DNA from: Mytilus californianus
Lineage: Eukaryota
NCBI RefSeq assembly: GCF_021869535.1
Contig: NW_026262668.1
Coordinates: forward strand, 104,656,001-104,720,000
Reading direction: 5' to 3'
Length of the DNA: 64,000 nucleotides
In this document: positions 1 to 64,000 of the stretch, piece after piece
How the letters are laid out: each line of letters starts with the position of its first letter
Position numbering within the stretch: position 1 is the first letter of the stretch
Position numbers and translations under genes: made by a program
The notes under the pieces: model-generated
Told to the model about the DNA's origin: nothing
Databases searched by the model: none
Seen by the model: the letters and a program-made list of their open reading frames with translations, nothing else

Positions 1-1580
1 AGCTGTTAATTTTCTCCTTGATAATATTTATGTATGTTTCGGCAATAAAGTTTATTGACAGGTTGTAGGTATTCCTATAGGCACCAATTGCACCCCTTTA
101 ATAGCAGACTTGTTCTTGTACCGCTATGAATCACAGTTTATGACCAAACTCAAAAAAGAAACGTCTAAATTGCATTTAATTGATAAATTCAACAACACTT
201 ACCGTTATCTTGATGATATTTTTTCGTTTAATAAGCAAGAACTTTCAAAATACACTGCCGAAATTTACTCTAAATAAATCAAATATAAATGGTAATAACT
301 GTTCTTTCCTAGATTGAGATAGTTCAGTTTCACACGGGAAATTCTACACAAAAATTTACGACAAAAGGGACGATTTTTGTTCCCTATTATAAATTTTCCT
401 TTTTTAGACTGTGATGTTCCTTTGGCACCATCTTACGGTGTTTATATATCACAACTCGTTCGCTATGCCCGTTTCTGTTGTGATGTTTTGGATTTCAATA
501 AACGTAATCTATGTATTACTGGTAAATTATTAAGTCAGGGAATTTCGTTACCACAAATTACTTAAAACCTTTACTAAATTCTTCCATAGATATAAAGTTG
601 TGGTTTTGAAGTTTGGTTGTACCTGTAGAAAACTTATTTCAAACGGGATAGCACATCCTAATTTTTACGACGATATTGTTTACCAAGCCAGGAAAATTTA
701 GAAATGATCCGGGCAAACTTATCGATCCTTTAAATAAACTTATTCTAAAAGGTTACCAATTCAACACTGTAATTAGATCTTTGAATATTGTTTTTATTGG
801 TATTAATATTGATTTTGTTATCAGTTAATTAAAATCGAACTAAATATTATCTTTATATACATATGCATATTCATGGCACTACAATCTGTCGATACCTGTA
901 TCTTGGCATTGCACAAGGTCATATTTTTCTCTGACTGTTTATGATGTCTTTATACTAAATCCATTGGACGTTGGATGTGTACTGGTTGATATTTTAGTCT
1001 TAGATGCATGATTTTTTTTATATTATTTTATTAGTTGTTATTGGCTTTGAACTAGCTTTCAGTATCTGAGAGTACTCTCAGATCTGTACTTAGTGTCTTT
1101 TTGTTGTGGGGATGTATAAGTACCCTGCCACATCCACTCTGTTTTTTTTTTGTTACTTGTTTTTGCTTTGTATCTTTTTGATGAGTTAAGCCCTTTTCAA
1201 CTGATGTTTATAGTTTGTTCATATGTTGTACTGTTACTCCACTGTCCAAGGTTAGGGGGAGGGTTGGGCGCCCGCTAACATGTTTAACCCCGCCGCATTC
1301 TATATGTGCCTGTCCCAAGTCAGGAGCCTGTAGTTGCCGTTTGTTGCTGTATATCATATTTGTTTTTCGTTCATTATTTTGTACATAAATCAGGCCGATA
1401 GTTTTCTCTTTGGATAGTTTTACATTTGTCATTTCGGGGCCTTTTATAGCTGACTATGCGGTATGTGCTTTGCTCATTGTTGAAGGCTGTACGTTGACCT
1501 ATAGTTGTTAATTTCTGTGTCATTTGGTCTCTTGTGGAGAGTTGTTTTATTGGCAATCATACCACATCTTCTTATTTTTA
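1..1580 (+). mobile_element. Decayed Penelope-like retroelement (likely Naiad clade): C-terminal RT plus 3' untranslated region; 5' part lies outside the window
   Basis: Frame 2 reads QVVGIPIGTNCTPLIADLFLY..RYLDD (203-217). ORF 377-565 gives FPIINFPFL..YGVYISQLVRYAR. The RT frame ends near 830 with no C-terminal GIY-YIG, which fits the N-terminal-endonuclease Naiad layout. Stops and frameshifts are present. Confidence 0.85.
929..1003 (+). promoter_or_regulatory. SECIS-like (type II) hairpin in the retroelement 3' UTR
   Basis: ATGA 941-944, 10-bp helix II with two mismatches, unpaired AAA 957-959, apical TCCA/TGGA stem, TGAT 987-990, lower helix GACT(933-936)/AGTC(996-999). Paired by eye only. 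Confidence 0.55.
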
Positions 1581-1594
1581 TATTTTAAAGTATC

Positions 1595-1919
1595 TCACAA
1601 AGCACCCGCTTTCATAACAATGGTTGTAAAGAAATAGACTGGAGTAAAAGTAAAACTTGTTAAAACTTATAAACTGCAGTTATTTTTTTATCCCGAAACA
1701 AATATTTTCGTAAAAATAATTTAAAATTTACAAAAGTGCCCGATTCCGCAACGTTTACGGATAGTCATGACGTCCCGTAAATATTCTCAGGTATTACCGG
1801 ACATATTCCGCAACGTTTACGGATGCGAAATTTCCGCAGCTTTTGTGAATACAAAATTTTCAATTCCGCAACCATTCCGCAACGTTTACGGGTGCGGTAA
1901 CTTTACGGATGCTTTGTGA
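1595..1919. mobile_element. MITE with 14-bp imperfect TIRs and internal repeats
   Basis: TCACAAAGCACCCG (1595-1608) vs CGGATGCTTTGTGA (1906-1919), one mismatch. TTCCGCAACGTTTACGG occurs three times inside. Confidence 0.6.
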
Positions 1920-2472
1920 ATAAGTTTTCCTCTGTTAGTTATTATGACATAAAACACATAACCATCAGAGGCAATTTTTAATTCTGATGGGTTAATGTGG
2001 GAGCTAATACAGCAACATTCGCATTGGTGGCACATAGTTCCATTTGAAGCCATTTGAAATCACTCTATTTCTTGTATGAAATAATTTGGCCAATTTTTGG
2101 TCATTATTTTTCATCAAAATAGTACAATTTTTATGGAAAGGAACAATTAAACAACCACAGGGTATATATATACGAAAACGTTGGACAAAGCGCCGCGAAT
2201 GCAGCCTTAGATGGGCGGATATACTGACGGCATGGTATATATATATATATATCCAGTCTGCTAAGTAAAGTATGTTAAGTTTTGCAATACAAATGCTGTT
2301 TTCTGTTATTATTTATAAATGGGACGTCGCAGAAGGTTATAGTTTTTTTTCACATTTGCAAAAATGTTTAAAAACGTCAATGTCTTAAACTGACTTTACA
2401 AACAAAAAGATAGGAATTACAATGTATAACCATTACATCCTAAAGTTTAAATTCTTGTTATTTCACTTTCAG

Positions 2473-2629
2473 TTTTGCTGACCACTATGTGACCTTTGTT
2501 TTACATAAGGAGGCAATCATATACTTCCACCAGAGGAAGACAGGGTGTCCATATGAGTTAGCAAACCAAAAATGTATGGATGCAGAAGTGGATATGTATA
2601 TTGAATGGAAAAAGAAGCATAGAAAATAA
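2473..2629 (+). CDS. Possible terminal coding exon of an unidentified gene
   Basis: TTTCACTTTCAG acceptor followed by 51 open codons FADHYVTFVLHKEAIIYFHQRKTGCPYELANQKCMDAEVDMYIEWKKKHRK and TAA. No recognised homology. Confidence 0.3.
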
Positions 2630-4199
2630 CTATGAGCATTCAAATTGAATATATTACATTTTATTTTTGTTTGTTTGTATATAGTAATTATGATGGTCTT
2701 ATAACATCAATATTCAACGTTTTATGATGATATTTTTATTTTCTTATTGTTTTAAAAGCTGTAGCTTATTAGTAAAAAAAGAAATTGTAAAACAAGATAA
2801 CAACAATATTAATGAAAAGAAAAAACAAGACAACAAATGCAGAGAATTTATATGAAGTAGTGGATATAGAAAGGAAAATCAACAAGCGCCTTTAATCGCA
2901 AGTTGATTATCGTTTCTGAATTGACTAGAACACCGTTTTAAATTTGGAACATAAATCAATAGAAGTATCTAAAAAGAATTTCAATTTTATTTTTTTATTC
3001 TTGAATGTGTGGGAATTAATACGGTTCACATCTATATTTAGGCATATGAAAATTAAAGAAAGTTTAATATTGTAGTTTAATATTTTTTATTATTGTTACT
3101 ATTGTAGGGTACATGTATATACGGTCAAAGCTGCTAGATATATACTATTACTAGAGACTCTGTTATATTACCAAGAAAACGCAATTATTGGCTATAATAA
3201 AAACAAAAATATTATTTTAAAACAGAAGAATTAATTATGCTTTAGTTAATGGGTGTATATAAGAATATGTATTTTTTTCGATATCTTACCAACGCGGTGA
3301 CGATAGGCAACATAAGTGTATGTTCAGATAGAACGATACATGTTGAGATACATGTTGAATAAACGGGAGATCGAATCTTACGCCGGAATATAAGTATTAG
3401 ATTGTTGCTTACCCCATACATATTATTTTAATCACAGGAAATAAAATATGTATTTTGTGTCACTTTTAGTGGTAAAAAAAATAGGGTCACGACAGTAGCT
3501 GTCATTTTAGACTTTATTGTAAAACAGCAACACCCCATAGTAACGTACTGTATTTGCTGAGGTAAAATGGTTTTGACCCGGTCGTCCGTCACTACGTTGA
3601 TGTCGCCTTGATAGCACCTTCATTTTTTGTCGCATCCTCTTCAAATCTGGATGAAGGTTTCCAATCATCATAACCATAGATGAGTTAGACACTCAGAAAC
3701 ATTTGAAATGGGCACTATTTTGAGCGGAAAAGGCTTTCAAAGTCAACCAATACTATGTTTTATCGCCACACTACCTCCTCTATTTTTGTAGGATTCTCTT
3801 TAAATTTGATTGAATGTTTCTGGATGAATTTGATAAGAAAAATCCGAAAAGTGAGACAATTTTTCCGATATATCATGCAATATATCATGTGTTTATGTGT
3901 GAACAGCGTTGAGAATTTTATCCGTTTTCTCTTTTTTTTTCTTTTTCTTTTTTAGAATATTTAACATGCAATAATATTTTATTTTGGTATTGCGATACGA
4001 TTAATAGTACTACTTTATTTCATATGGTTAAATTGTGATTATTATCCCAAGTTTGGTTTTCGAAAGGTCCATTTCCAACAGTTCACAGAGAATGTGTGTA
4101 AAATGAAATAATTAACACAAAGAACGACAACATTAAAGTAAAAAAAAACCAGCCATAATATATATACTGTATATAAATGAACAATGTTAATTGATTGAG

Positions 4200-4592
4200 T
4201 TAATGTATTGCCAAGTTAATGATTACTTTTATCATATGTTTTGTTTTGTTTAAGTATATTGCAGTATTCATGTATACTCAAACTTGTCAAGAGTATTAAG
4301 CACATGACAATGTCATGTGGGTATCCAATTTGATATTTTGATATTGTAATTTGTTGGTTTTTATTAGCCTAAATGAAATGTACTAGAATTTTCTTGTGTA
4401 TGTGTATTGACAAGTTTATGATTATTTTATCATATGTTTTGTGTTCTTTAGGAATATTTTAGTATTCATATATGCACACATTTTTAACTTAAACTTGGCA
4501 AGAGTATTCAGCACATGACACTGTCATGTGGGCATCAAATTTTATATTGTAGTTTGGTTTTTATTAGCCAAAATGAAATATACTAGACCTTT
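4200..4592. repeat. Diverged tandem duplication, 2 x ~195 bp
   Basis: Both copies share the ..TTATCATATGTTTTG..GAGTATT..GCACATGACA.TGTCATGTGGG..TTATTAGCC.AAATGAAAT.TACTAGA blocks. Confidence 0.7.
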
Positions 4593-6759
4593 TTATGAGA
4601 ATATGTTGTCTATGGGCGTGGTAATTGTAGTGTAGTACAAGTGACATAAACTTCAACGTGTTGAAGGCGGTCACTACAAAGTAGAAGTAGAAGAAATATA
4701 CTGAACATATTGACACATTGTGTTTGTTGCATACATATTCTATTTTACATATTTTATGAATTATGATGTTTTGATGTCAATCCTGCATTTGGATTTTATA
4801 TTTAGTTTAATTGCTTTGCAATGTTTTTTTTTGTAAATTTTGTTGGTCTTTTCGTCGTTTTTTTTTTTTGTCGATGTCTCTTTAACTAACAAATTTTGAT
4901 TGTCCCTTTGGTATCTTTCGTCTCTTTTTTTAACCGATACAGTATTTGATCTTATTTAAATTGACACGAAATGCCAATAAAAGCGCAGTAAAAGTATAAC
5001 TTTTCTTAACACGGTTATGTTAGCAGTCATGGTCGAGTGGTCTCATTCCCGGACTTTAGACTATGATATTTTTTTTTAAGGAAATGCGCTTTGGAGAAGG
5101 TATATATGATAAAGCCTTGGATTCAAAAATCAAAAAAAGTATTATAAATCTATCATATATAACATCATTCAGATGTTCATAAGACAGAATTACTCCGTGA
5201 GACATCAGTATTTATATTTTGAATGTTGTCTTACATATTTGCATTAGGGCTTCAAACTTCTTACAATTAGCTCAAAATTACAAAACTGCCAAAGTGGCGT
5301 CACAGTTTTGAGAATTGTCATTAATATTAAGAAAGGAGTAAAGGCTTTATCCAAAAAGATATTTTGCTAAAAGAGGTATTTAATAAAGGTGTTAATGTGT
5401 AAAAAAATATCTAATCCTTATCTATTTTGTCCAAAAACTATGTTTAAAGTGGCTACCTTATATCAACATTGTCGATTTTGTCAACTTTATGACATCACAA
5501 GCAATCGTTTTGCGCTAATGTGTCAGGACTATATAATTACTTGCTCATATATCAATGAAATCAGCAAAATTATTTATTTTCGGAGAATAAGGGGGCCAAA
5601 CAATCACCTGCTCTTATCACAACTGTCCTGTTAATTTAATTTATTTTTCCAAATCGCCATACATGTGCTATTCGATTCTGAGAGGTACAAACGTAAGTTA
5701 TATATATACAGTAAAATTGGTAACGTTAATGTTATAATAAGTTTTATGTTCTCAACTTAGGCTAACTTCAGTCGACAGGGGATTCTCGAAAAATTAATGA
5801 CTCTAAAGTAAGAACAATAAGCATCTGCAAGAGAAAATCTGGAATCAAAATTTTGCAAGTGTTACCAATAATTCAACATAAATTTAATTACATTGTATAT
5901 TATAATATAAGAAATCTCCAAAGTTAAGTACATGAGCAACTAAAAATAACTTAGTACTAAATAATATTTTAAGTGATTTCGGTCACACTTTGAAATCGAA
6001 TTGGTATTTAAAAAAAAAACCACGGTAGACTTTTAAGGGTGGTAGGATAGGAGAGCCAACAGAAACATTTACATAAAAAAGAGCGCAGTACTCAACAAAA
6101 GAGCCATAAAAGAGGGGATCCTGCCGCTTTGCCTTCTGGATCAGCATTTGCAGTTTATGTTCAAAGGTGTGAATTTATATAATTTTGAGGTTGATTTTAA
6201 TTATTTATGGAATCAATATTTTTTTATCCATTACAGCTTTACATGTAATGTTTCATTGCCATTAATTATACTATGTGATTTTGCATATCTGTTGTTCTCA
6301 TTTTATTGTTTTGTTGCTGGGCAAAAATAAGAGTAAACAAACAGGTCCATATGTTGCCCTCTAGATGTCTTTTGGTTATTTTTAATCGTCGGGTTGCTGT
6401 TGCATTAACTCGCATTCCCCACATCTAGATAATGATATCCAAAGTTATATTTGGCAGTTAACAGAATCCATGGTTGACATCTAAACAATAAGCAGATATT
6501 TTTGTATAAAAAAAGATGTGTTCACCATACTTGCTCTTATTGCATTTGTAGTTTGCATGGTGTAAAAGTGTCACTGTATAAAACATGTATTTCTTTATTT
6601 CAATAGATACTTGACAGATAATAAAGGCATATTTATAAATGTGCTAAAAACATGGTTTTTAAATACTTTTATTTTCTGTATATTGATACCAATAATAGAC
6701 ACGTGAGGAAAATGATGATGGGTGACTTTATAACGTTCAGCGTTAAATTAAATTAAAAA

Positions 6760-7000
6760 ATGAGGACATCTGGTATGATTGCTAATGAGAAAACTATCCA
6801 CCAGGGACCAAATGACGTTGATGGAATCAACTATAGTTCACTGCACGCCCTTCAACAATGATCAAATCCCATACCGAATAACAAGCTATAAGAGACATGG
6901 CACAATGTAAAACAATGCAAACAAGAAAAACAACGGTCTGATTTATGATAAATCAATAAACAAAAAAAAAACATGACAGACAGCAACAAACGACAATGAA
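6760..7000 (-). mobile_element. Fragment of the abundant repeat matching the 3' end of the element at 1-1580
   Basis: Reverse complement resembles 1370-1575 (TTGTTGAAGG..TATAGTTG..CATTTGGTC..TAGCAATCATACCAGATGTCC). Confidence 0.6.
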
Positions 7001-7239
7001 CCACTGGATTGTTACTCCTACGTCGTTCGGGTCAAGTAGGGTTACCCGAGCCGTGCAGATTAAATGACATATACCGACTTGCTTGGTCAATAACTATAAC
7101 GTAACCGACAAAAATATAGGAAATATATGTAGGAAAATATATATATAAAAAGGATGGCGTATAATAAATATCAAATTGTAAAAATAATTGAATAAAGCGA
7201 ATCTTATTGAAAACAATGAAATTTGGTTATGAAAAAAAA

Positions 7240-7525
7240 GAAATCAATCAGAAAATATTTCCTGGAAAGATGTGTAGGAGGACTTAACAGCAAGAATTTT
7301 TGGTTAACATTCAAGCCATTCTCGACTAATAAAGGGTCACATTTTTCACACTTTTCTGTCAGTGTTTCGAAAATGATACATATGACAATCACCTTTATAA
7401 AAAATAGTAGAAGACTGGAAAAAAGGCTTTATATCAACATATTAAATATGTAGTGGCAATATTAATAGATTTGTCCAAGGCTTTCGATTGCCTACCCAAT
7501 AACCTTCTCTTGCTAAAAATAATTT
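7240..7525 (+). mobile_element. Non-LTR (CR1/L2-like) RT fragment, pseudogenised
   Basis: Reads FLSVFRK..VEDWKK..KYVVAILIDLSKAFDCLPNNLLLLK, with DLSKAFD at 7468-7488. Frameshifted. Confidence 0.8.
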
Positions 7526-7794
7526 GTTTGTCTCCCCCTCATCTCTTAATCTTTAGTAAAGTTATTTAAAAAAAGAGAGGCGAAAGTTACCAAAGGGACA
7601 TTCGAACTCATAAGTCGAAAATAGACTGACAACGCCATGATAAAAAAAGAAGACAAAGACCAAAATACAAAATACAAACAGTATACAAAACACAGCTTTA
7701 TTTTTTAACTATATAATAGAAAAAAGTGTGTTGAAGTATGTTCTCATTCCCGTTATTGTGAATCAATGTTTAAAGGGTTGCCACAAGGATCTAG

Positions 7795-7950
7795 AAATGG
7801 ACATTTTATTCGGAATCCGAGCCGACCAGTATTTGCTCCTTCTCCTAAATGTCGCGAACCAGTAGGCGGATCAGCGGTAATAAAAATTTTAAAGTATTTG
7901 TTTGGACCCGACTTGGGATCGAACCCATGACCTCCCGCACTCGATGAGAT
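7795..7950 (-). mobile_element. tRNA-derived SINE fragment
   Basis: Minus strand has a B box GGGTTCGATCCC followed by a SINE-type body (GGTCCAAAC..ACTGGTCGGCTCGGATTCCG). No complete cloverleaf. Confidence 0.6.
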
Positions 7951-9263
7951 AAAAATGGTCTGCCTTGAAAAGGCCAATATTAAAGACACATACGGATATA
8001 ATAAAATGTTGGCACATTTCTAAGGAATAGTTTGATATACGTTCTTCTTCTAAACTTCAAAGTTGTTGACACAGGTTGGTGTTTGATCAAAGCATTATTA
8101 AGTACGATACTCTTCATACTAAACGTGTTCGTACGATCAACGCTTTTCAAAGTTAAAAGTAAAATTTATGCCTCATTGGAAGACAGTGTTAAAAGAAGTA
8201 CGAGGAAATTAGAGGATTAATATACGATACAGCAAAGAAAAAGTTGATAACCATTCTTTACATCTTTCTTCCATTGTCTAAATGGGGTCTTCCGTGCAGA
8301 TTACATCAGAATGTATTTATTTTTTAAAAGCAGAAAATGCAAGTAACTATATGTCTGTTTCTTTGTTGTCTCAGGCTGCGTTTTGCTGCAACTTCCGACG
8401 TAGAGGACTCAAAAAGTTACAACGACTCACCTTTGACGTCAGAAGAGTGAAAATAAAGGATTTACTTCTGATCTGAATTTTCTCATATTTTTGTTTATTA
8501 TCGAGGTCCCCCTCCTCATCCAACAAAATTGCAATTACTGTATGTTCATGCAATGTGAAAAAATGCGAAGATATTTCCCTTTTTAAATCCTGGGTCCGCA
8601 ACTGTATCTAACGTTAAACAATTAGATACCACGAATTTTACAATTGGCACATTGTTACACATATTATATTGAGGGGTGGGGTGAGTTGGGAGATGTTGTC
8701 ATCCTAGCAAAAATAAACAGTGAATCCCGAATTAACGAAAATGAAAGCATCCATTCCCGAGTCCCGATAAGTGTAAATCCCGAATTCCAGAAAAAATAAA
8801 GGCCAAATCCCGATGTATTCTTCAGCTGAAAAAATCTTTACGTTAACCTCATTAAAGTGACCACATTATTTCAATAACAGAATTAATTTGAATTTAGTAT
8901 AAAAAGATTTTTGACATTCAGTAATTAAATTTTGGATCTTTTTTTACATGTAAATGAAATTGAAAGGATGATAAAATAATGAAAATCACATATGTTAAGC
9001 CAGGTCACAGTAACAGTTAAAGGGAGATAACACTTTTTAATTCAAATTAACACCAACCGATTTTTATTTACTATTATTGATTGTTTTTGTAATATAATTC
9101 GTTGTTAATAAGTCATCAGGAGTGAGATACTGACTTGACCAATGATTATTATATATATATACACTTCCTCGATCAAACTAATGATACATTTATACCGTTT
9201 CCAAAATTTTGGTTCTTAGTAGCCTTATATATATGGTATTAAGACATGTATTGGTTCCAGAAT

Positions 9264-9498
9264 CACTTCCGGGTCTCAAATAACTTGGTTCTGAATTAAC
9301 ACACGCTGACGTCTACTTATCCATAAGACAGCTGTGGCGTTCCACACATGCGCATTAACACTGATTTTATAATTCTTGTCAACCCGAGTTGGACGAATCG
9401 AAGTAGGCCCTCGGAAAGATCCAGTCTGGTACCCGTGCGGTATTTTACTGTCTTAGTTTGCGAACCAAGTCAAGCATTTCCACTAGATGGCAGTGATA
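9264..9498. promoter_or_regulatory. Motif cluster: ETS, CRE-like, NRF1-like and CTCF-like sites
   Basis: CACTTCCGG 9264-9272, TGACGTC 9307-9313, ACATGCGCA 9346-9354, CCACTAGATGGCAG 9480-9493. Motif matches only. Confidence 0.3.
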
Positions 9499-10633
9499 TT
9501 TATAAATAGAATGGTTCATCTGGTTAACAAAAAGGCCAGTCAAATACAATAACCGATAATAAACCGTAACGGACTTTTTACAACCACTTTATATGGGTCA
9601 TTTAAAAGAAAAAAGTAGAATTTTCAGTACACCTATGCTAATTTTTTTATTTTTAAAGGAAAATGCCGTTGTAAGTGTTCAAATGAAAGTTTGTAGGATT
9701 TTGATTCGGGACATCAATAATAAACACGAATAAGATATATTTTGATAAGATTAAAATATATTTAAGTCAGATTTTTGAGTGATTTATATTTTTGTGCGTA
9801 CAGTGTCAGGGTAACACATTTCAAATTATTTTTTCTATTTTCTGATTGCCTTGAGATCTGCAAAAGAAACTATTTTAGAAGGTTAATAATAACTCTAACG
9901 AAAAATCACAGCTCCGAACTTTATTATTCTATGTAACATTTTTCTACAAACTAAATTCAACCGGCATACATGAAATGCATGTCTTTCCTGTTACCGCTAC
10001 TAAAACAACCGTTTAATTTTTTTTTCTCCCTATGAATATTTAGGTTTAGGGTATACTATGGTCGAGATGCAGAAGCACATAGTGGGTGCAGCCAGCAATA
10101 ATTTAGTCAGTCTGTTTGACATACCGGCTAACCCAAATCCTATGCAGCAAGATTCATCAAGGTCTAAGGTATTTGTGCCCGGGTGCGTTGCATAGTGGAG
10201 ACGATGTCTACCTCTGTTAGAAATTACGTCGTTATTTGTCTTGTTTGAATTGTTTCACATTTTTCATGTCGGGACTATTTAACTGAGCTGATTATACGAA
10301 TAACGATACGGGATTTTCTCATTATTGAAGGCCGTACGGTGACCTATAACTTATGACCGGATAACCCCCGCCCCATGTTTTTCCCAAAAAACAAAAACAA
10401 AACAAATAAAAAACAATAATGCCAGAAACATGAAGCTCTAAGATATATTAAGGATGGTGCATAGTAAAGAATAATACATCGATATAATTCAATTTATTTG
10501 TTTGATATCATTTTGTCGATAATACAAAATCATTGTTTCAGGATAAGCGCAATTCTGACTTAGTAGACACATCCCTCCAACTATCTCTGAATTCCGAGAT
10601 AAGCGCAATTCCGGAATAGCAGTGGGCTCCTCT

Positions 10634-11230
10634 GTCCAACTGTTTTCTAAAGACTGCGTGATATACAAGAACATACAAACCACAAACGACGCTAATTAAG
10701 GCATTACAAGACGATTTGAATACATAAGAAAAGTGGAAAAAAGTACGACTTTCCATGATGGCCTGAAAAATCTACTATTCTCCACATAGCGTACACTTTG
10801 AAAGGTATACAATCGATACCGAATATTGACTTCACGGCCACACATTAGAGATAGGTCCGGTTGACAAACAAATAAGCCAGGATTTATCATATCATAGCGA
10901 GATCGCATCGCTCAGACAACAAACAAGGCTTCCAGTGCAGTGGATTTCTTGAGACGTAACCTCAGGAACTGTCCAACAAGAAGTAAAATTACAGTTATAT
11001 ACCACCTTAGTCCGGTCATTATCAGAATACACCTCAGTACGTCACTTTTATGCTTCATCAATTACTCTGAAATCAATGAGGACGTACACCGATGAGCGAG
11101 AAATAGAATCATGATGTCCTATTAGATCACAAACAGCCTTCCAGAACACATTCTAGAACACATCACCATCCAGTGTGACTCGGTTTCCAAGTCTTACGAT
11201 TAGGCAAATCAGCACCAGAGTTGTCGGATA
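10634..11230 (+). mobile_element. Non-LTR retrotransposon RT 3' fragment (CR1/L2-type), heavily decayed
   Basis: VQLFSKDCVIY (decayed RLFADDC), QDDLNT*EKW, LHGHTLE, NKASSAVDFLRRNLRNCP (FLRRNL 10946-10963), YTTLVRSLSEY. Confidence 0.8.
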
Positions 11231-12029
11231 TAAAAAAAATACTGATTCAGAAGAAGAAGAATGATTTAATAGCAGATAGAAAGTTATAGCATAAACAATA
11301 AGATTTGAACTTCAGAATGGTATTATATGGTTAATATTCTGAGAAGGTTTCAATAAATTCTAATAAGGGGTAACTAGGAGTTCATGGTTGAATAATAGGT
11401 ACACTCCCCTGAAACAGCAATGGCAAAGTCCGGATCAGAAACAAAATAGGGGGTGCAAAATGGTATTGCATGATGAATATTCTGAGAAATTTTCATTAAA
11501 TTCTGAGCAGGAGTTTAGAAGAAGCGGATACAAATGTATACTGTAGTATACATAGTGACAACGTTCATGTCATGCCAAAAGTTAACCCCCCAAAATAATC
11601 GAGAGAAGAAATGAAATACGAGGTGAAAAAGAGTATCATGTAAGTAAAATTCTGTGAAGATATCGCACAAATATAACAAACGGTTGAGTAGCAGTTGTGG
11701 ATATAAAGTGGGTCGAACGGACGAACGGACGGACGGACTACGCCACTGCTACAAACAGCGATTCAGAAAGTGGGATATGAATGTGACTTCTGTATTTTTA
11801 TGGTCAAGTCAATCATGAAATATTGTATACCATCGTTGTATTTACCGCAGAACTTTAAAAACATAACCAAAATTTAATTTGTTTTACGTTTGTCTAGATA
11901 TACAGATATGTTACACGAATTTATCTGTATTTTCCGTGTATTGATTGTGCTAGCGTGCCCAGAAATTTTAAAACGGGGAGATTTTGTGTTGTTCCTTCGA
12001 CTTTTACGTGGTTAAAAAAAATCAGGCCG

Positions 12030-14110
12030 AAGAATAGAGATCCAAAAGAGTGGCTGAAGATACCAAAAGGATATTCAAACTCACAAGTCACACAACACGA
12101 ACCCCACCAAAAAGAGGGTGATCTCAGGTGCTCCATAATGGTAAGCAGATTCTGCTCTACATTGACACGCGTCATGTTGCTTATGTAAGTACTATTCGGT
12201 GATAAGTCTAATTCAGTGATGATACATACGAGGAAAAGATACTGGGATCATGTTACGACAATCGGAAGATATCTGTCGTCATCTGTGAAACCGATACTAA
12301 GATTCAATAACGGTCAACAAAATTTTCGAAGGGATAACTTCAACTTCACCACTTGGAACCCTTTGTTTAAAAGCTCTCTTGTAAGCAGCAAACATCTATT
12401 AAGGAAATCATGATAGGAAATGCAAGCTCTGGGATATCGTATCAACTGGGAGGTATATTCCCCATATGCAGGCGCTGCTGGAATGTTGCTACATGGAAAT
12501 GGACAGTTCACAAGTGGGAAGATGGAACGATCTCTTTTGTCTTAAAGTTTTGTTCTCAATCTACCCTCGTTGTCACTTTCTAGATGTAAGTCAAGATATG
12601 AGGCATAATTAACTATTGCTTACTTCTATTCATTCTTCCTAAGAAGCTGCTGTTTGAAATCTGCCTCATATGGATAAAGGAACAAGTCGGTAAGAAGAGG
12701 AGCATATTTGGTTCCCATTGAAATGCCGATTGTTTGTTGAAAACATGGCCTCCAGACGGAATAAATATGTTGTCAATCACAAAATCAAAAAAATTGATAA
12801 TGTCTGTTTCAGATCAGTTTTGATTTGAATCAGAGTGTTTTTTTTCAACAAAGAATGATTTTTCCTTCCCTTTAACAATATATTTTGTATCTACGTTGGC
12901 CATTCTTTTTTTTAAGAAAACAAGGTAAGACCAATTCTTTCAGTTTGTCTATAAGACTGGAATGGGGAACACTTGTGTAAAGAGTAGAAAGCCAGATGTT
13001 TCAATACTATTGCAAGAGACTTAGAGTGTATGTACTCTAACATACATTTGGAATTTTTAAGTATCCACATCTGATTTACATCTCCCCTAGAGTAGGTATT
13101 TTCCCAATAACTCTGAAGCCTGGTTTTGATTGCTGATAAAATTGGTGTTACTAGTTTAGAAAGAGGTTTCTTGGCGCACTCGGAAGACCCAGCTATATAA
13201 CATTGTTTGTAAGGATTCTAATGTAATTTAGGTAACCAATAAAATGTAGGAAGATCCAGTTCTTTATCTTTGATTGAAAGTCTATAGGAACATTGAACAG
13301 ACCTGTGATTATTCCAGATTGTGTCTTGGAGGTTATGTCGAGTTTCCAAGTACATTGCCAATACCTAATTCTTTTATCAAGCAGTTGATGTAATGTGATA
13401 TACACAAAACACTATGTTGTTCGTAGCTTTATTTGTGGGGACGATAACATATTTGTCATGGAAGTAGGACAGGTGCTAAGCAACATTTGGGTTTTTAAAT
13501 ATAGATGTAGCATGTGTATTCATAGACCTATTCAGTTTTTTAATTCTAATTTGTATTAACAACCTCACTGCTTACGCCAATTCGGAAAGAGTATCTATGC
13601 CTTCTTTTTGGCGTTTAACATATTACCTGGCATAATCATCAATTTAATCCACCAGTATTTTGAAGTTATGTTTCCAATTGATGGATTAAGGCTCACGAAC
13701 TTTCGGATCTTTGAATAACAAATTTTGCAGAGAAGTGTTATTGACAATCGTCTGATTACCAGTAATAATTTGCCCAGCCGGATTATATATGAATTGGGAA
13801 CAAACATGGGTGCAGTCAGGAGGTTCAGACTTGAAGTTGTCAATATTGAGATCCTGCAACACGTTTATGTAATTGAAAACTTAAGTCGCAATTGGTATGG
13901 TATATGCATAAGAGATAATAGGTACAGACAGATTTTTTTAAAGTAGGAAGCTATTTTCGATTAAACTGATTTACTATGAAGGATATGCCTAAGTTGATGA
14001 AATCGACATCTTTGTTGGCAAAGGAAAGTTTTAAAAAGAATCTTTTCTCCGTTTCATCTTTTCCAAGGGAACCGGTCTAAAAAAATCTGTGACTGACAAT
14101 ATCTGATCCA
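12030..14110 (-). mobile_element. Second Penelope-like (Naiad-type) family, ~2.1-kb decayed copy
   Basis: Minus strand reads KLSFANK, PPDCT (remnant of the CxC linker, 13801-13826), LPTFYWLPKLH, QMWILKNSK, GISMGTKYAPLL.DLFLY, ASYLDLHLE, NIPAAPAYG..SQLIRY. The YIDD segment is deleted near 12614. Confidence 0.88.
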
Positions 14111-15411
14111 ACACGCGGGACCCCCTCTTTATCTGTCAAAGTTGTGTACTGCACATCAGCTGCAGATTTTCTTTTTTCGACAGGAATTTTTAATTGTATA
14201 CACTATATTTGGCCGAGAAGATTAATTTCTGTATATCATTATAGTGCATCATCTCAGATGAATGATGAAGTACTATTACTAATAGTCAAGGACCTCTCTT
14301 GACAAATTCCAAAACCTAAGATAAAACAATTGCTCATACTATGATTTCACATTATAGCAATTTAAAAGGTTTAAATTTACGAATATATGTAAAACAAAAC
14401 TAAATATTATGAATCCGCTCAAAAAGGCAAACTCTACATGGGTAAAACGCAAAAAGATTTCCAAGAAAGGCACCATTTGTGGGGAGGGTTTTTTGTTGAT
14501 AAATTCTTTGGTTATAAATTTTTTGAAAGAAAACAAAATGTTTCAAAAGGGAAGTGGACAAATATATTGTTTCTACTGAAACCTACGAGAAAGAAAAATT
14601 AAGTCAACATCGAGTTTAAATAAAGTAAATTGTGTTCCTGTTATTAAATAAAATATTGTTTTTAATTAAAGTCGAAAATTTTTTATTCCAGGTGAAAATG
14701 AGATTGGTCGGTGCCGAAAATAAGTTCAATATTTCAGAACAAAAGTGAAGGTCAATTTTATCTATTAGCTTTAGAGTCATTTTGTATTCCCAATGTTTAA
14801 TCAGCATTAATGACAACAAATGCATCCACAAATAACAAGTTAAATTTTTCTCTAAATATCCTAAATAATAGTAGCCACCAGTGGGGTTAAACTGAAACCT
14901 GTTAACCTTGAGTTAATCCACGGTTGTGACTAGTATTGCTTTATTATTTCTTTTGGAATGATTTGTGAGCTGTTGTTTTTATTTGTCATACTTTTGATTT
15001 TGATCATATGGTGCTGTCTGTCTTTTTTGAGACTTTAGATTTTACTTGCATCTTGGTAACGCAGGCACTTGTCTCTGAAAAAAATTTCATATATACTTTA
15101 ATATAACACGTGTTAAAGAATGCAGGTATTTTTTCAGAGATAAGTGCCTGTGCATGGTCACTATTGACTTGTCGATCAGGACGACACACTCTCAGTGTGC
15201 AATGTGTATTATGTTATAAGCCATATGATTAACTGTCTTATCTACCTTCATAGGACACGCATGACAAAAACATCACTTAACTTGGGCACACTTTGTTATA
15301 CTAATAAAAGTATTAATAAGTATTGAAAAAAAGTTTAAATATTCAAATGGCTATTCAATAATCGTTGTTTTTATGGTGATCTGGTCTCAATTGTCGTGTA
15401 GTCTGGAAGTA

Positions 15412-15623
15412 ATGGAACATAAAAATATAGGAGTAATAGGTATTGGTCGCATTGGAGAGGTACATCTATGTCACCTTGTCCAGAGTGGACAGGTAAATGT
15501 GATGTATTTAGTGGATATTGAACAGATGCATGGCAAAATCAGAGATTTGGTGAAGCAGTATGGTTTGCAAAATGTAAAAATTATCAATACGGAAGAAGTC
15601 ACTGACATGCTTAGCGATAAATT
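15412..15623 (+). CDS. Inositol dehydrogenase-like gene, exon 1 (Rossmann fold)
   Basis: MEHKNIGVIGIGRIGEVH..SDK; donor GTAAGT at 15624, phase 2. Confidence 0.92.
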
Positions 15624-18600
15624 GTAAGTTGGAATTATTTTTTAGAATATATACATGCATGTCATTATTATGTTGAATATCATACTCAGACTCAGTTTAA
15701 CTCTATAGATTTTGATACAATGCCCAGAAGAAATGATTTAAGTATTCATAACATGACTTTTTGCGTTTGGAATGTTGGATGGCTTAATTCAAAAACATAT
15801 AATAAGCTTCAAGATCACAACTTTTCAATCAAGTAAACAGTTATGATATTATACTTTTATGTGAAACTCACATTGGATACAATACATCTGTCGATATTGA
15901 AGGTAATAGGTATTTTCCTGTATGTAGATTTCAGTCATCAAATCAGAGATTTTATAGGGGACTTAATTTGGCATACTTATCAATAACAATATTCGAAAAG
16001 GGGTGAAAAATTTAGAAAACGCTTGCAAGTACTATCAATGGATCATATTAGATAAAGATGTTTTTAACTTTGCGAAAGATATTTACCTCTGTTTAGCGTA
16101 TATTATACCAAGTACCTCTAGTTATTTATATGAAACTGATGATGACGTATTATATTTAATTGAAAGAAATATTATTAATAAAAACCAAATGAAAGGAAAC
16201 ATTATATATATACTCTGTGGTGATTTAAATGCCAAGGTGCAGAACCAGATTTTATAGTAAATGATATATATGATAGCCACACACCATTATGTAATACTTA
16301 TGAACATGACATTGTACAAGATATCAGAAAAAGTTATGATTAGAAAATTGATACCAGAGGTAAACAACTAACAGAGTTTTGTATTTCAACTAATATGATA
16401 ATATTTGGTAAATTCACTTGCCATACTAGTGTAGTCGATTATGTAATAGTTTCAGAATGTTCTTAGTTTTGAGGTTTCAGATTTGATACCAACTTTTTCT
16501 GACTGTCATTGTAAACTTTCATTCAATATTATGGCAGCTTATATTAAGAATTCGTTGAAATGTAATATACATATGACTGATTTGACAGGAGGATACATTT
16601 GGAGTAATTCCTCACCAATAAAATTTAGAGATGCTCTATGTCAACCACTTTGTAAGGCTAAAATATATGATTTTCTAAAACAAGATTTTGATTCTGAAAA
16701 AGCGGCCACCCAATTTGCTGATATACTAAAAACAGCTGCTTCAAACGGCTTGTATTCTTAAAAAAAAGTATAAAAATTAAAAAAAGACCAAAAAATGTAA
16801 ATATTTCGATTCAGATTTAAAGAGGAAAAGAACTGTTTTGATTGATAAATTAAGGAGCATTAAATTCTAAATATCCTTTTAATCTAATGAAAAGAGGATC
16901 ATATTTTAAATGTTACAGAGAATACACCAAATTGCGAAGATATATAAAAAAAAAGACATTTTAAGCAACAAGTTTTACATCAGCTAGATCAGTTAAGGGA
17001 TTATGATCCCAAGAAATATTGGAAACTCATAAATTCACTTAAAGAATCTAGAAATGATAATACTCTAGATTCAGCCAAGCCAGGGGAGTGGCATGAATAT
17101 TTTTCAGAGCATAATAAGTCATCAGAATCCCATAGTAATAGAATACATGAAATAAAGTCTGAGGTAGAAAATTGGAGAAAGTAAAACAGTTTTGTGAATT
17201 AGATTTTAGAATCTCAAGTAACGAAATTTCAAATTCTGTGAGCTAACTTAAAAATGGAAAAGTATCAGGTTTAGATGGTTTTCCTGCAGAGATGTCAAAG
17301 GCAGGTTCATCAGTATTAGTTCCATTGTTACAAAAACTGTATAATATTGTATTTTCTACAGGTTTTTAAATCTGGAAATCCGTGAAAACCAGAAAATTAT
17401 AGAGGTATTGCTATTAACTCCTGCATAGGTAAATTATTTAATTGCGTTCTAGATAATAGACTTTATCTTACCTCCTATACATTTCTAGGAATATGATTGG
17501 TTAAAAGCAACCGCGTGAAGACCGAGTACATTTCATATTAGGTGCCTACAGTTTATTGGATACCTAGCTACGCCCCTGCTAGTAAATACCACATGTTAAG
17601 ATATTCGGTAAGATAAATTCGTTACACAGTGTGCTAGTGACCTAATACGTTATATATGGGGTCAGTAAAATCGATATGGGGATTCGAGCTTCGCTTTCAC
17701 CTCATATGGAATTTACTGACCCCATATATATCGTATTAGGTCACTAGCACACTATGTTACTAATAATACCACTTTCTTGAAGAGAATGATATCATAAGTA
17801 AATGTCAAATTGGATTTACAAAAAAATCAAGAACACCCGATCATATGTTTGTTCTTAAGACATTAATTGACAAGTGTATTAGTAACAAAAATGGTAAACT
17901 ATTAGCATTCGACTCTGTTATTCATACAGGTATACAATATAAACTACTTCAACGCAACATAGCAGGACAGTTTTATGCTATAGTTAAAGATATGTATAAT
18001 AAAAGTAAGCTATTGGTCAAAATTGGCGACCAATCAACTCCATTGTTTAGATCATTTATTGGAGCGTGGCAAGGGGATGTTTTAAGCCCCAATTTATTCA
18101 ATTTTTTTATTAATGATCTCCCTGATGTTTTCTCTTCTTGTGCTAACCATGTAAGTGTTAATAACCAAAGGGTTGATTGTTTAATGTATGCTGATGACAT
18201 TGTTATTCTCTCAAATTCATCAGAGAGATTGCAAGAGAGCTTAACTATGCTTAATAATTACTGTTCTAAATGGTGTTTAAATGTAAATGAGAACAAGACA
18301 AAAGTTATGATTTTTAATAAAGCAGGGAGACATTTTAATCTTCCTCTTTACCTAGGTGAGAAAGCTATTGGTTGTACATATAATTATAAATATTTGGGCA
18401 TCACATTTAAACCCAGTGGAAATTTTTTTCAATGTAAAGATGAACTGTACAAGAAGTCTATAAAAGCATGTTTTGAATTACAACGATGTATGTCATTTCG
18501 ACTGTGACCCTAGTGTTTCAACTGTACTTTATTTATATGACCATACTGTAAAGCCAATTTTAACCTATGGATGTGAAGTTTGGGGTATATTTTCAGTTAA

Positions 18601-21600
18601 CTCAGCTGCATGTAAGAAAAATGATCAATATATTTTAGAAAAAGTATTTTATCATTATAGTCATTATTATCATCGACTAGATAATTCTGAGAACATGTTA
18701 TTATATGATGCATATATATGTAGTAAAGAACTTCACAATAAAGTCAATACATGGTTCTCAAGCATAGATTGTATTATTAAAAAGCTGAGTATACACACAT
18801 GTAACTTAAAAACCAGTATCTACTCTTTCACAAAATTTATCAAAGATAAGCTATATAAAAACTCCATATATGGAAGGAAAATAGAAATAAAATATTACAA
18901 TCAGATCAAGGCAAACTTAATACTTATTTTTCCTTTAAAACTCTATTTTGTTTTGAAAAATATTTGGATCTAAAATATTTTAGATTAAGGCAATCAATCT
19001 GTAAGATTAGAATAAGCGCTCATCCATTAAGGATTGAGACTGATAGATATGATAAAATTTATGTGACTAGAACACTTAGAAAATGTTTATACTGAATAAA
19101 GTTGAGGATGAGATACACTTTGTGATTGAATGCCCTCTATATGTTGATAATAGAACCGAGATTTTTACTGAAATTTCATTAACCTGCAATAGTTTTCAAT
19201 CTTTAGACAATCTTTCGAAGTTTACATGGCTATTAATACAAGAAAATTTAGATGTATATTAATGTTTGGGAAAGTATTTATCTAAAAATCTGGAGATAAG
19301 AAGAAGTTCAAAGATTGTAAATGCAAATTAGCCACACGTATACTTATTTTGAGTGGTATATTTTATAGATGTTATTTGTCAATGATTATCTGGTTCTGTC
19401 CTGGCCTTATATAATAGTTATGATTGTAAAACTATGTTGTTTTCTTTTATGTTTCTCAATTTATGTCTAATCTTATGTATTTGTATGTAATGTGATAAAA
19501 GCTCTTTATAGGGCCCTTTAATTGGAAATTTAATATTTTTATTCTTATTCTCTTGATACGATACGAAAAAGTTAAGTTTTGTAAGCAGATGTAAGCAACA
19601 ATGAGTTACAAAAGAAGATGGTATGATGGGGCCTATTTTCTTTTGGCCTCTTAAATTCGAAAATCGAAAACGGTATTATAAAATCATTTTAGAATGTTCA
19701 CAAGACATTAATGAGTCTATCATGCAGACATCGAAAATTCTTTTGTGAATTTTGCATTATACATATTTGTATTAAGGCTCAAAACGGCAGTTATTAGAAT
19801 AGTAATGCTGGTAGGTAACAATTAGGACTGTCATTTTCATCATAGCTTTTCTGTAGTTGATTACCAATACATTAGTTAATATTTATTGTGTGTATATTTA
19901 GCAAGTCCCTTAAGCGTTTACTCGAAATATATAAAACGTCAAACTGGATTCAATCACTTATAGTCAAATAAATATACAATATATGTACATTGTCGGAAAA
20001 TATAAAATTTATTTGTATGAGCTTTAGAAACAGGACGAAAAGCGAGACTCGCCGAGGCGGACCGCGAAGGGGACCCCAAAATGAACTGGTACGCAAAACA
20101 AAATATCCACATTACCGCTTGCTCAACATGGAAGAGGGGTAACAGTACACTTTATTTGTACAAGTACAAATAAAGCAAAATTTATTTGTGTACCTGTTAT
20201 TTGTACAATAGTTGGCTGATTGCAGGATAAAGCGAGTTAGCTAAGTCGTTAGAACAAGTTAGCTAAGTTGTTATAACGAGTTAGAAAAGCTAAGTCGTTA
20301 TAACGAGTTATCTAAGTCGTTTTAACGAGTTAGCTAAGTTGTTTAAACGAGTTAGCTAAGTTGTTTAAACGAGTTAGCTAAGTCGTTATAACGAGCTAGC
20401 TAAGTTGTAATAACGAGTTAGATAAACTAAGTTGTTATAACAAGTTAGCTAAGTCGTTATAACGACTTAAAAATAAAACTAACCGGCTTCCGTAGATTTT
20501 CAATAGTATATATGTATGTAATGTTTATTATAACTTTTGACAATTTTATTTTACCTTTTCTAGATTAGATGCAGTTTTAATCTGCTCTCCTGTGTTCGGA
20601 AAACCACACAAGAAAAGCGACTTAGTAAAATTCGCTTTACAGGCAGGTTTGTAAACTTAAGGCCATGTATATTTGTAAATTTTCAAAACCTACCTGCCAG
20701 TCACGATAATAACTAACCACAGTTTGTTCATATTTTTTAGTATTACCATCATTGTTGTTAAATAATTATACCAATAAACTTTAATTTTACCAAATAATGA
20801 TTTAAGACATAAATTTATACACGACTAAAGTTCATTTTAATTTATTTGTGTCTGTCAAATTCATGCCTTTTATCTTGAATAAATATAAGTATCTACTTAA
20901 AAATCATAGTTCTTGATAGTCAGAAGATTTTCTGAAATATTTTTTGCGTGTTGCTTTGTTTTCTTTTTACCCCTAGACCATCAAAACTACCAAATAGAAA
21001 GCAGAGACAAAACGAAAAAACAACCAAAACTTGTGCTTAATGGTGAATTTCTTTTTGTCATTGCAAAGTATCTTGTAAAATACCCGAAAACATGATGGAT
21101 GTCTTTTTTTCTGCTTGGCAAAATATTATATATTAATACAGATTGATACATGGCCTTTTCCAGATTGGATCGGGTATCATCCCGAGACCCCGATATCAGT
21201 CTGAGACATTAGTCGAGGGATGATACCCGGGCCGATATGGAAAAAAAGTCATGTATTATTCTTTTTGTCATATATGTACGAACGCACCCAAGTTGGTAAC
21301 CCCATATCAGCCTGACCATGTGACGTCACATAAACCTGGGTGTAAATTTATGGCTAGTTTACTTCCGCTCGTTTCACATATGCAAAAACTATCTATATGA
21401 CAAGTAATAGCTTTTCTAAAAAGCTAGCCGTCTCATAGCTGATGAAATTTGAAAAATGTTTTTTTGTTCATGCAGAATAGCATTGTATAGTGAATTAAAA
21501 AAAAATAAACGGCAAATACAAGTTTTCCTTTTTCTTTTTTGTGGGGAATCGCAGGCACTTGTCTCTGACTTTTTTCCATATATACCTTAATATAACATTA

Positions 21601-24600
21601 AGGTATTTATATATCACCGAAAAAAGATGGGATACTTACACAATCATCTGCGTTTGTATCTGTTTATTGGTTAGTTTTTTTTCAAAAAAAATTGTTATCC
21701 ATTTAGTTCTTCCTATATTGGTTGTTTATTTCTTTGTGTTAGAAAAGTATGGCCACTTCCGCCTGTTTCTGTTGCATTCATAATAATTCTCGAAAAAAGT
21801 ATAGAGTGTGAAACGTAGTAAAATTTAAACATTTTAAAAAAGAAGACAAAAATATTACTCACATCTTTTCAAAATGATCATTAAAACTTATATTGAACAA
21901 TCTTTTATCTGCCTTTTGTGATTCAAAACTAATTAAAACAATAAGTGTTGAGATCTAGAAAAACTTAACTTAGGCATTGACCTATAGTAAACTTAATGTA
22001 TTGGTCCTTGGTCACGCTAGTCCCGATAAATCAACTCATCAACTTTTTAAGGCTATAAGAAAAAGAGTAAGTTGGGCAAGGCCAAAATATTACTAGTATA
22101 TCGAGCTTAAAATTAAAATTTTGATTGATGGCTGTTATAACGATGAAACACTTTAAAAACAATAACTAGATTAGATGTCATTCTTTGACGACACAGTTAG
22201 CATCAATTTCCAGCAAACACCAAAAAAACAGGCCGCGAATTCCATTCGTTTTAAGAACCGGAAACAGTGCTAGCGCACACGTCGACAAAAAGATCTTGCA
22301 ACATTATGCTTATAATACATGATATAATAAATAAAGCATCTGACTAAAATAGTGAGTTTGTCGAATACAGCACGTTATACCGTTCAAGCCTAAATTTCGT
22401 TGAAATCCATAAGATTTGGAAAATTGCATCAAAGTCTGTGTTTGATGCCTTTTCGGGTATACATTCTAACGTAACTTTCGAAGCGTTCGACGAAATTCGT
22501 TCTATTTCACTTTGTCGCATGATGGACTTGATCCAGATTGAGGGAAAAATAAGGCCTTTTTCGTACTTACCCTTCAAAGCTAAACATGCTGAATTAACAT
22601 ATCATTTTGTGGGAGAGTGTTTATATGTTGACATGTAGATGTCTTTCTGTTTTATCATCATAGTGTTTGTATGTGTATACATGATTTTAAATTCCTCATC
22701 CATTTTCAAAAAATCCAATGCCAACAGTATTATCGTCTTTGTTTATCTATTTTCTCTCTTTTTTTTCTTATAGCATATTTAGTATAAATAGTCAATAAAT
22801 CTCAAAAACAAGTATAAGACGTTTGTTTCTGACTGTTCAGATCCTGCTCCACATGTGGCACCCGTCGTGCTGCTCATGTTAGTACAAATCCGGTAATAAG
22901 TCTAATTCGGTAGGTCACATTCGGGGAAAATGGGACCGGATTGTAGTTTTGGAACATATCCGCTATCATCTATGAAACGAATATTCCATAACGGTCAATC
23001 AACTCGTGATGGCGTCCGTAAAATTTACGAAGGGAGGATTTCAACTTCACCACTTGGAATTCTTGGTTAAATAGCTTCCTTGTGAGCAGCAACCTTTTAT
23101 CGAGGAAATCATGATGGGAAATATAAGCCCTGAAATATCGTATCAACTGGGAGATATATACTCCGTATGCAGGCGCTGCTGGAATATTGCTACATAGAAA
23201 TGGAAAGTTCACAATTGGGAAGCTGAAATCATCTCTTTTGTCGTAAAGTTTTCTAGATGTAAGTTAAGATATGAGGCAGAATTAACTGTATCTGTTGTAT
23301 CCTTTATCTCAATTTCGATGGGATAGATGCGTTCAACATAGTCACCAAATTTTTAATTATTTAGTGAGAGACCATCATCTTTATAGCGGAAAGTAAAGTT
23401 AAAGGATACTGCTAACTTCTTTTCTTTCTTCCTAAGAAGTTCCTGTATGAAGTCAGTCTCATATGAATAAAGGAACAAGTCGGCAAGAAGAGGGACATAG
23501 TTGTTTTCCATGGGAATGCCGATTGTTTGTTGAAAAACACGTTGAAATAGGAGTTTAATGTGTCGATTAATTTGGTTGCCTGTCTTAATTATCTATGTAT
23601 ACTTCACATCTACTTTAAATTATATTTAGAAATTAAAATATATTAACATGCACAAATAATCGCTTTTATAGTCTTATAGTCGTTTTTTCTTCTTATTATT
23701 ATCCCCTCGTCTTATATGTTCTTCACATTCTGCTATCTTGTCACGGTAAGAAATAAGCATCGCCTAGCCCAGCGCAAATTGTTTCCGTATTTATCAATAT
23801 TAATCGAAATTAATTGATTTGGTTATATTCGTTTTTCAATTCGGATTATCTTACTAAGTATCAATGTGTATAACCGAGGGAAAAAAGCATGCGCGGTGTG
23901 TCCCTAAGCTTTCATATACGTTTCAACTATAATATATGACTCTTAACATTCATAACAATGACCCACTGGATAAAATGTGGAATGAACACTTGTGCGTTTT
24001 TATACATTACAAAATTGCAGGAGTTTCGTCTATTTATAGAATAATGTTCCTGTGTACCGATATGCATGATTGATCATTTTACTATGAAAGAGTCAGTAAT
24101 ATATCTTCCAATCAGGACTGAGGTAGCAAGAAAGCATTAAGTCCGAAGACTGTCCATCGTTCAACTTATAAGACCTTCTCCATGGCGACGGTAATAAATA
24201 AATATATAGCAACATAAATCAATCTTAGAAAACACAATATATGAAACAAATGTATTAATTTTTTTCTTATTGTAATTATGAAAATGCAAAGGTCATATTC
24301 AAATATTGAATGAGTGTTTCATTTCATGGTTTAATATTGGTGGAATTTAACAGGAAAACATGTATTCTGTGAGAAACCAATTGACCTTAATCCAAGAGTG
24401 GTGGAAGAATGTTACAAGTTGGCAGAAGATCGTGGAAAAACACTTCAATGTGGATTTGATAAGTAATTAAATTACAAACTGTCATGATCTATTTCACTGA
24501 ACTTGTGGCTTTTAAGTATTCAAAATTTGATTACTGTAAAAATTTCGCGTCTATTCTTACATTCTTATACAATCAAAGTATGAAACACATCTAGCTGTTA

Positions 24601-27600
24601 CTGTCCATCAAAAATCACAGATATCCAGTGTTTAGCATGCCAAGTTTTGTGTAATAGTATTCGCAAGTAAACCAAACATCAATTAATATTGAAATATTTT
24701 TATTGAAAGTTTTCAGGTTATAAACTGTGTAATTCTACACTAAAATTAAGGTTCCAAAGACAAAAGTGACATCGAATGTTTTATCTGTTTTGCTTAGGTG
24801 CCGTATGTGATCCTGCAAACATTTAATTATCTGGAGAGTTCCTGATGAAGTATGTGACATACGTACTGAAATATATATCTCATTATACGTAGCCGGACAA
24901 ATAGACAGTCTATTTAAAATAGATTTCGAATGGACCAAACCTTTTATGAATTTTTGTTTGGCAACAGCTACCACTTTAAATTATACTATGCATAAATAGT
25001 TCAACTTCAAGTTGTTTGTCCTTAAAAAGTAAATTAACAAAAATACCGAACTCCAAGGAAAATTCAAAACGGAAAGTCCCTTAACAAATGTCAAAATCAA
25101 AAGCTCAAACACATCAAACTAAATTATTAGACATTTACAAGTGAAATCTTGTTCTTCGATGTGAAGTATTGTCTAACCAGCTTAGCTGTATATTTTGTAG
25201 TGGTACTTTATATTTTTAATTTTATATAAATAAAGGGGCATGTAGTTTATACATGAGACGACAATGCAACCACATAAAAAAAGACACAAAGAGTTCCACA
25301 CAGTTTTCGTCAATAAACAGGTGGCTATATATACACAATGCCAATATCTGTATCGCCCCGTGTATAAAATGACATGAATCAATTGAACAGAGACATTAAA
25401 GGTATGTCAGCAGCACCAAATTTCCCAAAATACAAAAACACAAGATTTTGATTAAAAAAAATCAATCGGTGACGAGGTTTCTGACTTGAAACGGTTTAAG
25501 TGAAAAAGTGGCGGGATTAAACAATTTTCGCGATCAGTTGAATACTAGTAACATAAGGCATGAAAAAGAATATACAGTAAATCAGTACTTAACAAAAGCA
25601 GTATACTGGATAATAAAATACGCAAGCATAAGCAATTAATGATAAGCATACCATATCAGAGAATGATCGCAAATACCTGAAGCTGGCATACGCAGATACT
25701 TTTGGAAAAACGGCCGCGTTTACCGATACAACATATAATTAAAGGAATTTAACATTACATTACAGGAACTGTTATCTTTCCTACTGTAAATATTCAACCT
25801 AATTTTTAAATGTGTTATATCAACATTACATATATTTAATTTTTGGTTATGAATCTTATATAAGATGACAACAGGCGCTGAGGACTTTGACCTCTTGACT
25901 TCTTTATGTGTTTATGTTTTATGAATTTTTTGGTAAATTTTCTTTAATATTGCCCGTCTATTCTTATCGTCACTGAAATAAAGTAAAATCAAGACATGAA
26001 TCAGACTTTGCTGTTTCTGTAGTATCCTCTAGTGCCAGTTCACTCAGATAGAAGCGACTAACAAAGACATCAGTCTATGGATTATCCAGTGAGAGAAGAT
26101 TATCTATATACAGAGAAATTTGAAACTAATGGAAAATGCTAGTTGTTTTCCCATTCTTTTCGAAACGCCTCTGTATGAGGTCTGACTCATGTGAATAAAG
26201 GTCAAGTCAGCTAGAGCATATAAAAGTACAGACTTTCTGTTAAAAAAAAGTCTACCAAACGTGACAAAAACTTTATATTTCAAGTATATTCTGCAAAACA
26301 CTTGTTTCTTTATCATCTTTTAGCTGATTTTGTCAGCATTCGTGGTATCGATAAAAGCTAAACTAAATTAAAATACCTTTCCAACCATTTGTTTTTGTAC
26401 AGGCGTTTCGATATCAGCATACGTAAAATGTATGACAAGATTAAAGCAGGGGATTTGGGCGAACTTCGCCTGATCAAACTAGTTGCACGTGAGCTTCCAG
26501 CATGGATTAATGCAGAATATTTGAAGTCGAGCGGTAAGTTCTTTAAATATTATATATATGTGTACCATTCAGTGTATAACACAAATTTTCCTCTTTTTTT
26601 ACCCTTTATATCGATTGTTAAAGCGATCTTCATTTTATCAGTTATAGAATTCAAAGTTAATACGTTTCTATTTATCGTGCCTTTTTGATGAGAAATGTTG
26701 CCTTACTGTAGATGTTAAATAGAAGAGACATGAATATTTTAATATTCATTATCCTGTGCAAACAAAGTACATGTATATTATTTATCCAACATAATATTTA
26801 TGCGTAGTTCTCGATTCTGCGACTGGGATACCATTTTATAATACATACATTCTATTTAGATACTAAATTAAAGTTTTATGAGTTATGCAAAAATGTGTTG
26901 CAATTGTAAACAGTATTGTGAGAAGTGAGATTATACCATAAATATCTTGGTCTTTGTCTATGTAATCTCCGTCTAAGGCAGATAGAGAGTATAATCCAAG
27001 AAATAAGACAAAACTACAACTGAGAAACTTGCATGTCAGAGGTTGTGGTTTGGTGTTTTTATATAGATGAAAAGTTCTGTGACCAAACAGCTAGTATTTT
27101 CATTACTGAGTTTTAAACTATTATAGGAGGAATAGTTGTAGACAGTGCTATACACGAACTTGATTTGATATGCTGGTTGTCTGGAGAAAGACCAGAAAGT
27201 GCAGTATGCTTTGGACATGCAAAAAGTCAGATGTTTAAAGAATGTAACGATGTTGAGTGTGCCATGATTATGCTTAAATTCTCCAGCGGACTTATTGGAT
27301 ATATTGAAAATGTACGAGGGGTTCCTTATGGCTACGATCAGAGATTTGAAGTAAGAAACATTAAGAATGTTGACATATCAAAAGCTTACTTGGGCAATGA
27401 CCTTTTTTTTTAAATCTGCAAATTATATTTATACAACAAATGAATTATTGTAAACACTATTTCATTATAGAATTGACTGCTGTTTTATTTTAAATTTATA
27501 CGAAATGAAAGCAAGTGAATTCACATTTTGCATGTGGCACGGAATACACCTAATAACAATTTTGATACAAAAACAAGCAACTGTTGCTTACATTTATCTG

Positions 27601-30600
27601 TCACCAGGTTAAATGGAATATAATACACAGGAATACATCAATACTTCGTGCTCAGTTACACGATAAAAATACATTTGCGAATGTAACTTGGTTTCAATGT
27701 GAACTGGAAAAAGAAATTATATCTTTTAAATTGAAATGCAAGTATGTATACTGTATGAAAGATAAGGATGTAAGCCTTTGAAATTTAATGAAAAAAATTT
27801 GTACTAAAAGAGGTAGACTAATATGAATATTCTTAGTTTGAAAATGATTGGAACCGTATGCCAGTGACTTTTTGTAAAGTAAGTTTTAGTCGCTGAAATA
27901 CCATTATCATTTTTGCCTCTGTCATAGAGGTGTTTGTTGAGTCCCCAAAGTAACAATCTCCAAAGTGGGTTTGTGGAGAAACAGAAATAACTGAACACTA
28001 TTTATTAAAATGCAAAATATTTAATGTACCTAATCAAAGACACATAGATGACCTCTGAATTTCAATCAGACTAAAAGTAGATCAAAATAAATATATATTC
28101 AAAGCCGTGGAAAAATTTATCAAGAGTTGCAATCGATATACATCCACAATCTTATAATTTTATTCACTCCTCCCGTATAAAGAAATAATGTCCCTTTCGG
28201 TAATAACACTGTCATTTTTCAAAACACCCGTATCCCCCGCCCTTTGCTATTTTTATGTATAACTAATAATGAACTTTCTTTAAATTACTGTATTCATTAA
28301 CTTTATTTTGTTACATTGTGGCATATTCGTTTGCCATTCAGCATGTAAACATAGTTTTGTAATTTTATTTTTGAATTTAGGGAGACAGATTTGTATAAGA
28401 GCACTAATCTTGTTTCCTAATCCCTATTATTGAATTATTGAATTACTTGTATATTTCGTATTTATTTACTCCAGTAGCCATACATAACGAATTCTTTAAT
28501 AAAATATTTTTACACATTTCATGCTTAATGTGACTATGTATATAGTGGACAAGATACTAAAATATGTCATTTAGCTTTCAAATTACCATAGAATTATCTG
28601 TTACAGGAACTAAATAAAGTGTTATAAGGAATAACTTCAATTACAAGACCTTTATCTCAAATCTATATATGCAAATCGTTATAAAAGTTAGATTTTATAT
28701 AAGAATATGAAAAATACAGGTCTTCGATAATTTGAAAATCAGTGCCGATCAACTATTTCTACTGGAGTCATGGAAGTGTGAATGCCGCCATCGTCATGTA
28801 ATTTGTAAAGAAAATTGCATTGCTATTTCTCTCACATCTAAACTTCTCATTGGATTGGACGAGTTAAAAAAATCAGCTCTGATCATCTTTAGCCGTGGCC
28901 ATTAATGTTAATTTTCTACCAACATAAAATGTGTACTGAAGTTACGCGGGATCAACATTTCAGTATAGGTCTATAATCTGTTCTCTACGCCATTCTTAAA
29001 TTTGTAACCAGGAAATATATCGCTTATTCTTTAGAATACTAATACTAAAATACTAAGAATACTTTAATTTCAAGATCCATGATGAACAATGTTTTCAGGT
29101 ACTAGGAGAAAAGGGGATGCTTTGTATAGAGAATCCATCTACTACACATCTTCAGTTGTGGAACCAAGATGGACGTCTATTAGATACAATAGAACAGCAT
29201 GGCCTACCTAGATACTATGAGGCTTACAGAATGGAAAAACAGCACTTCATCGATGTTATTAATGGTAAAACTCAATTGAATATTTATATGTTGTGCTGTA
29301 CAACCTTTACTTTACTAAGTTGTTTGCTTCACAAATGAAATTATTGTAATTGTATACTAACTCAGGATTATAATTTAGTTTTTTCTATATAAAATGTATT
29401 GTTACATTTCATATACATAAAATGGCAATCAAAGTCTCCAACCAGGTAACTAGGAAATGGTAAATTTAAGGTATTTTAGGAACGATTGTTAAAAAAAATG
29501 ATAAGAATACCTCTTTTTTTTTTTTTTTTTTTTTAACTTCTAAAATCAAGTTTATTGCACTATATACTGTAATAAAAATACCATGTCTACAGCATTTGAC
29601 AGGGTATCCCTGTAATGTTAATCTTGCTGAACAAATAATAATACCTCTCTTTCTGCATAAAAAAAACCGATAAGTTTACACACTTTCAACAAATTGTGAT
29701 AAGAATACCTCTCTTTCTGCATAAAAAGGCGGTATGAATATGCATTTTCAACAAAATGTGATAACAATAACAAACAAACTATAAACATCAGTCGAAATTG
29801 GCTTAGCTTATCAGATTGATACACAGCACAAAAAAAAAATGACGAAAACATTTAATTTATAACATACTGACCACGGGACACAACAGAAATGCTCAAAATC
29901 CATATAAAGGAACATATTGGGTGATTAATTTATCGGTGGTTATATCAGAATTTCAAAACTTGATTACTAATTAATAATTCATGTTTACTGACATATCAGT
30001 TTTGCATCAACATCAGTCTCAATAGTTAACTAAATTTGTAGTTTTTTAAAGTCTTATTTAATTTTAAAATCTTCGAAAATATAACTTTATATGTTGACAA
30101 TGAATTGTCCTTTTAGAAATGATAGCAGATAGTTTTATGCTGTCAAAGGGATTACATATTTTACAAAGACGAAACCAAAGAGTAAAGTTAGTCGTTTTCC
30201 TCGTTTGTTGTTTATACAGATGCTTTCATCCACCAAGTGGTCGGCTTCAGCACTGACATGATCACCGTTTGTTTTTTTTAAGGACAGATGGTTTAAACCG
30301 TCAAATAGTCGGCTCAGCACTGACACGATCTCAATTAATCGCTAGGACAGATGGCTTCATCTGTCAAGTGGTCGGCATTAGCACTGACGATCTTCATTTT
30401 TTGCTAGAACAGATCTTAGGTTTCACCAATCTCCGTTTGCTGTTTCTACAGTAGTAATGACACGATTTCCGTTTGTTGTTGGGACAAATGGTTTCACCCA
30501 TCAACCGCTTGGTTTCAGCACAGACAAGATCAGCTTTGGTTAAGATCAAAGGTTTCAGGCTTCTCATGAAAAAAACTATACCTCTTTTCTACTCCCAGTG

Positions 30601-30965
30601 TTTTGAAAAGTTGGTTTTCCAAAGACAATGCAGACTTTTAATGAATGTTCATTTAAAAAAGGTAATTCTTAAATCATATATTGCCATAATTATGATGGCT
30701 CAACTAACTATGGGAAATCGTGTATTAAAGTTCGACAAAACAAAATAAAAATTTTGCCTCAGATGTTTATCAAATGCAAAAATCATCGAAGACGAAAATA
30801 ATCATTATGTATGCTATACTTTTAAAGTTACAATAAAATGGCTGTGTGTACATTTCAGGTAAATTATCCTGTGAAATTTTACCTGACGAAGTAATTTTCA
30901 ACTCCAAGCTTACTCAATACTGTACCAAGTCACTGAGGACAGGAACGATCGTAAACATTCCTTAA
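15412..30965 (+). CDS. iolG: Myo-inositol 2-dehydrogenase-like oxidoreductase (Gfo/Idh/MocA family), complete 7-exon gene, 343 aa
   Basis: join(15412-15623,20564-20646,24354-24462,26403-26533,27127-27350,29099-29264,30859-30965) = 1032 nt. All introns are GT-AG and all phases match. Motifs: GxGxxG (IGIGRIG), CEKP, GFDKRFD, DSAIHELD, YGYDQRFEV. The symbol indicates the family, not proven orthology. Confidence 0.92.
15753..19554 (+). mobile_element. Near full-length, inactivated APE-RT non-LTR retrotransposon (RTE-X/L2-like) in intron 1
   Basis: APE motifs WNV, CETH, GDLNA (16219-16233), SVVDY. RT motifs PENYRGI, QGDVLSP, YADD (18187-18198). C-terminal SAHPLRIETDRY..EDEIHFVIECP. Ends in an ATTCTT-type tail. 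Multiple stops, frameshifts and deletions. The clade assignment is tentative. Confidence 0.9.
17463..17766. mobile_element. Hairpin-type non-autonomous element inserted in the LINE RT
   Basis: 10-bp inverted repeat TTATCTTACC (17463)/GGTAAGATAA (17607) followed by a ~140-bp palindrome 17621-17760. It interrupts the RT between LDNRL and FLEENDII. Confidence 0.85.
20232..20494. repeat. 22-bp tandem array with self-complementary units (probable MITE end)
   Basis: Unit GAGTTAGCTAAGTCGTTATAAC, about 10 copies. Ends in the palindrome TAAGTCGTTATAACGACTTA. Confidence 0.85.
20564..20646 (+). CDS. Inositol dehydrogenase-like gene, exon 2
   Basis: TTTTCTAG acceptor; LDAVLICSP..FALQAG; GT donor at 20647, phase 1. 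Confidence 0.9.
21146..21410. mobile_element. Hairpin-type non-autonomous element
   Basis: Imperfect palindrome 21146-21255 (GGGTATCATCCC/GGGATGATACCC), then a 10-bp inverted repeat TTGTCATATA (21265)/TATATGACAA (21394). Confidence 0.7.
22838..23545 (-). mobile_element. Penelope-like (Naiad-type) RT fragment, same family as 12030-14110
   Basis: Minus strand GIPM..PLLADLFLYSYE..FTFRYKDD (23374-23388)..NFPFLCSNIPAAPAYGVYISQLIRY (ORF 22970-23212). Confidence 0.88.
24354..24462 (+). CDS. Inositol dehydrogenase-like gene, exon 3 (CEKP motif)
   Basis: GKHVFCEKPIDL..LQCGFD; AG/GT boundaries; phase 1 in, phase 2 out. Confidence 0.93.
26403..26533 (+). CDS. Inositol dehydrogenase-like gene, exon 4
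   Basis: RFDISIRKMYDKIKAGDLGELRLIK..YLKSSG; GTAAGT donor. Confidence 0.92.
27127..27350 (+). CDS. Inositol dehydrogenase-like gene, exon 5 (catalytic D-x3-H and YGY motifs)
   Basis: GGIVVDSAIHELDLICW..YGYDQRFE; GTAAGA donor, phase 0. Confidence 0.93.
29099..29264 (+). CDS. Inositol dehydrogenase-like gene, exon 6
   Basis: VLGEKGML..RYYEAYRMEKQHFIDVING; TTTTCAG acceptor, GTAAAA donor. Confidence 0.9.
30190..30535. repeat. Degenerate ~65-bp tandem repeat in intron 6
   Basis: GCACTGAC recurs at 30250, 30317, 30381 and (variant) 30518, with GGACAGATGG blocks. Confidence 0.6.
30859..30965 (+). CDS. Inositol dehydrogenase-like gene, exon 7 (terminal)
   Basis: GKLSCEILPDEV..SLRTGTIVNIP, then TAA at 30963-30965. 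Confidence 0.88.
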
Positions 30966-31545
30966 ATATTTAAGTAATAACTGTTTTCCATTATGTGAAC
31001 ATAAAACTTATGAAACATCCGTACTTGCTACTGTCTTTTTGCAATGATAATGTCCCTTTCAGATAAACTAACCTTAAGGGTCAACCAGTCATGTGCACTT
31101 TTCTCATCAGTATGTATGCGTCGTCCATTGTTCGTCATTAAAAAGTCTTCTCTTACGAATCACACGACACAAACTTACCCTGAATAGATATTAGTATGAT
31201 TTTTGTTCCCGTTAGCGAACTATTCCTGATTGTCGTGACTGTGGGAATAATGGAATTTTGTTCAATACGTTCCGTATTCAATTTAATTTACGGAGAGGCA
31301 CTTGCGTGATTTTTTTGTATAGTTGCCACCTTCAAAACACATGACTTGATATCCCCCCCCCCCCCAAAAAAAAAAAAGAAATAAAATTGCAGGAACATGT
31401 AGTTATCGCTTTGTCCGTCCGTCCGTCTGTCTTTCTCAACAGTCTGTCTGTCCTTCCGTCCGTCAATCTGTGTGTCCGAAAGAAATGTGGGTTTCTGGAT
31501 TGTAATTTGAATTCCCCTTGAATAGTTGGAATGAGACTAATACAG

Positions 31546-32292
31546 ACAAGAATGCACACGCTGAAATTTCGCCGGTCAGACAAATCTTGTAAGACAGACA
31601 TGTACACCTTATATTTATTCAATACACCAAATACAGTTGACCTATTGCTTATGGTAATTGAAAAAAAAGACCAAAACACAAGAACTTAACATTGACAAAT
31701 GAACCATGAAAATGAGGTCAAGGTCAGGTGAAACCTGCCAGACAGACATGTTCCCCTTACAATCATTCATACACCACATATAGATGACCTTTTGCTTATA
31801 GTACTTGAAAAACAGACCAAAACACAAAAAGTTAACATTGACCTATGAAACATGAAAATGAGGTCAAAGTCAGACAAAACCTGCAAGTCTGACATGTACC
31901 CCTTACAATCATTCCATACACCACATAAAGTCGACCTACTGTTTAGATTATCCGAGAAACGGACATAATTTACGTAACTTTAACCTTGATCACTGATCCA
32001 TGAAATGAGGTCGGGGTCAAGTGAACCCTGTCTGACAGACATAAAGACAATGCAAGGAACCAATATACTAAATATAGTTATCTTATTACTCATAATAAAT
32101 GAGAAATCCACACGATGTGAACCATGAAAATAAGGTCACGGACAATGTACATATGGAAGACTGAAACTTCGTAACAGTAGGTATCTGCATACAAGGTATG
32201 AAGCATCCAGGTGTTCGACCTTCTGAAATATAAAGCTTTATACAAATAGTTTACCGGATAGTAATCCCTAAGTCTGGCAGGCGAGACAATAA
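31546..32292 (+). mobile_element. Helentron/HINE-like non-autonomous element with internal ~147-bp tandem units
   Basis: TGAAA(A)TGAGGTC recurs at 31707, 31853 and 32001. Starts ACAAGAATG and ends GCAGGCGAGACAA. Class assignment from architecture only. Confidence 0.6.
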
Positions 32293-33280
32293 AATTACAA
32301 CTCCAATTAAAGATATAACTTCTTTAACTGTTAATGATTTTTAGGATTTAATTGCTTGTATATTTTGAGGGTCAGGTTTTATTGCATCTCAATAATAACA
32401 ATTTCCACAGAAGTCATTTCTTTTTTTTAAAAAGATACATTTTTTCCAATTTTATTTGATGTGACGTTTCCTAACATGTAAAAACTTTTTTGAATATGAT
32501 TTATATGGTCTTCAGGTGTTTTCAGAATATCTTTAAATATCGTCTAAATAAACGACCAAATATTCAGAATATATCAAAATATTGATCATTTCAGATAAAA
32601 TATTTGGGGCAATACAAACACCGAAAAGCAAGAACTAAAATTCGAATTAACCGCCGTGGCTCGCAAATGCCATCTTCTCTTCTTTCTCGTACAGTGAAAT
32701 TTGCCAAAACCCGTCTTTAAGTCTTCATAACTATAATAACGAGCTTTTCCTAAATTTGTTTATATATCATCTATACATGGTAAAGGATATCAGTTTTGTT
32801 AAGTTTTTTTATTCAATTTTCTAAAGTCAACATAAAAACTTTTGGAACCAATTACAACTGGAAACTCCATGGTGATTGTGATTTCATTATGATGTTGGCA
32901 AATAACATTTCATCAACTGTTTTGTCAAATACTTCTCGTTTATGCATTGGTGTCCTATAAGGTTTTAGTTTAATAGGATGATGATTCCCACAATTGATTT
33001 TCACTTTTAATATCTCTGTATGGTTAAATTCAGAATCATTAAGAGCAAATACATCTAAATTATGTTTAATTCAGTCCATAATATTATATTTGGGTTCAGA
33101 TGGCACACTGGAAAGATTTAAGTCCTTTAAAGCCTCTTTTTCAGATTCATTTTCCAATTGTTTTGGTTCTCTTGTAAATTAACTGAGTTTAACTTTCCTA
33201 CAAAGCATCCTTTTTTAAGAGAAATTGCCTTAGCTATATTATTGATAATTTTAAAAGACTGGATATCTTTTTTAAAGTTC
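32293..33280 (-). mobile_element. Ty3/Gypsy LTR-retrotransposon pol (RT) remnant
   Basis: Minus strand: PIKLKPYRTP..SQSPWSF..VDFRKLN..YPLPCIDDI..MAFASH..FGVCIAP..VVYLDDI (32539-32550)..IKPDP. Many stops. Confidence 0.85.
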
Positions 33281-36200
33281 ATTTTGACTATCGAATTCAA
33301 AATAACCTGACCTGTTGGACATATAATACAAAAGATAAAATTGTGAAAATTGCAGTCTATAAATGGCTGCTGTGACCTTGCCCTTTAATCTATTGACCCC
33401 AAAGTCAATCGGGTTCTTTCTCACCTAATGGGGAATAATCAAATCAAGTTTGATGAAGATATTGCTTATAGCTCAAACGATTTTGTTAGGAAATTGAAGG
33501 GTTTGTCGCAGCTCATTCTTTAATACAGTATACGAGTACTATTGTTTTGTTATTACTTGCTTTTGTTATCTATCATACAGTTTTTTTTATAGTTAACTCT
33601 GCTAATTAAAGTTTTTGAACTTGCTTTCAATAATTTAAGAATCCTTTAATAAGGTATATAACTATTATTATTTTGTTTCTGGATGCTTTTGTTATCTATC
33701 ATACCCTTATTTTAGAGTAAAGTGATTTTCCTGTTCCCCAACTTTTATTGTATTCTCTTTTATATACATTTTGTGTGTCCCCATGTTGGCATTGAAAGGC
33801 AGAGGGTTGAGATATCAAGAAAATTAGTTAACTCCGCCGCATAGTCAAATACCTGTCCAAAGTCAGGAAACCTTGTTAGCAATTCTTTTATGTAATATCT
33901 TAATGTTTTTGTTTTTGCAGACTTGGTGTTGATGGCAAATTTTTAATACTTTCTAATATATTCACATCTATTTTAGAATAGAGACATTTTAGTGTGTAGT
34001 ATATTGAATTGACAACTGTCTATTGTTGAAGACTGTATGTTGACTTCTAAATACCTTTTGGCTATTTGTGTTGATAAGTTGATGTTTCATTTTCCATATA
34101 CCCAAAATCTATTAAATTATAAACTGTTACCCCATTCTTTACTTTTGTTTTGTTGCTGCATATATTTTACTCGTTTTTCTGTCTGTGAATGGGTATATGC
34201 CTCTAACACAAACTATGAAACTGAAGATGTGGGTAATGGGGTCTTCAGAAAAGGTTGTAAATGATAACACAATAAAGGTATTATAAGAAATATAACATTT
34301 ATTCAGATAACAATGAAATATCAACATCAATTAAAAATAAAAGGGTTCATTCACAGAGTAAAACATTAACTGTCTTTTAACCCAACTTGAAACTTTTTTT
34401 TAAATACGTATTCCCACTTCATATATGAATATTTTCAAAGTTTAAAATTCCATGCACTTCACCACTTCAAATGGAATGTTGCATTTAATTTTGGTTCATT
34501 TTTTAACATTATTAAAGTAAGATGTTTAAAAAAGTTTTAACATTAAAGCAAGATGTTAAAGTCAAAAAAAAAAAAAAAAAACTCTTTTCAAACCATTTCC
34601 ATTCTAAAAAAGAGAAATAGTCCATTTCTTTAAAGCTTATTAACTAAGAATACAAAAATGTATGGTAACGAAGTCAAGGTCAGTTAATATTGCAAAACAG
34701 TAGAACATTACAAATCCATAAAGACTTTGTATAATTGACTAGATTTTGTCTTAGACCTTGAACGATAATAACAAAAATGATTGTAATTGTCTACATGATT
34801 TAGTCATATTAAAAAATATCTTTAGACATAAAGCACTTGACTAGAATTAATTTAAGACTAGATCTATGACTGTACAACATATTGGAATTTTAATTGAGCT
34901 CTATTTTTATGATTTTATGATTCTGGTCTCTCATATGATTTTATTGAGCTATAGTGGTTATGTGGATGATGATTCAGAACTTTATTTTTAATGAAAAATT
35001 GAAAGACATCCCTTTAATTTTTTCTATAATTTTTTCCCCTTGCGCACTGAAAACAAGCAAACAGACCTATCTTTAATTTCCCAAAGTAATAATGTACAGT
35101 TATTTCTCTATTGACAAAAGAACTAATTAAAGAAAATATTGTTTTTTTCTGAATTTCTACAGTAAACATCATTCAGTTTGATTTTATAATTCACTCAGTC
35201 TGCAGTTTCAGAGGAAGATATTGCTGATTAGATACCATAAAAGATGACAGACAATAAAAGATATCAATAGCTCAAAATGTCCAAATTAACCAGGAGAGCT
35301 GAGAACAAATGTATGAATTTCAAATTAATGTAAATGACAAAGGAAAAATATTTAACATCAATTGAAATTGAGGAGTAAAGAAGAGGGACTCTAATGAAAA
35401 TTGTGTGAGACCTGACTGTAACCATGGTTAATCATGTTACTGGATTTCATATTTATACATTTCACTGTCTTAATGATGAAGAAGTATGAAATAATCAGTA
35501 ATTTTCAAACTTTTAATAAACATCCTGTCAAAATGAGGCTTTTAACTATGATATTCCATGGTAGGAGTGTTCATTGCACTGGGCACATTGAAGAATCCTT
35601 TCAATAAATAGAATTGTAAAGGTCACATGTTACAATGCAAACTTCCTAACCCTACCATGCATGTCCTCATTTTCTTCTTCTTGTCTAAACCATAATTAAT
35701 GTCTTTCCCCCATTCTAACCACTTTTCTAATTTGCCTAACTGATTTATTGTAACATAAGTTCTAGTTCTAAATATTAAGATCATAGTTGCCACATTATTG
35801 GACATTAGGAACAATCTATCAATCTATGTGTAAACAAGATTTACAGCTTGATTCTACTACATGACTATGACAATCTGTAAATTGTTCTTACTCAATCCAA
35901 TTTTACTGTATGTATTACAAATGAATAAAACACAAAGATGTGTCCAACAAAAATCTTGTCATAAATTAAACAATCAATAAATTATCTGAGCAATCACATT
36001 GATAACAATTTAAGGATGTTATGTAATTAATAATGATACTGATACAATATAATACACAAACATGACAGTAATCAAGAAAATTAACAATACTATCGCATAT
36101 ATTAAAACTTAAATTACATTTTTGTGATTGAAACAAAACAATATCATATTGTACTGTGTATTACAAATATTGATATAAATGAAATGAGATCAAGATAGAA

Positions 36201-38777
36201 AGGGAATGATATCAATGCATTGTTCTTACAATTCATACTGATAAAATAAAGCAAAATATATCACTGACCAATAAATAGTACTGTAATGAAAGCAATCACA
36301 ACCAATGTTTAATACTGCACCAATAGCTATGACCGACTAATGTATAATACCAAAACGAGAGCTAACAATGACCAAATGTACCATACCAAAAGTTATCAAA
36401 TTAACCTTCGTGAAGAAGGCTCAATGCAGAATATTTGAAAGCCAAGAATGTATAAGTTGAAGAGCCATATGACCAAAAGGGACCTAAAATTAATATCAAA
36501 ATCAATCTAATGTCAACTTTGCCTGAGAGAATTGAAACTTAAGTTTCTTAATAAATTAAATCTATCAATGGGATAAACCTCACCACAAGAAAACCAATGT
36601 CTTTATAAATGGGGTGCAGAACATTTTTGCAAATAATTCAAAACTGAGAGTGGAAATTTAAGGGCCAATACTATCGCCAATTTTAGAATCAAATTAATTC
36701 ATTTACCTGTTTTTGAAAAAGCCCATTTTAGTGAAAATTCAGATCTAACCATACTAAGACATGATATGCTGGCTTAATTTTAAAGGTGCTGGCATTTACA
36801 ATTTGGTTAAACACTGATATCAATGTTTTGAAACAAAACAAGGAAAGAAAAGTTATGGAATCTACAAAGTATTGAAAGGCCAGGAAATAGCATGGAGATG
36901 TTCTGTAAATATTATGAACTGAACAAAAAATATTCATGGACAAAATAGTTAGATTATTTAAGTAATTTTTTCATAGTATTGTTGTCTTTATTCCAGACTA
37001 GAATGGACTTGTAATAGTTGAGTTCAAATATGGAACTCAAATACGGTGCTAAAATGTCAAAAATTCCTTAAATTGTCCTCCACCATTATAAATGCTAGAT
37101 TTCAACCCATTACATATAAAAATCTAAGTAATATCACAAAAGTTTTGCAGTTATATTAAGAGGCAATAACATAATGACAAAAGATTTCACTAGTATGCTG
37201 AACTTATAACAATAATATGACAAAAGTGACTAGACTTTAACATAAATTAGCAAAAATGATGAGCCAAAATACAACTTTGACATGAAAATAATATATGAAC
37301 AATGTGGCAGGAAAATAAATCATATAATTGCACATACATAATACTTAATTAGAACCATACAATATATCAAGAGAATAAAAATGTGATATGTATAACCATA
37401 AATATCAATTTACAGCTGGGACCAATATATATATGTATTAGTGCCAGGTTACAGCTATTCCTACCAGTAACATTACATAAATTTCCGTCATCTCCAATGT
37501 TGTGGGTAACTTATATAAATAAGAAGATGTGGTATGAGTGCCAATGAGACAACTCTCCATCCAAGTCACAATGTATAAAAATTAACAAATACAGGTCAAA
37601 GAACGGCCTTTGACTTATGTTTATTTAGTTTTTCTGCAGTCATTTCAGATTATTGATGTTCATGTTCATTCTGCTACTGATTTACCAGAGAAATTCAGTA
37701 CATATTAAAATTTTTGTAAAAAGACCAAACATGGCTCAACTATAAGCGTCTTCACAATACCAATTATAAACTCTGCCATATAATATTCAAACCCCCATTT
37801 GTTGTCCAAAAAGGTTATGGAGCAACAGCTATTTTAAAATGAAATTTAATGAAACAAATAATGACACATTTACTAGAAATCATTCATATTTTTAACAAAT
37901 TAAGCCCTATAACTCTGGAATGACAATTTAAAATATCATTGAAATCATCAGTGAGAAATTTGATTTTATAAGATGTGCTCCAAATGTATTCAATTAAGTC
38001 CCATAATTCTCTAGTGAGGAATAAATCAAATTGTCAAATTCAAAAGTAGCTTGACTTATGACCAAAATATGCAAATATTTCATAAATTTATCACAAACTT
38101 GTTAAATGTCATGAGACATGTTTTTTCTTATCAAATTTCCTATAATGTAAGTCCCATAACTATGGAATGACAAATCTGAAAATCTTACAATTCTAACAAT
38201 CAAATGAGAGCTTGTCTTTATAGAACCAAACATTGTGTAAAACTAAGCTAAAAATAAAGATCCTTACGTTTAGCCTGACATATCACCAGTCATTGTAGAA
38301 TTGACACAAAAACTATACCATCATATGTCCTTTTTTCACGGTGAAAAGTTAAAGTTAGTGCACAGGAACAACTGTGTTGCACCCTCACCTGGTTAAAAAT
38401 TACATTACTTTGGTAAAAAATAATATCACAAAAGTAAATTCTTTTCAAATCTTTTAGAATCCTCTTCAAATAAAAATAACAGCTTTCTTTAAAAACAGTT
38501 AAAAGGGTTTTTAGTAGTTGTCTTGCATATTGTTTGTAATTTTTGCTTTAAATCCTTAAATGAAACAAAATTTAAAGACTACAATGCATTACAGGTAAAC
38601 TTTTAAAAATCTGCTGTACAATTAGTGGCAGTATAGAGCCAGGGTCTAACATTCACAAGTTAACTATCCAAACTTGAATATAGAAGATTATGCAATTGTA
38701 CAAAGAAACTGTTTTCATGACACTTTTATATCTTCATACAGTTTTGCACATCACTGATGATAAATATGTGGAATGCT

Positions 38778-38918
38778 TCAAGCTTTACTGTAAGCTACTG
38801 GTGGCCTGTCTGTAAGGTAATAGGTTGTCATTTCACCTTTTCCTTTGACCCTCACAATTCCTCGACACTCAAGAACATACCCTTTCTTATGTAAAATGTT
38901 GTATATTTCCTGGGTGAC
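38778..38918 (-). CDS. Adenylyl cyclase terminal exon
   Basis: [38 protein letters not shown], then TGA. Confidence 0.92.
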
Positions 38919-41900
38919 CTATTTCAAAATAAAAATTAACTTCATATAAATATAAGCAAGTAAAAGTCATTCACAATAATTCTACAAGAAATGTAGGCTT
39001 GAGGTCACTTACAATGCAATTTTCCATATATTTCATATTTCCAAGGGTCATAGCTCTCTTAAAATAAATGGGGAATGTGTCCATGGGACACAGATGATGC
39101 CCCCGCTTGCATATTATATAAAGTTATAAAGGGACATAACTGAAGAACAGTAAAAGTGACGATACCCAAATTTGTACGTGATCTGAGTTTTGTGGAAATA
39201 AGTATTGTGTATAAGTTTCATAACATTTGATTGAGGCAAACTTAAGTTAGAAAACGAAAACGAAAAATTCAGCAATTTTTCCATTTGTAATCATAGTTGG
39301 CATAACTCTAGAACAGTAAAAGTGACACAACCAAAATTCAAACTTAATCTGTATTTTGTGGTAATAAGCATTGTGTATAAGTTTCATAACATTTGGTTCA
39401 GGTAAACTTAAGTTGGAGAACGGAAACAAAAAATTCCGCAATTTTTCCATTTATAAACGGGCATAACTCTAGAATTATTAAAGTGACACCACCAAAATTC
39501 AATCATGATCTGTATTATGTGGTAATAAGCATTGTGTATGAGTTTCATAACATTTGGTTTAGGCGAACTAAAGTTAAAGAACGGAAACCAACTTTGGGAT
39601 GTACGGATGGACGGACATACAGATGGACAAGGGTAAAACTTAATGCCCCCACTGCTACAGCGGGGGCATAAAAATAGTTATTTGGCACTGATTTTCAAAC
39701 TTGTCTTAGACATTGCTGATATAAATCTTTTGATATAAATTTCATAAAAATCTGGCAAGAATGGTACACATGCGGCTTACAAGACCAGACAGACACTTGG
39801 TATTTCCATGTCCCCCGCACCTCATTGCACAGTGGACAATAAGGAAGTTTTAAAAAGATATGCACTTCATAAGAATTAATACTAGCATTTTGCACATTTG
39901 ATCTGTTTCATGGATTATCAAATTATTGTGCACTTACAGGTCACATTTGTTTCTATTCAATTGTATAATGTGGTTTCAAAAACCTACTTTGTAAACACTC
40001 AACCTCCACCTAGACTAAGATATTATACTAATATGATCTACAGTACAGAGGAGCATTGGCTACAGTATCAATAATGTCCCCTTTAAACAGTTATAACTTG
40101 CCATGTATAAACACGGCGTAATTGAAAAGGTTTATTAAAGACTTTGAATGCTTGTTCATTGTTGAAGGCCAAAATCAGGATCAGATTTTTTTTTTGGTAT
40201 ACCAGTGCTGTTTGGGTGTCAACTAATTGGCTTTTACTCAATTTTTCCTTTTATAAACGCTTATCCATATAAAATTTAAGATTGATTACCTGTATACGAT
40301 CCTGAACACCTGTACTATCCATGCGACTTGCCACGTTTACACTGTTTCCCCAGATATCATAATGAGGTTTCCTAGCACCAATTACACCTGCCACTATAGG
40401 TCCAACATTCATGCCTAAACAAACAAGTCGTATTACAATTGAGGATAAGTTAAGACTAGTTTAGTTTAAAAATTTAAGTATATAAGTTTTTATGTACATT
40501 TACTGTATATTTTATAAAAAATCATTTTTTCCCAAAATAATAGTTATCAAAGTTATTTTCCCAGAGATTTTCATGGAATTTTCACTTACAACAAACAGTA
40601 GAATTATTCAATGTTTTCTGAAAATTATTTTTAATAATTTTGTGGATTACAGTTTTCAAGAATTAATCATGTTAACACAATCTGAATTTCTGACATCACT
40701 ATTTACCAATTATATATAGTATGAACCCATAATGTCAGAAATGCATTAACATTGTGTTTAAACATAGCATTTAACGAAATAAATCCAAAGTTTAGTTGTA
40801 CTTTCAACTTTTATAGCATATAACTGTCCTTTATGTAGTCTGAATCATAGCTGTTTAACACTTCTTCACCCTATAAGCCAAGGGCTGTTTTATGATGAGT
40901 AGGAGGCAAACATTGAGCAGAAACCTGTTCATTTGGTTAGTGAATATATTTTCAACAGTCAAAATTCACTATTAACAGACTACCTTATATTATCCTTTTT
41001 TTATGAATCTTTTAAGCTAATGCAATACAATTTGTGTTAAAAGCCTGATTTAAGACTTACCAATCCTTAACTTGAAGTTATTGAATGAATGTTCATTGAC
41101 ATACTGGAGTTGTTCTCTGAGTGAGAAAGCAAACTCTGCCAGGGCTACAATATGCCTCATGTCAGCGTAGTTTGTTTCCTTAGTTAAACCTGAGGCTGTC
41201 ATGTAACTCGATCCTATTGTTTTGATTTTTTCTAAACATTTAAATCTCTCTTCACTGATGATCTAAAAATATAACAAATAATTGTTCAAATATACTACAT
41301 ATAAATATATAAATTTATTATTTAAATGGAACTGCAGACCTGAATCAAAGGGAACAATTTTCTCATAAAAATCAGTATGTCATAGAAACAATTTTTACAG
41401 TTGTTCTTTGACTAATTAAGTGAGATATTTTTGTCTTTCAATAGGGGACTACAATTAATTTTTATTAACAAAATGGTGAATGAATGGCCTAAATTGGCCT
41501 ATGAAATGAATTATTACAAAATCTTATGAATTCTATGCTAAAATACATGACAGATAACTGTAGTATAATACATGTATTCACTTTTTAACCCTTTTTGATG
41601 CAATCAGTATATATCAGTGATGATTTTATAAGTTTTGGATGTTTTACCATTGAAAACTGTTTAAAATGAAAGAAGAATGTGTCTGAGGACATGAATTCCC
41701 CCGCTTATGCTCTGCAATTTTCAAAGTTAAAAAGGGGCATACCTCTATAATGGTGACTCACTACACAAATTCGAACTAGGTCTGTGTGTTGTGGTTCTTA
41801 GCATTGTGTATCATTTTCATAAGATTGGAGGGGCCTCGGTGGCCGAGTGGTCTAAGTAGATACTACTGTAATCACTAGCCAGTCAACACTGAGGTTGTGA

Positions 41901-44900
41901 GTTCGAACCCCGCTCGTGCGAGTGCCCTCGACTCCAATCTTAATTGACTAGGATTGTCAGTTTTCCTATGGAAGGTCGGTGGTTTTCTCCGGGCACTCCG
42001 GCCTCCTCCACCAATAAAAACTGGCCGCCACGAAATAGCCCAAAAGCGGTGCTTAAAAGTGGCGTTAAAACACCAAAAATCAAATCAAATCATAAGATTG
42101 GAATGAGTAAAACTTAAGTTAGAGTGTGGAAAATGGGATGGACGGAAAGACGGAAAGACAGAGGGTCAAGGGTAACACTTAATGCCCCTTTTGCCTAGCG
42201 ACAGGGGGCATAAAAAATGCTAGACAGCATGTGCATATATATCTACTCTGAATAATACAAAAGATAGGTTATATCATTCTCTTGATTGTCGTCAGAAACC
42301 AAAAAGTATGTGATAATATAAATACCTCACAAGCTACTTATAATGCAATTCTATAACTGATTGTGAAGAATCAAAATGACTCAAAAATTATATCTATAGA
42401 ATGATTCCAAACCAGTTATGTATAAAAATTGGAAACAAATAGCATGATATTAAACCCTAAAGCAACGTAACTGTAGGGATAAATTTGAGACCTGTTTTGT
42501 CTTTCACACAGACTTTCACACTAAGCGCATATTCAGATAACTGAAGACAATCTTATAGAACTTGTTATATTAACTGAGGTGTGATCTAAGGTTTAGCTCC
42601 TACCTCATCAAAATCAGCTATTATTTCATTCAACAGCCTCAGACATTCCACTCCTTCATTGTTGCCCTCTAACTCAATGTAGAAATCATTAAAGTTGGCA
42701 ATAGATGCAAACATTATTCCTGTGTTATCTATATCTAAATGATACAGATCCTGTAAGAAAATAAAACCATTGTTATATTCCTTCTACAATGGTTAAAACA
42801 TATGCTTTTTCTTAAATTTACTTATCTATTGAAAGGTGTCAAACACAAGAAACTATTGAGAAGTAAAAACAGGAACCTACAATAACATCTCAAAATTTTA
42901 TAACTATTTCTTTTAAAATATAATTATATATGGTAACTCCTGTTATTTCATACAAAAAATATTATTCTGTGTTTATGGTAACGAGATGTCTTTCTTTTAT
43001 TACCTTGGATCTGAGGTTTCTCTTATTGACATTAAAGTATGATTAATATGTTTCAGACAACTCTCCAGATAAAAAAATGGAAAAAATTGAAAGATTATTC
43101 AAAACATTTATACAAACCATGAGGGCATATTTACCTCATCTTTCTTATGTTGATTTTTGAGGAAATTCTCAGCCACATGTAGAGGTAATATATTTGCTAT
43201 CAGTTTGAGATTGTATGCTCGTAAACTTTCCATTTGTTCTTTCTCTTCTGTAGCCTATTATATGAAACCATGATTGATTAATGGGAGAGAGACAGGTTTT
43301 AAAGTGTTCTGTTGTATATTATTAAAATTTGTGAATGTTTGGTGAACAAGGATCAAGAAATGGTCATGTTTGCCAGTCATGACCTAAACTGAAAGCTATT
43401 TTTCCTAAACGGCAGATTGGGATTTAGGACAAATTCATTTATTTTACAGAAATAATTTCGGTCATTTCTTTGAGATCAGGTTTTTTTCTCTCACTATTTT
43501 GCACTTGTTTTGTTTTGTAATCCCTTTCCTGTAATAAAACTGCCACTCCAGTATAGTATGATAATCCTGAGGGCTCTCCTAATAACCATATTACTGGTAA
43601 TGCTCCCTGAAATATTGGCTAATGATCGCTTATCATTTTTCACCTGTGTTTTTTATTCACACCTGACAGTCATTGGTGTAGCTTACGTTGAAGCAACCGA
43701 GGCAGTTGCCTCGGTTAAAAAATAAATTAAAAAAAATAAAAAACTTTTCCTTTTTAATCTTTTAAACGATTTTCACCTTTTTCCACCTATTGCAGCAGAC
43801 TAGCTACTAAACGCTAATATACCGACTAAAATGTTTTGTCTTGTTGTCGCTATTGATTCATACCCTTTGCCAATTCAAGGCTTATAGAAACATTTTCCTC
43901 CTCTACTTGGAAATCCCCTCTACGGTAGTTTTCTGTAATCTAAATTTGTCGGAGTAAAAAAAATCGACAAAATATTTATTTAGTCCTAACCCATTGCAAG
44001 CAAAATCTGTAGAATACGATCGAGTCACTTAATCATTGAATCGGGTAAATTATTTAATTTTGTGTGAGAATAATTTCTAGTATATGTGGGTATGGATGAG
44101 GTTTATAGAAAACAGAAAAATCGGCCCTGAAATTAATTTAAACTTAAAAAAATAGAGATTTGAAATGGTGCTAAAATATAAAAGAATGGAAAATCAAATT
44201 GTGGTCGAAAATAATAAAAAATAAATATTTGAAAACCCCATTCTGATCATTCAAACCCTCATTTATAACCGTGACGTCTAAAATTGAAACATCGGTGTGT
44301 GTTGACATTTTCCCCTACTTGTAGAACTTCAAATACACAGAGTTTCATCGACTTTGGTACCAATCAAAATAAAATATGCATCAATCAACATGCACAGAAA
44401 AAACATTTATATGTTGCGGTTCTCAAGTTTTATTCTAGCGATTTTAAATTTATAGTTTTCACTAGCAGGGAATTTAAATATTTAAAGGATTCACTAATTC
44501 CAGAGAAATATTTATCATATGTCTGTTAGATACATAATGTCAGTTTATATATAAAAATTTCAACCAAATATTGTTTTCATTTATTATGAAGACTTCAGAG
44601 TAACGTACATGTTAGTACTTAGCCGATTGTACTTTCATATTGAATGGAAAAAAGTTCAAAACCATTTAATAATTTGGAGACCTTCCAATGAATACCAGGA
44701 CGAAACACAACCAATACAAGTGCCATGGTGCACTTTACATGTAGCATGTGTTTATCTCCTAGTTCATCAAGAAATTCTGCTGTTCAATCCATCCGTCTTT
44801 TGAGATGATTATCTATAATTCGCTGATTCGTGACCCATGACCAAGGGAGTAAATGATCATCACAAAAATTATTTCAAATAAACCTTAATCCTTGCGTTTG

Positions 44901-47900
44901 TTTTTCTGTATTGAAAATTCTGTACAGGTTTCTTCTGTCCATCGAACAAGGTCATGATTTTTTTTGATATGACGTTAAATCATATGCCACAGTGATGTAC
45001 AGCCACCTATATTAGAGTGTATGACGGCTTGGAAATATATTGGGAGATTAGGTTTTTGAGCTGGCTTTCAGTTATTGCTAGAAAGTCAGGAAACTGACTT
45101 GTCAGTGGTTGTCTTATGTGATATCTTCAAGTGTTTTTTTTAACTTGAGTCGACCATAGATTAGATAGTATCGGTTTAAATCATACACAACTTTCTATAG
45201 ACTCAGGAAAATTTTGAACTGGAGAAATCCATCTCCTGTATTCGTAAAGAATTTTTAATCTGTGTAGTCTACTGAAAGGATTGGATTCTAGTGAAAAAGT
45301 GGTAAATGCTTTTGAATAATGTATTCATCTGAACATTGAAAATGATGCAGGTTCCAGAAATCACAAATAAATCAGTAGTATAACTTAGTGTAAGGCATAT
45401 TAACATTATTATGTTGAATTTAAATTAAACAACAACTATTATTTTTAATAGATTCTTCTTGTTCAAATTGTAAAACCTCGATAGTTTCTGGGGGGCGCAG
45501 ACCCCCTGCATCGGTAAAACCAGAAAGCAAGCTACGCCACTGACAGTGATCACAAGCTCAGAACTATTATTATAAAGAAATTTAAATTCTATGACAACTT
45601 GCTTCATTATTTAATTACTTTTCAGCAAAGACAATCGACAATTCTGATTTAAAATGAAAACTTGATTAATTTACGTAGAAAAAGTAATTTTTCCACGATT
45701 CAAACGTGTTCATTTACTTTATGTAATACACATGTGTTAAATTGTCTTCACCAGATAAGACACTTGCTCGTAAAATGCAAAATGATTTCATGCTAAATTA
45801 AACAAGTATAAGTGCAACTATTATCTGTTATATTCAAACACTTTTAAAGGTAATGAATTAAAATCACACGATTTCCTGTCAATTTGAGAAACAGAACAAA
45901 TCCGGGAAATGAATCCAGAAATACCCGGTTCTCGTAGTTAAGTATTGTCGTGAAACTTGTGGTTTTAATTTTGTCTTCGAAATCAAAAGAAACCTTAGCG
46001 AGAAATTTACCATTTAGAGTCTTTAAAATCATTTCAACATTAAACTGTTGCACTCCATTAACTATTATTGAACGTTTTTAGAAAAATAGCAAGAAAATTC
46101 ATGAGGTAAATGCCATGAAACAGTCCACACAAGTTCTTCGATGCTATGAATCTAGTGGGAATAATTTCAACAGTTTGAAAAAAAGTGGGACAACTCATGT
46201 TTAATTGACATACCAAGAAAATCCTTGAAGTATATATTTTGACATTGCTCCTTTGATTCATAAAAAAAAAACTATCAAATTAAAATCTTATTTAACTTCA
46301 GGTTTTGAATGATTCACACTGCAAATAATCCACTATATTACATATATACTGGCACCACCCTGTAAAAATTATTACTTAGGTTTAGAAAGAAATGCATTGA
46401 ATTACAATTATTTAGGTTTAGAAAGAAATGCATTAATTACAACTACTTATAGATAGAAATGCATTAATTACAACTACTTATAGATAGAAAGAAATGCATT
46501 TAATTACAATTATTTAGTTTTGCATAGAAATGTAGATGTGTAGATGTGCATATAACTTTTTATAACAACTGTGCAAAAAAGCTAAACTTTTGTAGATTTC
46601 GTGTTTCCATAAAATATTTTTCTAAGTTTGAGAGCAATTAACAAAACAGCCTGAAACATAAATTTGCCATTGTTCATAAAAAAAAATCATGCACATCAAC
46701 ATTATACGCACAACTAGGCAAAATTTCATTGGTGTCCTACCAATACTTTTGGAAATTTTGTGTTTACCAAATTTTAGATGGACAAAGTGAAAACTAGAGG
46801 GATCCCACATCCACGATGCGCTAATAAAATATTGGCATGATATCAAAGAGTACATTTGATTTATTTTTGCGAAACATAAGGACTTATGGACTGACCGTCT
46901 TACAGACAGGTCAAAATATATATACCCAAAACCTTTTCTTTATAAAACTACTTAACATATAAAGCATTTTTGTTAACAGACAGTTACGGCTCTCATGGTA
47001 GCAACTAACAGCAACTTAGTTCTGGTACTGACCAGGGGAATCTGACTGTCATATATTTTTTTTTAAAATGGGGACTGTACTGATGACATCCAATAAGAAA
47101 TTCAATATCAAATGTCCTGTTTTCTTCTATTTTTCTGTAAGTAAATTTTATATTTTGGTACATACATGAAGTTGCTGTATAAGCACAAAATACATTTATT
47201 GTCAGCAAATATAAAATTCAAATGTATGTTAGTGTAGCTTTTGAAACATGCACAAAAGTGGCAATGAAAGTTTATTGTCTAAATATAACTAAATGAAAAT
47301 GCCAAAACTCCTCTATAAATTGTTACTGAATTCAAAATGGCCATTTAATACGATCATCAAAAATTTAATTACAAATATCCTATAAAAATATAAGATGTCT
47401 TCTAATTAATTGCATACATTAGATATTTGTGTTATCTATACACTGTACAGGTTAATTAAAAGGGACAAAACTCCATTAGGAAGTTACAATATCAATATGA
47501 TAACAAGATATATGGTCATTTAAACAATGTCCATAAGTTACTTATAAAATACCTGAATTTTCCATAAGAAATCTAATCTTGCAGTTGCTTCAACCTGCTG
47601 ACTGTGTACAAATAACAAAACCACAAAGAAAATCAAAAACAAAATTATCTCCCATTTCAGAGGTATCACCGTCAAGGTATCCCACGTGTTTATACTGGAA
47701 ATAGACAACATACACATATCACAGCTAATAATTCTACAAATGAAAAAAAATTTCAGCTCTATCATAAGTAAAAATAGTGTCTATACTGAAGAACTTAGTA
47801 CCGGACTGATTACCTATTCTAACACAATACCCCAGTGATTACCTTTTCTACCACAATACCCCAGTGATAACCTTTCCTAATGCAATACCCAGTTATAACC

Positions 47901-50900
47901 TATTCTAACACAATACCCCACTGATGAACTTTCTACCACAATACCCCACTGATTACCTATTCTACCACAATACCCAAGTGATAAACTTTTCTAACACAAT
48001 ACCCCAGTGATTAACTTTTCTAACGCAATGCCCCAGTGATTACCTCTCTACCACAATACCCCACGGATGACCTTTTCTACCACAATACCCCAGTGATTAC
48101 TTTTTCTACCACAATACCCCAGTGATTACCTTTTCTACCACAATACCCAAGTGATAAACTTTTCTAACACAATACCCCAGTGATTACCTTTTCTACCACA
48201 ATATCCCAGTGATTACCTTTTCTACCACAATATCCAAGTGATTACCTTTTCTACCACAATACCCCAGTGATTACCTTTTCTACCACAATACCCCAGTGAT
48301 AACATTTTCTACCACAATACCCCAGTGATAACCTTTTCTACCACAATACCCCATTGATAACCTATTCTACCATAATACCCTAGTGATTACCATTTCTACC
48401 ACAATACCCCAGTGATTACCTTTTCTACCACAATACCCCAGTGATTACCTATTCTACCATAATACCCCAGTGATATTCTATTCTACCATAATATTCATGT
48501 GATTACCTATTCTACCATTATTACCCAATGATTATATATTCTACCACAATACCCCACTGATTACCTATTCTATCACAATAACCAACTGATTACATATTTA
48601 ACCACAATTCCGCAGTGATTACATATTCTACCACAATACAGCACCGATTACCTATTCTACCAGATTACCCCAATGATTACCTATTCTACTACAAATCCCA
48701 GTGATTACCTATTCTACCATACTGCACCATTGGTATATGTATATTCTGTTTAGAAAATAGACAGCAAAAGAAGTTTAATCAAACATTAATGAGTTTGGAA
48801 AGTTTGAGATGTGATGTATTTGGATTTGTGTATTTATGAAGGTAAATTCAGAAAAGCTTTCAAACATATCAAATTTAAAAAGTGTTTTTTCATTTTTCTA
48901 CCACTGGGTCAATACCACTGCTGGTGGACTGCTAATCCCCAAATGTATCATCAGCTCAGTAATAAGTCAATTGGAACTAACAGGATTTATTTCATTCTTT
49001 GTTGATAAATTTAGAAATGATTAATAAACTAAAGTTCCAAGTCCCTAAGGCAAAGTTGATCTTAGGTAGATTTGGCTATTCTTTTTAGATCCCTATATAG
49101 CACCTCACGTATTCAAGTATTTATACATCCTTTGGCTTTTAAATTTTTGGATTTGTCAGTTCCTAATGAAAGTATATCCAGACAAGTGCTTTGGACGCAT
49201 CAAATTTATAAAGTGGTATTTTCACTTTAGAGCAATACCAGAGTAATACAATAGTCACAACCATGAGATAGATTTACTTCTTTGGGGTTTATGAATAATT
49301 GGCTCTGTTATAACTATAAAGCTTTGTGTTTTACCATCTGCTGCTATCTAGTTTGCAAAATTAGAACATCAAGATTATTTATTTACTTACCCTCTATTAG
49401 CACTAATAAGAAAATCTCTGTTGTTAAGGAGATCAACAAAGAATACTTCCACCAATAACAAGTGGAAGAATGCCATCACAGTCCATACCAATAATTTCAG
49501 GACACTGCTGGCTTGTATGAACACGCCTAATGCTATCATCACCAACAACATACAAAATGATAGATACTGAAAAATATAAAAACATTCTCTTCTAACGCTA
49601 TCATCACCAACAACATACAAAATGATAGATACTGAAAAATATAAAAACATTCTCTTCTAACGCTATCATCACCAACAACATACAAAATGATAGATACTGA
49701 AAAATATAAAAACATTCTCTTCTAACGCTATCATCACCAACAACATACAAAATGATAGATACTGATAAATATAAAAACATTCTCTTCTAACGCTTTCATC
49801 ACCAACAACATACAAAATGATAGATACTGAAAAATATAAAAACATTCTCTTCTTACGCTATCATCAGCAACAACATACAAAATGATAGATACTGAAAAAT
49901 ATAAAAACATTCTCTTCTAATGCTATCATCACCAACAACATACAAAATGATTTGGACTAAAAATATAAACAGAACACAAGATGGTTTGTATGTCCACTCT
50001 TATTGCTCTCATCACCAACAACATACAAAGTATGCACTGAAAAAACATAACACGGCTGGCTTGTACAAACACTCCTAATGCACTCATCACCAACAATTGG
50101 AAATGTAATAAACAATCTGAGGTCACAATACAATATGATTGAAATACAAGTCATGTGTCCACGCTTTGCTTACATGGATCTGAAAACATTTTGTTCTACT
50201 TTCTATTCTGGTAATTATTACAATAGCCAATGCAATGTCTTCCTTCAAATTTTTAAAGGTGTTTATCATTACGACAAAACCAGAGGATCCCAAAAGTCTT
50301 TAAAACAGAAAGTAGATCGGAGCTGGCTCAGATCTTTGCAAGCAAAGTGTGGACTCAATATTACAATCAGATGGTCACAATACCAATACTACTGAAAATG
50401 TCAAATAATTCTGTGTATCAAAGCAGTACAGTAATGCAGAGAATATCAGTTTAAAAAATTATAGACAGAATGTTCTTAAGTTACAGATAATCTATAATAA
50501 CAGATGAACAGTGATAAGTCACATGATCCTTTGTGCATAATTAGTTATAAATATATCATATTTACCTCTGGAAAATGTGATGTTTTATGTTGAGGATTAC
50601 ATATTGAATTCTCGATACCGAGACTGATATTGGCCTGGTCAAGATGTGTTAGGTTGACTGATGATACAGGAATACCAAAATGCGTGGACAGACATTCTTT
50701 TAAATTATACTGATATACAGACACCTGAAATTACAATATAACTGACAATAAATATAGGAAGCATTCATTTAGTAATAAAAAAATTCAAATATAACTTTTG
50801 GTACACTCTTGTTACTAATTAATTATAAAACAGCTCTTAGAATATGTTCCCATTATAAAATTATGGTATCATATGAGAAGTAAAAACTGTACAATTAAAT

Positions 50901-53900
50901 GTGATATTATCATCACAGTATCCAAGCTAATTATATGATCACTTGATAAAATTGTATATTTTTACGTACATTACATTATACAGTACTTTACTGGAGTGTT
51001 AAAAATCTTCAAGATTTGGATAAGCTGAGGTTCAGTTTGTCTCCATTAAGCATTAACACTCCAGAAGTAGATACCGCATAGCAGTTTTTTTCACAGGTGT
51101 AAAATTTCTCAATTTGGGGCATCCACATATACAAAAAATTTTGGCGGTTATTATTTTAGTGGATTCTTAATTCCCAATTAAATATTTTGGCAGATATTGA
51201 CATGGTTGCAATTATAAAGTTGTAAAAATTAACAGTGAAACATATCTTTGCTGTAGTTCTATATAAATACAAGAAATTAGAAGAAATAATTATTCTAATG
51301 CTAAAAAGAAATACATATGGATAATGAAAAACAATATTTGAGGTAAAACACATGTTTTGAATTGTAAAATATTTACAAAAGTGTATCAAATTTACTTGTC
51401 TTGTGGCGTTTTTGCTAGAGGAAGTCTATCTTATCTATTGATTACATGGCATTTATGTTGTTAAAACTAACATATACTGTTATTGACCTGCTGACCGGAA
51501 TAATATAGATCGTTTACAAAACGCTTTAGCTATTAGAAAGTACGGAACTTATGCATAAATTTTCTCATAATCGTCAGCTTTGGTCTTTAAAGATAACATT
51601 TTTATTGTATAAAACCAGAGATGGGTCTGATTACTTTCAATGTAATTGATTAAATTACAATTACTTTGTCAATTGTAGGATTAAATTAAATTAATGATTA
51701 CACCATTTCTCAAAATAACTAATTAAATCAATAATTACAATGGCAAGTAATCATGATTACATCTGATAACAATGAATTTCAAAATAACCCATTGTATAGA
51801 TGTTAATGAATAAAGGTTAAAATAATCATTAAAATAACATTTTGTTGAAAAGTAATTGATTAAATTAAATTAAAAAATGAATACAGTATGCAATCAAATC
51901 TATAGATTGTCTTGAAGACAAAAGTCGCAGGCTCAACAAAAATGGGAAAAAAATATTAAAAATTTTCCTCTAGATACTATCTTTTGATTGTAGGAAGCTT
52001 CTGTCCAAGTTTGGTAAAAATCCAGGATGGTTTATGAATCTAATAAATGTTTTAAAAACTTTAACTGCAGACTGTATGTAATGTTAACTGGAAGAAAAAC
52101 TAAGTCCATTTATAAGTAATATATGGAATAACAGGAAATAAATTTTTACAAAATTTCCTACTAGATACTAGCTTTTGATCATAAACAAGGTTCTGTCCAA
52201 GTTTGGTAGAAATCCAGGATAGTTTAAGAAAGTTATTGAAATTTTAAAAACTTTAACCACAGAGTGAATGTAATGTTAACTGGCAGAAAAACTAAGTCCA
52301 TTTATAAGTAAAATACAAATAAAACAGGATTTTTTTTTTTACAAAATTTACTTCTGAATACTATCTTATGATCATAAACAAGCTTCTGTCCAAGTTTGGT
52401 AGAAATCCAGGATAGTTTAAGAAAGTTATTAAAATTTCAAAAACTTTAACTACAGAGTGAATATTTGTGGACGCCGCCGCCATCGCAGACGAAGGATTGT
52501 AGGATCAATATGTCTCGCTTTTGCGACAAAAGTCGCAGGCTCAACAAAAATCTAATTTTGAGTTCTTTTCATTCATACTTAGATATAGTAAAAAAAACTA
52601 ACACAAAAAGAAATTTTGATACAAGATGTCTAATACAAAGATCTTAATGTAGGTAAAATATCTTTTTTTTCTAAGCCTTGGGTCATATTTAATTTTTTGG
52701 CTGCATTGAATATCAGTTTTTCAAAGGTCAATTAAACCATATATTTACCAAAACAAAAACCATAATTGTTTTATTCCATATTCCTAGAGATGTTTATGAG
52801 ATATATAATGATACTTGTCATAGGAAATGAGGCACTAGAATGCAGATATTTAATGATACATGTCATAGGAAATAAGGCATTAGAATGCTGATATATAAAA
52901 ATACATGTTATAGGAAATAAGGCACTAGAATGCAGATATATAATGATTCTTGCAATAGGAAATGAGGCACTTGAATGTAGGTATACAATGCTACTTCATC
53001 AAAGAAAACAATGCACTAGAATGTAGGTATATAATGATACTTCATCAAAGGTAATAAGGCACTAGAATGTAGGTATATAATGATACTTCATCATAGGTAA
53101 TAAGGCACTAGAATGAAGATATATAATGATACTTCATCATAGGTAATAAGGCACTAGAATGTAGGTATATAATGATACTTCATCATAGGTAATAAGGCAC
53201 TAGAATGTAGGTATATAATTATACTTCATCATAGGTAATAAGGCACTAGAATGTAGGTATATAATTATACTTCATCATAGGTAATAAGGCACTAGAATGT
53301 AGGTATATAATGATACTTCATCAAAGGTAATAAGGCACTAGAATGAAGATATATAATGATACTTCATCATAGGTAATAAGGCACTAGAATGAAGATATAT
53401 AATGATACTTCATCATAGGTAATAAGGCCCTAGAATGCAGATATATATAGATTCTACCACTGCATCGAGTGTGATACGATATTTATCCACTCGAGACAGT
53501 TAAATTGTCAAATTTAAAAACGCGAGGCTTGCCGAGCGTTTTAAATATTTAAGATTTAACTGTCGAGAGTGGATAAATATTGTATTACACGAGATTTGGT
53601 GGTGGAATCTGTTTCTCTAATGATTTTCAAACAATACACAGGCAAATGTATTTCTTTCTTTTCGAATGATCTGCAAAAAGATGTGTTCTTTCTTTGTGAG
53701 GTCATCAGGCATGGTCGCCTTTTTTCATGCAGTCACAATAGGAAATTCAGAGGAAAGCAAGAAAATTCGACGTCATAATCAGATTTTAACCAATGAAGAA
53801 CAGAGATCAAACGAACCACACATTGATTAAATTTTTTTTAATCAATGGGTGCAAAAAGGGATAAATTGACAAAGAATTAGAGAAATAATGATACTTCATC

Positions 53901-56900
53901 ATGTTCATCTAAGGTAATAAGGCACTAAGATGCAGATATATAATGATACGTCATCAAAGGTAATAAGGCACTAGAATGCAGATGTATAATGATACTTCAT
54001 CAAAGGAAATAAGGCACTAGAATGTGGATACATAATGGCACTTCATCAAAGGTAATAAGGCACTATAATGTGGATACATGATGATACTGAATCATAAGAA
54101 ATAAGGCCCTAGACTGCAGATAAATAGCAATACTTATCATAGAAAATATTGGATTAGAATGCAGATATACAATGATACTTCATCAAAGGAAATATGGCAC
54201 TAGAATGCATATATACAATGAAACTTCATCAAAGGAAATAAGGCACTAGAATTTGGATACATAATGACACTTCATCAAAGGTAATAAGGCACTAGAATGT
54301 GGATACATAATGATACTTCATCAAAGGAAATAAGGCACTAGAATGTGGATACATAATGATACTTCATCAAAGGAAATAAGGCACTAGAATGTGGATACAT
54401 AATGATACTTCATCAAAGGAAATAAGACACTAGAATGTGGATACATAATGATACTTCATCAAAGGAAATAAGGCAATAGAAGGCACATATATAATTATAC
54501 TGCATCAACAGAAATAAGACAATAGAATGGATACATAATGATACTTCATCATAGGTTATAACGCACTAGAATGCAGATATATATAATGATACTTCATCAT
54601 AGGTAATAAGGCACTAGAATGAAGATATATAATGATACTTCATCATAGGTTATAACGCACTAGAATGCAGATATATATAATGATACTTCATCATAGGTAT
54701 TAAGGCACTAGAATGAAGATATATATAATGATACTTCATCATAGGTATTAAGGCACTAGAATGCAGATATATATAATGATACTTCATCATAGGTATTAAG
54801 GCACTAGAATGCAGATATATATAATGATACTTCATCATAGGTATTAAGGCACTAGAATGCAGATATATATAATGATACTTCATCATAGGTATTAAGGCAC
54901 TAGAATGCAGATATATATAATGATACTTCATCATAGGTATTAAGGCACTAGAATGAAGATATATATAATGATACTTCATCATAGGTATTAAGGCACTAGA
55001 ATGAAGATATATATAATGATACTTCATCATAGGTATTAAGGCACTAGAATGCAGATATATATAATGATACTTCATCATAGGTATTAAGGCACTAGAATGA
55101 AGATATATATAATGATACTTCATCATAGGTATTAAGGCACTAGAATGCAGATATATATAATGATACTTCATCATAGGTATTAAGGCACTAGAATGAAGAT
55201 ATATATAATGATACTTCATCATAGGTATTAAGGCACTAGAATGAAGATATATATAATGATACTTCATCAAAGGAAATAAGGCACTAGAATGTGGATACAT
55301 AATGATACTTCATCAAAGGAAATAAGGCACTAGAATGTGGATACATAATGATACTTCATCAAAGGAAATAAGGCACTAGAATGTGGATACATAATGATAC
55401 TTCATCAAAGGAAATAAGGCAATAGAAGGCACATATACCGTAGAAAGGCTTGTATAGTCTGCGGTTTTATTCTCAAAAATTGGACCTTCCAGACGGGGTG
55501 CGGACTATAGAGTACAATAAGCAAGAAATAAGAGAAAAATTTCAATTTCGCGGTCGAGGTGGTTTGTTTACGTTCCGCCATCTTTGTTATTTCTATTGTA
55601 TCATTTTTCAAACTAATAATTTTAACTCATCCATATTAATAAGTTATTTCTATTCAATATCAAATTAATACTGATAAATATAAAAACTAAACCTTTCATT
55701 ACAAATTTCTCGTTTCTTTTCAATGCATTGGTTGAAATAAACTGTTATCTGCTTGATTGAAACGATACAAACATAGTGAAAAAAACAACCGTAAACCAGC
55801 TTAGAATTTGTAAACTACAAAACGAAATCGGTTATTGTTCGTTCCGTTTTGGTGTTTCATACTGACTAATATGGTTTGTATTAGCTTAAGACCCTTCAAA
55901 CATTAATGTGATAGATATATTAAAGACTGTTTTACAAAAGGATGGAACTGTTTTACTTTCAAAGTCGTATTATAGTGATATCTGTTATGTACGGATTTCA
56001 ACTCTCACCGGTTAATTTCTTCTTTTACACATGCTTTTTAAACTTCCTGTTTAAACATACACAAGTTTCTAAATTGTTTTTTAAGTGAATTAAACTTATT
56101 TTAACAATCATGAAGCGTTCTAGAATCATTAACAAGCAGTTTCAGCTTCTGTTTGATGATGGAAAACAGGTTTTTCCAAGAAAATACCGCAAACGACCGC
56201 ACAGGATTTGAAATTACCGGAGTTTCATTAGACCTTTTCTAACAGTTACAAAAAGTTTTTTTACCTAAAATTTCGTGGGGAGAAGGGGGTGCGGACTATG
56301 TACCACTGCGAACTATACAAGCCTTTCTACTGTATAATTATACTGCATCAACGGAAATAAGACAATAGAATGGATACATAATGATACTTCATCATAGGTT
56401 ATAACGCACTAGAATGCAGATATATATAATGATACTTCATCATAGGTATTAAGGCACTAGAATGCAGACATATAATGATACTTCATCATAAGAAATAAGG
56501 CCCTAGACTTCAGATAAATAGCAATACTTATCATAGAAAATAATGCACTAGAATGAAGATATACAATAATATTTCATCATAAGTAATTAGGCACTAGAAT
56601 GCAGATGTATAATGATACTTCATCAAAGGTAATAAGCCACTAGAATGCAGATATATAATGATACTTCATCATAAGAAATAAGGCACCAGAAGGCACTTAT
56701 ATAATGATACTTCATCAAAGGAAATAAGACACTAGAATGTGGATACATAATGATATTTCATCATAGGTAATAAGTCACTAGAATGCAGATATATTATGAA
56801 ACTTCATCATAGGTAATAAGACACTAGAATGCAGATATATATGGATACCTCATCAAAGGTAATAAGGCACTAGAATGCAGTCATATAATGATACTTCATC

Positions 56901-59900
56901 AAAGGAAATAAGGCACTAGAAGGCAAATATATAATGATACTTCATCAAAGGAAATGAGACACTAGAATGCAGATATATAATGATACTTCATCATAGGTAA
57001 TAAGACACTAGAATGCAGATATATATTCATACTTCATCAAAGGTAATAAGGCACTAGAATGCATTTATATTATGATACTTCATCAAAGGTAATAAGGCAC
57101 TAGAATGCAGATAAATAGCAATACTTATCATAGAAAATATTGCACTAGAATGCAGATATATAATGATACTTCATCATAGGTAATATTGCACTAGAATGAA
57201 GATATATAATGATACTTCATCAAAGGTAATAATGCACTAGAATGCAGATGTATAATGATACCTCATCAAAGGTAATAAGCCACTAAAATGCAGATATATA
57301 ATGATACTTCATCATAAGAAATAAGGCACCAGAAGGCACTTATATAATGATACTTCATCAAAGGAAATAAGACACTAGAATGTGGATACATAATGATATT
57401 TCATCATAGGTAATAAGTCACTAGAATGCAGATATATTATGAAACTTCATCATAGGTAATAAGACACTAGAATGCAGATATATAAGGATACCTCAATAAA
57501 GGTAATAAGGCACTAGAATGCAGTCATATAATGATACTTCATCAAAGGAAATAAGGCACTAGAAGGCAAATATATAATGATACTTCATCAAAGGAAATGA
57601 GACACTAGAATGCAGATATATAATGATACTTCATCATAGGTAATAAGACACTAGAATGCAGATATATAATCATACTTCATCAAAGGTAATAAGGCACTAG
57701 AATGCATTTATATTATGATACTTCATCAAAGGTAATAAGGCACTAGAATGCAGATAAATAGCAATACTTATCATAGAAAATATTGCACTAGAATGCAGAT
57801 ATATAATGATACTTCATCATAGGTAATATTGCACTAGAATGAAGATATATAATGATACTTCATCAAAGGTAATAAGGCACTAGACTGCAGATGTATAATG
57901 ATATTTCATCAAAGGTAATAAGGCACTAGAATGTGGATACATAATGATACTTCATTAAAGGAAATAAGGCACTAGAATGAAGATACATAATGATATTTCA
58001 TCATAGGAAATAAGGCACTAGAATGTGGATACATAATGATACTTCATCAAAGGAAATAAGGCACTAGAATGAAGATACATAATGATATTTCATCATAGGA
58101 AATAAGGCACTAGAATGTGGATATATAATGATACTTCATCAAAGGAAATAAGGCACTAGAATGAAGATACATAATGATATTTCATCATAGGAAATGAGGC
58201 ACTAGAATGTGGATACATAATGATACTTCATCAAAGGAAATAAGGCACTAGAATGAAGATACATAATGATATTTCATCATAGGAAATAAGGCACTAGAAT
58301 GTGGATACATAATGATACTTCATCATAGGAAATAAGGCACTAGATTACAGATATATGATGATACTTGCCATAGGAATGCAGATGTATAATGAAACTTGTC
58401 ATAGGAAATAAGGCACTAGAATGTGGATATATAATGATACTTATAGGAAATTAGGTACTAGAATACAAATTTATTATGATACTTGCCATAGGAATGCAGA
58501 TGTATAATGATACTTGTCATAGGAAATTAGGCACTAGAATGTGGATATAAAATGATACTGGTCATAGGAAATTACGCACTAGAATGCAGATGTATAATGA
58601 TACTTCATCATAGGTTATAAGGCACTAGAATGCAGATATATATAATGATACTTCATCATAGGAAATAAGGCATTAAAATGAAGATATATAATGATACATG
58701 TTATAGGAAATTAAGCACTTGAATGCAGATTTATAGTGATACTTATCATAGGAATGCAGATGTATAATGATACTTGTCATAGGAATTAAGGCACTTAAAC
58801 ATAGAAATACCATGACTTTTGCAGCTACAGATTACTTACCACAAGAAATAAGGCCCTAGAATACAAAAATATGATGACTATGAAAGCTATGGTTAAGTAA
58901 TATAAAATCTACAGTTTACTTACCATAGGAAATAAGGCACTTGAATACAGAAATACCATGACTATTTCAGCTACGATTTACTTACCCTAGGAAATAAGGC
59001 ACAGGAATACAGAAATACCATGACTATTGGAGCTATAGGTTACTTACCATAGGAAATAAGGCACAAGAATACAGAAATACTATGACTATTGGAGCTATGG
59101 GTTACATACCATAGAAAATAAGGCACAAGAATACAGAAATACCATGACTATTGGAGCTATTTTTTACTTATCCTAGGAAATAAGGCACTAGAACACAGAA
59201 ATATCATGAATATAGCAGCTATGGTTTACTTACCATAGGGAATTAGGAACTAGAATAAACAAATACCATGACTATTGCTGCTATGGTTTACTAACCATAG
59301 GAAATAAGGTACTAGAATACAGAAATACCAGGACTATTGCAGCCATTGTTTACTTACCATAGGAAATAAGGCACTAGAATACAGAAATATAATGACTATC
59401 ACAGCTACAATTTGATTATACCAATGATTCACAGCTATTGTCCTGGCTATTGCCTTGATTCTCCTAGGTGTCCACTGAAAAAAATAGATGACAGCAATAC
59501 AGTCTAGAGGCATGTTGATCGTTCAAAGCTAAATCTGGGCTATTAGTTATATATCTTGATCAAACCTTTCATATTCACCTTTTTGGGTGAGATTTCAAGT
59601 CTTTGAAATAAATTTTCATCAATAGAAATTGTAATAAACTCTCGACTCTTTAAATCTTAGATTCAAAATTTGTTTTTCTTTTAACATTTTTTTTCTTTTG
59701 AAATACTATGTATTATCATATGACTATAAAATTTATCTTTTCTCATTGGCTAAAAGCATAGGGAATCTTCTTTGATAAAACATATTATTCCACTGTGTGT
59801 AAATATTGATAACGAAACCAACATTTTGGTTGAGACTATTCCACGTAACGTTGAACAAAATTTCATATTCCCCTCTGAATGTTACGCGCAGTTAATGTAT

Positions 59901-62900
59901 TAAACAGTTTAATGTTTTTTTAATAGATATAATATAATAATTTTGTGTTCAAAATTATTTCAGATCTAAACAAAAAAATAAATAAAAATAAATGATGTTA
60001 TAAAACAAGCGAATATGAAAACAATTATGTAAATCAATATTTTATGTTCAGGTAGAAAAAGTATAGGCAGTGGAATAAAACATTCATTTCCCTTGGCTTA
60101 GGGAGATAAAAGATTTTGTTCACCCTCAAAAAGACATATTTCCTAGGGCAATGCCCTCTTGAAATATGAATTTTCTTGGGTGAACAAATCTTCATATCTC
60201 CCTCAGGCACGGAAAATAAATGTATAATATTCACCGCGGGAAAAATCAAGAGAGATAAATAGAAGATTTGGAACAGCTAACATGTACCTAAATAGTTATT
60301 TTCCTAGGCAACATCAATGATGTAGGTTTATAATGTCATGCAAATTCTCTTTTTTTTTCTTCTTTTTCTTTTAGGTGTTATAAATTTTTTCTAGTAAAGT
60401 TTATTGTATAGTAGAATTTGTTTTCTCATTTTCTGATTATTGAACTCATAAAAAGTTTTGATAAACTCTATTCAGGTGATAGACAGATGGGTAAGAAACT
60501 TTAAATCTTCCACATCTTTGTACTGCAGGGTATAATTATTTTACTATTTTAACAATGATAGTACTCAAAAATATAATGTACTAACTTACCATAAATGGTT
60601 CTGATAACATAAGAAAAAATAAACCAAGTATAGCGAGACAGGAGATCGGAAACAACACAAACATTACAACAGACCTGCAAATAGATTAACATTATTTGGT
60701 CAAACAACATTCAAAGCAATACTGTTGTTTCTTTATAGAACTTTAAAATAAAACCCATTTAGCCAGTAAAAGTTTATTTTCGTATGACATGCTGTATCCA
60801 TTTTGCAAATAAAGTAAAATGCGGATGAACTTATCAATAGCAACTAATTAACTTATCAATAGCAAATAATTAACTTATCAATAGCAAATAATTAACTTAT
60901 CAATAGCAAATAATTAACTTATCAATAGCAAAAACTTATCCTCATTATCATAAACTGTTAACACAGAGATATGTCTTGCCTTTTTGTAATTTTGATAATG
61001 CAAATGTTGAAACTAAAATAGCAATACTTTAACATGTAAGTTATGCAAATATTCAAAGTTGACAGGCTAGTGATACAGTAGTTGACTACTTAGACCCCTG
61101 GGTCACCCTTATAAACTAATAGATATATCTTTTAATCTAATAGAGCTATCTTATAAGCAATGAACCATGACTGAAGGTACATGGCTAAACAATCTCCATG
61201 GAAATGAGATGCTCCAATGCTAATACAACTGCATACCAAATACCACTGACTTATCATACGTCGTTCCCTTTAAACAAACCTAAACACAAACATGAACTTG
61301 TAAACTATGTAAAAGTTTCATAGTCAATGAACCATGATGAGGGGGTGGGGCTATATAATCTCCATTGAAATGAGACTTGCAAATGACAATTAATTTGCAT
61401 ACCAAATATCATTGACTTAACATAAGCGTTCATCTTAAACTGATCTAGTCACAAACTAATACATGTAAACTAAGCAAAAAGTTCAAAGTCAATAGACCAT
61501 GACTAAGGGGGCATGGCCAAATATTCTCCATGGAAATGAGATGTGCTAATGCTTATACAACTGCATACCAATTAACATTGGTCTACCACTAATGGTTCCC
61601 CTTGAACTGACCTAATCACAAACTAATACATGTAAACTAAGCAAAGTTTCAAAGTCAATAGACCATGACTGAGGGGACAGGGCCAAATAATCTCCATGGA
61701 AATGAGATGTGCCAATGCTAAATACAACTGCATACCAAATATCATTGACCTACCACTAGTGGTTCCCCATAAACCTGACCTAATCACAAACTAATACATT
61801 GTTGACCCTGCCGCCTCTGCAGCCGGAAACAGCATACCTCAAATACCTTGACTCCATCGAGGCGAGACAAAAATTCAAACTCCATTAACTAAATCACTGT
61901 CAAATGACACGAAAAGAAGGAGAAATATGGTATTTTGTGTCTGCTAGATATACCCATACATTAATTGTATTGTATGCTTGCTACAGTTCCTTTCTAAGTT
62001 ATATGAGAAAGATCTTTTATGCAAATATTAATTGATGGCCTAATCACATTTTAATAATTTAATTGATATGTGCAACATAAAATGAAAACTGTAAGACACA
62101 AATTTGCAGATCTAATAATGCTGGGCTTAATTTGAGAGAAAGTATATGTTATTTGTGGTATCAGCTCTATATATCTATTGGTTATCCAATGAAGAATGCC
62201 AGTAATAATTCATCAAATATACCAGGCTTATAAGTCTATATAAAAATAATAAGATGTGGTATGACTGCCAATGAGACAACTATCCTGCAGAATTCAAATG
62301 ACATAAATGTAAGCAACTTTAGGTCACATTTATTAATGAGCAAAACCCATACAGTACAGTCGGCTATAAAAGATTTATAACAAAATAATTAAAGAAAAAA
62401 ATAAGACAGACATGAACCAATGAAAACCACTGAATAACAGGCTTCTGACTTGGGACAGGCACATAAAGAATGTGACAGGATTAAACATGTTGATGAGTGC
62501 TCAGCCCTTCCCCATTTGCAATTAGTATTTTCTCAGCTTTAATAGATATAACAGAGATCTTACTGTTTTGGAAATCTTGAAAATAATGTCCAAAATGACC
62601 TGAATTCAGATGTAAATATATTTACACTTCTAACAGTCTCTATATTCAGTAGAAATAAATTGAATTACATTAAAAATAAAATGTTGACAAAGAGATGTGT
62701 CTCGCCTGTCCGCATAAAATTCATAAAAAGACAATCTAATGGACAGCAACATGGTTTTTTAATTCAGTCGCTGGACCATTATCTAGAAGGCAAGGCCTGA
62801 AAATAATCGTTAAACTGACATGTACTGATAGTAATGCAACTTTATACAAAATATCATTGATCTATCACCTGTAGATCCTATCAAACTAACTTAAGCAGAA

Positions 62901-63328
62901 AACTTAACATTGAAAATTGCTAATTAATTCAAAGTTACTGGACCATGTCCTAGGGGGCAGGGCCTCAAAATAGTCGTCAAACTGAAATGTACAGATAGTA
63001 ATTCAACTTCATACAAAATATCATTGAGCTATCAAAAGTAGTTCTTATTAACCTAACTTAAGCAGAAAACTTAACAATTGTTGACGCCGTCAATGTCGCC
63101 GCAGCCGTTTGCCGGAAAAGCGATCCATATGTCTCGCTTTCCGCAACTTTCTTCGAACCAAAAATAAAAATTACTATAAACATCAATACATGTGACAATC
63201 TGAAAAACATACTAGAGTGGTGTTACTTACTGTGGTAAAATAACTAAATGTATGGTGCAAACAAATAGCAAAGTGATCAATGTGGAACCAATATGTGATG
63301 TAAACATTGTGTCTCGAACTTTACAATA
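38778..63328 (-). CDS. ADCY: Membrane adenylyl cyclase (rutabaga/ADCY1-like, subtype tentative), 3' half: M2 helices and C2a catalytic domain; 11 exons, 503 aa; 5' exons beyond the window
   Basis: Exons in transcript order: 63231-63328, 60590-60674, 59358-59474, 50566-50724, 49391-49566, 47553-47694, 43135-43254, 42604-42750, 41061-41262, 40290-40414, 38778-38918 (1512 nt; GT-AG; phases match). Motifs [73 protein letters not shown]. Confidence 0.95.
39071..39674 (+). mobile_element. Helentron/HINE-like element with three ~161-166-bp tandem units
   Basis: CATAACT-anchored units at 39135, 39301 and 39462; GGAC microsatellite; 3' hairpin TGCCCCC..GGGGGCA at 39644-39668, then ATAAAAA. Confidence 0.75.
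40290..40414 (-). CDS. Adenylyl cyclase exon (C2a)
   Basis: [42 protein letters not shown]. Confidence 0.96.
41061..41262 (-). CDS. Adenylyl cyclase exon (C2a)
   Basis: [40 protein letters not shown]. Confidence 0.96.
41674..42217 (+). mobile_element. Helentron/HINE-like element (same family as 39071-39674) interrupted by a SINE
   Basis: Same 5' GAATGTGTC start and unit sequence; 3' hairpin TGCCCC..GGGGGCA at 42183-42210. Confidence 0.75.
41829..42089 (+). mobile_element. Full-length tRNA-derived SINE (V-domain-like core) with a 12-bp target-site duplication
   Basis: A box TGGCCGAGTGG, B box GTTCGAACCC, core GGTTTTCTCCGGGCACTCCGG, (CAAAT)n tail. TSD TCATAAGATTGG at 41817-41828 and 42090-42101. 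Confidence 0.9.
42604..42750 (-). CDS. Adenylyl cyclase exon (C2a start)
   Basis: [49 protein letters not shown]. Confidence 0.96.
43135..43254 (-). CDS. Adenylyl cyclase exon (helical domain)
   Basis: [40 protein letters not shown]. Confidence 0.95.
43671..45542. mobile_element. ~1.87-kb non-autonomous TIR transposon, hAT-like termini, apparent 5-bp TSD
   Basis: Left end CATTGGTGTAGCT; right end AGCTACGCCACTG (2 mismatches in 13). ACAGT flanks both ends (43666-43670, 45543-45547). Confidence 0.55.
46377..46520. repeat. Short tandem repeat, ~4 units of 29-36 bp
   Basis: AGAAATGCATTAATTACAA block repeated four times. Confidence 0.75.
47553..47694 (-). CDS. Adenylyl cyclase exon (last TM helix)
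   Basis: [47 protein letters not shown]. Confidence 0.95.
47805..48722. repeat. 29-bp minisatellite, ~31 copies
   Basis: Unit GATTACCTTTTCTACCACAATACCCCAGT; 29-bp spacing (e.g. 48181 to 48210). Confidence 0.95.
49391..49566 (-). CDS. Adenylyl cyclase exon (two M2 helices)
   Basis: [39 protein letters not shown]; GTAAGT donor, phase 2. Confidence 0.9.
49527..50120. repeat. 65-bp tandem array made of a 3' splice site plus exon head, with older diverged copies
   Basis: TAGATACTGA recurs at 49561, 49626, 49691, 49756, 49821 and 49886. Diverged copies extend to ~50120. Confidence 0.93.
50566..50724 (-). CDS. Adenylyl cyclase exon (extracellular loop)
   Basis: [30 protein letters not shown]; 159 nt; phase 0/0; joins to YLSFC. 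Confidence 0.88.
51917..52551 (+). mobile_element. Helentron/HINE-like element with three ~192-bp units, bounded by a 27-bp direct repeat
   Basis: TTCTGTCCAAG at 51999, 52191 and 52384. GACAAAAGTCGCAGGCTCAACAAAAAT at 51917 and 52525. GCGACAAAAGTCGC hairpin near the 3' end. Confidence 0.7.
53448..53885. mobile_element. Hairpin-type non-autonomous element inserted in the satellite
   Basis: Palindrome 53449-53610 centred on GGCTTGCC (53526-53533), then inverted repeat TTTCTCTAAT/ATTAGAGAAA. Confidence 0.85.
55438..56332. mobile_element. 895-bp Tc1/mariner-type MITE with TA duplication
   Basis: TIR CCGTAGAAAGGCTTGTATAGT vs ACTATACAAGCCTTTCTACTG (1 mismatch). TA at 55436-55437 and 56333-56334. 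An empty twin site is present at 54484-54496. Confidence 0.9.
58790..59357. repeat. 62-bp tandem array made of an exon tail plus 5' splice donor, ~9 copies
   Basis: 62-bp spacing (58921 to 58983). The minus-strand unit ends TTATTTCCTATG|GTAAGT, as does the real exon end at 59358. Confidence 0.93.
59358..59474 (-). CDS. Adenylyl cyclase exon (M2 helix); source of the satellite
   Basis: TTTTTTCAG acceptor; [39 protein letters not shown]; GTAAGT donor; phase 0/0. Confidence 0.88.
59785..60225. mobile_element. Hairpin-type non-autonomous element
   Basis: 11-bp inverted repeat TTATTCCACTG (59785)/CAGTGGAATAA (60068), then palindrome 60080-60223 centred on GGGCAATGCCC. Confidence 0.8.
60590..60674 (-). 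CDS. Adenylyl cyclase exon (M2 helix)
   Basis: [28 protein letters not shown]; TTTGCAG acceptor, GTAAGT donor. Confidence 0.87.
60829..60938. repeat. 22-bp tandem repeat x5
   Basis: Unit AACTTATCAATAGCAAATAATT. Confidence 0.9.
61100..61873 (+). mobile_element. Helentron/HINE-like element with four ~166-bp tandem units
   Basis: CCATGA-anchored units at 61165, 61332, 61497 and 61663; ends GGCGAGACAAAAA. The left boundary is approximate. Confidence 0.65.
62240..62510 (-). mobile_element. Copy of the abundant repeat matching the 3' end of the element at 1-1580
   Basis: Reverse complement matches GTGCCTGTCCCAAGTCAG..CTCATT..GTTGTCTCATTGGCAGTCATACCACATCTT (cf. 1305-1572). Confidence 0.7.
62690..63150 (+). 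mobile_element. Helentron/HINE-like element with two ~167-bp units
   Basis: GGACCAT at 62773 and 62940; TGTCTCGC at both ends; GCC-rich 3' part. Confidence 0.6.
63231..63328 (-). CDS. Adenylyl cyclase exon (first M2 helix); most 5' exon in the window
   Basis: [32 protein letters not shown]; TCTTTTCAG acceptor; GTAAGT donor; phase 2 completes Gln with the next exon. Confidence 0.87.
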
Positions 63329-64000
63329 CTGAAAAGATAAATAAAATATTTATATATTGGCTATATCAATATCATGGGCTATTCTTGCTTTATTAACAAA
63401 GGTACATCAAAATTGTGAATAACATTAGACATTTCTACTGTATTTGATACCTATATATTTGCTATTCCAACGAGATAAATGCCATTGCAGCTGAACTATT
63501 ATAGATACCAGAGGTACAAACCAGTATCAGGACCATTAGCTGGTGAACTGTAAGTTCCTGTGGTTCCAAATAGTTTCAAGGCCAATAAAGGTGGAAATGG
63601 ATATATGTCAAAACATGATCTTCCAATTGGTGCTGTTTCCAGTAAAATGTTGACGTCACAAAGTAAATATTTTTATGCCACAATGTCATATGCTGTGTTT
63701 TCACCAAAATGACCCCAAGTCAATCAGGGCAGTTCATTCATAAAATCGAAATTGGATTCTCATGTATTATACTTAACATCACCGTAAAAATAAAAAGATG
63801 ACTTCTATGATTAAGAAGTGTTCATACAATGTGATAAACTGTTTTTAAATCTTCATGAGTCTAGGCAAGTTATGAATTATTTCAATAGAGACTAATAAAG
63901 ATCTGCTTAATCAACAACTAATTCCTAAAAGGACGTACACACTATTACACTACTGTAAACCAACTTATTTTTTCGCGGCCTTCACGAGTCAAAAAATATG

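Follow-up and report, generated by a model that had tools for sequence, protein, structure and literature searches.

A satellite-sized intronic repeat apparently derived from an exon tail and its 5' splice site in an adenylate cyclase 5/6-like gene of Mytilus californianus

The window analyzed here, a 64,000-nucleotide stretch of the Mytilus californianus contig NW_026262668.1, carries a gene with a spliced reading frame of 10 exons and 471 amino acids, open throughout and, from the helix exons to the C-terminus, colinear with human AC6, a Styela AC6-like protein, termite AC6, and a moth AC5-like protein. Its layout, a second transmembrane block followed by a C2 cyclase domain, matches that of the type 5/6 membrane adenylate cyclases; as read from its predicted protein, the host gene is adenylate cyclase 5/6-like. 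The exon at the center of this study lies on the minus strand (59358 to 59463), has one open frame only, and is placed by the spliced AC5/6 frame together with its acceptor. The preliminary description had correctly located its end at 59358 and had set its start at 59474, the first AG, but this position does not maintain the frame of the upstream exon (63328-63231); 59463 does and probably represents the true start. The exon tail codes for the last part of a transmembrane helix, and in the AC5/6 alignment a conserved cysteine-containing loop comes next. On the minus strand, the tail ends in CCTATG and continues into the intron with GTAAGTAAAC, so that the authentic 5' splice site (59352 to 59357) is ATG/GTAAGT, exactly as previously quoted; read-through past this donor runs into a stop 7 codons downstream. 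The next exon (50566 to 50724, minus strand), predicted from its splice sites, frame continuity, and a weak AC6 match, would encode an extracellular loop with N-glycosylation motifs and sets the 3' end of an 8,633-nt intron (59357-50725).

Related sequences were searched for at several levels. Among representative proteins, exon 41262-41053 retrieved mostly fragments and non-mollusc AC5/6 proteins, a follow-up search from bird AC6 returned vertebrate matches only, and human AC6 proved at least as close to the window as the single mollusc match (Nucella, P0077). Exact-ORF look-ups of the source exon, the next two exons, and an array ORF in other assemblies gave no match, and a homology search with the 62-amino-acid exon ORF gave no candidates. 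Two Logan contigs (L001 and L002), with 76 to 88% identity across the aligned segments, covered further-downstream exons only.

Immediately downstream of the authentic junction, two adjoining tandem arrays fill most of the intron. The first (58778 to 59351, minus strand), delimited by TRF, its consensus, and a unit list, abuts the real exon end and consists of 9 extra units, each made of the 52-nt exon tail followed by GTAAGTAAAC, i.e., 52 exon-derived and 10 intron-derived nucleotides; the last 52 nt of the source exon thus constitute repeat unit number one, and the following units keep a 62-nt spacing from 59379. TRF reported this array as 62 bp × 8.0 at 58914-59407, reaching 50 nt into the exon, with 85% matches; the units are about 15% apart, and one of them bears a 22-nt insert. 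The second array (52800 to 58777, minus strand), established by TRF, a unit list, and shuffles, contains about 100 units, which are 45, 46, or 48 nt long and comprise 38 nt of exon tail and 7 to 8 intron-derived nucleotides forming a mutated donor (ACAAGTA or ATGAAGTA); TRF gave 46 bp × 128.6 at 52799-58752, a copy count that takes in two non-repeat insertions. Exon and intron parts lie in native order within both unit types, the exon part being 14 bases longer in the 62-mer. Compared with the exon tail and donor, the 62-mer consensus is identical at 56/60 positions and the 46-mer consensus at 41/46 with one gap, while individual short units share 24 to 35 of their 38 exon-derived positions with the exon. 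The whole repeat span (59357-52800) amounts to 6,558 nt, or 76% of the intron, and to about 60% once the 903-bp and 437-bp insertions described below are taken out. The unit compositions, copy numbers, and three-quarters occupancy of the intron announced in the preliminary description are therefore borne out.

The similarity to the exon junction is specific. Allowing up to 3 mismatches, a 22-nt core pattern matched 105 times, always on the minus strand and always within 52819-59379, whereas 0 matches were expected from 100 shuffles and none occurred elsewhere in the 64-kb window. Aligning the monomers to the exon and running TRF, as had been proposed, recovered both arrays with a likeness to the exon junction well beyond that of shuffled sequences (z = 35.2 for the 62-mer and 12.1 for the 46-mer). 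A second, independent junction array (65 nt × 6.8; 49527 to 49969, minus strand) scored z = 36.8; its unit combines a 3' splice site with the first 38 nt of exon 49566-49391, and older, degraded copies extend to about 50126. The seven other arrays of the gene (z = -1.4 to 1.8) showed no exon-junction likeness beyond shuffles. As a protein, a 219-amino-acid translation of the large array had no match among 5.8 billion proteins, a search that did not cover the mussel genome, and metagenome DNA scans, with the mussel genome likewise outside their coverage, were blank. As far as could be seen from the 64-kb window, the array appears to be a single intronic locus.

The copied splice site raises the question of donor usage. 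GT is kept in 7 of the 9 decoys in the 62-nt array, all seven being strong and within 600 nt of the real donor, and 4 to 5 match the 9-nt donor consensus as well as the real donor does; none of the 97 scored 45- to 48-nt units retains it. The candidate downstream donors are at 59295, 59233, 59109, 59047, 58985, 58923, and 58839. Only the real donor keeps the reading frame, and use of any decoy meets a stop codon. We infer that the real donor is used, being the first and only frame-keeping one, and that the decoys are silent. In human F7, LMNB2, and PDGF, the most upstream donor alone is used, which was explained by 5'-to-3' scanning (PMC1557585); the mussel decoys are likely harmless because the most upstream donor wins in the same way as in F7. 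A functional alternative, that the donor copies or the long array recruit U1 snRNP or other factors in a repeat-based control of cyclase splicing, could adjust how often the real donor is used, delay removal of the intron, or guard the long intron against premature cleavage. The seven nearby GT decoys would suit such a role, as would the 65-nt array, which stacks six acceptors at the next-but-one exon, and some human genes do use the first one or two pseudo-sites (PMC1557585). Nevertheless, the 62-mers have drifted by about 15% with no sign that the donor is better conserved than the rest of the unit, the mass-amplified unit is entirely devoid of GT, no shared motif was found outside the locus (64-kb window; protein search with the array translation), and the published cases behave as silent by-products (PMC3087553, PMC3902484, PMC1557585). 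We thus consider a splicing-control function very unlikely.

The internal structure of the short-unit array bears on whether it is genuine. The order of variants is directly visible: the 45-nt variants, closest to the exon, are found at the two ends of the array (58723-58345 and 52975-52840), most of the interior is made up of 46-mers, and 14 near-identical 48-mers form an internal block (54571-55241). A shift-identity scan revealed higher-order periods of 643 bp (99.7%), 48 bp (99.3%), and 92 bp (98.3%). Such a homogenized center with divergent edges is, as far as the assembled sequence goes, the pattern typical of real tandem arrays. Two non-repeat segments interrupt the array. The first (903 bp; 55434 to 56336), a putative non-autonomous Tc1/mariner-like element, bears 32-nt terminal inverted repeats and a TA target duplication, and a paralogous site near 54490-54500 lacks it, giving a filled and an empty version of the same site. 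The second (437 bp; 53449 to 53885) has an 80-nt palindrome at one end. It could be argued that the array, or most of its length, is an assembler expansion or a mis-join, as near-identical blocks (14 × 48 nt at 99.3% and the 643-bp duplication at 99.7%) are easily miscounted and one published mirage (a repeat of the kind discussed below) was mis-assembled in a draft genome (PMC3087553). Against this, most units differ from their neighbors in a structured way, as edge, bulk, and center variants, and an assembler would not make two unique insertions, one of which has duplicated its target site and is missing from a paralogous site. Hence, we hold an artifactual origin to be highly improbable, while the copy number in the assembly could be off.

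Altogether, these data support the derivation of both arrays from the exon tail and its 5' splice site, the source being still adjacent, as the preliminary description had suggested in calling the satellite born from coding sequence. The consensus distances are additive (exon to 62-mer, 2; exon to 45-mer, 2; 62-mer to 45-mer, 4), which places the exon at the node between both families. Together with the conserved AC5/6 helix end and the 14 extra exon bases of the 62-mer, this argues that the exon is the source and not a captured repeat. The reverse scenario, in which an older intronic or dispersed satellite supplied the last 38 to 52 nt of the exon and its donor, deserves next to no credence: similarity alone does not give direction and the search covered the 64-kb window, but the tail is a helix end colinear with tunicate and insect AC5/6 followed by a conserved loop cysteine, the exon falls at the node separating the two families and is nested in neither, the 62-mer reaches 14 nt further into unique exon sequence, and zero copies exist elsewhere in the 64 kb.

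Regarding the relative age of the two families, the native intron bases +8 to +10 (AAC) are still present in the 62-mers; they would be absent if 45-mers had already followed the junction, indicating that the 62-mer array came first. Most likely, the short-unit array started from a junction copy that still resembled the exon, at the distal end of the 62-nt array. Against this seeding history, the far end of the short-unit array is a partial unit and not the native AAC expected from a simple nested duplication. Accordingly, of the two differently sized duplications of one junction initially put forward, the sizes hold, but the 45-mer would not be a second duplication of the live junction.

We propose that the whole is a boundary-spanning ("mirage"-type) minisatellite grown to satellite size, most likely without a function of its own, a reading that we hold with good confidence. 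A 62-nt segment over the junction (exon -52 to intron +10) would have been duplicated in tandem, for which we infer replication slippage or unequal exchange as the most likely mechanism; an AAA triplet is found at both ends of this segment, exactly 62 nt apart, which is weak evidence in AT-rich DNA. This duplication would then have expanded to about 10 units. Next, a 45-nt segment of the far-end exon-like copy (38 exon-derived nucleotides plus GTAAGTA) may have been duplicated, and, after loss of the GT in this unit, unequal exchange would have brought it to about 100 units, 45-nt variants being succeeded by 46-nt and then 48-nt variants and by higher-order blocks. The array would be transcribed as intron, its effects being most likely to lengthen the intron and to place a series of decoy donors in it.

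The preliminary description was unsure whether such a repeat had been described: this kind is already known in amphioxus and in human genes (PMC3087553, PMC1557585), and the mussel array is an unusually large example of it, our literature search having returned no report of a mollusc mirage and none for the mussel cyclase locus. Mirages, in the sense used by papers citing their original description (PMC3087553, PMC3902484), occur in amphioxus Adh3, troponin C, the globins BflGb6/9, and PGBD5 (PMC3087553; PMC3902484). They leave splicing undisturbed, with homogenized centers and divergent edges (PMC3087553), and somatic or allelic instability has been shown in amphioxus. As in the mussel, the amphioxus unit spans the exon-intron boundary and adjoins the real junction (PMC3087553, PMC3902484), 5' and 3' boundaries can both be affected within a single gene, GT/AG is kept in many units though not in all, and the mussel arrays share the center-to-edge pattern. 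However, published mirages range from a few units to some tens, of 10 to 160 bp each, compared to about 110 units over 6.5 kb here, and the secondary shorter unit, the higher-order repeats, the transposon insertions, and the complete loss of GT in the amplified unit set the mussel array apart.

Human boundary-spanning minisatellites include those of F7 (IVS7, 37 bp × 5 to 9, with several identical donors), IFI6 (25 pseudo-sites), CBS (IVS13, × 15 to 20), LMNB2 (100 bp × 10 to 15), and PDGF (81 bp × 16 to 18) (PMC1557585). They too reiterate a donor downstream of the real one, but the F7 unit takes in 4 exon bases only, against 38 to 52 in the mussel units, and human arrays have 5 to 25 units with splicing measured, whereas for the roughly 110 mussel units splicing is deduced from sequence. 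The starting event, a tandem duplication copying splice signals, is also that of the Rogers model of intron gain by duplication across an AGGT proto-splice site (discussed in PMC3087553); unlike in this model, no new intron or exon arose, the copies lying inside an existing conserved intron position. The mussel array also resembles the classical satellites of bivalves: the units measure tens of bases, the copies number about 100, and both concerted evolution and higher-order repeats occur. Classical bivalve satellite DNA is transposon- or Helitron-derived, multi-locus, and often heterochromatic, whereas the present array stems from a coding exon and a splice site instead of a mobile element and, as far as the 64-kb window shows, occupies one intronic locus.

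By itself, the locus is an ordinary if large example of its kind. It shows that an array of satellite size can arise from coding sequence and a splice site with the source gene remaining intact, and it adds a mollusc to the hosts of this repeat type, with some ten times the copies usually seen. In bivalve genomes, such arrays produce series of seemingly perfect splice sites and of short open frames, which may mislead gene predictors and read mappers, and junction arrays are likely to be hypervariable markers.

The presence of two independent junction arrays among the approximately 10 arrays of one gene led us to a more tentative idea, which we regard as rather unlikely: a mutational process in mussel genomes may seed arrays at splice junctions far more often than chance placement, and growth past some tens of copies may occur only after donor inactivation. 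A rough estimate puts the probability of two junction arrays near 0.05, assuming a 4.4% chance per array. The GT loss in the large array is a single founder event and thus proves nothing alone. If the idea were true, the 6.5-kb array would be the largest mirage so far and would preserve a natural trace of selection acting against decoy splice sites; if the junction bias were genome-wide, mussels would suit the study of how tandem repeats originate and how spliceosomes ignore decoys. As further junction arrays, the 36-, 193-, 22-, and 21-bp arrays and both 166-bp arrays were rejected, their similarity being no better than that of shuffles, and so was the 29-bp × 31.6 array (47807-48719), whose similarity to every exon junction was at shuffle level. 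As a separate observation, this 29-bp array carries a donor-like AAG/GTAATC.

On the minus strand, the segment 59474-59358 of the adenylate cyclase 5/6-like gene reads as an open stretch (WTPRR...SSALFPM) in one frame, with stops in the other two, and is bounded upstream by a polypyrimidine tract and an AG and downstream by GTAAGTAAAC. On this strand, ten exons from 63328-63231 to 38918-38781, all with canonical splice sites, join into a stop-free frame of 471 aa that aligns end to end with the human AC6, Styela AC6-like, termite AC6, and moth AC5-like proteins. In the Styela and termite alignments, the helix end from the source-exon tail aligns with its counterpart, and the N-glycosylation motifs and conserved loop cysteine come with the next exon. 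The aligned helix end and the loop cysteine argue that this tail is ordinary, old coding sequence; both the reality of the exon and the direction of copying are judged here from the window together with distant homologues. At the acceptor, two AGs lie 11 nt apart (exon starts 59474 and 59463). The upstream exon 63328-63231 ends in CA/GTAAGT (slash, splice site) in phase 2; joined to the first AG, the start adopted in the preliminary description, it runs out of frame into an immediate stop, and joined to the second its frame stays open. The reading frame thereby predicts that the exon probably starts at 59463, whereas its tail and donor end stand as first described and the array finding is unaffected.

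Tandem Repeats Finder recovered both arrays beside this exon, one with a 62-bp unit (58914-59407, 8.0 copies at 85% matches, including the last 50 exon nt) and one with a 46-bp unit (52799-58752, nominally 128.6 copies). Out of 60 positions, the 62-mer consensus shares 56 with the exon tail and donor; the 46-mer consensus, when rotated to begin with TCATTATA, agrees with the final 38 bases of the exon followed by GTAAGTA at 41 of 46 positions, with one gap. Both matches bear out the proposal that the unit is exon tail plus donor, the latter mutated in the 46-mer. A 22-nt core pattern (≤3 mismatches) has 105 matches, all on the minus strand within 52819-59379; it has none elsewhere in the window, and 100 shuffles gave an expectation of none. 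Nine 62-type units, one with a 22-nt insert, lie directly beyond the exon and pass gaplessly into units of 45 nt, consisting of 38 nt and ACAAGTA. On the minus strand, the long array has 45-nt units along its two edges (58723-58345 and 52975-52840) and 46-nt units (ATGAAGTA) in its bulk, and 14 units of 48 nt with an extra TA form a central block (54571-55241); 31-nt partial units also occur. Minus its two insertions, the long array holds ~100 units, so the copy numbers first estimated, about 9 and about 100, hold. Since the next exon begins at 50724, the intron measures 8633 nt, and the repeat spans 76% of it, in agreement with the three quarters originally stated.

One of the insertions, a 903-bp element at 55434-56336, presumably of the Tc1/mariner non-autonomous type, carries terminal inverted repeats of 32 nt, complementary at 88%, and duplicated a TA target, as the uninterrupted paralogous site at ~54495 (54490-54500) shows. 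It occupies one of the copies of an array segment that was duplicated, and the window contains no further copy of the element. The other, a 437-bp nonrepeat piece at 53449-53885, includes an 80-nt near-palindrome at 53449-53610. A shift-identity scan revealed a duplicated 643-bp (14-unit) block at 99.7%, the block of 48-nt units at 99.3%, and a 92-bp dimer pattern at 98.3%, although copy numbers within such near-identical blocks could be wrong. Divergent edges, a homogenized center, nested higher-order repeats, and a transposon whose paralogous site is empty are what unequal exchange yields in real arrays, and an assembler would not invent features of this kind.

Over the 38 shared bases, the exon differs by 2 from the 62-mer consensus and by 2 from that of the edge 45-mer, the 62-mer consensus differs by 4 from the 45-mer one, and the 45-mer by 2 from the 46-mer. 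With the exon as the internal node, the distances add up, a pattern that fits an ancestor kept constant by selection; an exon captured from either repeat family should look different. As a control, all tandem arrays of the gene were aligned with all its exon junctions: a 65-mer, the 62-mer, and the 46-mer gave z values of 36.8, 35.2, and 12.1, respectively, and the seven other arrays stayed at noise level (z of -1.4 to 1.8). Altogether, the old coding tail, the additive distances, and the array control support the suggested origin of the repeats from the exon. Moreover, the 62-mers retain the native intron bases AAC, or close variants, at +8 to +10, where a junction already preceding 45-mers would show TCA; thus, the native junction was where the 62-mer array originated. 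The 45-mer array, which at present lies beyond it, was probably seeded from a far junction copy, a 62-mer that would then have carried the exon's TTATA and today reads TGGTA. Of the two duplications of one junction initially proposed, the first is therefore placed on the native junction and the second probably involved its far copy; this order of events is tentative, because the far end of the long array is a partial unit.

The authentic donor is ATG/GTAAGT. Among the nine donor copies (decoys) in 62-type units, seven keep the GT, which became AT in one and AC in another; three carry the identical 9-mer, and a fourth, AGG/GTAAGT, has an equal consensus match. Read-through past the exon runs into a stop seven codons on, so any decoy use would give a premature-stop transcript. 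GT is absent from the homologous position in all 97 short units scored, a loss that counts as one event and lies beyond statistical test since all descend from one founder. We hypothesize that only a donor-dead unit was able to expand so far.

Arrays of this kind are known as mirages in amphioxus. Published descriptions cite Adh3 and other loci, with units of 10 to 160 bp, both boundary types hit, AG/GT kept in many but not all, splicing undisturbed, length unstable, and edges spared from homogenization (PMC3087553); PGBD5 is a further case (PMC3902484). In human F7, IFI6, CBS, LMNB2, and PDGF, the first monomer of a minisatellite lies across an exon-intron boundary, and in F7 the most upstream of identical donors alone is used, via 5'-to-3' scanning (Borensztajn et al., PMC1557585). 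By its structural features, the mussel array belongs with these as a large further case of an already described repeat kind, and we infer that it is probably functionless. It differs in its larger scale (~110 units, 6.5 kb), its secondary shorter unit without GT, and its host phylum; our literature search found no mollusc case, which does not prove absence. Its genome-wide interest lies in the possible seeding of such arrays at mussel splice junctions above chance.

The 65-bp array (6.8 copies, 96% identity, minus strand, within 49527-50126) carries the 3' splice site and first 38 nt of exon 49566-49391, before which it stacks six extra acceptors; use of any upstream one would shift the frame. 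Further upstream in this range lie degraded copies, older than these, with a longer piece of the exon. A 193-bp repeat (2.7 copies, 84 to 85% identity, 51938-52462), in the same intron as the junction-derived array and just past its far end, is unrelated to the exon junctions (z = 1.8). Two 166-bp tandem arrays in the cyclase introns and flank (61164-61799, 3.8 copies, with a diverged copy at 62813-63068; 39124-39588, 2.9 copies) are likewise not similar to exon junctions. A 29-bp array (31.6 copies, 47807-48719), just upstream of exon 47694-47553, contains a donor-like AAG/GTAATC; a junction origin was rejected, its similarity to every exon junction of the gene being nonsignificant. The same array occurs, 72 to 83% identical, at positions 1-238 of L001, which with L002 is one of two short Logan contigs (runs SRR29152236 and SRR15505939) matching 40687-47992 at 76 to 88% DNA identity across aligned segments. 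Both cover downstream exons only, have much shorter introns, lacking ~3.9 kb (47532 to 43640) and ~1 kb (42398 to 41396) of the window introns, and translate to an identical 50 aa of the C2 domain; they derive either from a related species or from a paralog that has diverged.
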